Positions 1 through 36,197 of a stretch of DNA of 36,197 nucleotides are shown piece after piece. Both the position numbers and the translations under genes were made by a program. The stretch spans positions 1 through 36,197 of the forward strand of contig CAYHVV010000001.1 of the NCBI GenBank assembly GCA_964360115.1. Direction: 5' to 3'. Source of the DNA: an uncultured Methanosarcinales archaeon (lineage in GTDB: Archaea > Nanobdellota > Nanobdellia > Woesearchaeales > GW2011-AR9). Every line of letters starts with the position of its first letter. Positions within the stretch are counted from its first letter, which is position 1. Below the pieces are notes generated by a model, which was not told the origin of the DNA, did no database searches, and saw only the letters and a list, made by a program, of their open reading frames with translations.

Positions 1-174
1 AGCAAAAAAATGTGTTCTCTATGCTAGAGGCTAGTCTTTAGCTAAATAAGTACTATTCTTTGTCCCCGAACCCCTACGAATAGCAAAAAGTAAAGTAATG
101 CCCCCGAGAAAGTTAATCTTGCTTTGCAAGTTATTTAATCTATGAGTTATAGCAAAAAACTACGTCAGTCCCTA

Positions 175-344
175 AAGTGCACAGAAACGCAGTTTCTGGC
201 ATCCCAAAAATCTATGATTTTTCAGGACATCGGCAATGTAAAAACTCTTCGTCACTTCGTTCCTTGTCCTCCCCACTCCGCTCGGAAATTTGATTGACGA
301 TAATTCTAGTCCTCGCTCGTAAGTCGGCGAAACTAACAGGAATT
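175..344. repeat. Intergenic repeat family 1, copy A (hairpin-rich, relatively GC-rich)
   Basis: Shares four blocks in the same order with 1430-1617: hairpin cagaaac-gca-gtttctg (182-198), aaaactcttc (241-250), ccttgtcctccccactccgctcgg (262-285), and aattctagtcctcgctcgtaagtcggcgaaactaacaggaatt (302-344). The last block folds as an interrupted hairpin. A second hairpin is aaaaatc/gattttt at 206-222. Confidence 0.75.
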
Positions 345-433
345 TCCATACGTTACACCACAAACCGAAAGTTATTTATACTTATTGGTCATTTTTCTAA
401 CCATCTGGTCAAATAATTAACCAAGCGGTAAAA

Positions 434-970
434 ATGGACGAATTATTCAAAAATAACACATATAAAATACTTGAACTGTTTATAAAATTTCCAACTAAAG
501 ACTTTTCGCTTAGGGGTCTTGCTAGAGAACTTAAGCTTAGCCATGCCACCATTCTCAATTATATTAACGAGTTACAAAAATTAGGCTTCATCAAAAAGAA
601 AGAAGTTACTCTTTATCCCACTTACTTTGCAAATACAGAAAACCAAAAGTACAAATTCTACAAGAAAAACTGGCTTATTTTCAAAATAACAGAATCGGGA
701 CTTATTGACTATATCCAAAAAGAAGCCTTACCCTCATCCATAATTCTTTTCGGAAGCGGAGCAAAAGCCACGTTTACCGAAAAAAGCGATATTGACCTAT
801 TTGTAGAATCGAATGAGGCAAAATTAAACCTCACAAAATACGAGAAAAAATTAAACCACAAAATTAACCTCTTGTTTGAGCAAAATATCAACAATCTCTC
901 TAAAGAGTTGCGAAACAATATTTTGAATGGTGTTGTTTTGTACGGTTTCATCAAAATTAACGGAGGATAA
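434..970 (+). CDS. wHTH + minimal nucleotidyltransferase (MNT-type) protein
   Basis: N-terminal wHTH-like segment LRGLARELKLSHATILNYINELQKLGFIKKK. Nucleotidyltransferase signature ILFGSGAKATFTEKSDIDLFV (G-S ... D-x-D). Stop is 2 nt before the start of the HEPN partner. Confidence 0.75.
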   Translation: MDELFKNNTYKILELFIKFPTKDFSLRGLARELKLSHATILNYINELQKLGFIKKKEVTLYPTYFANTENQKYKFYKKNWLIFKITESGLIDYIQKEALPSSIILFGSGAKATFTEKSDIDLFVESNEAKLNLTKYEKKLNHKINLLFEQNINNLSKELRNNILNGVVLYGFIKINGG

Positions 971-972
971 AA

Positions 973-1398
973 ATGGCAAATGAAATGAGCTGGAAAGAAT
1001 GTACTGATGAAAAAATTATTACCAAAACTGTTCCTGACGAAGAAAGAGCTAATCAAATGCTTCAAATGGCGAACTTACGTTTGAAATTCTGGGATAAGAA
1101 AATTGCTGATGAATTCAGTGTTCTCAAAGTAGAAGCCTACTACGACATCATTAAAGAGCTTATCTTTGCACATCTCTACAAGAATGGTTATAATTGCACT
1201 AATCATCTCTGTCTTATTGCTTACCTTAAAGAGAAGATGACAGATTTTGACTTTGAAATTCAGAAAATAGATGAATTACTCATAGTGAGAAATGACATCA
1301 ATTACAGAGGACTAATCATCAAGAAAGATTATCTTGAACGCAATGAATTGGAGTTCAAAAACATCATTAAACTACTGAAAGAAGAACTAGAGAAATAA
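973..1398 (+). CDS. HEPN-domain protein, partner of the MNT
   Basis: All-helical 141 aa protein directly coupled to a minimal NTase, the classic MNT-HEPN arrangement. It has the RNDINYRG motif, which is the R-x4-Y variant rather than the RNase-type R-x4-H. Confidence 0.6.
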   Translation: MANEMSWKECTDEKIITKTVPDEERANQMLQMANLRLKFWDKKIADEFSVLKVEAYYDIIKELIFAHLYKNGYNCTNHLCLIAYLKEKMTDFDFEIQKIDELLIVRNDINYRGLIIKKDYLERNELEFKNIIKLLKEELEK

Positions 1399-1429
1399 CG
1401 CCCGCCCCACGTCTAATGTTACTCTGAAA

Positions 1430-1617
1430 TGCTCAGAAACTGCGGTTTCTGGCACGCAAGAAAAGTCGCTGCTTTTCTTCGCGAACTACGACAGCGCCTA
1501 GAAGTACCAGCAACTCAAAAACTCTTCAGCTGATGCCTTGTCCTCCCCACTCCGCTCGGTAAATCGATTAACGAAATTCTAGTCCTCGCTCGTAGGTCGG
1601 AGAAACTAACAGGAATT
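1430..1617. repeat. Intergenic repeat family 1, copy B
   Basis: Same four blocks as 175-344: cagaaac-tgcg-gtttctg (1434-1451), aaaactcttc (1518-1527), ccttgtcctccccactccgctcgg (1536-1559), aattctagtcctcgctcgtaggtcggagaaactaacaggaatt (1575-1617). Its second hairpin has a different sequence (aagaaaag/cttttctt, 1458-1479) but sits at the same relative position. Confidence 0.75.
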
Positions 1618-1692
1618 ATATTCAATTCAGGCAGCTCGCTAGTGTCTGTCAAATAGCAGATTTTAAATAATCATATATTCTTATATCTTAAT

Positions 1693-2064
1693 ATGGAGAA
1701 AAAAATTAACAAATTTATATACTGGACGCCAAGAATTTTATCAATAATACTTGTTTTATTCTTAACAATATTTTCGTGGGATGTTTTTGATGAAAATTTA
1801 AGCTTTTGGCAAACAGTTTTAGCTTTATTAATACACAATATCCCCGCATTGCTGTTAGCAGTGATTATATGGATATCCTGGAAATATGAGATAGTTGGCG
1901 GAGTTGCTTTTATCCTCGCAGGCATAGCACATCTGGTATTTTCAATTATAAGAGAAACCCCTGATCCATGGTATATGGCTCTCGCTATATCTCTAATACT
2001 TGATGGACCAGCATTTCTTATAGGAATCTTATTCCTAGTCGGCTGGTTCAAGAAGAAAAAATAA
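1693..2064 (+). CDS. Small integral membrane protein (about 4 TM), function unknown
   Basis: Four hydrophobic helices and a KKKK tail. TATA-like ttttaaataa lies about 23 nt upstream of the ATG, suggesting a leaderless transcript. Confidence 0.6.
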   Translation: MEKKINKFIYWTPRILSIILVLFLTIFSWDVFDENLSFWQTVLALLIHNIPALLLAVIIWISWKYEIVGGVAFILAGIAHLVFSIIRETPDPWYMALAISLILDGPAFLIGILFLVGWFKKKK

Positions 2065-2149
2065 TGCGAATAGACTTACTCTTAACGCTCACGAAAAGAA
2101 AACTTAATAAACGTACAAATATATATTATTAATAAAAGAGGAACAAGAG

Positions 2150-2902
2150 ATGGCATATCCGAATTTTCAAAACAAGCATCTTGAACAAGCACTTTTCAAT
2201 CCGCAGGACTATGTTAGTTGGAAAAACTATTTGAAGAAAGATTATAAAACTGCTCCTAATAAATATATTTTCATTTACTATGGAAAAATTCTTAATCATT
2301 TTAAAAGAAATTACTCCTATAACAAAATTAAATTATACCGATTGATTACCATTTATCAACATAAGAATATAGGTATAGTCTTGATGACGGGGATAGGATC
2401 TCCTAACGCCGCAACAGTAATGGAGGAATTAATCGCTCTGGGAGGAAAAGAATTTTTGAATATTGGTTCTGCTGGCGGGTTGAAGGACTTTGGTATTTTT
2501 CTGTGCGAAAAATCAATTAGAGACGAGGGAACAAGCTACCATTACATTACCCTGGGAAAATATGCCTATCCAGATAAAGGACTTACAAACAGATTAGAAA
2601 AACAGTTAGTAAAGAATAGGATTTCTTTTCAAAAAGCAACATCTTGGACCATTGACGCCCCATATAGAGAAACAAAAGCAGAGATACAAAAATACAAAAA
2701 ACAAGGAGTTGCAACTGTTGAAATGGAATCTTCCGCCCTATTTACTGTCGCTCAAGTTAGAAAAGTAAAAATCGCTTCTGCTTTTGTTGTTTCAGATATT
2801 TTAGGAGATGATAAGTGGGATCCACAATTTGATGCAAAACATGTAAATCAAAACCTTAATAAGTTATTTGATGTTGCATTAGAATGTTTATTAAAAAGAT
2901 AG
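2150..2902 (+). CDS. Nucleoside phosphorylase (PNP/UDP family)
   Basis: Motifs GIGSPNAATVMEELIALGGKEFLNIGSAGGL and ATVEMESSALFTVA are typical of uridine/purine nucleoside phosphorylases. An agagg RBS lies upstream. Confidence 0.8.
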   Translation: MAYPNFQNKHLEQALFNPQDYVSWKNYLKKDYKTAPNKYIFIYYGKILNHFKRNYSYNKIKLYRLITIYQHKNIGIVLMTGIGSPNAATVMEELIALGGKEFLNIGSAGGLKDFGIFLCEKSIRDEGTSYHYITLGKYAYPDKGLTNRLEKQLVKNRISFQKATSWTIDAPYRETKAEIQKYKKQGVATVEMESSALFTVAQVRKVKIASAFVVSDILGDDKWDPQFDAKHVNQNLNKLFDVALECLLKR

Positions 2903-2953
2903 TGCTCACTCAAATATCCACTGCCCATCTATGGAGAAGATTGAACTCAAGTC

Positions 2954-3337
2954 CTACTTTTTGGATTTGCTGTGCTTCAGCCACTTCTCAGATAACTTGA
3001 AAATAACAAAAAAAATGGGCAATAATAATATGAAGTGTATGCCTAAAAACAAAAATACGAAGTCTTTAGGATAGCCTTCAAGAAAATATCTTACCTGCAA
3101 TAAAACACTGACACATAAAGAAACCAATAAAGACCTGGTGAATAATTTTTTATTTCTGAATAATAAATAAGCGGTATATCCAATCACAGTTCCATAGATG
3201 ATTTTATTGATGAAATAGCGCGAGGGAACAGCATACTCCGAGCTCAATCCATGTATCAAATAGTCAAATCCGGCAAAGATCAGCACTACTGCAAGAATTA
3301 CAAAAAACAAAATGGAATAATAATATGTTTTATTCAT
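2954..3337 (-). CDS. Integral membrane protein (4 TM), unknown; coupled to the cupredoxin gene
   Basis: Hydrophobic helices throughout. Its ATG overlaps the upstream gene's TGA (ATGA on the minus strand at 3334-3337). Confidence 0.55.
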   Translation of the reverse strand: MNKTYYYSILFFVILAVVLIFAGFDYLIHGLSSEYAVPSRYFINKIIYGTVIGYTAYLLFRNKKLFTRSLLVSLCVSVLLQVRYFLEGYPKDFVFLFLGIHFILLLPIFFVIFKLSEKWLKHSKSKK

Positions 3338-3708
3338 TCTACTACCACTTTACCTTTCATTGAAGGATGTATACCACAATGATAATCATAAGTGCCGGGT
3401 GTATTAAAAACATGTACATACGTATTTCCCTTTGAAATAGAATCAGAATTGATTTCATCTCCGGTATCAGAAACAATAGTATGCGGCGCAGAGTCCCTAT
3501 TTGTCCAAACAACACTTACTCCTTTAGATATAGTTAAAGTATTTGGATTAAAAGCGAAACCGTTTATCTCGATATCCATCTTAATTCCCAGATCTCCAGT
3601 AGATGGAGCAGCAGTTGGTTGTACTGGTGTTTTTTGCGCATAACAGCCGCTAACCGCTATAACTATTATCAAAAATCCAATAATAAATGTTTTTTTAATG
3701 TTAATCAT
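3334..3708 (-). CDS. Blue-copper (cupredoxin) lipoprotein
   Basis: Lipobox signal MINIKKTFIIGFLIIVIAVSGC. Copper ligands are HTIV ... YDYHCGIHPSMKGKVVV (His, Cys-x2-His-x2-Met). A GGAG RBS lies directly upstream. Confidence 0.8.
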   Translation of the reverse strand: MINIKKTFIIGFLIIVIAVSGCYAQKTPVQPTAAPSTGDLGIKMDIEINGFAFNPNTLTISKGVSVVWTNRDSAPHTIVSDTGDEINSDSISKGNTYVHVFNTPGTYDYHCGIHPSMKGKVVVE

Positions 3709-3736
3709 CTCCTTTTGAAAGAATTAATAATTTATT

Positions 3737-3813
3737 CTATTTAAATCTGACTATTCTGCTGGTCAAGAAGTGGAGAAAATTTCAAGGGAATAGTCAGGGT
3801 CTGAACGAACCGA
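3737..3813 (-). promoter_or_regulatory. Promoter-associated repeat (PAR) copy 1, ending in a TTTAAATA TATA box 28 nt upstream of the cupredoxin ATG
   Basis: Near-identical to 9434-9509 and to the reverse complement of 17655-17734. Internal inverted repeat ctgactatt (3746-3754) / aatagtcag (3788-3796). Confidence 0.7.
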
Positions 3814-3935
3814 GGCATAGCTGAGCATGCCCTCGGTCGTTGCCGTCAAGCAACCCACGAACGAAGTGACTTGGTTTGACCAAGAGCGGTCGTGAGTGAT
3901 TGACTCATTTGAATTCTTGGGCTCTGTAGAAAATC

Positions 3936-4364
3936 TCAAATATCAAGCAATACTTTTGCTTTCCAGCTCTGTTTGTCTTTAATTACTTCAAATTCATGCC
4001 GGGTAACTGCTTTAACATCAACTCTGGGATCATGTCGGGCTACATCTAACTTTTCGCCGTAGGCAAAACTAGCCAGAGTATAGCCGCCTTTTTTTTCTAG
4101 AATTTCGATATCAAATTTACTGAACAATAGTTGCTTGTAATCCTTGAAGAACACTAATTCTTCTAAAAAATCATGAAGTAAATTTTCAATATCCTTACTT
4201 TCCGCTAAAATTTTAATTTTCTGTTTTGCTTTCACCGAAGAAACATCAATCATGGTTTCTTCTACTGCTAAGGCACATTCTCTAAATAATTCTGGTAATG
4301 TATCTGCTCTGGCTACAAATAAAACATCCGCGGTATGATCAAAAAACTTATGGAACGGCTTCAT
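3936..4364 (-). CDS. Archease
   Basis: N-terminus MKPFHKFFDHTADVLFVARADTLPELFRECALAVEETM matches the archease DHTAD signature. Size is 142 aa. Confidence 0.85.
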   Translation of the reverse strand: MKPFHKFFDHTADVLFVARADTLPELFRECALAVEETMIDVSSVKAKQKIKILAESKDIENLLHDFLEELVFFKDYKQLLFSKFDIEILEKKGGYTLASFAYGEKLDVARHDPRVDVKAVTRHEFEVIKDKQSWKAKVLLDI

Positions 4365-4448
4365 GTTATGATTAGAAACTTCTTAGATTATATACTTTAT
4401 GGCTGAAAAGGGAAAAAATTTATCAACTAAAGCGGGAATAAAGCTACC

Positions 4449-5117
4449 ATGGGGCTTCTGGAAACCGGATTTATGACTTTTATTGACATCATCCTACATC
4501 TTGATGTTTATCTTAAAGCGGTAATTGAAACCTATCATCTTTGGACTTATGCCCTTCTGTTTGTAGTAATTTTCTGTGAAACGGGCTTGATTTTTACCCC
4601 TTTCCTCCCGGGAGATTCTCTTCTCTTTGCTGCCGGAGCTTTTGCCGCGCTGGGATCGTTAAATATTTATTTGGTCTTTTTCATAATTTTAATTGCCGCA
4701 TCTTTGGGAGATTTAGTAAATTACACTGCCGGAAATTATATCGGGCCAAAAATATTCAAAAAAGATGATTCCTTGCTATTCAAAAAAAAATATTTAGTGC
4801 AAACAGAAAAATTTTATGAAAAGCATGGCTCAAAGACTATCATCGCTGCCCGGTTCATACCCATCATCAGGACCTTTGCTCCATTTATTGCCGGAATCGG
4901 AAAAATGAAAGTACTTCGGTTTATATTTTACAATATTACTGGAGCCTTGTTATGGTGCTCTTTCTTTATTTTCGGCGGATACTTTTTTGGTAATATTTCC
5001 TTTGTTAAGGAACATTTCAGCTGGGTAATCCTGGGTATAGTTGTATTATCTTTCCTTCCAGTAATAAAAGGAGTATTGCAAAGCTGGCTTAGGAGCAGAC
5101 AAAACAAAAATCAATGA
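4449..5117 (+). CDS. DedA-family membrane protein
   Basis: CETGLIFTPFLPGDSLLFAAGAFAA plus ARFIPIIRTFAPFIAG are DedA / SNARE-associated family signatures. Multiple TM helices. Confidence 0.85.
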   Translation: MGLLETGFMTFIDIILHLDVYLKAVIETYHLWTYALLFVVIFCETGLIFTPFLPGDSLLFAAGAFAALGSLNIYLVFFIILIAASLGDLVNYTAGNYIGPKIFKKDDSLLFKKKYLVQTEKFYEKHGSKTIIAARFIPIIRTFAPFIAGIGKMKVLRFIFYNITGALLWCSFFIFGGYFFGNISFVKEHFSWVILGIVVLSFLPVIKGVLQSWLRSRQNKNQ

Positions 5118-5229
5118 AAAAGTTTACTTCTTAGGAATTTACAAATCGTAAGATTAAATCAGTTTCAATTTCAACAGAAGAGGAATCAGAGATTGGAAAT
5201 TTTTATAAAGAACAACATATTCATTTTTA

Positions 5230-6468
5230 ATGATGAGAGGTAAAACATCACTGGTGTTGTTAGTAATTCTATTATTTGTAATAAGTTGTGCTCCTCAAGA
5301 ACTTTCCGATGAAGAACTGGAAAAAAAGTTAAGCAATTTATCTGATCAAGAACTTCAAGAGATTGTTAATCAAGGAAATGAAAAGGGAGCAATTGCCGGC
5401 CAAGCTTATTACAACGTAAAGTATGGGGCTTCTAATCAAAAAGTCTATAATTCAGCGAAGAATATTATGAATAAAAAGATTCCTAAATCGGAAGTTCCTT
5501 TGCCAGAAAAAATAATTAATTCTCCACCAGTTTTAAACTTCATAGGCAACAAACAAATCCAGAAAGGGGATTTATTGACTTTTACAGTTAGTGCAACTGA
5601 CGCTAATAATGATCCCTTAGTTTACAGTGCCCAAGTATTGCCTCTTGGTGCTAGTTTTGATGTAACCCTTCAGACTTTTAACTGGATTCCAGCTTACAAT
5701 CAGGTCGGTATTAATCCGATTACGTTTAAAGTAAGTGATGGGAAAAAAGAGGATGAAGAAACAATTAACATTACCGTTTTGGATTCTGTTGTTTTAAATT
5801 CTTGTGTGCCTAAACCAAATGGTTTAGTCGGCTGGTGGGATGGAGATAATGTTAGCGGAACGACTGCCTATGATTTGGTTGGAACACACCATGGAACTTT
5901 AGCTAATGGAGCTAAAATAGGTAAAGGTATGGTGGGAAATGCTTTTGATTTTAGTGGTAATAACGGCTATGTTGGTGTTGCGCATCATACAGACTTTAAT
6001 ATAGATTATAGCTGGTTTATTGATGCTTGGATAATGCCTTTATCATACCCTGCTCCCGGAAAAAGAGGAGCCATATTGATGAAATGGGTTGATGGTGGAG
6101 AAAACAAGGCCTTGGAGATTGGTTCTGATGGAAAAGTGTTTGTTACACTTGTAAATGTGCAAAAACAATCTGCTCAAGTATATTCAACTACTAATCTATT
6201 AATGAATCGGTTTACTTTCGTAGCTGCAAGTTATAATGGAACAGCTTTAAACTTATATATTAATGGTCAGCTTGATAACAGTCTTCCTTTATCAATAGAT
6301 GTTTCAGACTCTTATGGAACTTTTTATATGGGAAATCATCCAACAAGAGGTTCAGAATTTGTTCCTTTTGATGGCTTGATTGACGAAGTTGAATGGAGTA
6401 AAGAAGTTCCAACAGAACAGAAAATACTGGAATTATTTTCTTCTACTAGTAAAGGGAAATGTAAATAA
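5230..6468 (+). CDS. Secreted lipoprotein: cadherin/Ig-like domain + LamG (concanavalin-like lectin) domain
   Basis: Lipobox LLFVISC. Ig-like module PPVLNFIGNKQIQKGDLLTFTVSATDANNDPLVYS. LamG pattern LVGWWDGDN...GNAFDFSGNNGYV...LYINGQLD...FDGLIDEVEW. Confidence 0.7.
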   Translation: MMRGKTSLVLLVILLFVISCAPQELSDEELEKKLSNLSDQELQEIVNQGNEKGAIAGQAYYNVKYGASNQKVYNSAKNIMNKKIPKSEVPLPEKIINSPPVLNFIGNKQIQKGDLLTFTVSATDANNDPLVYSAQVLPLGASFDVTLQTFNWIPAYNQVGINPITFKVSDGKKEDEETINITVLDSVVLNSCVPKPNGLVGWWDGDNVSGTTAYDLVGTHHGTLANGAKIGKGMVGNAFDFSGNNGYVGVAHHTDFNIDYSWFIDAWIMPLSYPAPGKRGAILMKWVDGGENKALEIGSDGKVFVTLVNVQKQSAQVYSTTNLLMNRFTFVAASYNGTALNLYINGQLDNSLPLSIDVSDSYGTFYMGNHPTRGSEFVPFDGLIDEVEWSKEVPTEQKILELFSSTSKGKCK

Positions 6469-6487
6469 GGTGTTAACTTTATTTATT

Positions 6488-6528
6488 TAATAACTGGGAT
6501 ATTGCAAAGCTGGCTTCGAAAAACCTAA
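6488..6528 (+). repeat. Duplicate of the DedA 3' coding end (decoy C-terminus GILQSWLRKT-stop)
   Basis: tattgcaaagctggctt (6500-6516) is identical to 5074-5090 inside the DedA 3' end. taataa lies 12 nt upstream in both copies. The copy reads in frame to a TAA at 6526-6528. Confidence 0.5.
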
Positions 6529-6605
6529 AATAGTCTAACAGAAGAACGTCAAGAATAGTAACTAATACCACAATCCTTTTAAATTCTAATATTCTACCTT
6601 CTGGC

Positions 6606-7082
6606 ATGGCTAAGAAAGCAGTTAAACCAACAAAAGGACGACAACCAACAAGAAGTACAAATCTGTCATCTCGTTCAGTAAAAGCAGCAAAGAAGAAGCT
6701 TCCTGAGACGGAAGAGAATGATGATGAAGAGCTGGAAGTATCTCCGGCTGAAGAACAAGGGATTCTAGCAGACGAAACTTCTGAGGAGCATGAATTAGCG
6801 ATAGATTTAGGCGATGAAGATGAAGATGTTTATACTGAAGAAGGAAGAAAAAAACTGGAAGAAGATGATGAAATCGCACCTTGGGAAGAAGGAGTCATGG
6901 AAGGAGCTGCTGGTTTAGGGCAATTAGGAAAAGACGCGCTTACTGGAAAACCGTTGATGGATACGGATGAAGTTATCGAGATGGAACTAGATGGGCAATT
7001 GTACCGCTTTGTTTCTGAAAAGAATGCCATTAAGTTCCGGGAAAAGATGACGAAGAAGAAAAGTAAGAAAGGAAAAGATTAG
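6606..7082 (+). CDS. Acidic protein with a C-terminal YHS-like domain
   Basis: Lys-rich N-terminus, then a long Asp/Glu-rich low-complexity region. The C-terminus DALTGKPLMDTDEVIEMELDGQLYRFVSEKNAIKF resembles a YHS domain without cysteines. TATA-like ttttaaat lies about 25 nt upstream. Confidence 0.4.
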   Translation: MAKKAVKPTKGRQPTRSTNLSSRSVKAAKKKLPETEENDDEELEVSPAEEQGILADETSEEHELAIDLGDEDEDVYTEEGRKKLEEDDEIAPWEEGVMEGAAGLGQLGKDALTGKPLMDTDEVIEMELDGQLYRFVSEKNAIKFREKMTKKKSKKGKD

Positions 7083-7092
7083 GATTTCTTTT

Positions 7093-7515
7093 ATGGGAAT
7101 ACAAGGAGAAATTTATAATGTTCTTGGTTTGAAAATACCCGCAACACGGTTAGAGGATAGGCTTTATGATGTTTGTGGAAAGAGAGTTTCAGATTGGAAA
7201 TTTAAAGGAGAAAAAGATTTTGAAAGCTGTATAAAATACCCTGATTTAGATAATCCCGAATTAAGCATTAGAATTATGGGGCATAATGCTTCTGATGATT
7301 TGATGGGGCGCCATTTTGAGAGGAATGCTCTGGTTGGATATGCAATAGCAAATGAAAGTTATCAAGATAACGCAACAGCATTGCCTCCGCAAAGAAAAAT
7401 AGATGCATTAAAACCAAGATTAGTAAAAGAAATTAAAGAAAAATTAGGATATGATGCTCAAGTTGGAGATCTTGAAATCTTCTTAGTGTTTGATTGGTTG
7501 CAAGGATCCGATTGA
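7093..7515 (+). CDS. Hypothetical protein
   Basis: Clean 140-aa ORF starting 11 nt after the previous gene. No motif recognised. Confidence 0.45.
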   Translation: MGIQGEIYNVLGLKIPATRLEDRLYDVCGKRVSDWKFKGEKDFESCIKYPDLDNPELSIRIMGHNASDDLMGRHFERNALVGYAIANESYQDNATALPPQRKIDALKPRLVKEIKEKLGYDAQVGDLEIFLVFDWLQGSD

Positions 7516-7533
7516 AATTTGTGCCAACTTTTT

Positions 7534-7604
7534 AATTCAAAACATTTTCTTTCTGCTTTTCTCTCCTTTCAACTTCCTCTTCAAAGTATTTTTAGCGCTC
7601 TCAA
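7534..7604 (-). repeat. Duplicate of the 3' end of the CBS gene (decoy C-terminus VESAKNTLKRKLKGEKSRKKMF-stop)
   Basis: 66 of 68 nt identical to 8239-8306, plus a shared aatt beyond the stop. Frame and TGA (7537-7539, minus strand) are preserved. Confidence 0.85.
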
Positions 7605-7665
7605 CTGTTTTAAGCAGGGACTAAACCAAAAGGTTTAAATAACTAGTAAGATATATCTTACTTAC

Positions 7666-7932
7666 ATGGAAATAGCATTAACAAAAATGAGTTCGAAAGG
7701 ACAGATTGTCATCCCTTCACAGCTTCGAGAAGATATGAAAGAAGGAGAACAGTTAATTATTATCAGGAACGACCACCAACTTATTCTCAAAAAAGTAAGT
7801 GGGATGGATAAGAACCTGAAAGAAGATCTTGTGTTCGCCAAACGAACAGAAGAGGCATGGGAACGCTATGAACGTGGCGAATTTAAGACTAGCACTGCTA
7901 AAGACTTCTTGAAAGATCTTGAGAGATGGTAG
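7666..7932 (+). CDS. AbrB/SpoVT-family antitoxin
   Basis: MSSKGQIVIPSQLREDMKEGEQLIIIRNDHQLILKKV is a canonical SpoVT-AbrB swapped-hairpin motif. Overlaps the toxin gene by 7 nt. Confidence 0.85.
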   Translation: MEIALTKMSSKGQIVIPSQLREDMKEGEQLIIIRNDHQLILKKVSGMDKNLKEDLVFAKRTEEAWERYERGEFKTSTAKDFLKDLERW

Positions 7933-8177
7933 TTGAGACAGTTGATAGAGATTCGTACTTCGAGAAGCTTTTTTCTAAGTTAGATTCTAACCAAAAAGAG
8001 AAAGTCAAGACGCAGATTCGTAAGATTATTGAGAATCCAGAAATAGGGAAACCGATGCGGTATGCTCGAAAGGGAACACGAGAAGTGTATCTCAAATCTT
8101 TTCGACTTTCTTATACATATATTCCAGAAGAAAACAAGGTTATATTCTTAGACTTGTACCATAAAGACGAGCAATAA
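7926..8177 (+). CDS. RelE/ParE-family toxin
   Basis: IENPEIGKPMRYARKGTREVYLKSFRLSYTYIPEENKVIFLDLYHKDE matches the RelE/ParE pattern (NP..GK....G....fRl.Y.....v.....hr). Confidence 0.8.
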   Translation: MVVETVDRDSYFEKLFSKLDSNQKEKVKTQIRKIIENPEIGKPMRYARKGTREVYLKSFRLSYTYIPEENKVIFLDLYHKDEQ

Positions 8178-8238
8178 GCGCCCTAGCTCAAATTCCGTTT
8201 TAACAACAATGAAAAGAAAAAATAATTGAAAGTAAAAT

Positions 8239-9399
8239 TCAAAACATTTTCTTTCTGCTTTTCTCTCCTTTCAACTTTCTCTTCAAAGCATTTTTAGCGC
8301 TCTCAAAGGTCTTGTGTAAAGCAGTTTCAATACGCCAGTCGTACTCGGTAACAGTAATAATTTGTCCAGGAGCATCAACACGTAAGGAAATTGAATATTT
8401 GCGTTCACGTCCGCTTTTGGTGTGATCTTTGATGTGTACTACCATAGAAAAATCATCTTGGATTTCCCGCTGCAGTTTGAAAGCTTCATTGGAAGCGATT
8501 TTCTGTACTGCTTCTTTCTGATGAGCCAATAGGCCGACATCATTCAATCCAATAAAGCGGATATTGAAATTTTCTGGAATCTCTAAACTGCTGACTAAAC
8601 GCAGTACATTCTTCAAAGTAAGCAGACCTTCAAATTTATTTCCTTCCATGACAATAGCGCTGGTCACATTGTTTTTAACCATCAGATTCACGGCTTCAGA
8701 CAAAGAAGCTTTCTTGCTGACTGTAACCATATTTTGATTAGTGCTGAAAGACTTAATTGGCAACATGGACAAGTTCGGCCGATCAGCTTCTGAACTTTTA
8801 GAACCACCTCGCATCTTATCAAACTTGGAAGAAAATTCGCGGTTAGGCGCCCAAGCCAGGTATTTCTGCAATAAATCGCGGAAACTAATTATTCCATACA
8901 ATTCTTTCCCGTCGAAAATAGGGACTTGATCTGCTCTGGCTTCATACATTAATTCTGCTGCTTTGCTGACCGGATCATCTTTTTCAAGTTTTTCTCCTTT
9001 CACCAGTTTGACATCGGCGATAGAAAATGATTTTGTTTCTGGGAGATCTGCAGCTAATTTTGCTAAATCCAACGCAGAAAGAACACCAATAATTTTTTTA
9101 TTGCTTTCCACGGGCACGAAATCGCTGTCGGCCTTGAATAAGGCATATGCTGTTTCTATGACATCGGCATGTTCATTCACTAAAGGAGCGCGATGGATAA
9201 AATTGCTTATCTTTGCTTTAGAGACATCTAACCTAAAACGCAGCAGCCCTTTTTTCTCTATGACGCCTAGATATTTTTCTTTTTTAAAAATCAAGCCGTG
9301 GCGCTCTTCAAATTTGCGCAGCTGCCCAATCATTTCTGAAACTACCTGTTCAGAATCAAACGATAGAAATTCAGATTTTATTGCTGGAGTAATTTCCAT
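8239..9399 (-). CDS. Tandem CBS-domain protein with an HPF/RaiA-like C-terminal module
   Basis: Repeated CBS-type segments such as IIGVLSALDL, LYGIISFRDLL and FEGLLTLKNVL. The C-terminal ~105 aa follow the hibernation-factor pattern (see finding). I prefer the ATG at 9399, which has a gaggtgg RBS 6 nt upstream, over the track's GTG at 9408. Confidence 0.7.
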   Translation of the reverse strand: MEITPAIKSEFLSFDSEQVVSEMIGQLRKFEERHGLIFKKEKYLGVIEKKGLLRFRLDVSKAKISNFIHRAPLVNEHADVIETAYALFKADSDFVPVESNKKIIGVLSALDLAKLAADLPETKSFSIADVKLVKGEKLEKDDPVSKAAELMYEARADQVPIFDGKELYGIISFRDLLQKYLAWAPNREFSSKFDKMRGGSKSSEADRPNLSMLPIKSFSTNQNMVTVSKKASLSEAVNLMVKNNVTSAIVMEGNKFEGLLTLKNVLRLVSSLEIPENFNIRFIGLNDVGLLAHQKEAVQKIASNEAFKLQREIQDDFSMVVHIKDHTKSGRERKYSISLRVDAPGQIITVTEYDWRIETALHKTFESAKNALKRKLKGEKSRKKMF

Positions 9400-9433
9400 G
9401 TCATCCACCTCAAGCTCTAAGAAGAACTTCCAT

Positions 9434-9509
9434 TATTTAAATCTGACTATTTTGCTGATTAAGAAGCGGAGAAAATTTCAATGGGATAGTTAGGGTTTGA
9501 ACGAACCGA
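9434..9509 (-). promoter_or_regulatory. PAR copy 2, with its TATA box 35 nt upstream of the CBS gene ATG
   Basis: tatttaaatctgactattttgctgattaagaagcggagaaaatttcaatgggatagttagggtttgaacgaaccga. It fills the whole gap between the antiporter stop (9510) and the CBS start. The distal arm of the inverted repeat is degenerate (gatagttag). Confidence 0.7.
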
Positions 9510-10712
9510 TTACATCAGCTTTTTCTTAGAATGGGTCACTAAGTACTTAAACATCATCGGGGAAATAAGCGTAGTAAATAAGGCCATCACGACTAATGCA
9601 GTGAAAATAGCCGGAGTGATTATTCCTGCAGTCAAAGCCAGAGTAGCGATACCTAATTCTACGTCTCCTTTTGGAGTTAACCCCCAGCCGATCATCATTC
9701 CTTCGCGGAAAGTTCCTTTATTCAACATAATTGCGATAGTAGTCCCTCCGACTGTACCTAACAAAGCAATAATTATGAGAATCACCACAAAAAAAGCATT
9801 AGCGCTAATAGTCCCTAAGTCCGTGTTTAAGCCGACCCAGACAAAAAATAAAGGGATCAAAAAACCAAAAGAAAGGATATGGATAGATCTGGCGATGTCA
9901 TGTTCTTCCCAATCAGGGATATGTACATCTTTGAAAATGGTTTGCCGTACAATCATGCCCGCAATCATGGCGCCAATGATAGAACCAATGCCGAACAATT
10001 CTGAAAGTGAAGCAAAAAGCAAAACAATCAATAAAGAACCGGTAAATCTGGCCGTGCTTGATTTTTCTTTGTCAAATAATTTCAAGGTGTAAGGGATAAA
10101 CCAAATTCTTGCTGCCATTACTAAAACTACAAAGAAGAATAAGCCTAATGCCAGATTAATATGTGAAACATCAGTGATAGTTAGCTGGAAGACAGAAAGC
10201 AAGATACTTACTAGGATCAATTCGATAATATCATCTACGGCGCCGGCACTGATGATGGTGTTGCCCAACTTTGATTTTACCAACTTCAATTCTTCCATCA
10301 TTCCTAATGAGATTGATTGAGCGCTGACAGAGAGAGCCACGCCAATGATAAGACTAACGATAGTGTTGAATTCAAAGACGTATTTCATGACCACAAAACC
10401 AATAACCAAAGGCAAGGTAGTATTAACAAAAGATATAGACAAGGACTTAGTGATGTTTTTCTTAAAAACGGAAAAATTAGTTTCCAATCCGACATAATAA
10501 AACAACAGAATTATCCCGAGATTGGCTAAAAAAGAAAGCACATTGGTATTCTCTTGATTAAATAAAACGGTTTTAAACACAGTTATACTTAAAATAAGGC
10601 CTGCCCCAACCTGGCCAACTACCCGAGGAATTCCCAAGAACCTTTTCAAGACTTCCGAAATAATATAAGCTAGCAAAAGAGCAACTAAAATCATTACGAA
10701 CGGAGACACCAT
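9510..10712 (-). CDS. Cation:proton antiporter (CPA2 / Kef-NapA type)
   Basis: About 11-12 TM helices. The N-terminus LGIPRVVGQVGAGLILS is typical of Na+/H+ exchanger family proteins. Confidence 0.8.
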   Translation of the reverse strand: MVSPFVMILVALLLAYIISEVLKRFLGIPRVVGQVGAGLILSITVFKTVLFNQENTNVLSFLANLGIILLFYYVGLETNFSVFKKNITKSLSISFVNTTLPLVIGFVVMKYVFEFNTIVSLIIGVALSVSAQSISLGMMEELKLVKSKLGNTIISAGAVDDIIELILVSILLSVFQLTITDVSHINLALGLFFFVVLVMAARIWFIPYTLKLFDKEKSSTARFTGSLLIVLLFASLSELFGIGSIIGAMIAGMIVRQTIFKDVHIPDWEEHDIARSIHILSFGFLIPLFFVWVGLNTDLGTISANAFFVVILIIIALLGTVGGTTIAIMLNKGTFREGMMIGWGLTPKGDVELGIATLALTAGIITPAIFTALVVMALFTTLISPMMFKYLVTHSKKKLM

Positions 10713-10993
10713 CTTTTGAGAGAAGGATTGTTTTAGTCTTTTTTAACGTTTCTAAAAATAAGCTCATCAAAATAGTAGATAGTGTTATACCTTGCTCTTG
10801 AATGATAAAAATGTTCAAGCGTTATTGATGGAGAAGTTGAAAAGTTAGGGTATTGATTTAACACTATAAAAGAAGCGAAAGATTTATAATTAATTGCAGT
10901 TTACAGATAGTAAGGTAGAATTAACAGTGGGTGAAGAGATGAAAAAAGAGGTGTGAAAAATGAGAGCAAAAGAAGGAAGGATAGGTGTTAAAC

Positions 10994-11257
10994 ATGAACG
11001 AAGCATTAAAAGCAATTTTACAAACAATGTTGAGTAAGAGGTGTATAGGAGGAAAACATACTCCTGAAGAAAAGTTAATCAGGTCAAAGACAAAATGGCT
11101 TGAAGCGGATAAAGTGCGAGAATTTGAGAAGGGATATAAGCAAATCGTGAATGAAGGGATTATTCTTCGTTCAAAGAAAATGACCGGAAAAGGATCTGAT
11201 TGGCACGTGAGTTTGAATCCAAGAACATTAAGAGAATTGTATGATAAGTTGCGATAA
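10994..11257 (+). CDS. Small basic protein, possible wHTH
   Basis: The ATG at 10994 follows aaggaagg. The wing-like segment is GIILRSKKMTGKGSDWHVSLNP. The track starts the ORF at a GTG at 10985. Confidence 0.4.
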   Translation: MNEALKAILQTMLSKRCIGGKHTPEEKLIRSKTKWLEADKVREFEKGYKQIVNEGIILRSKKMTGKGSDWHVSLNPRTLRELYDKLR

Positions 11258-11292
11258 TTTGGATAGAAGAAGAAATGAAGGGTGAATGAAAA

Positions 11293-11661
11293 ATGAGACA
11301 AAGCGAAACGGGAGCATTCTGTGAAACCTATGGTGCTACCATAGAAAATCAAGTATTAGAATACTTGTTAGAAAATCAGGATTTAGACCTAGCAGTAGGT
11401 GACATGGCAAAAGAACTAGATATAAGCAGGCCAAAAGCATACGACGTAACTGAAGATTTTGAAAAGAAAGGATACTTGGTAAAATCAAGAGTGGTGGGAA
11501 AAACACAGCTGTATAAACTGAATAAAGCTAACATACGAGTAAAGATATTTTTACGAAACTTTGCTGAGTGTTTGCAGTTGGTTATCGATGAGCACAGTGG
11601 AAAGAAACCAACAGTAAATGCTCCCATGAGTATCGGAATAGCAGCAGCAAAACCATTTTGA
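11293..11661 (+). CDS. wHTH transcriptional regulator (TrmB/MarR-like)
   Basis: VGDMAKELDISRPKAYDVTEDFEKKGYLVKSRVVGKTQLYKLN reads as helix-turn-helix plus wing. Confidence 0.6.
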   Translation: MRQSETGAFCETYGATIENQVLEYLLENQDLDLAVGDMAKELDISRPKAYDVTEDFEKKGYLVKSRVVGKTQLYKLNKANIRVKIFLRNFAECLQLVIDEHSGKKPTVNAPMSIGIAAAKPF

Positions 11662-11832
11662 TTTATTTCTATTCGCTTTTGAGTGATAGAAGGAAAAATC
11701 AGATTGTATGCCATCGATTTTGATCAGGCAGTGAGTTAAGATTTAACAAACGATAATACGAATACTTAACCATTGAAAAACGTCTTCTTGGCCATAGAAA
11801 ATATTAAATAAGACCATGTGGCCGAGCAAGGT

Positions 11833-12882
11833 ATGGCAACCTCGGCTCGATCTGAAAAAGCAGGACTTCTTCCCGGCACTTTAATGCATATAGGGGAATC
11901 TAAGAAACATATGCCTAAGATTTCCATTCTCGATTATGATTCCGCCAAGTTTCAAGAAAAAATAGTCAAGCACGTTGAAGAATGTTTTCCGTTCCGCTGG
12001 AAAAAAAGCATCACTTGGATTAACATTGACGGGATACATGATCCCAAAATCATCCAGGATATTGGAAAGCATTTCGGTTTCCACTCCCTTCTTCTGGAAG
12101 ACATCATGAACAATGAGCAGCGGCCCAAGATTGAAACATTTGAAGATCATATTTTTATTATTCTAAAGATGCTTTCTTATGCTAAAAAAGAAGTAGCTAC
12201 TGAACAGATAAGCATTCTCATCGGGAAAAATTTTGTAATTTCTTTCCAGGAAAGTGAAGGAGACATCTTTGATCCCATCAGGAAACGGATAAGAGACAAC
12301 AAAGGGAAATTACGTAAACGCGGTTCAGATTATCTGGCCTATTCATTGATTGATGCCATTGTTGATCACTATTTTGCAGTTTTGGAAAAACTGGAAGAAC
12401 AGATAGAAGAAGCAGAAGAATCCATCAACCGGCCCACTGCAGAGACTATCAAAATAATGCATCAACTTAAACGACAAACTATTTCTTTGCAACGGTCCAT
12501 TTGGCCTTTGCGGGAAGTAGTCAGCGGCATGATGCGTTCAGAATCTGCAATTCTTAAGAAAACTACAGCCATCTATTTGCGGGACGTCTATGATCACACT
12601 ATTCAGATCATGGATACCATCGAAACATTTCGCGATATTCTTGCGGGCATGATGGAGGTATACTTATTCAGTGTCAGCAACAGAACCAACGAAATCATGA
12701 AAGTCTTAACTATTATTGGAACTATTTTTATCCCCCTTACTTTTATAACAGGAGTTTACGGAATGAACTTTAGTTTCATGCCACCATTGACTTGGAAATA
12801 CGGTTATTATACCGTTATGATTGGGATGCTGATTATAATTATTTTCTTACTATTATATTTCCGCAAAAGAAAGTGGATCTAG
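11833..12882 (+). CDS. corA: CorA magnesium/cobalt transporter
   Basis: GVYGMNF (the GMN motif) is followed by the second TM helix and a basic tail. The ATG at 11833 lies 23 nt downstream of atattaaata, consistent with a leaderless transcript. The track starts at a GTG at 11818. Confidence 0.85.
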   Translation: MATSARSEKAGLLPGTLMHIGESKKHMPKISILDYDSAKFQEKIVKHVEECFPFRWKKSITWINIDGIHDPKIIQDIGKHFGFHSLLLEDIMNNEQRPKIETFEDHIFIILKMLSYAKKEVATEQISILIGKNFVISFQESEGDIFDPIRKRIRDNKGKLRKRGSDYLAYSLIDAIVDHYFAVLEKLEEQIEEAEESINRPTAETIKIMHQLKRQTISLQRSIWPLREVVSGMMRSESAILKKTTAIYLRDVYDHTIQIMDTIETFRDILAGMMEVYLFSVSNRTNEIMKVLTIIGTIFIPLTFITGVYGMNFSFMPPLTWKYGYYTVMIGMLIIIIFLLLYFRKRKWI

Positions 12883-13026
12883 GAAATCAAAGGCATTGCT
12901 CAGTAATGAGCGTAATATTTTTAAAGCCGGCATGAAAATAGACTTTACCATCAATGTGGGTAGTTGCTTACCTGAAGATGGCGAATAAACACAAAAACAA
13001 ATTAGAAACAATGGAGGCAAAATACA

Positions 13027-13599
13027 ATGTCGTTATACAAATACGTACGTGAAGCGTGGAGAAAACCACAACTAAATCATGAATTATGGCGAGAACGTCT
13101 TCTCAGCTGGAAACAAGAATCAGTAACCACAAAAATCGAACATCCCACTCGATTAGATAGAGCGAGATCACTGGGATACAAAGCTAAACAAGGATATATA
13201 TTGGTCCGTCAACGAGTTACTCGGGGAGGACACACCCGGCCAAAAATAAAAGGCGGTAGAAGGCCTAAACGCTTTGGAACTAGACTTACTTTACATAAGA
13301 GCTATCAAGTAATCGCAGAAGAAAGGGCTCAGAAGAAATATGAAAACTTAGTAGTCCTTAATTCCTATTGGGTTGCCCAGAATGGAGAATATTACTGGTA
13401 TGAAATCATCTTGGTTGATCCAGATCATCCGGTAATCAAGTCTGATCCAAAAATCAATTGGATTTCTGCCCAGAAGAACAGAAGCAGAGCATTCCATGGA
13501 ATTACTTCAGCTGGAAAGAAATCACGCGGTATGGGCGGCAAGGGAAAAGGGCATGAAAAAGCCAGGCCAAGCCGAAGAGCGCATTTGAGAACCCAGTAA
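13027..13599 (+). CDS. rpl15e: 50S ribosomal protein L15e
   Basis: MSLYKYVREAWRKPQ... and GYKAKQGYILVRQRVTRGG are canonical L15e. A ggagg RBS lies 10 nt upstream. Confidence 0.95.
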   Translation: MSLYKYVREAWRKPQLNHELWRERLLSWKQESVTTKIEHPTRLDRARSLGYKAKQGYILVRQRVTRGGHTRPKIKGGRRPKRFGTRLTLHKSYQVIAEERAQKKYENLVVLNSYWVAQNGEYYWYEIILVDPDHPVIKSDPKINWISAQKNRSRAFHGITSAGKKSRGMGGKGKGHEKARPSRRAHLRTQ

Positions 13600-13600
13600 G

Positions 13601-13640
13601 CGCGTTTTTTAATTCTTTTTTTTATTCTTTTATTTTCTCT
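13601..13640 (+). terminator. Oligo-T tract, probable archaeal terminator after rpl15e
   Basis: gcgcgttttttaattctttttttattcttttatttt contains several T5-T7 runs immediately after the stop codon. Confidence 0.5.
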
Positions 13641-13708
13641 GATTTTCTTTAAAATTTAAGTTCATTTTACGCAAATCTTTATATAGGTAGATTTCTTCAT
13701 TCAGATTG

Positions 13709-15133
13709 ATGTCAAAAAGAGGACAAGTAACGATTTTTATAATCATAGGTTTGCTAATCCTAATTATAACTGCAGGAATAATTTATGTTTCTAATACCAC
13801 AGTTACGGAAGAGCTTAAGATTGAAGAAACTAGCCCGTTTAAGGCAGACTTTTTTGTTTCTTTTGTAGACAACTGTTTAGAAAAAAGTGTCATTGATGGG
13901 ATGTACTTAGTTTTTTCACAGGGAGGTTATTATGAATTTACTCCGGAACCTGAACTGTTTGATCAGGTAGATGAACAAATAATTTCATTTCCCCCTAGTT
14001 TAGGAATTAATGTTTTTGCAGTAGAAGGTGAGAAAGAAGTAGAAAGTGAAAAAGAGGCTTTGCAAGTTCCAGTGTATTTCCAAAATACTAAAGCTAATCT
14101 GCCTGCCATTACTAGCATAGAAAGAGAAGTAGGAAAAGCTTCAAGAAGTTTTTTTCTTTCCTGCATAAATGGTTTTGAAAGTTTTAAAAAAGAAAATTAT
14201 AATATAGATGCCGGCAGCCCTGAGATTAAAGTTGCTTTTGCTGAAAAAATGTTAGTAGAGTTAAATTACCCCTTAAAAATAACTGGCGGCAGTAAAATCG
14301 CTGAACTTGAAACCTTTTCTACCGCCATTAACTTTAATTTTAAAGATAAATATGAAGTGATTAAAGAATATTTAAAAAAACAGGAAGAAGAACCAAATTA
14401 TTTTTTAATGGGTGAACTCTCTTCTTATGCTTATGAAAAAGATTTTGGTTTCGGATTTAAGCAGTTTGGCGATTCCGGAGCAGAAGTGTTAGTTGATTTT
14501 TCTTATGATGAAGAATTAAAACCGGAACCTCTGATTTACAGTTTCATTCTTTATTTTAATTGGACTGAACCAGTAGAGGAAGCCGAGTTATCTGGAGAAG
14601 AAGATGCAATCATCAATTTGGAAAGTATCCCTGCCTGGAACATCGATCAACCGGGCATTCATACTTACCAAGTGAAAGCTCTGGGAGAAGGTCTTACTTT
14701 CCATACTGATCCAAGAAGTCTGTCCATCGATCCTAAAACTGGACTAGTGACGATAGACACGAATGAATTCCCCAACGATGAATATTTATATTATGTTTTA
14801 GTTAGTGACCAATACGGACACGAAACTGTCGGGCCGATGTTCGTTAATGTAAATGTTAATGGCGGAACTTTGCCGATTATCAAGAAGATAGCCAAGCAGA
14901 CAGCAAAAATAGGAGAAGAATTTAATTATAAAATCGAAGTATTAAATGCCGGAAAAAACGTCGAGAATATTTTATCGTTCACTACTGATTCCTACTTGTT
15001 CGACCTGGATAAAAAAACGGGAGAGATCAAATTTATTCCTCAGCCAGAAGATAAAGGTCTTCATTCTGTCCGGGTAGATGTAGAGAACGAATTCGGGAAG
15101 ACTTGGCAGAGATGGGAATTGGAAATAAAATGA
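13709..15133 (+). CDS. Pilin-like (class III signal peptide) surface protein with C-terminal Ig-like domains, paralog of 17758-18774
   Basis: MSKRGQ|VTIFIIIGLLILIITAGIIYV has a short basic n-region, Gly-Gln, then a 20-aa hydrophobic stretch. The first 24 nt from the ATG are identical to those of 17758. Shared core FVDNCLEKSVIDGMYLVFSQGGYY. C-terminal Ig-like module LPIIKKIAKQTAKIGEEFNYKIEV. I prefer the ATG at 13709 over the track's TTG at 13706. Confidence 0.7.
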   Translation: MSKRGQVTIFIIIGLLILIITAGIIYVSNTTVTEELKIEETSPFKADFFVSFVDNCLEKSVIDGMYLVFSQGGYYEFTPEPELFDQVDEQIISFPPSLGINVFAVEGEKEVESEKEALQVPVYFQNTKANLPAITSIEREVGKASRSFFLSCINGFESFKKENYNIDAGSPEIKVAFAEKMLVELNYPLKITGGSKIAELETFSTAINFNFKDKYEVIKEYLKKQEEEPNYFLMGELSSYAYEKDFGFGFKQFGDSGAEVLVDFSYDEELKPEPLIYSFILYFNWTEPVEEAELSGEEDAIINLESIPAWNIDQPGIHTYQVKALGEGLTFHTDPRSLSIDPKTGLVTIDTNEFPNDEYLYYVLVSDQYGHETVGPMFVNVNVNGGTLPIIKKIAKQTAKIGEEFNYKIEVLNAGKNVENILSFTTDSYLFDLDKKTGEIKFIPQPEDKGLHSVRVDVENEFGKTWQRWELEIK

Positions 15134-17487
15134 TCAGCAGACAAAATAAACAAAATATTGGCACTAAAGATACCAAGATAAATTATTTTGTGTCTCTAAT
15201 GGTCTTGGTCTTAATGTGCACCTTTATTATTCTAGGTGTCTCCGCAGAAGATAATATCAATAATATTGATTGGAATAATCCGGAACAATTCAATGCTAAT
15301 TTTGAAAATGATCCCGTAGCTGCATTTTCTAACAATCCTGAAATGGTCTGGAACAAAATAGAAAATAATCCTCTCCTGCTTGCAGATAATGAACAAGTCA
15401 TGATCGCGGCATTCAACAATAATCAGGATAGGTTCTGGAGTCTTGTAAGTGTAAAAGGCAGCGATGTAATGAAAAACCAACCATTATGGGATTTCGCATT
15501 TAAGCAGGACCGGTTAAAAGCTGCAGGGGTAATAGAGAATAATCCGCACATCTTAGATGACTCTGTCCTTCTAGAAAAATTTGACTTAGAAATTTCTTCT
15601 CAGGAACTAAGAAACGGCAAAACCGGAGTAGAGATTATCAATGAAAATCCTAAAGCAAAGAAAACCTGGCTTGAAAAAAAATATGACTTGTTTACGGAAG
15701 ATATCATTGAAACAGGGGGAAAAATCAAGAACGCTGACATTCTCAAATACGATGGAAATAAAATCACTACCGGCGGCGCTGGCGGAGGAAAATTTACAGT
15801 TAAGGATGTCAAAGGAGCGAAAATCTTAACGGACGGTTCTTTGGAATTCAAAAATGCGGTAATCAAAGCTACCAAAAGTTTTTCTTTAAAAACAGATGAA
15901 TACGGAAATGATTATTATGGGATGGAAGCCGGAGAAGTTTATCTGGATGAGACGGTTAAGACATTCTCGTTAAAAATAAAAGATGGAAAAGTGTTCTCTT
16001 CAGGAAAAGGCTTGATAACTTATGATTGTTCTGATTGCGCTTTTGAAAAAGGGACAAGAATGGGCCAGTTTATCAAGTCAGAAGAGACTGGAGATCTGAT
16101 TACCGGTAAGTTTAAGCGCATAGGTCACTATCAGTTAGATTATACTTATCAAGCTGCAGTTGCCATGGAAGTAGATGGCGGAATATTTCAACAAGACGGT
16201 TCTAATCCGGAAGAGATGATCATTCTCGGAAAAACTAAATTGGTTAAGAAAGAAATAATTTTCGGCGATCCAAATAAAAATTATAAAACAACCCTGCCTG
16301 GAGACGGAACGATTATTAATATCGAAGGACCTAATACTGTTTATTATACCGAAAAAAAGAGCCGTGATGCTGCAACATTTTGTCCGAAAGATTTTGCTTG
16401 CATAGTTAATGTTCCCGGCCAGGAATACGGGGGAGCGTATCAGGAAAGATTAGCTTTCTTAAACGTGCAGGAAAATGATAAGATTTCTGTGAAAACTCCG
16501 GTTTATTATAATCGGGTTGAAGTTCTTGACCAAGTAGGCGGAGAAGTTACTTTTGCTTCCGTTAATAAAAGAAGCGGAACGGTCTTAGGAGAAATAAAAT
16601 CTGTTGCCGGAGAGAAACCAAAATTGGTTCGAGGCAGGCTGGAAGAAATAAAATCCGGAAGGTTTGATGTATTGGATAGTACGGATCCATATGAACCGCC
16701 GTTACTGCATCATTGGTCATCAAAAAAATTCCAGAAAGATCAGATTTATTTTATGAATAAGCGGGATCATTTTGCAACCTGCACTTACGGTGTTGATTGT
16801 GAAGAAGTGTTTGCAAAGGAATTCGGAAAAGTAATCGTACCAAAAGACAGAACTAAAAAGATTTCAACGACCATAATCGTTTCCGGCGATAACGCTAACA
16901 CTCCCTTAAGCATGTTAAGTTACTGCCAAAAAGAAGGGTGTTACATCGTCAACAGCAGAGATTCACCGCCGACAACTAAAAGCAGCAAGCTGGTTGTAAC
17001 CGGGCATCATAATGCCGGTTCTGATTATGTCTGGAGAGATCCTCCTGAAGTATTTAAAAAACATAACCCTATAGATAAACTTTACTTCAGCCCGGTTGAA
17101 GGAGGTTCACCTTTCGATTCGCTTCCTACGTCCAGCGCGGATGCGCAAAATCCGGTTGATTACGTTGCGTTCAGCGCCTGCAACACCGCAAACTCTTTTG
17201 ATTCACCAGATTTCGGGATTCTTCAGAAAAAATATCCTGACTTAAAAATCGTCCAGGGATGGAAAAATAAAGCGCCATTGCATGAAGCTATAAGTGATCT
17301 GCCTACAGGTATAGAAGAGATGGAAAAGCTGGCTCAGGGAAGCATAGTTAAAAACAAATACGGGGACAAAATAGGCGGTGAAAAATCTTGGTACATCAAA
17401 CAGGCCGATGGGACTTGGAAATGGACTAATGGCCGGGTAAATCCTCAACCCTTGGGTTCATCAAGTGAATTTTATGAAAATGTTTAG
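15130..17487 (+). CDS. Large secreted protein (785 aa): N-terminal region related to the giant protein, C-terminal caspase-fold-like module
   Basis: The ATG at 15130 overlaps the upstream TGA (ATGA), the same junction as at 18771. Signal peptide FVSLMVLVLMCTFIILGVSA|ED. The track's 15103 start would add 9 aa upstream of it. Confidence 0.7.
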   Translation: MISRQNKQNIGTKDTKINYFVSLMVLVLMCTFIILGVSAEDNINNIDWNNPEQFNANFENDPVAAFSNNPEMVWNKIENNPLLLADNEQVMIAAFNNNQDRFWSLVSVKGSDVMKNQPLWDFAFKQDRLKAAGVIENNPHILDDSVLLEKFDLEISSQELRNGKTGVEIINENPKAKKTWLEKKYDLFTEDIIETGGKIKNADILKYDGNKITTGGAGGGKFTVKDVKGAKILTDGSLEFKNAVIKATKSFSLKTDEYGNDYYGMEAGEVYLDETVKTFSLKIKDGKVFSSGKGLITYDCSDCAFEKGTRMGQFIKSEETGDLITGKFKRIGHYQLDYTYQAAVAMEVDGGIFQQDGSNPEEMIILGKTKLVKKEIIFGDPNKNYKTTLPGDGTIINIEGPNTVYYTEKKSRDAATFCPKDFACIVNVPGQEYGGAYQERLAFLNVQENDKISVKTPVYYNRVEVLDQVGGEVTFASVNKRSGTVLGEIKSVAGEKPKLVRGRLEEIKSGRFDVLDSTDPYEPPLLHHWSSKKFQKDQIYFMNKRDHFATCTYGVDCEEVFAKEFGKVIVPKDRTKKISTTIIVSGDNANTPLSMLSYCQKEGCYIVNSRDSPPTTKSSKLVVTGHHNAGSDYVWRDPPEVFKKHNPIDKLYFSPVEGGSPFDSLPTSSADAQNPVDYVAFSACNTANSFDSPDFGILQKKYPDLKIVQGWKNKAPLHEAISDLPTGIEEMEKLAQGSIVKNKYGDKIGGEKSWYIKQADGTWKWTNGRVNPQPLGSSSEFYENV
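16850..17300 (+). other. Candidate clan-CD (caspase/CHAT/CPD-like) cysteine protease module
   Basis: KLVVTGHHNAG (His codons at 17005-17010) is followed 58 residues later by DYVAFSACNTAN (Cys codon at 17179-17181). The His-then-Cys order, hydrophobic strands before each residue and small residues after each match the caspase-hemoglobinase fold pattern. Confidence 0.4.
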
Positions 17488-17498
17488 GAAGAGATTTA

Positions 17499-17532
17499 TA
17501 GAGAAGTTTGAATAATTCATAAAACTTCTCTA
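17499..17532 (+). terminator. Perfect 11-bp hairpin after the 785-aa gene (possible terminator or processing site)
   Basis: tagagaagttt (17499-17509) pairs with aaacttctcta (17522-17532) across a 12-nt loop. No strong T-run follows. Confidence 0.35.
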
Positions 17533-17654
17533 AGAGACTGTGAAATGGCGGAATTTTCCCCTTAAATAAAATTTACTATTATCAAAAATTCCTTTTTTCA
17601 AAGTTCTCTATGGATAAATTCTTAGATTAGATCAGGCCAAAATGGGGTTAACCC

Positions 17655-17734
17655 TCGGGTCGTTCGTTCAGACCCTGACTATTCCCTTGACATTTTCTCC
17701 GCTTCTTAACCAGCAAAATAGTCAGATTTAAATA
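17655..17734 (+). promoter_or_regulatory. PAR copy 3, with its TATA box 23 nt upstream of the ATG of the giant-gene operon
   Basis: ctcgggtcgttcgttcagaccctgactattcccttgacattttctccgcttcttaaccagcaaaatagtcagatttaaata. Inverted repeat 17675-17683 / 17717-17725. There is no SD before the ATG at 17758, suggesting a leaderless transcript. Confidence 0.75.
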
Positions 17735-17757
17735 CATTTTAATCTTATTTCCTTCTG

Positions 17758-18774
17758 ATGTCAAAAAGAGGACAAGTAACAATCTTTTTAGTAGTGGGTA
17801 TAGTCATTTTACTCTTAGCAGCGTTGTTCTTTTACCTCTTCGGCCAGATGAAAGAAGCGCCGTTGCAAGTGGAAGCAAAGGAAACCGGAGAAGCGCCCAG
17901 TACGCGAGGAGCTTTACAAATATATGTTGAAAATTGTATCGAAAAAACCATTGATCCAGCAACATATTTACTAGCACTGCAGGGCGGGATAATTTATCCG
18001 GATGAAAGTAACAAAATTCTGCTAACTGATTATGGCGTTGTTAATTATGCCTGGTTGAATGGTGCGCAAGGAATTTCCCGCGCTAAAATGGAAGAAGATC
18101 TTGCAGCATATTTGGAAGAATATATTCCTTCGTGTTTAGGTAATTTTGAAACATTTGTCACTCAAAACATTTTAGTTGAATCGGATTTTAATAATGTTCA
18201 AGCAAAGATTTCTATTAAGGAAAATACCATCAATGCAAACTTAGATCTGCCGCTTAAAGTAAATCTAGCTGATGGAGATAAATTGGAATTAGATCATTTT
18301 TCAGCAATGGTGCGTAGCAGCTTAGGTAAAATGCTTACTTCTATTGAAAAATTAAAGTTTCCAATTATAACCCCTTCCGATTTGGTTAACCTTCCGTACC
18401 AATCAACGATATTCCCCTTTGATGAAGCAGTTACCATTTACTCACTAACTGAAGAGAATCAAGAAACTCCGTTATCATTTATGTTTGCAGTTCGTAATGA
18501 TCTTCCCGAGAATAAAGCTCCTTCATTGCATTATATTGCTGACAAGACTTTTCGCGTAGGAGACGTATGGAAAGAAGTATTGACTGCAGAAGACCCTACC
18601 AATGACTTGTTAGAATTTTCTTCTGATTCCAGTTTATTTCCCATTCAAAAAGATGGAACCATTGACGTACAGATAACTCAAGCAGGAGAATTTGAAGTTA
18701 CTTTTAGCGTTAATGATCATCAGGCCGGGGAAGATGAACAACTAGTTACAGTTACAGTGGTGAATAAAGAATGA
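17758..18774 (+). CDS. Pilin-like (class III signal peptide) surface protein, paralog of 13709-15133
   Basis: MSKRGQ|VTIFLVVGIVILLLAALFFYL. Shared core YVENCIEKTIDPATYLLALQGGIIY. C-terminal Ig-like module APSLHYIADKTFRVGDVWKEVLTAEDPTNDLLEFSSDS. Confidence 0.7.
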   Translation: MSKRGQVTIFLVVGIVILLLAALFFYLFGQMKEAPLQVEAKETGEAPSTRGALQIYVENCIEKTIDPATYLLALQGGIIYPDESNKILLTDYGVVNYAWLNGAQGISRAKMEEDLAAYLEEYIPSCLGNFETFVTQNILVESDFNNVQAKISIKENTINANLDLPLKVNLADGDKLELDHFSAMVRSSLGKMLTSIEKLKFPIITPSDLVNLPYQSTIFPFDEAVTIYSLTEENQETPLSFMFAVRNDLPENKAPSLHYIADKTFRVGDVWKEVLTAEDPTNDLLEFSSDSSLFPIQKDGTIDVQITQAGEFEVTFSVNDHQAGEDEQLVTVTVVNKE

Positions 18775-21700
18775 AACCAGTAACTAGAAAAACTATTGTT
18801 ATGGGGTGTGTTTTTCTCTTCCTAGCGAGTCTTTTTGCTGTTGCCCAGGAGTTTCCAGAAACGAATAACCCGCAGGGGCAATCTCCTTATGATCAATTTT
18901 CCAGCAATCCGAATTTATGGACCACGGATAATTTCAATAAGCTCAGTCCAGCAGATCAAGGACAATTTTTAGCAACTAATTACCGCGCAGATTTGGCGCT
19001 GGAATATTACAAAAATCAAAATAACGTCGGCTTGAATAAGATAGTAGATTTAAAATATTTTGCGGATAAAAATAACTTAGGGAAAAATCCAGCTGCTGAT
19101 GATAAATTTTATTCGAGCACTTATACCACTGCAACGCTGACGAGCTTGCGTGATTTCCTGCAGACAGGACTGGAACAGAAAGAGGCTGCTGCACAATATT
19201 TCACTCAAAAGTTCAATACTCCTTATACCTTTGAAGAAGTAGATGAAGATTTTCAATATGATGCTCAAGCAGGAACATTGACCAATGGTAAGAAAACTAT
19301 CAGTTTAAGTGAGTTCAAAGGTGATTCAGCTATCCAAGGGATTATTTCTATCGCAGACGGGTTTAAAATTATCCGGAAAGAAGAACAAGAAACACAGGAA
19401 ATTTCCGTGCAGGGTGATGGAGAGAGAAAAATTCAATATGATGCCCAGAAAGGAAATTTATTATTCAGAGACACACAGGGAAAAGAACAAAGCTTTGATA
19501 TCACTGCTGCAGAACCAGTTCATCTCGATTTTTATCAGGATGGAACTTTAGAGATAGAAGGGCCTGTTTCGGGAACAGTTAATCTTGATAACGAACATAA
19601 GTTCGCAGAATTCAGAAACAGACAGGGAAAATTAGTTATCTATTTCAACGGCGACTTTGAATCAAGAGATGCATTAATAAAAACAGCAAAACTCTACCTC
19701 AATGGACGATTTGAATATAATAAAGAAAAAAACAAAGTAGATGCTTACGATGTGATGAGCAATGATAGAAAAACTATCATTGTTGACAAAGATTCACGCG
19801 TAGGTGCAAAGACACAGGGACAGATTAAAGGAAAAAGTACTTTAGAGATATATCTTTCTAAAGTTTCCGAACACTCAGAATATTTTGTCAAACCTGGTGC
19901 AGCTGAAGAACAGCCGACCGTACAAGAAGTCATTGACAACTTACAGAAGGTTAGACCACCACAAGGAGACGTTGGAAATAACGCAGAAGTATTCATCAGG
20001 AAAAATGCTGAAACTGGAAAAACAATTATTACTTCAAAAGGAAAAGTAGAGATTGGTTTTTATGATGTTGTGAGCGGAAGCATTTCGCGTTCTGAAACTG
20101 AGCCGCACTTTATAGGTGTAAACGGAATTTCTGAGTTTGATTATTTAGGTGCGCCACAGAAACAAATAAACATTCGAGGAAAAGCAGTGTACTCGGATGA
20201 ACAGTACAGCCAGATTGATACACAACAAAATGGCGCTTCTCTCAAGATAATAAAGAATGATTTTGATGATGTTATCCATTCAGGATGTTTTGATTGTGAA
20301 ACTGGATCAACTGCGCTAAGCATAGGCAAACAAGTTGCGACGGCATTACAACAAGGAGATACGTTTACTGAACCTCAGTTTAAAACAATTAGCATCTCTG
20401 CAACAGTTAAAGATAAAGGCCTCGAATATGATTGGGATACGTTTCTTAACAATATGGGTTCTCTTGCAGGCTCAAAAACAGAGGGACAACAAATAATTTT
20501 AGGAAAAAATTTACTATTGAAAAGTATAACCTGTGAAGGTACAAAACAGTGTGATTTCATGCTGGCCAGAGATCAGCAATCAGGAGTAACTTCTGCTTTT
20601 TATGAAGTATACGACCCAGAGACAAATAAAGCAGGTAGAAGAGTTACTATTCCAACTAATATCGGTGAAACCATGGGTAAAGTGACCCTACTCACTTCTA
20701 CTGAGAATTTACAAAAACTACAACAGATTCAAACCTTAATTGAACAACGAAGATATGGGGAAGTTTCAAATTTATTAAAAAATGAACCGTTTGAAGAAGA
20801 TCCTGCTTTGCGCCAGCATCTTCTGAAAACTACGGGAATTGATCTACAACAATTAAATAATCCAGAATACACTCAAAAGCTCAATGAGATAAATAATTAT
20901 TATTCTGATGCACACACAAAAATAAAGACATTACGGGATAGTTATGGAATTAATCTAGATGAAAAAGGTGTGCCTGTATCGACAGAAGATCAGCAAAAAC
21001 TGAACGAAATCTTAAACAAAAAACGCAGTGGGAATGAAATAGCCGCATTTGACTTATACAGCGGAGCAAGAGTTGATTTAGCCCGAGCAGAGAATGAGCA
21101 AGTAGAAGCAATGCATCAATCCTGCGCTGGAAATGCGTATTGCCCCGTAGGAGATGAAGATGTCAAAGCCGCTCAGCAGAAAGTAATTAATGAAGTTCTA
21201 AGAAGAGAAAAATCTCCAGAGGGAATCCAATGGCGGCAAAACTTCGAACTGCAGAAGGAACAAAAAGAACAGCAGAAAGAAGTAGAACTATTAGCCGATA
21301 AATTAGCTGATGCTCAGAAATTAGGTAAAAAAAGAGATGCTACTGAACGTACCTTGACACGTGATCAAGCAGTTCTTGCTAAAACTATTCAAGATCTAAA
21401 TGAGCAGGAAGCAAAAGTACTGAGACTTGAACAAGAACGGAAAGAGAAGGAAAAAAGTATTCAGTTCAGAGATGTTTTGAATGTTGTATTTACGCTAGGC
21501 GAAGGAATTGAACAAGATTTAGATTTGCAGAGAAGTGCTGAAGAATTAGCAAAGAAAGAACTTACCACGCTGGAACTACAGGAATTTAGTTTACAAACTA
21601 GGATTAAAAACGGAAAGGAAGGCCTTAAAAAAATAAATGAAGATATCAACGATCTCACTCTCAATTTCAAAGAACCCACCTCTAAATTAGCATTATTAAG

Positions 21701-24700
21701 CGCCTCTGGCGATGATGAAACCGTCGGCATGATGATACATAATTCTGACTTGCCTTCGGCTAAGAAGGATGAATTATACCAAACTTACCTTGGTTCTGAT
21801 GTAAGCAAGCGCCTTAAAGAAATTAGCGCGGATCAGTCTGTTTCGAATTATGACGAAAAACAAAAACAAATGCTTGACATTATCGGCACCGGAAAAATGA
21901 CACTTAAACGAGCGCAAAATTATGCTGAGCAATACGGTGATATCGGCGGATCAAAAGTAGTTTTAGATCATGTTAAAGCTACTAGACCTGATTTGGTTGA
22001 TACACCAGAATGGAGAACGGCGCAAAATGCTTATGATGCGGCAGTCGATAACCAAATAGCAGAGTTACGACAGGTTGCAGAACAAAATCTTCGGGAAAAA
22101 ATGAAACTCAGTGATGGAACAGAGTCCAGCATTTTTGGTGATAAAAATTCTATTGCTGATTGGACTTTATCTAAGTTGGGTGCCGCGGCTGAAAGCGTGG
22201 GTTCAGGAATACGTTCTGCGAGTTTTAATGCTGTTGCCGGAACACTCGCAGTCGCGGGAGGAGCTTCTTATTTAGTCGGCGCGGAAGAAACAGGAACCAA
22301 TTTATTAGATACAGCGACGGCATTGCATACTTTTGATGATGTGAAGAAGCAGCAAGCAAATGCAGAATTAAGATTACTGGATCAGCAAATAAAATCCTAC
22401 GACAAAGTGCAGGAAATAATTGCAAATGCTCGTCTAAGTGGGAAAGAACCAGATACTGCACTTATCCAGAATGCATTTAGAACCCAAGCACCAATTACTA
22501 ATTTAGCAAAACAAATGGAAGGAAAGGAATTAACGGTAGATGACCAAGCGCAAGCAGCATTGTATAATGTTGAACAATCCGCATTGGTTGCTGGCGGAGA
22601 TGAATTAGTAAAGAATCAATATATCGCCATTCGAGAAGAGTTTGCTGGTAAAAGCGAGGTTGCAGATATAGCAAAAGAAAGAGTACTTAAAGCGGAACAA
22701 CGTGCAGAAGGTTCCTTCTTAACTAACGAACAACTTGGCCTTTATGGAGATGCGTTGATTGATGTTTCTGTTGATGTAACAAATATCATTCCCGGGGTTG
22801 TTTTTGTCAAAGCCGGCAAAGCAGTTGCAAAGTTTGCTGAAGTTACTAAGATTGCTGGAGCTGCCTCTAAAATAGGTCATGCGATAGATGTTGTTAAAGA
22901 TGCAGGTAAATTATTAACTGTATCAAAAGATGCGCGATTGGCTTTGAAAGCAGCAAAGGCAGAATTGTATGCGGCGCAAGTAACTAAAGGGTTAACTGCT
23001 GTAGAAAGAACTGCAGAGATTGCTCGAGCAGAACAGAAAATAAACTTGGCTAGGCAAGCTGTTGAAGGAGAATATCGTGCCAGTAAGGTTGGTCGAGTAA
23101 CAAATGTATTATCTACGCCTGTCTCTTCTGATCTTAGAGCCATAGAAAAATTAAAGTTGGCGACTCAAGATGAACAGTTCAAAGCGGCGCAACAGTTACA
23201 GGCCGCCAGAACAGCAGAAGAAGTGCAAACCGCTCAGGAGGCATATAAAGTTGCTACACAAAGAGTCAGTGATATTGAAAAAACAAAAGAAGCATATTCT
23301 TTAGCGGGTTCATATACAGGTGGTGTAACTTGGTTAGGAAAAGAACGCGCCGTTGGTCCTGGTGCAAAGAAAGCACAACAAGCTCTTGATGAATTTCAGC
23401 AAGCCAGAGAAGCGTATCATGTAGAAAAGATTGCTTTTGGCGCAGATAAAGTATCAGCTGAAACTGTCGAGAATATTATCAAGACTGCAAAAGCAGCAGA
23501 AGAGGCATCATTTGAGAACAGGCTTTCCAATACCATTAAGGGCGCAATCGGTGCGCAGCGAGTTGAAAGAAATGTAGAAAAACTCAAAGCAGCTAAAGTT
23601 GGACTTTCATTTACTGATGATGGTAAACTTGTTGCAGAAGGGTTACAAACCGGCTCTGAAGAAGCCAAATTGGTTGAACAAACTAATAAATTGCTGGATG
23701 AAGATACGGTCATGCGGCATCTTGTTGGCGAAGATGCTAAACGTATCGCAACTCCAGAAGATATCCCGCAACCGCCGCGGAAATTATCCGAACAAGAATT
23801 TGATGAGTTAGATTTACTTGACAAAGAACTTGAAGCGCGAGGAGCTACCTATCATCTTAATGATCAAGACCAAGTAGAGATAAGTATTAATGATGTTGTA
23901 ACTGAAAATGTTGAAGATTTAGAATTATTAAAACAAAAAGCGCAGAGAGCACAACAATTATTTGATGAGGCCGATAAGGAAGATTTGATCAGGCAAACAC
24001 GAGCAAGGATAAATGCAGAAAATGTACTTTCTGATAATGATTTACAGGATGTTGCTGCTCAAGTAAAGAAAGATCTAACTGCTAAAACAAAAGGAGAAGT
24101 TGACGCTGCAGTTATCCCAGAAGTTGCTGGTGAAAAAGCTGCAGAACTGCCTAAACCTCTTGCTGCTAGAGAAACTAGAATAGCAACAGGTGATGATATC
24201 CCGAGACCGGAAGCGATTGAAGAAGCAATTGATTCCAGAACAGCAGGAACCTATTCCATACTCAAGACAGTTCAGCAAGAAGGAAAAGCGCCAACAGTTC
24301 GCGGGTTAGACCATCTCCCAGCGGATATAACTGCAGAAGAAAACGCTCAGCGAGTCTTGGCAAGTGTACCTGAATCAGGCACTACTGTGAGATTAGAAAC
24401 TCTCAATGGTAATATCGAAGAAGGCAAAGTTCTTGCAGCAAATGATAATGGCATAGTCTTAGAGCAAGCAGGAAGACAAAAAACTATTCCCGCTGATAAA
24501 GTAGATACAGTCACGGTTACTGAAAAAGCACCGATAGAAAAGCAAGGAGTTTCTGATGTGGTCGAACCCTGCACTCTCGCTGCCGCTGCGATATACGGAT
24601 TGGCTCCCTGTAATCCTAGTGAAGCTACTAAACTGCCTGCAGAAATTTCCGGCGAGAGAGAAATTGCAGAAAAAGCACCTTCCGTTTCTGAAGAAGAGCA

Positions 24701-27700
24701 ATTTGTACCCGAAGTATCCACCGTCGTAGAAAGACCAGCAAATCTGCGAAGTGAAGGAGCAACTGTCGTTCAACTTCCTGGACGTTCTATAGCAGCAGAG
24801 TCTGTTGAAGTTCCAGCTCAATTAGATATAACTCCTGCCACTATAGATGATATAGACATAATTGTTAATGATCAGATACCACGTACAAAATTAGCTGAGA
24901 GTGAAGCAGCAGCCCTGACTGCAAATAGAGAATATTTTATCGGTCGGGGTGGAGAAGCAATAGTAATAACTGATCCAGAAAATCCAAATTTTGTATATAA
25001 AATAAAACACACCACTAGTCCTGAAGTTGCAGAAACAGCAAATTCTTTCCCTGATGCTAGAACATATTTAGATGCTCTTGGTGAGCATGGCGCAAAAGTA
25101 GATTGGGCAAATACTAATACTATGCGCATCGAGAATTTAAAAGCTTCTGGACACCAACAATTAGGAGACGCGATATTTAACAGCTTGTCACCGGAACAAA
25201 GAGCATTGTATGTAGCGGATGGAACTACTGCTGCGCAAAGACGGATTTTACGAGAACAAGCATTTAGACAAATGACTGAGGAAGAATTTCAAGCGTTTAA
25301 TCAGGCCTTTGATGAGTTTGCTGAAACAGCAACCAAACAGGGAATAAAAATTGGCGATACAGGAATAGATAATATTTGGGTAGGACCGGAAGGATTTACC
25401 GACGGAGTAAAGTTTAAAATTTCTGATGCTGGGGTTGCTCATCAAGTTACTGATCGCAATGCTCTGCGGCAATTTTATCAGCGCAGGAAAGCAGAATTAA
25501 TATCTGGTGACTCTGGCTATTTAGTCACGGGCGAAGATGCGATAGATCTGTATGAAGCTCGCGGATTAATCACTAAAGAAGAAGTGATTAAACTACGTAA
25601 TGAATTACCTGTTCCGGAAACGTTGCTTAAAGAAGTTGAAGAGATAGAATTGCCTTCTTGTTCTATCGGCGGTTCTTTTGTCGGACAAGCTGCAGCAGCG
25701 CCTTGTTTGCCAACTGGCGCGCCAAAAACAATAGATGATTTAGTTGAAGGAGAAAAATTCAGAGTGCGTTCAAAAAGCGGCAATTCCTATGCCGGCAGTT
25801 ATCTTCATACTGAAGGGGGTTTATTAAATTTCGAAACTGGAGAGGAGACAAAAAGATTCTTTGGATTACTGGGCACTAAAAAAGAAACAGGCACGTTGCG
25901 TGTTGAGCTGTTAGATCAAAGCAGTATTATCCGAGAAGGCGATCAAATAAGGATAACTTCCAATAGCGGTATTCCTTACGTCGGCAGATATGCCGGTGAA
26001 GATGCAGAATTCTTCCGGATTAAGTATCCAAATGGAGACACTCTGCGTTTTAAAAAATCTGACTTTAATCTGGATACTATCATCGGAGAAGGAGACGCAG
26101 TCACGCTCAGGAGCAAAAGCGGCAATAGTTATTCCGGACAGTATGTTTCGGAAGCTGACGGATACATCGTTCTCAGAGACGAAAGTGGAAATGCTTTCCG
26201 CTTGAGAAGCGAGATGGTGGATAAAACTTCCATCAAGACACTTGGAATGGAAGAACAATCCATCAAAAATAAAAATAAAGCTTTATTTGCAGATAAGGAA
26301 GAATTTCCTTCACGCCAAAGTAAAGATGTACATGCAAAAGATTTACCTTTTGAAAATGAACCTGCCCCGCGTAGAGTAATATATTCTCTTGAAGACAGGA
26401 TAATAGCAGAAGAACAAGGCCTTATTTTTGAAAATGTACCCTCTTCTAAACTTCCGCCAGGAACCTACACTTATGTTATATTAGAAGACGGGTCAATGGT
26501 GTTTGGAAAAGTAAGCAGTAATTTGGAATTTGGAGTTAAGCATGTCCATCTGGCTAACGGAAGGCCGGTCAAAGTTGCCGGAGAAGTAGCAATTGACGGA
26601 ACTGGAAAATATGTGTTTAATTTACGCAGCGGAACTTTTACTTACCCCCTACTTGACAGTAAATTTGAAAAGTTTAAACATCTGGGAAATGTGAAGGCAC
26701 GGGAAGAAGTTGCTAAATTTGAAAGAACACTGCAAAGAAATATGGACGAGTCTTTCAGTAATTATTTTGGCAGGAAAGGAGAGTTCACAAAAGATCCGGT
26801 TTTACCTAATCAGCCCTCACCGCTGGAAGAATTAGTAAACATTTGCGTAAGAGGCGCAGAGCTTAATATTCTCTCCTGCCAAGCTCCAGATATAAAAGTT
26901 TTAGTTGAGCAGAGAAGAGCAGCGATGGTTTCAGATGCAGTCAATCCTTGCAACATTGCTGCTGCTGCGATTCAGGGATTAGCTCCTTGTGTAACTAGTA
27001 CGGCTGAAATAATGCCTGAGGAACCTGCATTCGTAATTGAAACATCTGGTGTTGTAGAAAGGCCAGTAGAACTTCGTAATGAATTGCCTCTAACCGAAGA
27101 GGTAGTTCCTTCTTCAGAAAAGATTATTTCTGAATGGAGAATGAAAGCAAGAGAAGCACTTAATTCTCAAACGCCAATTGAAATCGGTGAAACTAAAGTT
27201 GTTTTTACTAGAACAGTTGATGACGAAGTTGAAAAGATTGAAGGAGTTCTAACCGCGAAGTATGATGCTAATAATTATTTTTCAATGCAGATAGTCGATT
27301 CTGAAACAGGAGATATTGTTGCTACTCACTACTACCATGTTCGTGGAAAAGAAATTTCAATATTAGAAACGAAGGTTAATCCTAACTATCAAGGAGCAGG
27401 AATGAATCAACAGATGTTCCAGTATATGTCTGATTTACATCCAGAAGCGGAAGTTATGGATACGCTAGTAGCCGGAACTAATTTAGAGGTGTATAAAGCA
27501 TCATTGCAGAAGGGATTAAGTCCTCTTGATGCAATAAAACAAACTCCTGCTTACAAAATAAGAAAAAATGCCGGTTGGGGAGAAATTGATCTTAAACAGT
27601 CAGTACTGCCCAAGTTAGAAGAACTCGAAGAAAGATCGCTTACTTTGATTTCTAAGAGGGAAAATCCGACGGGTGTTCTTCCTCCAGAATTTAAACGCAA

Positions 27701-36197: not shown

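Follow-up and report, generated by a model that had tools for sequence, protein, structure and literature searches.

A secreted archaeal protein with a candidate clan CD cysteine peptidase domain encoded beside a conserved pilin-like gene

The window, by which we mean the whole 36,197-nucleotide stretch of DNA analyzed, carries a gene for a 785-aa secreted protein (P0001) whose C-terminal domain drew attention because of a His/Cys motif pair. The features of this gene and of its neighbors are as follows.

13709-15133, + strand: upstream partner gene, encoding a 474-aa pilin-like protein with an archaeal class III signal (MSKRGQ/VTIF)
15130-17487, + strand: open reading frame of the 785-aa secreted protein, from translation of 15103-17487 with the start ATG at 15130
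15130-15246, + strand: predicted Sec signal peptide (residues 1-39), by reading of the sequence
15247-16674, + strand: N-terminal region (residues 40-515), kept through the family in alignment A5
16675-17484, + strand: C-terminal domain (residues 516-785), modeled with AlphaFold2
16867-17352, + strand: alpha/beta core of that domain (residues 580-741), from DSSP of the AlphaFold2 model
17005-17010, + strand: His626-His627 of the GHH motif, candidate general base, directly past strand b3
17179-17181, + strand: Cys684 of the SACNT motif, candidate nucleophile, directly past strand b4
17386-17433, + strand: C-terminal beta-hairpin motif SWYIKQADGTWKWTNG (residues 753-768), conserved family-wide
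17758-18774, + strand: second pilin-like gene (338 aa), overlapping the start of the giant gene
18771-30290, + strand: gene for a giant secreted protein of 3839 aa, a lineage-specific neighbor

The 785-aa protein, which has orthologs at 86%, 73% and 38% identity, is predicted to begin with a Sec signal peptide made up of a basic n-region, the hydrophobic FVSLMVLVLMCTFIILGV and VSA ahead of the likely cleavage point, with Ala39 invariant among the close homologs (alignment A1). The N-terminal region that follows is helical and N/P-rich in its first part and beta-rich in its second, where it carries the Cys pairs 300/303 and 418/424, and it retrieved no match in Pfam, NCBIfam or the PDB. The SWYIKQADGTWKWTNG hairpin near the C-terminus bears weak resemblances to Choline_bind_1 and WWE-like motifs and is present six times in P0059. 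Scans of the window for tRNAs and Rfam families came back empty.

Translation of the 15130-17487 frame places both His/Cys motifs in the C-terminal domain, KLVVTGHHNAG at nt 16987-17019 and DYVAFSACNTAN at nt 17158-17193, with His626/His627 and Cys684 separated by 57-58 residues, in agreement with the 58 residues given in the first-pass annotation of this DNA. The span named there for the module, 16850-17300, does cover the core of the domain, but the domain as a whole comprises residues 516-785 (nt 16675-17484). Since a His/Cys spacing is meaningless by chance alone, its significance rests on conservation. All four close homologs (alignment A1) retain GHH and the Cys, which are also invariant or nearly so over 34-41 diverse family members, and in the full set of 56 representatives, where both are essentially invariant, GHH is altered only to one GDH, one GHF and one AHH; the conservation of His and Cys on which the original proposal depended was thus borne out. 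Cys684 is also the sole unpaired Cys beyond the signal peptide, the others forming four close pairs (300/303, 418/424, 551/557 and 599/604), as is expected of disulfides in a secreted protein. Across the family, the His-to-Cys spacing ranges from 33 to 84 residues, most members have Ala before the Cys (S-A-C), and the His stands between a Gly and a second His, giving G-H-H and no H-G. Conserved acidic residues lie near the His and Cys (SRD, WRD and PID), those behind the His being in WRD/YGE, with SRD not kept in the distant branch.

The family of the C-terminal domain has 56 representatives among 1.84 billion proteins, nearly all of them proteins of 680-810 aa with the domain at the C-terminus. 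Few members carry a source name, and all those that do are listed as 'hypothetical protein' of Woesearchaeota or Nanoarchaeota. Searches of the protein, domain and family profiles against Pfam, NCBIfam and PDB sequences returned no match. At E values up to 1, neither the window protein nor 34 domain sequences matched the Pfam families CHAT (PF12770), C14, C80, C11, C13 or C25, ten distant family members gave no CHAT match at E up to 0.1, and a word-indexed search with the core profile A4 yielded a single match, an already-known member.

We generated an AlphaFold2 model of residues 516-785, which is predicted as an alpha/beta fold (pLDDT 91.1, pTM 0.90). DSSP assigned its core elements as b1 (580-584), a1 (590-602), b2 (604-608) and b3 (620-624) in the first half and b4 (678-682), a4 (693-701), b5 (707-713), a5 (728-734) and b6 (737-741) in the second, in the order b1-a1-b2-b3-His...b4-Cys-a4-b5-a5-b6. 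The domain is trimmed, with a loop in place of helix a2 and a beta-hairpin inserted between the His and the Cys. A firmly homologous, less trimmed family member, P0058, was modeled with AlphaFold2 as well (pLDDT 88.5) and compared by Foldseek. The two models agree in placing the His right behind the hydrophobic strand b3 and the Cys right behind the hydrophobic strand b4.

When searched against the PDB, the window's own model produced no significant match. Its list of 50 matches contains no clan CD structure, and the best alpha/beta entries there are flavodoxins with TM 0.34-0.38. In contrast, the P0058 model retrieved the SAVED-CHAT structure 8tl0 with an E value of 4.4e-5, a probability of 1.00 and TMq 0.49-0.52, followed by Csx29 (8eex, probability 0.89), DdvA (8rot, probability 0.85) and separase (5mz6, probability 0.47, TMq 0.44), and seven clan CD chains have the top TMq among the 50 matches listed. 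The branches of P0058 and of the window protein were joined by hhalign with a probability of 99.7% (E 8.7e-27), with GHH and SACNT aligned. The assignment of the window's domain to the clan CD fold class is supported by the fold together with this transitive homology through P0058. The idea of a clan CD-type (caspase/CHAT/separase-like) module, with the His after strand 3 and the Cys after strand 4, thus gains support from a homolog that matches CHAT proteases. A more specific kinship with MARTX/C80 or caspase C14 peptidases, which had also been suggested, is not supported: neither model has such a structure in its list of 50 matches, and there is no Pfam clan CD match. Our verdict on the domain family is that it consists of previously unannotated, divergent, extracellular, putative CHAT-like proteases.

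The gene neighborhood was compared across ten family loci. The upstream pilin-like partner, whose product has weak Ig-like matches at its C-terminus, is orthologous in all ten, and its stop overlaps the ATG of the 785-aa open reading frame by 4 nt (ATGA), an arrangement found in six loci (the window, L001, L003, L007, L009 and L012). A giant gene lies near the family gene in only three of the ten (the window, L001/L002 and L003, at least 73% identity), and no giant gene is present in the available DNA of the other seven (L004, L005, L006, L007/8, L009/10, L011 and L012). The second pilin-like gene, a distant paralog of the first, is found only where the giant gene occurs, and L005 preserves the gene order of the window without either of these two. 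The constant genomic partner is therefore the upstream pilin-like gene, not the giant gene. Directly 3' of the family gene, six of the ten loci have a convergent YkuD gene, which is absent at the window, L001, L004 and L005; the spacer at 17488-17757 in the window holds no YkuD remnant.

We consider it probable that residues 516-785 form an extracellular clan CD cysteine peptidase domain, with a fold nearest to the CHAT/separase type, encoded beside a pilin-like partner. The likely catalytic dyad would be His626 (or His627) with Cys684, at the C-terminal ends of b3 and b4, which we take to be adjacent and parallel, an arrangement shared with caspases and CHAT domains; we infer this geometry, and with it the superposition of the dyad. 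The peptidase domain would end a Sec-secreted protein with about 500 further residues, from a gene that is translationally coupled to the type IV pilin-like gene, and this coupling suggests that the two products probably cooperate on the surface of the tiny symbiotic archaeon (DPANN, Woesearchaeota-type) that encodes them. The most likely job would be limited proteolysis of proteins on the surface or on the partner cell, or else a transpeptidation-type reaction on them, and the most obvious candidate partner or substrate would be the co-encoded pilin-like protein. Counting against this explanation are the lack of a significant PDB match for the window model, the lack of Pfam clan CD and PDB sequence matches, and G-H-H in place of the usual H-G. 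DPANN archaea have an attached lifestyle on other cells, and to our knowledge almost nothing is established about their surface enzymes. The family, exported and encoded at every locus with a pilin-like protein, is a candidate for proteolytic remodeling at the symbiont-host interface, and with it the CHAT branch of the caspase clan would come to include proteins secreted by archaea.

A different kind of chemistry, which we regard as unlikely, would make the domain a non-proteolytic Cys/His enzyme (a transpeptidase, ligase or amidase) that acts on envelope peptides of the archaeon or of its partner cell, together with the often adjacent YkuD L,D-transpeptidase. Clan CD does include transamidases and ligases, such as GPI8, legumain-type ligases and PorU, every product of the locus is exported, and the convergent YkuD gene lies directly downstream in six of the ten loci. 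However, the absence of YkuD at the window, L001, L004 and L005 means that the link to YkuD is not obligatory, the closest structures are endopeptidases, and we know of no envelope polymer in these archaea.

The giant protein encoded downstream has a signal peptide and is modular, with modules shuffled between orthologs and five conserved Cys-bounded hydrophobic loops between modules (residues 1934-1947, 2297-2312, 2727-2740, 3056-3069 and 3618-3634). The domain had originally been proposed as a dedicated, trans-acting protease that cuts this giant at its Cys-bounded loops or linkers, in the manner of the CPD in MARTX toxins. The fold class would suit such a role, both proteins, having signal peptides, would encounter each other in the extracellular space, the giant offers modules and loops to separate, and the genes lie close together in the window, L001/L002 and L003. 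Nevertheless, we find this role quite unlikely, as only the three closest relatives (at least 73% identity) have the giant next door and seven other loci show none in the available DNA, including L005 with its otherwise matching gene order, while the pilin-like gene is the constant partner. A search of the giant for the His/Cys domain found no copy, whereas the CPD of MARTX and TcdB acts in cis, and neither model has a C80-type structure in its list of 50 matches. The accompanying claim of paralogy between the 785-aa protein and the giant is not supported: BLASTP between the two aligned 109 aa of non-equivalent regions at E 3e-4, which is not significant, and hhalign of the family profile against the first 800 residues of the giant gave no match. 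As the gene neighborhoods offer no support for a dedicated tie to the giant, a MARTX-style annotation would be premature.

It is very unlikely, in our view, that the His-His/Cys/Asp residues form a structural or catalytic metal site or that the domain is a non-catalytic binding module whose CHAT likeness reflects a generic flavodoxin-like sandwich. The weak matches of the window model to flavodoxin-like folds alone, the difference between GHH and the clan CD H-G signature, and the conserved acidic residues near by (SRD, WRD and PID) would all fit such a module. On the other hand, four independent clan CD structures, in seven chains, have the top TMq among the 50 matches listed for P0058 at probabilities of 0.47-1.00, the positions of the His and Cys, at the ends of b3 and b4, match the clan CD layout exactly, the invariant Cys has no pairing partner while every other Cys has one, and SRD is not kept in the distant branch. 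Other candidates were rejected outright: a sortase (His...Cys...Arg, beta-barrel) by the alpha/beta model, in which strands alternate with helices, and by the lack of a conserved Arg past the Cys; a YkuD-type L,D-transpeptidase by the wrong HG...SxGC spacing and fold, the true YkuD genes being separate neighbors; the 'GHH' HNH/EndoVII toxin family by the lack of a Pfam match and of a beta-beta-alpha element past GHH; a PTP/rhodanese C-x5-R loop by Phe at +6 from the Cys; and an alpha/beta hydrolase, class I glutamine amidotransferase or DJ-1 by the nucleophile preceding the His in those folds.

A bolder scenario, to us a long shot, would have the CHAT-like protease and the pilin-like protein, joined in most lineages by YkuD, form a new DPANN surface apparatus, with the protease of the window's lineage maturing the giant at its Cys-bounded loops. 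If true, kinase-like, acetyltransferase-like and HopA1-like effector modules would be freed onto or into the partner cell, and these archaea would have an equivalent of MARTX autoprocessing that acts in trans.

Among known systems, caspases, metacaspases and orthocaspases (C14) share with the domain the caspase-hemoglobinase topology, with the His past b3 and the Cys past b4. However, the family has no Pfam C14 match and no sign of a p20/p10 organization, and neither model has a caspase in its list of 50 matches although the PDB holds hundreds of caspase structures. The CPD of MARTX and TcdA/TcdB (C80) is likewise of clan CD with the His before the Cys, the C-N behind the putative catalytic Cys of the family is reminiscent of C80, and the cutting of a modular giant exported protein would be the analogous task. 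In contrast to the present family, the CPD is part of its own toxin and works in cis once InsP6 has bound in the cytosol of a eukaryote; the domain described here resides on a protein other than the giant, which carries no copy of it, and the family occurs without a giant neighbor. Neither model lists a C80 structure among its 50 matches, and there is no Pfam match. Separase (C50, 5MZ6) has the identical His-Cys order and a weak fold match (probability 0.47, TMq 0.44), but it is eukaryotic and cytoplasmic, is about 1000-2000 aa long, has its dyad residues 26 positions apart (H2003/C2029) and shows no sequence similarity.

CHAT proteases (PF12770; 8TL0, 8EEX and 8ROT) differ from the family in giving no PF12770 sequence match, in having H-G where the family has G-H-H, and in their TPR or SAVED sensor domains and ties to CRISPR or CBASS defense, none of which the family has; the window's branch additionally has no helix a2 and has a hairpin insert, and the family protein is archaeal and Sec-secreted, with a 475-aa N-terminal region and a C-terminal W-rich hairpin. 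The likeness lies in the alpha/beta fold class of P0058 (E 4.4e-5, probability 1.00, TMq about 0.5), in a His ahead of a Cys with each behind a hydrophobic strand, and in dyad spacings of 42-47 residues (H375/C422, H585/C627 and H862/C907) that are bracketed by the 33-84 of the family, whose S-A-C-x-T resembles the CHAT Cys motif. DdvA, a CHAT protein, is extracytoplasmic and is also without helices conserved in other CHAT domains, which indicates that a CHAT domain can be both.

The C-terminal domain of the 785-aa protein (residues 516-785) is, on the best-supported reading, a putative exported clan CD (CHAT/separase-like) cysteine peptidase, in which Cys684 would be the nucleophile and either His626 or His627 the general base. 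The window has a low G+C content (33-42% in 2-kb windows); archease and ribosomal protein L15e, both encoded in it, are archaeal markers. Both motifs that the first-pass annotation had claimed are present in the protein, with the candidate dyad residues spaced 57-58 residues apart:

15130-17487, + strand, ORF of the 785-aa protein, from translation of the window
16987-17019, + strand, KLVVTGHHNAG motif in this ORF
17158-17193, + strand, DYVAFSACNTAN motif in this ORF, containing Cys684

Reading of the sequence gives the protein an N-terminal Sec-type signal with a basic n-region, a hydrophobic core, and VSA. The mature protein has eight cysteines in four close pairs (300/303, 418/424, 551/557, and 599/604), leaving Cys684 as the sole unpaired cysteine past the signal peptide, consistent with an exported, disulfide-bonded protein that keeps one thiol free for catalysis. 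The protein ends with a W-Y-x-K-x-x-D-G-x-W-x-W-T hairpin motif (17386-17433), similar strings of which form six repeats in the protein P0059; otherwise it weakly resembles only choline-binding repeats and the RNF146 (WWE-domain) chains 1ujr and 4qpl.

A word-indexed search retrieved only three homologs of the protein, at identities of 86%, 73%, and 38%, one of which carries the name 'hypothetical protein, Nanoarchaeota archaeon'; none of the three departs from GHH or SACNT. An exhaustive HMM search of 1.84 billion representatives with a profile of the C-terminal domain retrieved 56 proteins with E of 1e-3 or below, 45 of them with E of 1e-10 or below. Almost every one measures 680-810 aa and carries the domain at its C-terminal end; those with a name are 'hypothetical protein, Candidatus Woesearchaeota archaeon'. 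No Pfam or NCBIfam model matched any family member, and no PDB sequence matched the family profiles. Conservation of the His and Cys in homologs, which the first-pass annotation had made a point to check, is clear, as invariance across 34-41 diverse members is essentially confined to G-H-H, one Pro, the Cys, and one Gly, with single exceptions to GHH (one GDH, one GHF, and one AHH). Across 41 full-length members, His626 never varies and His627 hardly does. Between 33 and 84 residues separate the His from the Cys, a range that reflects the variable segment in between. About 10 positions past the His pair, an acidic residue is kept in both branches of the family (WRD, YGE, or YGD); speculatively, it might hint at a preference for basic P1 residues, like that of separase or metacaspases.

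An AlphaFold2 model of residues 516-785, built on an alignment of 34 sequences (pLDDT 91.1, pTM 0.90), runs b1 (580-584), a1, b2 (604-608), b3 (620-624), and His626/627, followed by a beta-hairpin insert, b4 (678-682), Cys684, a4, b5 (707-713), a5, b6, and a terminal hairpin. Active sites of alpha/beta enzymes lie at the C-terminal ends of parallel strands, and it is there that the model gathers conserved polar residues (SRD after b2, GHH after b3, and CN after b4). Foldseek found no significant match for this model in the PDB; flavodoxins led the alpha/beta matches (TM 0.34-0.38), and the 50 matches listed included no clan CD entry. We also modelled residues 41-242 of P0058, a distant, shorter member that retains helix a2 between b2 and b3 (pLDDT 88.5, pTM 0.89). 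In Foldseek, four chains of SAVED-CHAT 8tl0 matched this model over 192-210 aligned columns with a probability of 1.00 (TMq 0.49-0.52, E 4.4e-5 to 3e-4). Csx29/TPR-CHAT 8eex matched with a probability of 0.89 (TMq 0.45, E 0.019), the anti-sigma factor DdvA 8rot, which contains a CHAT domain, with 0.85 (TMq 0.50, E 0.054), and separase 5mz6 with 0.47 (TMq 0.44, E 0.2). Among the 50 matches listed, the highest TMq values are those of these clan CD structures. By profile comparison, the P0058 and window branches are firmly homologous (hhalign E 8.7e-27, probability 99.7%): GHH falls on GHH, and SACNT on S(A/S)C(N/T)T. The assignment to clan CD thus extends to the window domain, bearing out the caspase-type fold predicted in the first pass. 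How close the His and Cys lie to each other, and that the pair superposes on known dyads, we infer from the models.

We compared ten distinct loci with family members (the window, L001/L002, L003, L004, L005, L006, L007/8, L009/10, L011, and L012). In all ten, the gene directly upstream of the protease gene is an ortholog of the window gene at 13709-15133 (BLASTP E 1e-28 to 0), whose product starts with an archaeal class III, pilin-type signal (MSKRGQ/VTIF, or MQKRGQ/ITIF or KKGQ/VTEF in other loci). Its stop codon overlaps the protease start (ATGA) in the window, L001, L003, L007, L009, and L012, which suggests co-translation; the peptidase would thus probably act at the cell surface, alongside the pilin-like protein. 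A second window gene, at 17758-18774, likewise begins MSKRGQVTIF; the two products are distantly paralogous, sharing 25% identity along about 210 aa, and each gene directly precedes and overlaps one for a large secreted protein. Just downstream of the protease gene, six of the ten loci carry a convergent YkuD (L,D-transpeptidase) gene, each with a signal or lipobox-like N-terminus:

L003 6998-7759, convergent to the protease gene, YkuD-type
L006 12269-13048, convergent, YkuD-type
L007 4411-5157 (locus L007/8), convergent, YkuD-type
L009 12052-12711 (locus L009/10), convergent, YkuD-type
L011 2583-3221, convergent, YkuD-type
L012 5515-6321, convergent, YkuD-type

This linkage would suit a transpeptidase or amidase acting on envelope peptides, a reading we consider unlikely; no YkuD gene was found in the window. 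In the 270-nt spacer at window 17488-17757, a position held by YkuD in L003 and by a nucleotidyltransferase pair in L001, scans for a YkuD remnant, a tRNA, or an Rfam family found nothing. For wall-less DPANN archaea, an L,D-transpeptidase is puzzling.

The first-pass annotation had proposed the 3839-aa giant protein (18771-30290, + strand) as a paralog and substrate of the 785-aa protein. That the domain serves as its dedicated processing protease is quite unlikely: the giant gene and the second pilin-like gene before it adjoin the protease gene in just three loci, the window, L001/L002, and L003, whose family members share at least 73% identity. L005 retains the gene order of the window (L15e, pilin-like, protease, 248-aa lipoprotein-like, and PLD-like genes) and lacks this pair, which suggests lineage-specific insertion, or loss from L005. 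Paralogy also found no support, as the BLASTP match (E 3e-4), which covers 109 residues in regions that do not correspond, is not significant, and hhalign of the family against the first 800 residues of the giant protein gave no match. The giant protein contains no copy of the His/Cys domain.

The giant protein's architecture resembles polymorphic or modular effectors. Five Cys-bounded hydrophobic loops (e.g., PCTLAAAAIYGLAPC; residues 1934-1947, 2297-2312, 2727-2740, 3056-3069, and 3618-3634) part its C-terminal modules. The L001 and L003 orthologs conserve these loops, with the modules that follow them shuffled (residues 2700-2967 of the window copy match 1916-2217 of the L001 protein). The modules (window 24612-29621; L001 11715-18953) contain glycine-rich kinase-like motifs (GRGGEAIV...K and GEGTVGIVYEA) and a weak GNAT match (Acetyltransf_CG, E 0.029). 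Precomputed annotation gives the L001 ortholog a match to the Pfam effector family HopA1 (PF17914); Pfam gave no significant match for the window copy. Strings resembling the W-rich hairpin, GKKYYRAADGNWKQQRSFWFDK and GKEYYLENGVWKQKRSFWFDK, occur at residues about 2990-3004 and about 3560-3600. At window 31043-31762, a 239-aa protein without a Pfam match (start MSKRGKK...LLSC, lipobox-like; Cys-rich N-terminal part) closely resembles by eye, at both termini, the 248-aa product encoded directly after the L005 protease gene (4645-5391).

That the His/Cys site is a metal site, or the domain a non-catalytic module, is likewise quite unlikely. Published catalytic dyads fit the family's His/Cys pair: H375/C422 in SAVED-CHAT (bioRxiv 10.1101/2023.06.23.546230), H585/C627 in TPR-CHAT and H2003/C2029 in separase (PMC9729208), and H862/C907 in DdvA (PMC11506125). 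The CHAT domain of DdvA is periplasmic and lacks three helices of other CHAT domains (PMC11506125), so there is precedent for one that is both trimmed and extracytoplasmic. By sequence, the window domain matches none of PF12770, C14, and C80. As a predicted clan CD peptidase, it is like the CHAT proteases in modelled fold and predicted working, but differs in its G-H-H motif, the loss of helix a2, and the gain of a hairpin insert, while the whole protein differs in its Sec export, N-terminal region of unknown kind, C-terminal W-rich hairpin, and archaeal, pilin-linked gene context. We class it as a new, divergent family inside the known clan CD.

Follow-up and report, generated by a model that had tools for sequence, protein, structure and literature searches.

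It was in Haloquadratum that palindrome-associated transposable elements (PATEs) were defined, with a connection to transposons of the IS605 type (PMC3119063); the traits that mark them are the absence of inverted terminal repeats and of target duplications, near-terminal palindromes, a targeting sequence of 4-6 bp and core deletions (PMC3119063; PMC10055086). PATE-like elements of Geobacillus are mobilised in trans by TnpA (PMC10055086), and no IS family is more widespread in archaea than IS200/IS605 (PMC13343696). Putative mobile promoters (PMPs) are formally stretches of 50 nt or more that lie upstream of non-paralogous genes and share at least 80% identity (PMC3575422). We analyzed a repeat in a 36,197-nt stretch of archaeal DNA (the window) and concluded that it probably belongs to a family of non-autonomous transposable elements of Woesearchaeota-type DPANN archaea that is PATE-like; PATEs are non-autonomous and derive from IS200/IS605. 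The family had not been described before and is of a known kind; the twist is that its target equals the TATA box. Like the PATEs of haloarchaea and their Geobacillus counterparts, the element is too short for a transposase, has neither terminal inverted repeats nor a target duplication, and keeps a short fixed flank at one end. Palindromes that resemble each other stand near both termini in long forms, but the window copies lack one of them. The element also shares with PATEs heterogeneous interiors, "terminal-only" core-deleted versions, small hairpin repeats inserted in palindromes and presence/absence polymorphism between close strains. Unlike PATEs, it occurs at very low copy number in DPANN hosts, and its target is the TATA box, so that copies are promoter-proximal and oriented. 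A further difference is that no same-ended IS200/IS605, longer element with the same ends or cognate transposase (Y1 TnpA, TnpB or other) turned up in the window or among ~190 kb of loci from relatives, and no transposase domain was recorded among ~0.58 Mb of loci.

The window is that of a DPANN-type archaeon that encodes ribosomal protein L15e and archease at 33-43% GC, and proteins identical to its own are labelled "Nanoarchaeota archaeon" or come from Hainich groundwater samples. We compared it with two sister genomes, CAYRMP (GCA_964425545.1; loci L018/L060 for the CBS site, with L060 also covering the cupredoxin site, and L021 for the pilin site) and JAIYRH (GCA_053531235.1; L059 for the CBS and cupredoxin sites and L058 for the pilin site). 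Housekeeping proteins (CBS, archease, L15e, CorA and exchanger) are 95-98% identical among the three and 70-89% identical in outgroups. Among the MAG records L003, L007, L012, L013, L018, L021 and L028, several binchicken MAGs are titled "uncultured Methanosarcinales archaeon," labels that look wrong given that gene content and 92-98% identity to the window place these MAGs with Woesearchaeota/Nanoarchaeota relatives.

The earlier note had reported three near-identical copies of a ~75-nt repeat in front of three unlinked transcription units. Counted together with the adjoining TATA box, we found these copies at 3738-3813 (minus), 9434-9509 (minus) and ~17644-17734 (plus), with edges that are sharp on both sides apart from the approximate 5' edge of copy 3, and with pairwise identities of 89% (copies 1 and 2), 87% (copies 1 and 3, a 94-nt repeat) and 92% (copies 2 and 3). 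The features are collected in the table below. All three copies end in the invariant 18-mer AATAGTCAGATTTAAATA, which has exactly three exact occurrences in the window; even when up to 3 mismatches were tolerated, shuffled sequences averaged 0.20 matches, and none of 100 reached three. The box TTTAAATA ends 29 nt before the cupredoxin ATG (3708), 23 nt before that of the pilin-like gene (17758) and 34 nt before that of the CBS gene (9399; 25 nt if translation starts at the GTG at 9408), which bears out the shared 3' end that had been placed before the three start codons. The inverted repeat was likewise confirmed, with both arms intact in copy 1 (CTGACTATTC, 3788-3797, with GAATAGTCAG, 3747-3756) and copy 3 (CTGACTATT, 17675-17683, with AATAGTCAG, 17717-17725) and a degenerate 5' arm in copy 2 (CTAACTATC, 9485-9493). 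The length of ~75 nt suits the short forms but not copy 1, which continues for ~90 nt beyond the stretch first noted, up to a 5' module (AGTCAATCACTCACGACC, 3888-3905), and consists of a 5' hairpin domain, the linker GTTCGTTCAGACC and stem H3, whose arms are those of the inverted repeat. Copy 1 was recovered by nhmmer at E = 1e-26, and its RNA fold (3738-3910) reaches -55.2 kcal/mol with a z-score of -4.69; the short 67-nt forms alone fold weakly as DNA (z between -1 and -2). Copy 2 immediately follows the stop codon (9510-9512) of the gene for the Na+/H+ exchanger. No fourth copy was found in the window by nhmmer, which also misses the tentative remnant at the foot of the table, a sequence with likeness only to the TATA box and the ~10 nt of the element that precede it. 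A separate 74-nt repeat of 78% identity (33791-33864 and 34726-34799) lies upstream of two neighbouring minus-strand genes, and one of its copies contains AGCCAGATTTATCTA, a 3-mismatch match to the 3' end of the element.

Table. Element copies, native TATA boxes and downstream genes in the window.
Feature	Coordinates	Strand	Details
Copy 1	3747-3905	minus	159-nt full-length long form, AGTCAATCACTC to GAATAGTCAG
Native TATA box of the cupredoxin operon	3738-3745	minus	TTTAAATA; same ATTTAAATAgaataaattatt...ggagATG, element-free, in L059 and L060
Cupredoxin operon	3334-3708 and 2954-3337	minus	Cupredoxin identified by Pfam
Copy 2	9443-9509	minus	5'-truncated, decayed; nhmmer E = 1.7e-12
Native TATA box of the CBS gene	9434-9441	minus	TTTAAATA at equal ATG distance in element-free L049, L051 and L053
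CBS-domain gene	8239-9399/9408	minus	
Copy 3	17644-17725	plus	5'-truncated, 5' edge approximate; nhmmer 17644-17735, E = 5.2e-20
Native TATA box of the pilin-like/giant-gene operon	17727-17734	plus	Same box and leader, element-free, in L058
Pilin-like/giant-gene operon	17758-18774 and 18771-30290	plus	Giant gene of 3839 aa
Decayed terminal remnant (tentative)	1654-1672	plus	AAATAGCAGATTTTAAATA; upstream of DUF7670 gene (1693-2064)

Upstream repeats are commonly interpreted either as signs of shared regulation or as portable promoters, and the comparison of empty with filled sites shows a different logic. For each of the three downstream proteins, we located the contigs that carry homologs and compared the promoter sites. 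At the cupredoxin site, the window is filled: ...aattcaaatg is followed by the element (AGTCAATC...159 nt...AATAGTCAG) and then by ATTTAAATAgaataaattatt...ggagATG, with ATTTAAATAgaataaatt after the element. The site is empty both in CAYRMP (L060: ...aatcaaatgATTTAAATAgaataaatt; with longer flanks, ...aatcaaatgATTTAAATAgaataaattatt...) and in JAIYRH (L059: ...attcgaattATTTAAATAgaataaatt; with longer flanks, ...attcgaattATTTAAATAgaataaattatt...). Both flanks of these empty sites are as in the window, nothing is duplicated and the sole ambiguity is one A, which fixes the ends of copy 1 to within 1 nt. The pilin site is empty in JAIYRH (L058: ...atatgtaacATTTAAATAcattttaatcctatttccctctgATG), where the same box and leader are present, and filled in CAYRMP (L021). 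The CBS site is filled in the window, in CAYRMP (L018/L060) and in JAIYRH (L059), and it is empty in L049, L051 and L053, which are more distant relatives (82-88% protein identity). The 3' junction is identical at the pilin and CBS sites. The empty orthologs keep ATTTAAATA and the leader, with unchanged spacing to the start codon, and both the TATA box and the leader are therefore each gene's own; since the filled sites hold one box rather than two, the inserted segment ends ...GTCAG(A), before the box. These orthologous sites show the repeat to be inserted directly against the upstream edge of ATTTAAAT, although at any single site the relatives may instead have undergone a precise deletion. 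We also considered that the TATA box might be a target duplication, which was rejected given that the 5' flanks are merely AT-rich and that the 5' flank at the cupredoxin site corresponds to its ortholog in the empty site and does not duplicate the box.

We scanned a genome collection with the 18-mer and a metagenome collection with an independent 5' piece, GTTCRGAYCCTGACTATTCC, and the two scans returned the same modular element from about a dozen Woesearchaeota/Nanoarchaeota-type MAGs and groundwater contigs; outside such relatives, both collections gave only chance matches in bacteria. Copy number is low (1-3 exact 18-mer copies per genome), and BLAST and nhmmer found none beyond the known copies in 0.58 Mb of examined loci. 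The complete unit runs from AGTCAATCACTC to GGAATAGTCAG over ~70-200 nt, with L003 (56 nt) and L028 (~200 nt) as the extremes. The conserved 5' end reads (A)GTCAATCACTC. Helix P1 encloses hairpin P2 (e.g., CCACCAGTC-AATA-GACTGGTGG) and another GC-rich stretch, the linker is invariant in the family (GTTCGTTCRGACC), and the invariant 11-bp stem H3 (CTGACTATTCC/GGAATAGTCAG) encloses hairpins P4 and P5 (CCACTGGTG-AATA-CACCAGTGG). GC-rich hairpins stand near both ends of the element: P2 and P5 are near-terminal 9-bp hairpins with related stems and the same AATA loop, and both are present in the long forms L014, L028 and L033. P5 is missing from all three window copies, L012 and L028 have two extra hairpins nested in the P5 loop, and L003 is a "terminal-only" version, as if the stretch separating the two similar hairpins had been deleted. 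The long forms have strong folds, with z-scores of -4.7 (copy 1), -6.7 and -8.2. The structure was defined on a 7-sequence alignment in which 95% of cells are paired, and compensatory double changes were observed at 9 base pairs, compared to 4.8 +/- 1.4 in shuffles and 0-3 in slid controls. This covariation lies in P1, P2, P4 and nested hairpin A; H3, which is invariant in sequence, has none.

Several other identities for the repeat were considered. The window contains no tRNA or tmRNA, and an origin from either type was rejected on that ground. A viral origin was also rejected, given that phage and plasmid records gave no element match by blastn and two scans of viral_contigs gave chance matches or none. 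C/D-box and H/ACA sRNAs were dropped on motif inspection, with both the C box and the ACA box absent, as were the ORB boxes of replication origins. The ends carry no RYYYAAC/GTTRRRY core sites of the integron attC kind, and the copies are dispersed on both strands upstream of genes and form no arrays. An invertible promoter switch was dropped since the TATA box lies outside the inverted repeat.

The position before start codons carries over to the related genomes, in which most independent copies are followed by a same-strand ORF that starts ~22-41 nt after TTTAAATA. A tRNA gene follows the 18-mer in L015, with 23 nt from the end of the 18-mer to the first base of the gene. An archaeal TATA box lies ~23-27 nt upstream of the transcription start. 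Both spacings fit this geometry and suggest that the box is positioned like a working archaeal TATA box; it had been assigned to the 3' edge of the repeat, but it belongs to the gene and not to the element. The genes downstream elsewhere encode a MinD/ParA ATPase, SRP54, threonyl-tRNA synthetase (ThrRS), a tRNA, a matrixin-like peptidase, an endonuclease/phosphatase-family protein, a pectate-lyase-like surface protein and a wHTH membrane protein; together with the cupredoxin, CBS protein and pilin-like protein of the window, this set has no functional theme. The L034 copy has no gene downstream, and in L033 and L042 the next gene is 63 and 129 nt away. With or without a gene following, the flank after GTCAG is (A)TTTAA in every distinct copy but L033, which has TTTTAAC; the flanks of L034 and L042 read TTTAAGAA and TTTAAACAC. 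Like an archaeal BRE/TATA core promoter, the filled sites have a purine-rich CAGA in the BRE position, comparable to the relatives' native promoters (GGCAGA, GCAAGA), and TTTAAATA ends 23-34 nt before the start codon. Unlike such a promoter, they have AATAGTCAG, brought by the element, upstream of the TATA box. The other promoters of the window have ordinary TATA boxes without AATAGTCAG upstream, and AATAGTCAG is thus specific to the element rather than a general promoter consensus.

These observations can be accommodated by a PATE-like element that would insert beside the palindromic motif ATTTAAAT or, viewed on the opposite strand, 3' of TTTAAAT. IS200/IS605 elements sit 3' of their own target motif, and the element is like them in this respect. 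In these AT-rich archaea, the target motif would coincide with the TATA-box consensus, so that insertions would land at the upstream edge of promoters. Given that ATTTAAAT is palindromic, either strand should be usable for insertion; an insertion on the opposite strand would part the TATA box from the transcription start and be lost, and selection of this kind would account for the fixed orientation. After insertion, the gene's own TATA box and leader would keep driving transcription, while the last ~10 nt of the element (AATAGTCAGA) would take the BRE/upstream position and be the sole part that stays conserved. Through this replacement the element may affect expression. The element would look like a portable promoter given that it docks at the gene's own TATA box, always in the same orientation. 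Direct comparison of the ends agrees with this class: the 5' end AGTCAATCACTC and the 3' end GGAATAGTCAG are not reverse complements, and the partner of the 3' end, CTGACTATTCC, lies internally. The filled and empty cupredoxin sites differ by no target-site duplication (<=1-nt (A) ambiguity), and the insertion adjoins a short specific oligonucleotide at one end (on the opposite strand, TTAAA(T) and then the element). A classical MITE was rejected given that terminal inverted repeats and target-site duplication, both present in classical MITEs, Correia elements and ERIC, are absent. The element is nonetheless modular and hairpin-rich, like the promoter-bearing bacterial repeats Correia, ERIC and BOX. 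We hypothesize that IS200/IS605-type single-strand transposition, by a transposase supplied in trans, mobilises the element. Counting against the PATE-like reading, besides the low copy number and the failure to find a transposase in the loci searched, are the hairpin-to-end distances of ~9 nt and ~19 nt (target-5' strand), which are the reverse of those of IS608, the absence of P5 from the window copies even though copy 1 looks like the youngest insertion, and the lack of covariation in H3.

Two readings had been put forward in the earlier note, namely a small mobile portable-promoter element and a shared operator or enhancer that places the three operons in one regulon. In the former, the element would bring its own BRE and TATA box to whatever gene follows, and the identical 18-mer, TATA box included, does precede unrelated genes in several genomes. 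With 87-92% identity over 73-94 nt before the cupredoxin, CBS and pilin-like genes, the repeat falls within the formal PMP definition (PMC3575422), and it resembles PMPs in being a near-identical stretch of >50 nt before non-homologous genes, within and between genomes (Matus-Garcia, Nijveen and van Passel 2012; PMC3575422). The gene-less copies still have a TATA-like flank as well, possibly a decayed box borne by the element. This reading is contradicted at the three loci, where the empty sites already have ATTTAAATA at the same distance from the start codon and the filled sites hold one box, not two; unlike a PMP, the element does not deliver the TATA box. We therefore consider a portable promoter quite improbable and retain from the proposal that the element is mobile, as filled and empty orthologous sites attest, with the promoter being its target and not its cargo. 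The regulon proposal, under which a transcription factor such as a wHTH protein of the window would bind the inverted repeat, could draw on the invariance of the H3 arms and AATAGTCAGA, which show no covariation and would suit protein recognition, and on their location directly upstream of the TATA box. The comparisons do not support it: close relatives have element-free orthologous promoters, the spacing of the arms ranges from 9 to >100 nt, which is at odds with a dimeric DNA-binding site, the 5' arm is decayed in older copies (copy 2, L018 and L059) and the downstream genes across genomes are functionally unrelated. An operator now seems hardly probable.

A structured non-coding RNA deserves somewhat more weight, although we regard it as unlikely. 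The hairpin unit could be transcribed, for example into an omega-RNA-like guide for a TnpB/IscB-type nuclease or into some other small RNA; its conservation would in that case stem from a function of the RNA, adjacency to promoters would be incidental, and mobility would be compatible with this account. The very low fold z-scores, the covariation of four helices and a between-genome identity of the element that far exceeds that of the surrounding DNA speak for it, and PATEs often encode omega RNAs (PMC10055086). Speaking against it, there is no consistent promoter or terminator upstream (the upstream gene is divergent in L014 and L034), G-U wobble pairs favour neither strand, and window copies 2 and 3 are without most of the structure. 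In Rfam 15, searched with the window and the long forms at gathering and permissive thresholds, no family matched at the gathering level, and the best sub-threshold hits were chance-level microRNA and snoRNA models. Recombination or gene conversion, in which upstream segments are copied between promoters with the TATA region as microhomology and without transposition, could explain why both CAYRMP copies share a TTAATACCTGCG insert and the three window copies share the P5-less variant, sharing that suggests exchange within a genome, and copy 2 lies at an inversion breakpoint. The 5' junctions lack homology between sites, however, and the 5' end (GTCAATCACTC) is sharply conserved across distant genomes before unrelated flanks, which argues for a defined element with two ends and makes conversion alone a very doubtful explanation. 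We also considered a bolder extension, to which we attach a low probability comparable to that of the RNA reading: the element could be a transposon that targets the TATA box itself, a promoter-rewiring parasite of reduced DPANN genomes that swaps the BRE/upstream region for its own conserved end, with the covarying two-domain fold perhaps serving as an omega-RNA- or bridge-RNA-like guide that sends an RNA-guided nuclease or recombinase to TATA-adjacent sites.

Under the preferred reading of a PATE-like insertion, the three sites also form a series. The insertions are nested, with that at the CBS gene in all three sister genomes, that at the pilin site in the window and CAYRMP and that at the cupredoxin operon in the window only, and this nesting fits the relatedness of the genomes. 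Judged by this distribution, the CBS promoter was the first in the lineage to be hit, the pilin/giant-operon promoter the second and the cupredoxin promoter the latest. The older a copy, the further its decay has gone. At the cupredoxin site, the copy retains its full length and an intact stem H3; the CBS copies each have two mismatches in the 5' arm of H3, and their 3' arm (AATAGTCAG), next to the box, is untouched, suggesting that selection keeps only the part that is now in the BRE position. The CBS copy of JAIYRH retains the 5' end module, which that of the window lacks. Both CAYRMP copies (L018/L060, 3850-3868; L021, 200-215) have TTAATACCTGCG before AAAATAGTCAG, and the window and JAIYRH copies do not, which points to concerted evolution between the CAYRMP copies or to insertions that recurred at one and the same TATA edge. 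In L056 and L049, the genes run PLD(-), exchanger(-) ... giant gene, 239-aa gene(+), CBS(+); relative to L056, L049 and L051, the segment that extends from the Na+/H+ exchanger to the 239-aa gene is inverted in the window and in CAYRMP (window 8239-10712 and 31043-32462). Copy 2 is truncated precisely at one junction of this inversion, and the other junction (31762-31803) is element-free. The inversion is not ascribed to recombination between copies 2 and 3, given that only the junction at copy 2 carries the element.

The neighbourhood of the copies contains further repeats and variable loci. A MazE-like antitoxin gene (7666-7932) and a ParE-like toxin gene (7926-8177) form a cassette (7612-8235) between 78-nt direct repeats that are 94% identical (7534-7611 and 8236-8313), and the sister L018/L060 contig (92% identical, syntenic) is without the cassette and one repeat copy. 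A second family of GC-rich, hairpin-containing intergenic repeats (170-345 and 1420-1617, plus; 81-95% identity) lies upstream of an HTH-nucleotidyltransferase gene and the DUF7670 gene. Between a 794-aa gene and copy 3, a non-coding stretch (17497-17625) is conserved in L034 (8681-8830), where it lies downstream of an element copy, and in L021 (1-60); it contains the hairpin GAGAAGTTTGAATAATTCATAAAACTTCTC and the run ...TTTTTTCAAAGTTCTCTA and may be a terminator or a small RNA. The pilin-like protein (17758-18774) is 57-61% identical to those of L021 and L058, with a nearly identical promoter and leader, which compared to 95-98% in housekeeping proteins indicates a surface locus that is hypervariable. 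A paralogous gene pair with a similar N-terminus is also present in the window (13706-17487).

In summary, the small genomes of DPANN archaea are generally regarded as poor in mobile elements, and the three sites described here provide a concrete, datable series of insertions in uncultivated DPANN archaea. The association of the element with promoters and its fixed orientation would follow from the choice of target plus selection. One copy lies at an inversion breakpoint and another in front of the hypervariable pilin/giant surface-protein operon, with consequences for the evolution of promoters and for rearrangement in DPANN archaea. Should a partner transposase come to light, the family would serve as a natural system for studying the effects of BRE replacement on archaeal promoter strength.

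What the first reader, a model, noticed from the sequence alone, without database searches (positions are those of the whole stretch)
18771..30290. Giant 3,839-aa secreted protein built like a multi-effector toxin: stalk, coiled coil, then a string of unrelated enzyme-like cargo modules
Seen in sequence: an 11.5-kb ORF with no stops in an AT-rich genome and a Sec signal peptide. Residues 1 to about 640 are beta-rich. Residues about 640-1900 are Ala/Glu/Lys/Gln-rich and helical. Discrete modules then follow. (1) A kinase-like module with GRGGEA, VYKIK, IGDTGIDN and ISDAG. (2) Three SH3-like repeats of about 55 aa (25731-26243) plus a beta-rich module (26461-26650). (3) A GNAT-like module with YQGAGMNQQMF. 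(4) A second, degenerate kinase-like module with LGEGTVGIVY...AFKTAK. (5) An unassigned 200-aa C-terminus. Established knowledge: a secretion signal, a long stalk and several unrelated enzymatic domains separated by a repeated linker is the design of bacterial MARTX and polymorphic toxins. Inference: this could be an archaeal counterpart, delivering kinases and an acetyltransferase to a host or competitor cell. I am not aware of a described archaeal system of this design.
Basis: partly seen in the sequence, partly recalled or inferred. Interest (0 to 1): 0.9.

Follow-up and report, generated by a model that had tools for sequence, protein, structure and literature searches.

The report
Giant modular effector-array protein of Nanoarchaeia
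This is a real 3,839-residue exported protein of a tiny symbiotic (DPANN) archaeon, from an undescribed family that strings swappable kinase-like, acetyltransferase-like and unknown modules behind a conserved head and stalk, which makes it a strong candidate tool for manipulating a host cell.

Summary
The 11.5-kb ORF is real and intact, and collinear homologues in independent assemblies cover almost every junction. It starts with a Sec-type signal peptide. A conserved 800-residue head follows; its AlphaFold model is confident (pLDDT 86.6) but has no convincing PDB match. After a long helix-rich stalk come five modules, separated by Cys-bracketed Ala/Gly-rich loops.

Fold claims tested:
- Both kinase-like modules hit only protein kinases in PDB profile searches (best E 3.7e-4 and 3e-5).
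- The GNAT-like module folds as a GNAT (Foldseek E 4.5e-6).
- The SH3 fold and the coiled coil remain unverified.

The head defines a family of about 90 clusters, many of 2,000-7,600 aa, in Nanoarchaeia MAGs. The gene always follows a pilin-like gene at a syntenic site. Flanking genes are 77-91% identical, but the head is only 30-33% identical (66% in one relative). Modules are shuffled between members, and the high-identity blocks shared with one relative start at the loop-coding linkers. Other members carry HopA1, RelA/SpoT, GGDEF, phosphoesterase, Pkinase and GNAT domains.

Enzymes that need ATP, GTP or acetyl-CoA on an exported protein argue for action inside another cell. Delivery is inferred, not shown. 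It is not a MARTX or classical polymorphic toxin: it has no RTX repeats, no CPD and no immunity gene.

The parts
17758..18774 (+). Partner gene: a 338-aa protein with a pilin-like N-terminus (MSKRGQ/VTIFLVVGIVILLL) and an Ig-like C-terminus. Its stop overlaps the giant gene's ATG (ATGA).
   Evidence: ATGA overlap. An ortholog (55-67% id) lies directly upstream of the giant gene in all 8 GTDB loci. Pfam gives only weak hits: DUF7287 E 0.005, Tad 0.077, Big_9 0.018. The pilin-like reading is by eye.
18771..30290 (+). Giant ORF, 3,839 aa.
   Evidence: Collinear homologues in independent assemblies cover nearly all junctions.
18771..18845 (+). Sec-type signal peptide (aa 1-25, AVA/QE).
   Evidence: Read from the sequence. 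Strongest hydrophobic peak of the protein, KD 2.17. An equivalent N-terminus is present in P0004.
18846..20699 (+). Family-defining head (aa 26-643): a helical bundle plus two beta-rich domains, with conserved Cys pairs (506/509, 588/594).
   Evidence: AF2 model pLDDT 86.6, pTM 0.68. No convincing PDB or BFVD match. Profile search finds 91 cluster representatives, 53 at E<1e-30.
20700..24395 (+). Helix-rich stalk (aa 644-1875). It contains two moderately hydrophobic Gly/Ala-rich segments (aa 1150-1172 and 1326-1350).
   Evidence: AF2 predicts long helices for aa 644-839. Composition is 52% AEKQLR with low Pro. Hydropathy peaks. 27% identical and collinear with P0004. Coiled coil not verified.
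24396..24545 (+). Single small beta-repeat unit at the end of the stalk (aa 1876-1925), of the same type as the three repeats in module 2.
   Evidence: NCBIfam Lepto_7_Nterm E 7.8e-4. Aligned with the module 2 repeats.
24570..24611 (+). Cys loop 1: CTLAAAAIYGLAPC.
   Evidence: Part of the 62-nt direct repeat family D1. Fits the family consensus.
24612..25658 (+). Module 1: protein-kinase-like domain (core aa 2030-2262; GRGGEA, VYKIK, IGDTGIDN, ISDAG).
   Evidence: Alignments A1 and A9 keep G-loop, K, D-x4-N and D-x-G. PDB profile hits are all kinases, best DAPK3 E 3.7e-4. No structure was predicted.
25659..25706 (+). Cys loop 2: CSIGGSFVGQAAAAPC.
   Evidence: The 92%-identity block shared with L005 starts 61 nt upstream, in the linker.
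25731..26243 (+). Module 2a: three ~55-aa beta repeats ('SH3-like'; fold untested).
   Evidence: Only weak profile hits. 92-95% identical to P0001/L005.
26373..26879 (+). Module 2b: unknown domain with an invariant GVKHxHLAxGR core and a terminal Cys pair.
   Evidence: Alignment A5. No Pfam or PDB hit. Also found outside giant proteins, for example in a 302-aa secreted protein, P0102.
26949..26990 (+). Cys loop 3: CNIAAAAIQGLAPC.
26991..27935 (+). Module 3: GNAT-fold domain (core aa 2782-2965; YQGAGMN motif-A-like, N-x3-Y motif-B-like), followed by a 'GxYY..WKQ(K/Q)RxFWFDK' cap.
   Evidence: AF2 pLDDT 76.9. Foldseek top 50 hits are all GNATs, best E 4.5e-6. Weak Pfam Acetyltransf_CG (E 0.029) and NCBIfam rimI (E 0.087) hits.
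27936..27977 (+). Cys loop 4: CVIAGGAIQGLAPC.
   Evidence: The 85.5%-identity block shared with L005 starts at 27920, inside the 62-nt repeat copy 27916-27977.
28218..28730 (+). Module 4a: second protein-kinase-like domain. G-x-G, K, E, D and D are kept; the catalytic-loop Asn is absent.
   Evidence: Alignment A7. PDB profile gives 487 hits, all kinases, best CDPK2 E 3e-5. Pfam Pkinase E 0.081 here, and E 0.0021 in the homologous module of P0008.
28758..29621 (+). Module 4b: two ~60-aa helical repeats plus two copies of the 'FEIAGKxYY..WKQKR' cap motif.
   Evidence: Read from the sequence. Direct repeat D7. Homologues found in the family.
29622..29672 (+). Cys loop 5: CSLAAGAIIGGAIAGPC.
   Evidence: Hydropathy peak KD 1.62.
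29673..30287 (+). Module 5: unknown C-terminal domain with an invariant THHRHALG motif.
   Evidence: Alignment A6. It ends the protein in 4 of the 5 other members that carry it (63-97% id). Also occurs in small proteins of Pacearchaeota and others. No Pfam or PDB hit.

Best explanation
The gene encodes a member of an undescribed family of giant, Sec-exported, modular proteins of Nanoarchaeia (DPANN archaea).

Shown:
- The layout is a signal peptide, then a conserved ~800-aa head of unmatched fold, then a helix-rich stalk.
- Five interchangeable modules follow: two with protein-kinase sequence signatures, one GNAT fold, a beta-repeat plus unknown domain, and an unknown C-terminal domain. They are separated by a family-specific linker: an acidic VSDxVxP lead-in and a 13-17-residue Ala/Gly-rich hydrophobic loop closed by two cysteines.
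- The gene sits in a conserved two-gene cassette behind a pilin-like gene.
- It is far more divergent than its flanking genes.
- It exchanges modules between lineages, with breakpoints at the loop-coding linkers.

Inferred:
- After export, the head holds the protein on the symbiont surface, possibly docked to the pilin-like partner.
- The stalk projects the module array toward the host.
- The modules act inside the host cytoplasm as effectors, because that is the only place outside the producer where ATP, GTP and acetyl-CoA are available.
- The Cys loops serve as junctions for recombination. They may also serve as membrane-interacting or processing sites that allow entry or release of the modules.
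For: The gene is real and exported:
-.
- The conserved Cys pairs are typical of extracytoplasmic proteins.

Folds:
- Module 1 and module 4a are kinase-like.
- Module 3 is a GNAT fold.

Family:
- 91 cluster representatives, many 2,000-7,647 aa.
- 8 loci in Nanoarchaeia/Nanoarchaeota MAGs.
- Every module recurs elsewhere in a different order and combination.

Cargo in other members is effector-like and cofactor-dependent:
- HopA1, E 2.5e-18, directly after the first loop of P0007.
- RelA_SpoT, E 1e-13, at the C-terminus of P0025.
- GGDEF E 4.4e-11, Metallophos E 7.8e-16, Pkinase E 5e-9, GNAT.

Hypervariable locus:
- CorA and L15e are 85-90% identical, the partner gene 55-67%, and the head 30-33% (66% in L001).

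Mosaic with L005:
- Two blocks of 92% and 85.5% nucleotide identity begin at the loop 2 and loop 4 linkers. The rest of the gene cannot be aligned.

Loops:
- 64 distinct loops in the family share one consensus.
- Apart from the signal peptide and one stalk segment (aa 1326-1350), they are the most hydrophobic stretches of the protein.

Established knowledge: kinases, GNATs, RelA/SpoT and GGDEF enzymes need nucleotide or CoA substrates that are essentially absent outside cells. This is the same logic used for MARTX and type III effectors.
Against: - No translocation, processing or secretion-to-host machinery was recognised. Nothing shows that any module leaves the producer's surface.
- Module 4a lacks the catalytic-loop Asn, and the GNAT motif A ends in an invariant Asn instead of Gly/Ala. 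Some modules may therefore be pseudoenzymes or binding domains.
- Module 5 is the best-conserved module rather than the most variable. That fits an anchor or tip better than a toxin.
- Modules 2b and 5 and the head have no assigned function.
- The kinase evidence for module 1 is a sequence profile with marginal E-values, not a structure.
- The host is unknown.
- Extracellular kinases do exist (Fam20C, CotH), so dependence on cytoplasmic cofactors is suggestive, not decisive.
Confidence: 0.55

Rival explanations
1. It is a cell-surface adhesin or scaffold of the symbiont. The protein stays on the producer's envelope, and the enzyme-like modules are binding domains, pseudoenzymes or surface-acting enzymes. 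Nothing is delivered into another cell. Hypervariability then reflects host-range adaptation or phage/immune evasion of a surface antigen.
For: - No translocation apparatus or releasing protease was found.
- Module 4a lacks the catalytic Asn, and the GNAT motif A is atypical.
- Module 5 is conserved and terminal, like a tip-binding domain.
- The beta-repeat units and the pilin-like partner fit an adhesion apparatus.
- Giant surface proteins are known in DPANN (PMC10266531).
Against: - Catalytic residues are conserved in module 1 (K, D, N, D) and largely in module 4a (K, E, D, D) across divergent members.
- Family members carry Pfam-level RelA_SpoT, GGDEF, Pkinase, GNAT, Metallophos and HopA1 domains. 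These have no obvious role outside a cytoplasm.
- Adhesins are usually built of Ig, cadherin or beta-helix repeats, and none were found here.
Confidence: 0.27
2. It is a contact-dependent polymorphic toxin aimed at competing relatives, like CdiA or Rhs. A protective immunity protein would be encoded nearby.
For: - Conserved N-terminal region with variable C-terminal modules, and recombination at a conserved pre-module motif analogous to VENN.
- RelA/SpoT-type C-terminal domains in relatives resemble known toxin domains.
- Archaeal polymorphic toxins have been predicted (PMC3482391, PMC6393860).
Against: - There is no same-strand gene downstream. The next gene is a convergent metallophosphoesterase 30 nt away, and it is conserved as ordinary flank in L005.
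- No orphan toxin/immunity cassettes are in the window.
- Several enzymatic modules sit in series instead of one terminal toxin.
- The terminal module is the most conserved one.
Confidence: 0.1
3. It is an assembly artefact: a chimeric join of several ordinary genes into one frame.
For: - GC rises from 0.36-0.39 in the first third of the gene to 0.40-0.43 in the rest.
- The exact protein is not in the gene-position index.
- The reads could not be inspected.
Against: - An 11.5-kb open frame at 37% GC cannot arise by chance.
- Intact ORFs of 2,832-3,790 aa occupy the same syntenic slot in independent MAGs.
- Collinear homologues span the junctions: head-stalk-loop 1 (P0004), module 1-loop 2-module 2-loop 3 (P0002), module 3-loop 4 (L004), and loop 4-module 4-loop 5-module 5-downstream flank (L005).
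Confidence: 0.03

Closest known systems
MARTX (multifunctional autoprocessing repeats-in-toxin) toxins of Vibrio and relatives
   Same: A very large secreted protein that carries an array of unrelated, interchangeable effector domains. Those domains need host-cytoplasmic cofactors, and effector content differs between strains through recombination.
   Different: - MARTX toxins have glycine-rich RTX-type repeats at both ends. They are exported by a dedicated type I system and are cut by an internal InsP6-activated cysteine protease domain.
- None of these was found here.
- This protein instead has a Sec signal, a novel head, a helical stalk and Cys-bracketed hydrophobic linkers. It is archaeal.
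Bacterial polymorphic toxin systems (CdiA, Rhs/YD, MafB, LXG; Zhang et al. 2012, PMC3482391)
   Same: A conserved N-terminal trafficking/stalk part with variable C-terminal enzymatic domains. Cassette exchange happens at a short conserved pre-domain motif. Here that motif is the loop linker, which is analogous to VENN.
   Different: - There is no adjacent immunity gene and no orphan cassettes.
- There are five modules in series rather than one terminal toxin.
- None of the known trafficking, repeat, pre-toxin or releasing-peptidase domains is detected.
SPEARE / giant surface proteins of Nanohaloarchaeota (PMC10266531)
   Same: A giant (several thousand aa), Sec-exported, lineage-variable protein of a DPANN episymbiont, proposed to mediate host interaction.
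   Different: - Those proteins are built of Ig/fibronectin-like arrays, with membrane anchoring and a VirB4/TraG-like ATPase, and they have a neighbouring secretion ATPase.
- This family has none of these.
- This family carries kinase, GNAT and other enzyme modules separated by Cys loops.
Giant virulence-factor-like proteins transferred between partners in the Chlorochromatium consortium (bioRxiv 10.64898/2026.03.19.712371, abstract seen)
   Same: Very large proteins made by an epibiont and reported to be transferred into the partner cell of a prokaryote-prokaryote symbiosis.
   Different: It is a bacterial system. No sequence relationship was tested or is claimed. I read only the abstract.

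Membership tests
MARTX toxins | N- and C-terminal glycine-rich RTX-type repeat regions | tested here: not met
   There is no Pfam or NCBIfam hit of any kind on the whole protein or on separate pieces. No tandem Gly-rich repeats show up among the direct repeats.
MARTX toxins | Internal cysteine protease domain (CPD, Peptidase_C80) for autoprocessing | tested here: not met
   No Peptidase_C80 or other peptidase hit at E<=10 on the separate modules.
MARTX toxins | Type I secretion (C-terminal signal, rtxBDE/rtxC neighbours) | tested here: not met
   The protein has an N-terminal Sec-type signal peptide. Its neighbours are CorA, L15e, pilin-like proteins and a phosphoesterase.
MARTX toxins | Array of heterologous, exchangeable effector domains | tested here: met
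   There are five modules, and the module sets differ between homologues. Family cargo includes HopA1, RelA_SpoT, GGDEF, Pkinase, GNAT and Metallophos.
Polymorphic toxin systems | Immunity gene immediately downstream of the toxin gene (often followed by orphan cassettes) | tested here: not met
   The stop codon is at 30288-30290, and the next ORF (30321-30926) is on the opposite strand. It is a Metallophos protein that is conserved as flank in L005.
Polymorphic toxin systems | Conserved N-terminal/central region with C-terminal domains varying between strains by recombination | tested here: met
   The mosaic blocks start at the loop linkers.
Polymorphic toxin systems | Known trafficking, repeat or pre-toxin domains (RHS/YD, FHA, PT-VENN, PT-HINT, LXG, DUF4157 and others) | tested here: not met
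   No such Pfam family was detected.
Eukaryotic-like protein kinase superfamily (module 1) | Gly-rich loop, beta3 Lys, catalytic-loop D-x4-N, Mg-binding D-x-G | tested here: met
   GRGGEA, VYKIK, IGDTGIDN and ISDAG are present. The residues are conserved across the module family. PDB profile hits are exclusively kinases, best E 3.7e-4.
Eukaryotic-like protein kinase superfamily (module 1) | Bilobal kinase fold | not tested
Eukaryotic-like protein kinase superfamily (module 4a) | Gly-rich loop, beta3 Lys, alphaC Glu, catalytic Asp and Asn, DFG Asp | tested here: inconclusive
   G45, G47, K67, E92, D166 and D192 are invariant. The catalytic-loop Asn is replaced (D-L-Q-A-M-V), with an invariant Gln at +2. 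PDB profile best E 3e-5, all hits kinases, covering the N-lobe only. It could be an atypical kinase or a pseudokinase.
GNAT acetyltransferase superfamily (module 3) | GNAT fold (beta1-alpha1-alpha2-beta2-4-alpha3-beta5-alpha4-beta6) | tested here: met
   AF2 model with core pLDDT 86-97. The top 50 Foldseek hits are all GNATs, E 4.5e-6 to 5e-4, probability 1.0, target TM 0.45-0.54.
GNAT acetyltransferase superfamily (module 3) | Acetyl-CoA pyrophosphate-binding motif A (Q/R-x-x-G-x-G/A) | tested here: inconclusive
   The family consensus is Y-[QRE]-x-x-G-x-N, with an invariant Asn where Gly/Ala is expected. The motif-B-like N-x3-Y is invariant. Acetyl-CoA binding cannot be tested with these tools.
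SPEARE-type giant proteins of Nanohaloarchaeota | Ig/fibronectin-like domain arrays, membrane anchor, VirB4/TraG-like ATPase domain | tested here: not met
   There are no Ig, FN3 or AAA/VirB4 Pfam hits. No transmembrane-grade hydrophobic segment exists other than the signal peptide.

The most novel reading that the evidence does not exclude
This would be the first effector-delivery device of DPANN archaea. It would be a self-contained, Sec-exported 'effector train'. Its Cys-stapled, fusion-peptide-like Ala/Gly loops, possibly together with the two hydrophobic stalk segments, would insert into the host membrane and/or be cut. That would carry kinases, an acetyltransferase and, in relatives, alarmone or c-di-GMP synthetases and HopA1-like domains into the host cytoplasm. 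The loop-coding linkers would double as recombination junctions that let lineages reshuffle their effector repertoire.
Probability: 0.3. Interest if true: 0.9.

Novelty: new variant of a known kind. Interest (0 to 1): 0.75.

Why it matters
How DPANN episymbionts, with their tiny genomes, control or exploit their hosts is an open question, and almost no candidate effectors are known. This family offers several concrete, testable things:
- a syntenic, hypervariable locus;
- a set of enzyme modules with predictable chemistry (phosphorylation, acetylation, nucleotide second messengers);
- a conserved head of apparently new fold;
- a short, peculiar linker motif that marks module borders and recombination breakpoints.

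If the modules act in host cells, this would extend the multi-effector toxin design from bacteria to archaea. It would also give DPANN biology its first effector catalogue. If they do not, it is still a new family of giant archaeal surface proteins with an unusual way of diversifying.

Tried and rejected
- **Whole-protein scans.** Pfam and NCBIfam on the whole protein gave nothing. Module-wise scans gave only sub-threshold hints.
- **Whole-protein homology search.** It timed out. The exact protein is absent from the gene-position index.
- **PDB sequence-profile searches.** Module 3, module 2b and module 5 gave nothing useful. A GNAT assignment for module 3 therefore needed the structure model.
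- **Module 2b versus module 5.** Both have an H-x-H motif after a beta hairpin, so I tested whether they are related. hhalign probability was 0.4%, so this was rejected.
- **RelE/ParE reading of a 100-aa module in P0004.** I suspected this by eye. There is no Pfam support, so it was dropped.
- **The ~540-aa 'NLPAEN..' module.** It replaces module 1 in P0001, P0003 and P0004 and has no Pfam hit.
- **Foldseek of the head model.** Against PDB and BFVD it gave only low-probability hits with TM ~0.1 (WD40/sialidase propellers, Rhs, Chorein-N/LPD-3). I do not interpret these.
- **The 794-aa upstream protein.** It is not a paralogue of the head.
- **Pilin assignment of the partner gene.** It could not be confirmed by profiles.
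- **SH3 fold of the repeats.** Not established.
- **Heptad periodicity.** It does not support a long canonical coiled coil.
- **Apparent stand-alone module 2b protein (P0095).** It turned out to be a fragment of a frameshifted giant gene.
- **Lipobox reading of the loop ends.** L-A-[GSA]-C occurs in some loops, but about 45% have Pro at -1 and all have a conserved first Cys. I considered this reading and left it open.
Full report
**1. The observation**

The window holds a single ORF from 18771 to 30290 on the + strand, 3,839 codons, with no stop. GC is about 37%, so roughly 6.6% of random codons would be stops. By my own arithmetic, an open frame of this length has a chance probability of about 1e-114.

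The N-terminus is MKPVTRKT / IVMGCVFLFLASLFAVA / QE. It has the charged-hydrophobic-AxA layout of a Sec signal peptide. It is the only strongly hydrophobic stretch of the protein (Kyte-Doolittle 2.17), and there is no C-terminal membrane anchor.

Five hydrophobic loops bracketed by cysteines lie at aa 1934-1947, 2297-2312, 2727-2740, 3056-3069 and 3618-3634. They cut the C-terminal half into five modules.

The organism is an archaeon. Ribosomal protein L15e and CorA lie just upstream. The closest genomes are Nanoarchaeia/Nanoarchaeota MAGs, which belong to DPANN.

**2. What the pieces are**

The whole protein matches nothing in Pfam or NCBIfam. Scanned separately, the modules gave only sub-threshold hints. 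Module 3 hit a GNAT family (E 0.029) and module 4a hit Pkinase (E 0.081).

*Module 1.* I built family alignments of each module from homologues. For module 1, the eight-sequence alignment keeps a G-x-G-x-E-G loop, an invariant beta3 Lys (VYKIK) and a hinge-like YY[IV]AE. The four-sequence alignment shows invariant D-x4-N and D-x-G. A profile of it hits 206 PDB sequences at E<=1. All are protein kinases, aligned over the catalytic loop and DFG, and the best is DAPK3 at E 3.7e-4.

*Module 4a.* A nine-sequence profile hits 487 PDB sequences at E<=10, again all kinases, best E 3e-5, aligned over the N-lobe. G-x-G, Lys, Glu, the catalytic Asp and the DFG-position Asp are invariant. The catalytic-loop Asn is missing.

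*Module 3.* It gave nothing by sequence against the PDB. An AlphaFold model from six sequences was good (pLDDT 76.9, pTM 0.72, core 86-97). All of the top 50 Foldseek hits were GNAT acetyltransferases, including nourseothricin acetyltransferase, GCN5, RimI, NatD and the GNAT domain of ICL2. E-values ran from 4.5e-6 to 5e-4, with probability 1.0. Motif A is unusual (Q-x-x-G-x-N, with an invariant Asn). A motif-B-like N-x3-Y is invariant.

*Repeats.* The three 55-aa repeats are real. Their fold was not established: there are only weak hits to MORN, Sm/Rpp29 and a Leptospira N-terminal domain.

*Unassigned modules.* Module 2b (invariant GVKHxHLAxGR) and module 5 (invariant THHRHALG) remain unassigned. 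They are not related to each other. Both also occur in small proteins outside the giant family, including a 302-aa secreted protein and a Pacearchaeota protein.

*Head.* The head (aa 27-840) was modelled from 23 sequences with high confidence (pLDDT 86.6, pTM 0.68). The model has a helical bundle, two beta-rich domains, then long helices from about aa 644. Foldseek found no convincing relative in the PDB or among viral models (best probability 0.28-0.38, TM ~0.1).

*Stalk.* It is Ala/Glu/Lys/Gln-rich and Pro-poor. Helix or heptad periodicity exceeds shuffles only up to about aa 1000, so 'coiled coil' is unverified. Two moderately hydrophobic Gly/Ala-rich segments lie in the middle of the stalk (aa 1150-1172 and 1326-1350).

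**3. The family**

A word-indexed search with the C-terminal half found only four homologues. An exhaustive profile search with the head found 91 cluster representatives. Of these, 53 score below 1e-30, and many are 2,000-7,647 aa long.

Every module of the window protein recurs in other members, but in different order, number and company. Kinase-1-type modules occur up to three times in one protein.

The linker is family-specific. I collected 64 distinct loops. Their consensus is [GL]-V-S-D-x-V-[EDN]-P-C-x-[ILV]-A-[AG]-[AG]-A-I-x-G-L-A-P-C, and most are 13-17 residues long.

Pfam recognises further cargo in other members:
- HopA1 effector family: E 2.5e-18, directly after the first loop of P0007.
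- RelA_SpoT: E 1e-13, at the C-terminus of P0025. The EhQhRT motif is also present at the C-terminus of three more members.
- GGDEF: E 4.4e-11.
- Metallophos: E 7.8e-16.
- Pkinase: E 5e-9.
- Acetyltransf_1: at its threshold.

**4. The locus**

In all eight GTDB loci, the gene follows a 338-aa protein with a pilin-like N-terminus (MSKRGQ/VTIF...). That gene in turn follows L15e and CorA. In the window, the partner's stop codon overlaps the giant gene's start codon (ATGA).

Identity to the window falls sharply from the flanks to the gene. CorA and L15e are 85-90% identical in most loci, the partner is 55-67%, and the head is only 30-33% (66% in L001).

At the nucleotide level, the window and L005 share only two blocks inside the gene. 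One is 92% identical (25598-26233) and starts in the linker just before loop 2. The other is 85.5% identical (27920-31370) and starts inside the 62-nt loop-coding repeat at loop 4 (27916-27977). It runs through the end of the gene into the downstream flank. The intervening and upstream parts cannot be aligned. So the gene is a mosaic, and two breakpoints sit at loop linkers.

No gene follows on the same strand. A convergent phosphoesterase gene starts 30 nt after the stop codon.

**5. Is it an artefact?**

Reads could not be inspected. However, intact ORFs of 2,832-3,790 aa occupy the same slot in independent MAGs. Collinear homologues also span the junctions:
- head-stalk-loop 1 (P0004);
- module 1-loop 2-module 2-loop 3 (P0002);
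- module 3-loop 4 (L004);
- loop 4 to the downstream flank (L005).

The GC step inside the gene fits acquired modules or amino-acid composition. I rate chimerism at about 3%.

**6. How it most likely works**

*Shown.* The protein has an export signal, extracytoplasmic-type conserved Cys pairs, a conserved head plus stalk, a swappable module array, and a hypervariable syntenic cassette with a pilin-like partner.

*Inferred.* The head holds the protein at the symbiont surface, perhaps on the partner protein, and the stalk projects the modules outward. Kinase, GNAT, RelA/SpoT and GGDEF chemistry needs ATP, GTP or acetyl-CoA. These are essentially unavailable outside cells (established knowledge). 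The modules therefore most plausibly act inside the host cell, as effectors do in MARTX and type III systems.

*The loops.* They are demonstrably module borders and recombination junctions. Apart from the signal peptide and one stalk segment (aa 1326-1350), they are also the most hydrophobic parts of the protein. They resemble Ala/Gly-rich fusion peptides stapled by a disulfide. A role in membrane interaction or processing is possible but untested. Some loop ends resemble lipoboxes (L-A-[GSA]-C), and the genome uses lipobox signals (three in the window). However, Pro at -1 in about 45% of loops argues against a simple lipoprotein reading.

*Main rival.* The main rival is a non-delivering surface adhesin or scaffold with pseudoenzyme modules. 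A kin-directed polymorphic toxin is less likely, because there is no immunity gene and the terminal module is the most conserved one.

**7. Comparison with known systems**

It works like a MARTX or polymorphic toxin in design, but it fails their membership tests. It has no RTX repeats, CPD or type I secretion. It has no immunity gene and no known trafficking or pre-toxin domains.

Giant surface proteins of Nanohaloarchaeota (SPEARE; PMC10266531) share the biological setting. They are built differently: Ig arrays, a membrane anchor and a VirB4-like ATPase.

I found no paper on this family.

**8. Verdict**

This is a real and unusual gene. The 'coiled coil' and 'SH3' labels are unverified.

The multi-effector reading is the best-supported one (about 0.55), but it rests on inference about where such enzymes can work.

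- Novelty: a new variant of a known design, in a new family with an unmatched head fold and a new linker motif.
- Interest: 0.75.

Noticed in passing
window 13706-15133 and 15103-17487: A second pair lies between L15e and the partner gene. It consists of a 475-aa paralogue of the pilin-like partner (25% id, same MSKRGQVTIF N-terminus) followed by a 794-aa secreted protein of unknown function. This extra pair is present only here and in L008. The 794-aa protein is not a paralogue of the giant protein's head.
   Followed up: partly
window 31043-31762, 31803-32462, 34741-36171(-): Three predicted secreted proteins start with lipobox-type signal peptides (..FLLSC, ..LLTSC, ..LLSSC). This suggests lipoprotein-type anchoring is used in this archaeon. 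One is a PLD-like protein, and one is Cys-rich with a transglutaminase-like domain.
   Followed up: partly
window 434-970 and 973-1398: An HTH plus minimal nucleotidyltransferase (MNT) protein is followed immediately by a 141-aa ORF with no Pfam hit. This may be the MNT-HEPN pair described as DPANN-typical in PMC6393860. The second ORF was not tested for HEPN.
   Followed up: no
window 18771-30290: GC content steps up inside the gene. It is 0.36-0.39 for 18.8-22 kb and 0.40-0.43 for 22-30 kb, against flanks of 0.33-0.38.
   Followed up: no
head model of window 18849-21290 (aa 27-840): The low-probability Foldseek hits include Chorein-N/VPS13-like viral proteins and the LPD-3 bridge-like lipid-transfer complex (probability <=0.38, TM ~0.1). 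This would be intriguing for lipid-auxotrophic DPANN, but it is far below evidential level.
   Followed up: no
L009 1545-10761: A run of about 17 small same-strand ORFs without Pfam hits surrounds P0095 (module 2b plus a Cys loop). It looks like a giant family gene broken by frameshifts in a long-read metagenome assembly.
   Followed up: partly
window 27769-27820 and 29473-29524 (also aa ~3493-3530): A short 'GxxYY..G.WKQ(K/Q)R.FWFDK..D' motif recurs at the C-terminal end of modules 3 and 4b, just before Cys loops, and also in homologues. It may be a small cap or hairpin element that belongs to the linker system.
   Followed up: no
L002, L004, L005, L006 record titles: Several MAGs that carry this Nanoarchaeia-type locus are labelled 'uncultured Methanosarcinales archaeon' in their records. 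They share L15e, CorA and the partner gene at 55-90% identity with Nanoarchaeota MAGs. The cause is probably mislabelling or mis-binning. It could conceivably hint at the host.
   Followed up: no
window 5230-6468: A 412-aa protein with Ig-like (He_PIG/Big_9) and LamG/concanavalin-like lectin domains. It is another candidate surface or host-binding protein, with weakly similar copies in L003 and L007.
   Followed up: no

Follow-up and report, generated by a model that had tools for sequence, protein, structure and literature searches.

Gene content of the locus

We analysed a 36,197-nucleotide stretch of DNA (hereafter the window) from a tiny groundwater archaeon (Nanoarchaeota/DPANN), which encodes a secreted protein of 3,839 residues, here called the giant (Table 1). 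Searches with the whole ORF and with its single modules against Pfam and NCBIfam gave nothing above any family's own cut-off, and four of the modules had no match among PDB sequences. The N-terminal segment has the highest hydrophobicity in the protein and a counterpart in all full-length relatives; its putative cleavage site was placed by eye. The constant region that follows consists, in this order, of a beta-rich part with conserved short Cys pairs (C506/C509, C588/C594 and C785/C791), a long helical part, and a small beta-barrel ending ~20 aa before the first junction (see below). Identity with the relative P0002 was 38% over residues 1-1019 and 26-27% from there to ~1986, and the HSPs with P0002 and P0007 stop at ~1986-1987.

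The stop codon of the upstream partner gene overlaps the start codon of the giant (ATGA). Homologs of the partner were found directly upstream of the giant gene in the loci L001, L002, L017/L018 and L031, and in all the loci examined the translation of this pilin-like gene was coupled to that of the giant gene. On the 3' side lie a metallophosphoesterase gene and a 239-aa ORF, both of which recur there in several related loci; neither an immunity gene nor an orphan toxin cassette was found downstream of the giant gene. Among the neighbouring genes, only the ORF at 15103-17487 is a candidate for a protease: on inspection by eye, its TGHHNAG and FSACNTA could form a caspase-like His/Cys dyad. 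Searches of this ORF against Pfam and PDB sequences gave no support; its homologs occurred only in close relatives, and the distant relative P0018 had no such gene at its locus.

Table 1 Positions in the window of the giant gene, its partner, and the loops, junctions and modules of the giant protein
Feature	Position (nt)	Strand	Size or residues	Description
Upstream partner gene	17758..18774	+	338 aa	Type-IV-pilin-like N-terminus (MSKRGQVTIF...)
Giant ORF	18771..30290	+	3,839 aa	Family without annotation; giant secreted proteins in Nanoarchaeota-type MAGs
N-terminal signal peptide or anchor	18771..18848	+		MKPVTRKTIVMGCVFLFLASLFAVA/QE (slash, putative cleavage site); sole unpaired Cys of the protein here
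Constant N-terminal region	18849..24548	+	27-1926	
Junction 1	24549..24611	+		VSDVVEP-CTLAAAAIYGLAPC, AAAA subtype; constant/variable border
Loop 1	24570-24611		1934-1947	CTLAAAAIYGLAPC
Module 1	24828..25640	+		Tentatively protein-kinase-like; GRGGEAIV G-rich loop, YKIK, D-x4-N and SDAG by eye
Junction 2	25647..25712	+		Variant form, ELPS-CSIGGSFVGQAAAAPC-LP
Loop 2	25659-25706		2297-2312	CSIGGSFVGQAAAAPC
Module 2a	25707..26246	+		Repeats of small SH3/Sm-like beta-barrel, GxxFRVRSKSGNSYxGxY
Module 2b	26268..26927	+		Widespread domain, LEFGVKHxHLANGRPVxxAGE; own Cys pair at residues 2692/2703
Junction 3	26928..26990	+		VSDAVNP-CNIAAAAIQGLAPC
Loop 3	26949-26990		2727-2740	CNIAAAAIQGLAPC
Module 3	27114..27647	+		GNAT-like acetyltransferase fold (predicted)
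Small beta domain	27708..27785	+		GKKYYRAADGNWKQQRSFWFDK; travels with the following junction; pLDDT ~80
Junction 4	27915..27977	+		FSDVVDP-CVIAGGAIQGLAPC, GG subtype
Loop 4	27936-27977		3056-3069	CVIAGGAIQGLAPC
Module 4	28068..28730	+		Tentatively kinase-like, GEGTVGIVYEA...AFKTAK
Junction 5	29610..29678	+		Variant form, KLES-CSLAAGAIIGGAIAGPC-LP
Loop 5	29622-29672		3618-3634	CSLAAGAIIGGAIAGPC
C-terminal module	29679..30287	+	~200 aa	Common to P0001 and L003f

Five Cys-bracketed loops in the giant protein

A sequence-only reading of this DNA had described five Cys-bracketed Ala/Gly loops in the giant protein, and all five were found in the ORF where it had placed them: its starts for copies 1, 3 and 4 coincided with the D of D-[VA]-V-x-P-C, whereas those for the two variants lay 2-3 codons upstream of S-C-S. 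Distances from Cys to Cys were 13, 15, 13, 13 and 16 residues in loops 1 to 5, and the spacings between successive loops were 363, 430, 329 and 562 residues, in agreement with the values of 13-16 and 330-560 given earlier. The acidic, Pro-rich linker said to follow copies 1, 3 and 4 was also present: the 40 aa after each of these copies contained 7-12% Pro and 23-25% Asp plus Glu, compared with 3.8% and 15.9% in the whole protein, and the sequence VVERP-x-x-LR was found after copy 1 (VVERPANLR) and copy 3 (VVERPVELR). The loops are among the most hydrophobic 13-mers of the giant, the signal peptide excepted, and loop 5 contains a glycine-zipper-like GAIIGGAIAG. They are, as had been noted, too short for a transmembrane helix, the two Cys enclosing 11-15 residues (in one relative 20) with D, E or P at the flanks; none had the ~18 or more consecutive hydrophobic residues of such a helix.

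In 5,000 residue shuffles the mean number of qualifying loops was 0.0064 and the maximum was 1, compared with the 5 observed, so the five loops are not a chance product. Nearly all Cys of the giant (20/21) had another Cys no more than 30 aa away, whereas the shuffles gave 5.7 such Cys on average and 16 at most. In 12 family proteins, 263 of the 266 Cys had a partner at this distance. Disulfides in the family are likely, as judged from sequence. For many of these organisms, which inhabit anoxic groundwater or sediment, the formation of disulfides outside the cell cannot be taken for granted. The five copies use differing synonymous codons while the peptide is kept, which places the conservation at the protein and not at the DNA level.

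Distribution and consensus of the motif

We collected ~41 unique copies of the motif from ~19 related giant proteins of 2,800-5,700 aa, all carried by low-GC Nanoarchaeota-type MAGs and metagenomes; N-terminal signal peptides were present in all full-length members. The indexed database yielded 2 homologs of the giant and the representative library 226 matches, many of them to single modules and about 10 giants among them. A scan for the motif, as the sequence-only reading had suggested, succeeded in one form and failed in the other. A degenerate-DNA scan of GTDB genomes and metagenomes recovered the family, with the full flanking motif on low-GC Nanoarchaeota-type contigs; the rest of its matches were isolated, in high-GC bacteria and without the flanks, and none fell on viral contigs. 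A profile built from the junction alignment found nothing at E<=10 among 5.8 billion sequences and also missed the known relative P0001; we take this empty result as a limit of a short (20-residue), compositionally biased profile and not as an absence of the motif.

The consensus of the cassette, ~22 residues long, reads V-S-D-[VA]-V-[EDN]-P-C-x-[VLI]-A-[AA or GG]-A-I-x-G-L-A-P-C. Across 38 junctions the two Cys were the only invariant columns and the G and A of A-I-x-G-x-A were at least 90% conserved, the conserved features being [AG]-A-[IV]-x-G-x-A together with the upstream VSDVVEP. The AAAA subtype occupied first-loop positions in relatives, a pattern read from the loop lists. Divergent members have loops with Gly/Arg/Asp, e.g., CGTGVVGRAIGGC, CSFGGRAFDGGMDDPC and CKSAPGIIVGSAC, in which R, K or D occurs. 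The peptide was kept between proteins only 25-40% identical elsewhere. We also considered I-S-G-V-R-[IL]-K-x-P / VVERP as a universal second element, but it followed only 11 of the 41 loops, mostly together with one module type, and the downstream VVERP motif is therefore not part of the general cassette.

The motif is previously undescribed: the earlier statement that it belongs to no described family agrees with the lack of any Pfam, NCBIfam or PDB sequence match. Both Cys were present in every copy examined, and AlphaFold put the loops in or at the edge of low-confidence linkers and not in the buried part of a known domain; neither of the two outcomes that the sequence-only reading had named as refuting was therefore seen. 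The cassette is a feature of giant secreted proteins that form a lineage-specific family in Nanoarchaeota-type DPANN archaea.

Position of the cassettes relative to the modules

In the 8 full-length relatives tallied, the first canonical loop always lay at residues 1,459-2,181 and none occurred earlier; the first cassette closes the conserved N-terminal region of ~1,900 residues. Later cassettes are located in disordered linkers between modules that have been reshuffled among relatives, as HSP comparison found the same modules in differing order and at differing positions. Several HSPs span exactly from loop to loop (e.g., giant 2293-2746 versus P0004 2974-3455), and long HSPs with P0001, L003f and P0004 start at residues 3050-3055, i.e., at junction 4. 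P0001 has a hybrid loop, whose N-side is that of giant loop 3 and whose C-side, with the linker, is that of giant loop 4; these two giant loops are identical over 17 nt. In different relatives, apparently the same position is taken by a canonical or by a variant form: at the alignment position of junction 2, L003f has the canonical GVSDVVDS-CAVAGGAIYGLAPC, and the HSP coordinates suggest that the two are positionally equivalent. Junction 5 is kept in P0001 and L003f.

The claim that the loops fall exactly at module boundaries proved overstated. Although every loop does lie between domains, there are domain borders without one, as the breakpoints at residues ~2492-2505, ~2968-2982 and ~3313 are loop-free; homology endpoints were modestly enriched at loops (15/72 versus 8.4 expected, p=0.018). 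AlphaFold models covered residues 2440-3100 (661 aa) and one junction. Junction 1 was modelled with a helix over P-C-T-L-A-A-A-A-I (pLDDT ~73), loop 3 was at an order-to-disorder edge (pLDDT 53 down to 27) and loop 4 was within a linker (pLDDT 22-35). Overall, all that the models gave for the loop was a short helix with disorder on both sides, at a moderate loop pLDDT of ~45-73.

Modules between the junctions

The modules separated by the cassettes are in part enzyme-like (GNAT-like and kinase-like in the giant, HopA1 in relatives), their activities being predictions from sequence and models. The P0002 homolog of module 1 gave sub-threshold matches to YrbL, APH and Pkinase (E~1e-3), and module 4 gave a sub-threshold Pkinase match (E=0.068); module 4 recurs, at differing positions, in P0003, P0004, P0009 and P0017. 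The last repeat of module 2a was modelled with pLDDT 78-92 and had Hfq/Sm-fold matches. Module 2b (pLDDT 88-98) drew more than 100 of the 226 representative-library matches, and its model had no convincing match among PDB folds. Foldseek matched module 3 to GNATs with a probability of 0.95-1.0 and E~1e-2, and its homologs had weak Acetyltransf_CG matches. The small beta domain has a second copy ahead of junction 5, and the HSP starts at ~2968-2982 coincide with its first copy. Matches to the HopA1 Pfam family were found in modules of relatives.

Comparison with known systems

AB toxins such as diphtheria toxin (C186-C201), cholera toxin (A1/A2), Shiga toxin, Pseudomonas exotoxin A and the botulinum neurotoxins have a loop that is nicked, while a disulfide keeps the fragments joined until it is reduced in the target cell. 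There, as here, two Cys (12-25 residues apart in the toxins, 13-16 in the giant) bracket a loop between parts of a secreted protein. Of the two marks of such loops, the giant has the Cys pair 10-25 residues apart between enzymatic and delivery parts (here 13-16, inter-module, in a protein with a signal peptide) but not the basic furin- or trypsin-type site within the loop, which has no R or K. The toxin loops are polar or basic protease sites, one per toxin and without sequence conserved across families, whereas the giant family has 3-6 strictly conserved, Ala/Gly-rich copies per protein without basic residues, in which nicking and a disulfide are proposed.

Viral internal fusion loops (Ebola GP2 C511-C556, ASLV TM) are ~45 aa long with aromatic-rich tips, one per protein and in a defined fold. 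They resemble the loops described here as Cys-bracketed, Ala/Gly-containing hydrophobic segments in surface proteins, but the loops of the giant family are 11-20 aa, aromatic-poor, of interfacial energy ~0 and repeated in disordered linkers; an aromatic hydrophobic tip with favourable interface partitioning was not found.

In bacterial polymorphic toxins, the pre-toxin motifs PT-VENN, PT-TG and DUF637 lie at the border of the constant delivery region and the recombining C-terminus and are a proposed processing site (PMC3482391). The giant likewise has a short conserved element at its constant/variable border, but it had no sequence or Pfam match to the PT domains described by Zhang et al. (2012) and no downstream immunity gene or orphan cassette. 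The pre-toxin motif, moreover, occurs once before a single toxin domain, whereas the cassette is repeated among tandem modules in an archaeal host. MARTX toxins are secreted proteins of 3,500-5,000 aa with conserved flanks, an effector array that varies between strains by recombination, and unstructured linkers for release; an in-built cysteine protease domain cuts after Leu, and the proteins have Gly-rich repeat regions and type I export (PMC6315884, PMC4453568). The giant family shares with them an array of independent modules differing between relatives, some of them predicted enzymes. MARTX linkers, however, are without a Cys-bracketed motif, and Pfam/NCBIfam searches of the giant and three relatives found no Peptidase C80 or other protease domain and no Gly-rich repeat regions, nor was a type I export system detected for the giant.

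A putative stapled junction and its alternatives

We tentatively favour the explanation that the motif is a disulfide-stapled junction cassette, which would have two roles in a multi-module secreted protein: a common handle for recognition or processing, and a joint for recombination. Once the protein has been exported by Sec, a local disulfide would form between the two invariant Cys, as it appears to do in the other Cys pairs of the protein, and would staple a short helix-turn with a small-residue face ([AG]-A-I-x-G, a small-xxx-small motif) displayed on a flexible acidic, Pro-rich tether. The cassette would be read by one common partner, most likely so because its sequence is conserved whatever modules flank it. 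We favour as this partner a processing or sorting factor by which the junctions would be nicked or cleaved; the GNAT-like, kinase-like and HopA1-like modules would thereby be separated, with the disulfide possibly holding the pieces until reduction, as in AB toxins. The repeated cassettes could also provide in-frame joints for module swaps by recombination. The original proposal of recognition or processing sites fits the conservation independent of the modules, the disordered display and the first copy at the constant/variable border, and cleavage itself would be the presumptive part of it. The five loops of the window and 22 canonical copies, composed of A/G/I/L/V/Y, had no R or K and no classical protease site. 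As for an in-built N-terminal protease, it was rejected: the N-terminal region of the giant was compared in an alignment of 11 relatives (first 900 residues), in which the Cys pairs were the only conserved residues of a catalytic type (His/Ser/Asp/Cys). Readings of the loop as a double-glycine leader or a signal-peptidase A-x-A site were set aside by eye, their register and cellular topology being unsuitable.

The absence of both a protease site and a protease domain speaks for a rather unlikely but serious rival, namely that the loops are never cleaved and act as docking or packing elements, or that the staple insulates neighbouring modules during folding or under mechanical load. In its docking variant, the stapled small-xxx-small helix would pack on another junction, on another copy of the giant or on the pilin-like partner, and the modules would be bundled or positioned on a surface fibre. 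GxxxG-type motifs are helix-helix packing motifs, and [AG]-A-[IV]-x-G is of this type; the sequence-specific conservation, the short helix predicted for the loops and the coupling of the pilin-like gene to the giant gene wherever examined agree with such a role. A 9-residue helix, however, offers a small interface, AlphaFold left loops 3 and 4 unpacked in the 661-aa model, and docking leaves without explanation both the exact position of the first copy at the constant/variable border and the conservation of VSDVVEP. A membrane-active role, in which disulfide-closed Ala/Gly loops insert in the host membrane and aid module translocation or fuse membranes, had also been proposed, and we consider it improbable. 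DPANN archaea are host-dependent through physical contact, and the giant is a secreted protein of that lineage; its loops rank among the most hydrophobic 13-mers after the signal peptide, one of them has the glycine-zipper-like stretch, and in being rich in Ala/Gly and bracketed by Cys they are similar to internal fusion loops, such as GAAIGLAWIPYFGPAA of Ebola GP2. The proposal is weakened by a mean Wimley-White interfacial sum of ~0 kcal/mol over 41 loops (range -1.4 to +2.9), by aromatics making up 4.5% of loop residues, at one variable position only, against 10-33% in the fusion peptides scored, and by R, K or D in the loops of divergent members. What is conserved, moreover, is a specific sequence and not hydrophobicity, 11-15 residues are too few to span a bilayer, and no fusion-protein fold or pore-forming domain was detected by Pfam or, on modelled residues 2440-3100, by Foldseek. 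An elaborate version, that the stapled loops form an archaeal contact-dependent delivery or fusion device in which joint insertion of several loops per chain would bring enzymatic modules or a cytoplasmic bridge to the host and reduction of the staples in the host cytoplasm would free the cargo, is about as improbable.

We regard as very improbable a reading of the loops as internal sites for signal peptidase or for lipidation of the lipobox-like kind, by which each module would be lipid-anchored on a flexible tether. An Ala-rich stretch followed by L-A-x-C does mimic an h-region and lipobox, a few copies end in L-A-G-C, L-A-S-C or L-A-A-C (the first two in P0002), disordered tethers follow the second Cys, and the degenerate pattern by chance caught an apparent bacterial lipoprotein signal peptide, MTKKTLCILAAAAMLGFAGC. 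The residue before the second Cys, however, is Pro in 14 of 22 canonical copies and H, K, T, D or V elsewhere, the upstream flank S-D-V-V-E-P is acidic with no positively charged n-region, and the Sec substrate has ~2,000-3,600 residues ahead of these sites; this spectrum at position -1, the acidic flank and the internal position led us to reject the lipobox proper ([LVI][ASTVI][GAS]-C, N-terminal), which would also leave the equally invariant first Cys unaccounted for. We give next to no weight to an absence of protein-level function, be it a low-complexity coincidence or a translated DNA-level repeat (recombination or regulatory site). A run of 17 nt is indeed identical in loops 3 and 4, and a hybrid loop occurs in one relative, but a DNA-level repeat was ruled out by the differences at synonymous sites with the peptide kept; with the shuffles against coincidence, this reading is essentially refuted by the conservation of the peptide across distant relatives.

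Significance for the family

To our knowledge, almost nothing is known of the proteins that mediate contact between DPANN archaea and their hosts or deliver material to them. The family of giant secreted proteins defined here combines three parts: a conserved N-terminal region, a pilin-like partner transcribed together with the giant gene, and an array of enzyme-like modules subject to recombination. Its putatively Cys-stapled junction is a simple, sharply conserved handle with which such proteins can be found and their modules parsed, and it predicts processing positions that are directly accessible to neo-N-terminomics, to the mapping of disulfides and to assays with peptides. Should the junctions indeed be processing sites, this would be an archaeal counterpart of the bacterial multi-effector toxins, with another logic of release.

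The Cys-bracketed loops of the giant protein

The window contained a single very long ORF, 18771-30290 (+), whose product of 3,839 aa (the giant protein) had 21 Cys, ten of them bracketing five Ala/Gly-rich segments. Translation of this ORF showed that the loop coordinates of the sequence-only reading were correct, and the rest of its description also held, i.e., Cys-Cys spacings of 13-16 residues, distances of 329-562 residues between copies, acidic/Pro-rich linkers behind copies 1, 3 and 4, and a VVERP-x-x-LR element behind copies 1 and 3. Five qualifying loops were observed against a mean of 0.0064 and a maximum of 1 in 5,000 residue shuffles of the protein. The five DNA copies of the loop varied at synonymous positions, and therefore the conservation is on the peptide level. 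Twenty of the 21 Cys had a partner at most 30 residues away (5.7 expected from the shuffles), the sole unpaired one being within the N-terminal signal peptide, and the same was true of 263/266 Cys in 12 family proteins. Cys pairing together with signal peptides is the pattern expected of an exported protein with local disulfides, and suggests that such disulfides may form here.

Positions of the five Cys-bracketed loops in the giant protein and in the window
Loop	Residues	Nucleotides	Strand
Loop 1	1934-1947	24570-24611	+
Loop 2	2297-2312	25659-25706	+
Loop 3	2727-2740	26949-26990	+
Loop 4	3056-3069	27936-27977	+
Loop 5	3618-3634	29622-29672	+

A family of related proteins

Only P0001 and P0002 came up as relatives in a word-indexed protein search, each with Cys-bracketed loops of like kind. 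When 1.84 billion representatives were searched exhaustively by HMMER, giant residues 1901-3099 gave 226 matches, among them about ten further giant proteins (2,800-5,700 aa). In a genome collection of 185,579 species, 13 stretches matched a degenerate DNA pattern encoding C-x-[LIV]-[AT]-[AG]-[AG]-A-[IV]-x-G-L-A-x-C: seven came from contigs of low GC content bearing the label Nanoarchaeota, Nanoarchaeia or, probably wrongly, Methanosarcinales, all seven with the full flanking motif, and six were isolated chance matches in high-GC bacteria. Metagenomes gave 12 matching stretches (seven low-GC family members and five high-GC chance matches) and viral contigs none. All searches together yielded about 41 unique loops, distributed over about 19 proteins or fragments. 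This confirms the observation and widens it to a protein family; the motif is undescribed.

Across 38 aligned junctions the two Cys, kept in the homologs, were the only invariant columns, and the G and A of A-I-x-G-x-A were at least 90% conserved. The consensus of 22 unique C-x12-C copies was V-S-D-[VA]-V-[EDN]-P-C-x-[VLI]-A-[AA or GG]-A-I-[Y/other]-G-L-A-P-C. Judging from the loop lists, each protein appears to begin its series with a loop of the AAAA subtype, and loops of the GG subtype appear to be mainly internal. Inner loop length ranged from 11 to 20, and the divergent proteins P0010, P0011, P0012, P0017 and P0018 kept both Cys and a Gly-rich core, with R, K or D in their loops.

Family-bearing MAGs labelled "uncultured Methanosarcinales archaeon" (L003/L006, CAYJQD010000003.1; L001, CAYRMP010000030.1; L002, CAYIHK010000024.1) had a GC content of about 0.40 and shared synteny and 50-86% identical proteins with Nanoarchaeota-labelled contigs; their label is probably wrong. 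A neighbour protein in the window had an identical copy in a Hainich groundwater assembly and close homologs named Nanoarchaeota archaeon.

Junctions between shuffled modules

A signal peptide was present in all full-length relatives, as were a conserved N-terminal region containing short-range Cys pairs and, after it, a long helical stretch; the first canonical loop lay 1,459-2,181 residues in (eight full-length relatives tallied). Homology of the giant protein with the relatives P0002 or P0007 stopped about 40 residues past loop 1, and beyond that point the same modules differed in order and position among relatives. Some alignments spanned exactly loop to loop, e.g., giant residues 2293-2746 with P0004 2974-3455. 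What appears to be one and the same alignment position can hold a canonical loop in one protein and a variant loop in another (giant loop 2 lines up with 120-133 of the fragment L003f). P0001 had a hybrid loop, its N-side being that of giant loop 3, its C-side and linker those of giant loop 4; giant loops 3 and 4 have 17 identical nucleotides in common. Among HSPs of at least 150 aa, 15/72 endpoints lay within 15 residues of a loop versus 8.4 expected (p=0.018), and other breakpoints fell at giant residues ~2492-2505, ~2968-2982 and ~3313. The loops are therefore junctions among others, and the claim that they lie exactly at module boundaries goes too far. That the motif sits between modules as a junction, both its cysteines invariant, has good support.

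Structure models

AlphaFold2 on giant residues 2440-3100 (53-row alignment) modelled an Sm/SH3-like barrel plus a domain of unknown function at pLDDT 80-98, a second domain at 66-89 and a small beta domain at ~80. In Foldseek searches against the PDB, the second domain resembled GNAT acetyltransferases and the small barrel Hfq/Sm proteins (both E ~1e-2, probability 0.95-1.0), and the highest-confidence domain had no convincing match; a viral structure library added uncharacterised proteins and GNATs only. Loop 3 fell exactly at a collapse of confidence (pLDDT 53 to 27) and loop 4 within a linker of pLDDT 22-35. The junction modelling that had been proposed earlier (64 residues, alignment of the 38 junctions) gave a mean pLDDT of 61.6, with a peak over the loop (73), coil flanks and, as sole element, a short helix over P-C-T-L-A-A-A-A-I. 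As the loops are at or in low-confidence linkers, the motif is no buried part of a known domain, and in these models it has the character of a small, self-contained unit within a flexible linker.

The domain at 26268-26927 (+), giant residues ~2500-2719 (signature LEFGVKHxHLANGRPVxxAGE, pLDDT 88-98), had no match in Pfam or PDB sequences and no convincing PDB fold. It is a widespread uncharacterised domain: the representative library contains >100 homologs of it, many being 160-900-aa proteins outside the giant family. Between module 4, tentatively kinase-like, and junction 5 (giant residues ~3380-3580, 28900-29500 +), an internal duplication of a helical segment, SPEELKIALDAAGYKLT... / NIDELRRVLDSAGYETT..., was read by eye, and so were two copies of a small beta element, FEIAGK-YY...W-Q-R-FW-DK.

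Genomic neighbourhood

The stop of a 338-aa gene, 17758-18774 (+), with a pilin-like N-terminus (MSKRGQVTIF...), overlaps the start of the giant gene by 4 nt (ATGA, 18771-18774). Its translation is thereby coupled to that of the giant gene, and the 338-aa gene is conserved in all related loci, its homologs preceding the giant gene in every locus inspected. It is paralogous to ORF 13706-15133 (+): both start with M(M)SKRGQVTIF and a hydrophobic helix, a type-IV-pilin-like (class III) signal, and share the Cys motifs NC[IL]EK and SC[LI] and weak C-terminal Ig-like matches. The 794-aa ORF 15103-17487 (+), upstream of the giant gene, had no database match beyond homologs (73-100% identity) at the same position in close Nanoarchaeota relatives; by eye, LVVTGHHNAG and YVAFSACNTANS in its C-terminal part look like the strands that carry His and Cys in clan CD (caspase/gingipain-like) peptidases.

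The giant locus adjoins ribosomal protein L15e in the window and in the related loci L017 and L031. Precomputed Pfam matches to HopA1 (PF17914), a Pseudomonas syringae type III effector family, were present in two relatives, L017 10001-24196 (P0018) and L031 11715-18953.

Elsewhere in the window, adjacent small ORFs 434-970 (+), with HTH and nucleotidyltransferase (NTP_transf_2/Polbeta) domains, and 973-1398 (+) are a possible minimal nucleotidyltransferase toxin-antitoxin pair if the latter is HEPN-like, as it might be by eye; in L031 and L032 the 781-aa and 340-aa genes are separated by a similar inserted pair (NTP_transf_2 + 150 aa). ORF 5230-6468 (+), whose separate secreted product combines He_PIG/Big_9 Ig-like with Laminin_G_3 (LamG) domains, likely encodes another surface or adhesion protein.

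Possible roles of the junctions

The sequence-only reading had offered membrane-inserting, fusion-like loops or processing and recognition sites. Membrane activity would be considerably more interesting if true, and few short segments of the giant protein are more hydrophobic than the loops; however, the Wimley-White interfacial free energy summed over a loop is ~0 kcal/mol on average, and aromatics make up 4.5% of loop residues, confined to one variable position. The five fusion peptides scored for comparison have 10-33% aromatics, and three of them reach -3 to -5 kcal/mol. Charged residues occur in some divergent copies, and what is conserved is a precise pattern, including the upstream acidic heptapeptide, not hydrophobicity, so that membrane insertion appears improbable. 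A lipobox reading fails on the Pro before the second Cys (14/22 copies), the acidic upstream flank and the internal sites.

The junction sequence is conserved specifically, whichever modules flank it, and it is displayed on disordered tethers; taken together, this suggests that a common partner recognises the junctions. In our preferred reading this partner would be a processing or sorting factor acting at the junctions, analogous in logic to the pre-toxin motifs of polymorphic toxins (PMC3482391), MARTX inter-effector linkers and AB-toxin disulfide nick loops. No protease site was found within the loops and no protease domain in the giant protein, which counts against processing and in favour of a second version of the common partner, in which the small-xxx-small face of the modelled helix would serve docking or packing. 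The mechanism is inferred; we class the motif among the junction or processing motifs known from modular, secreted proteins with several domains.
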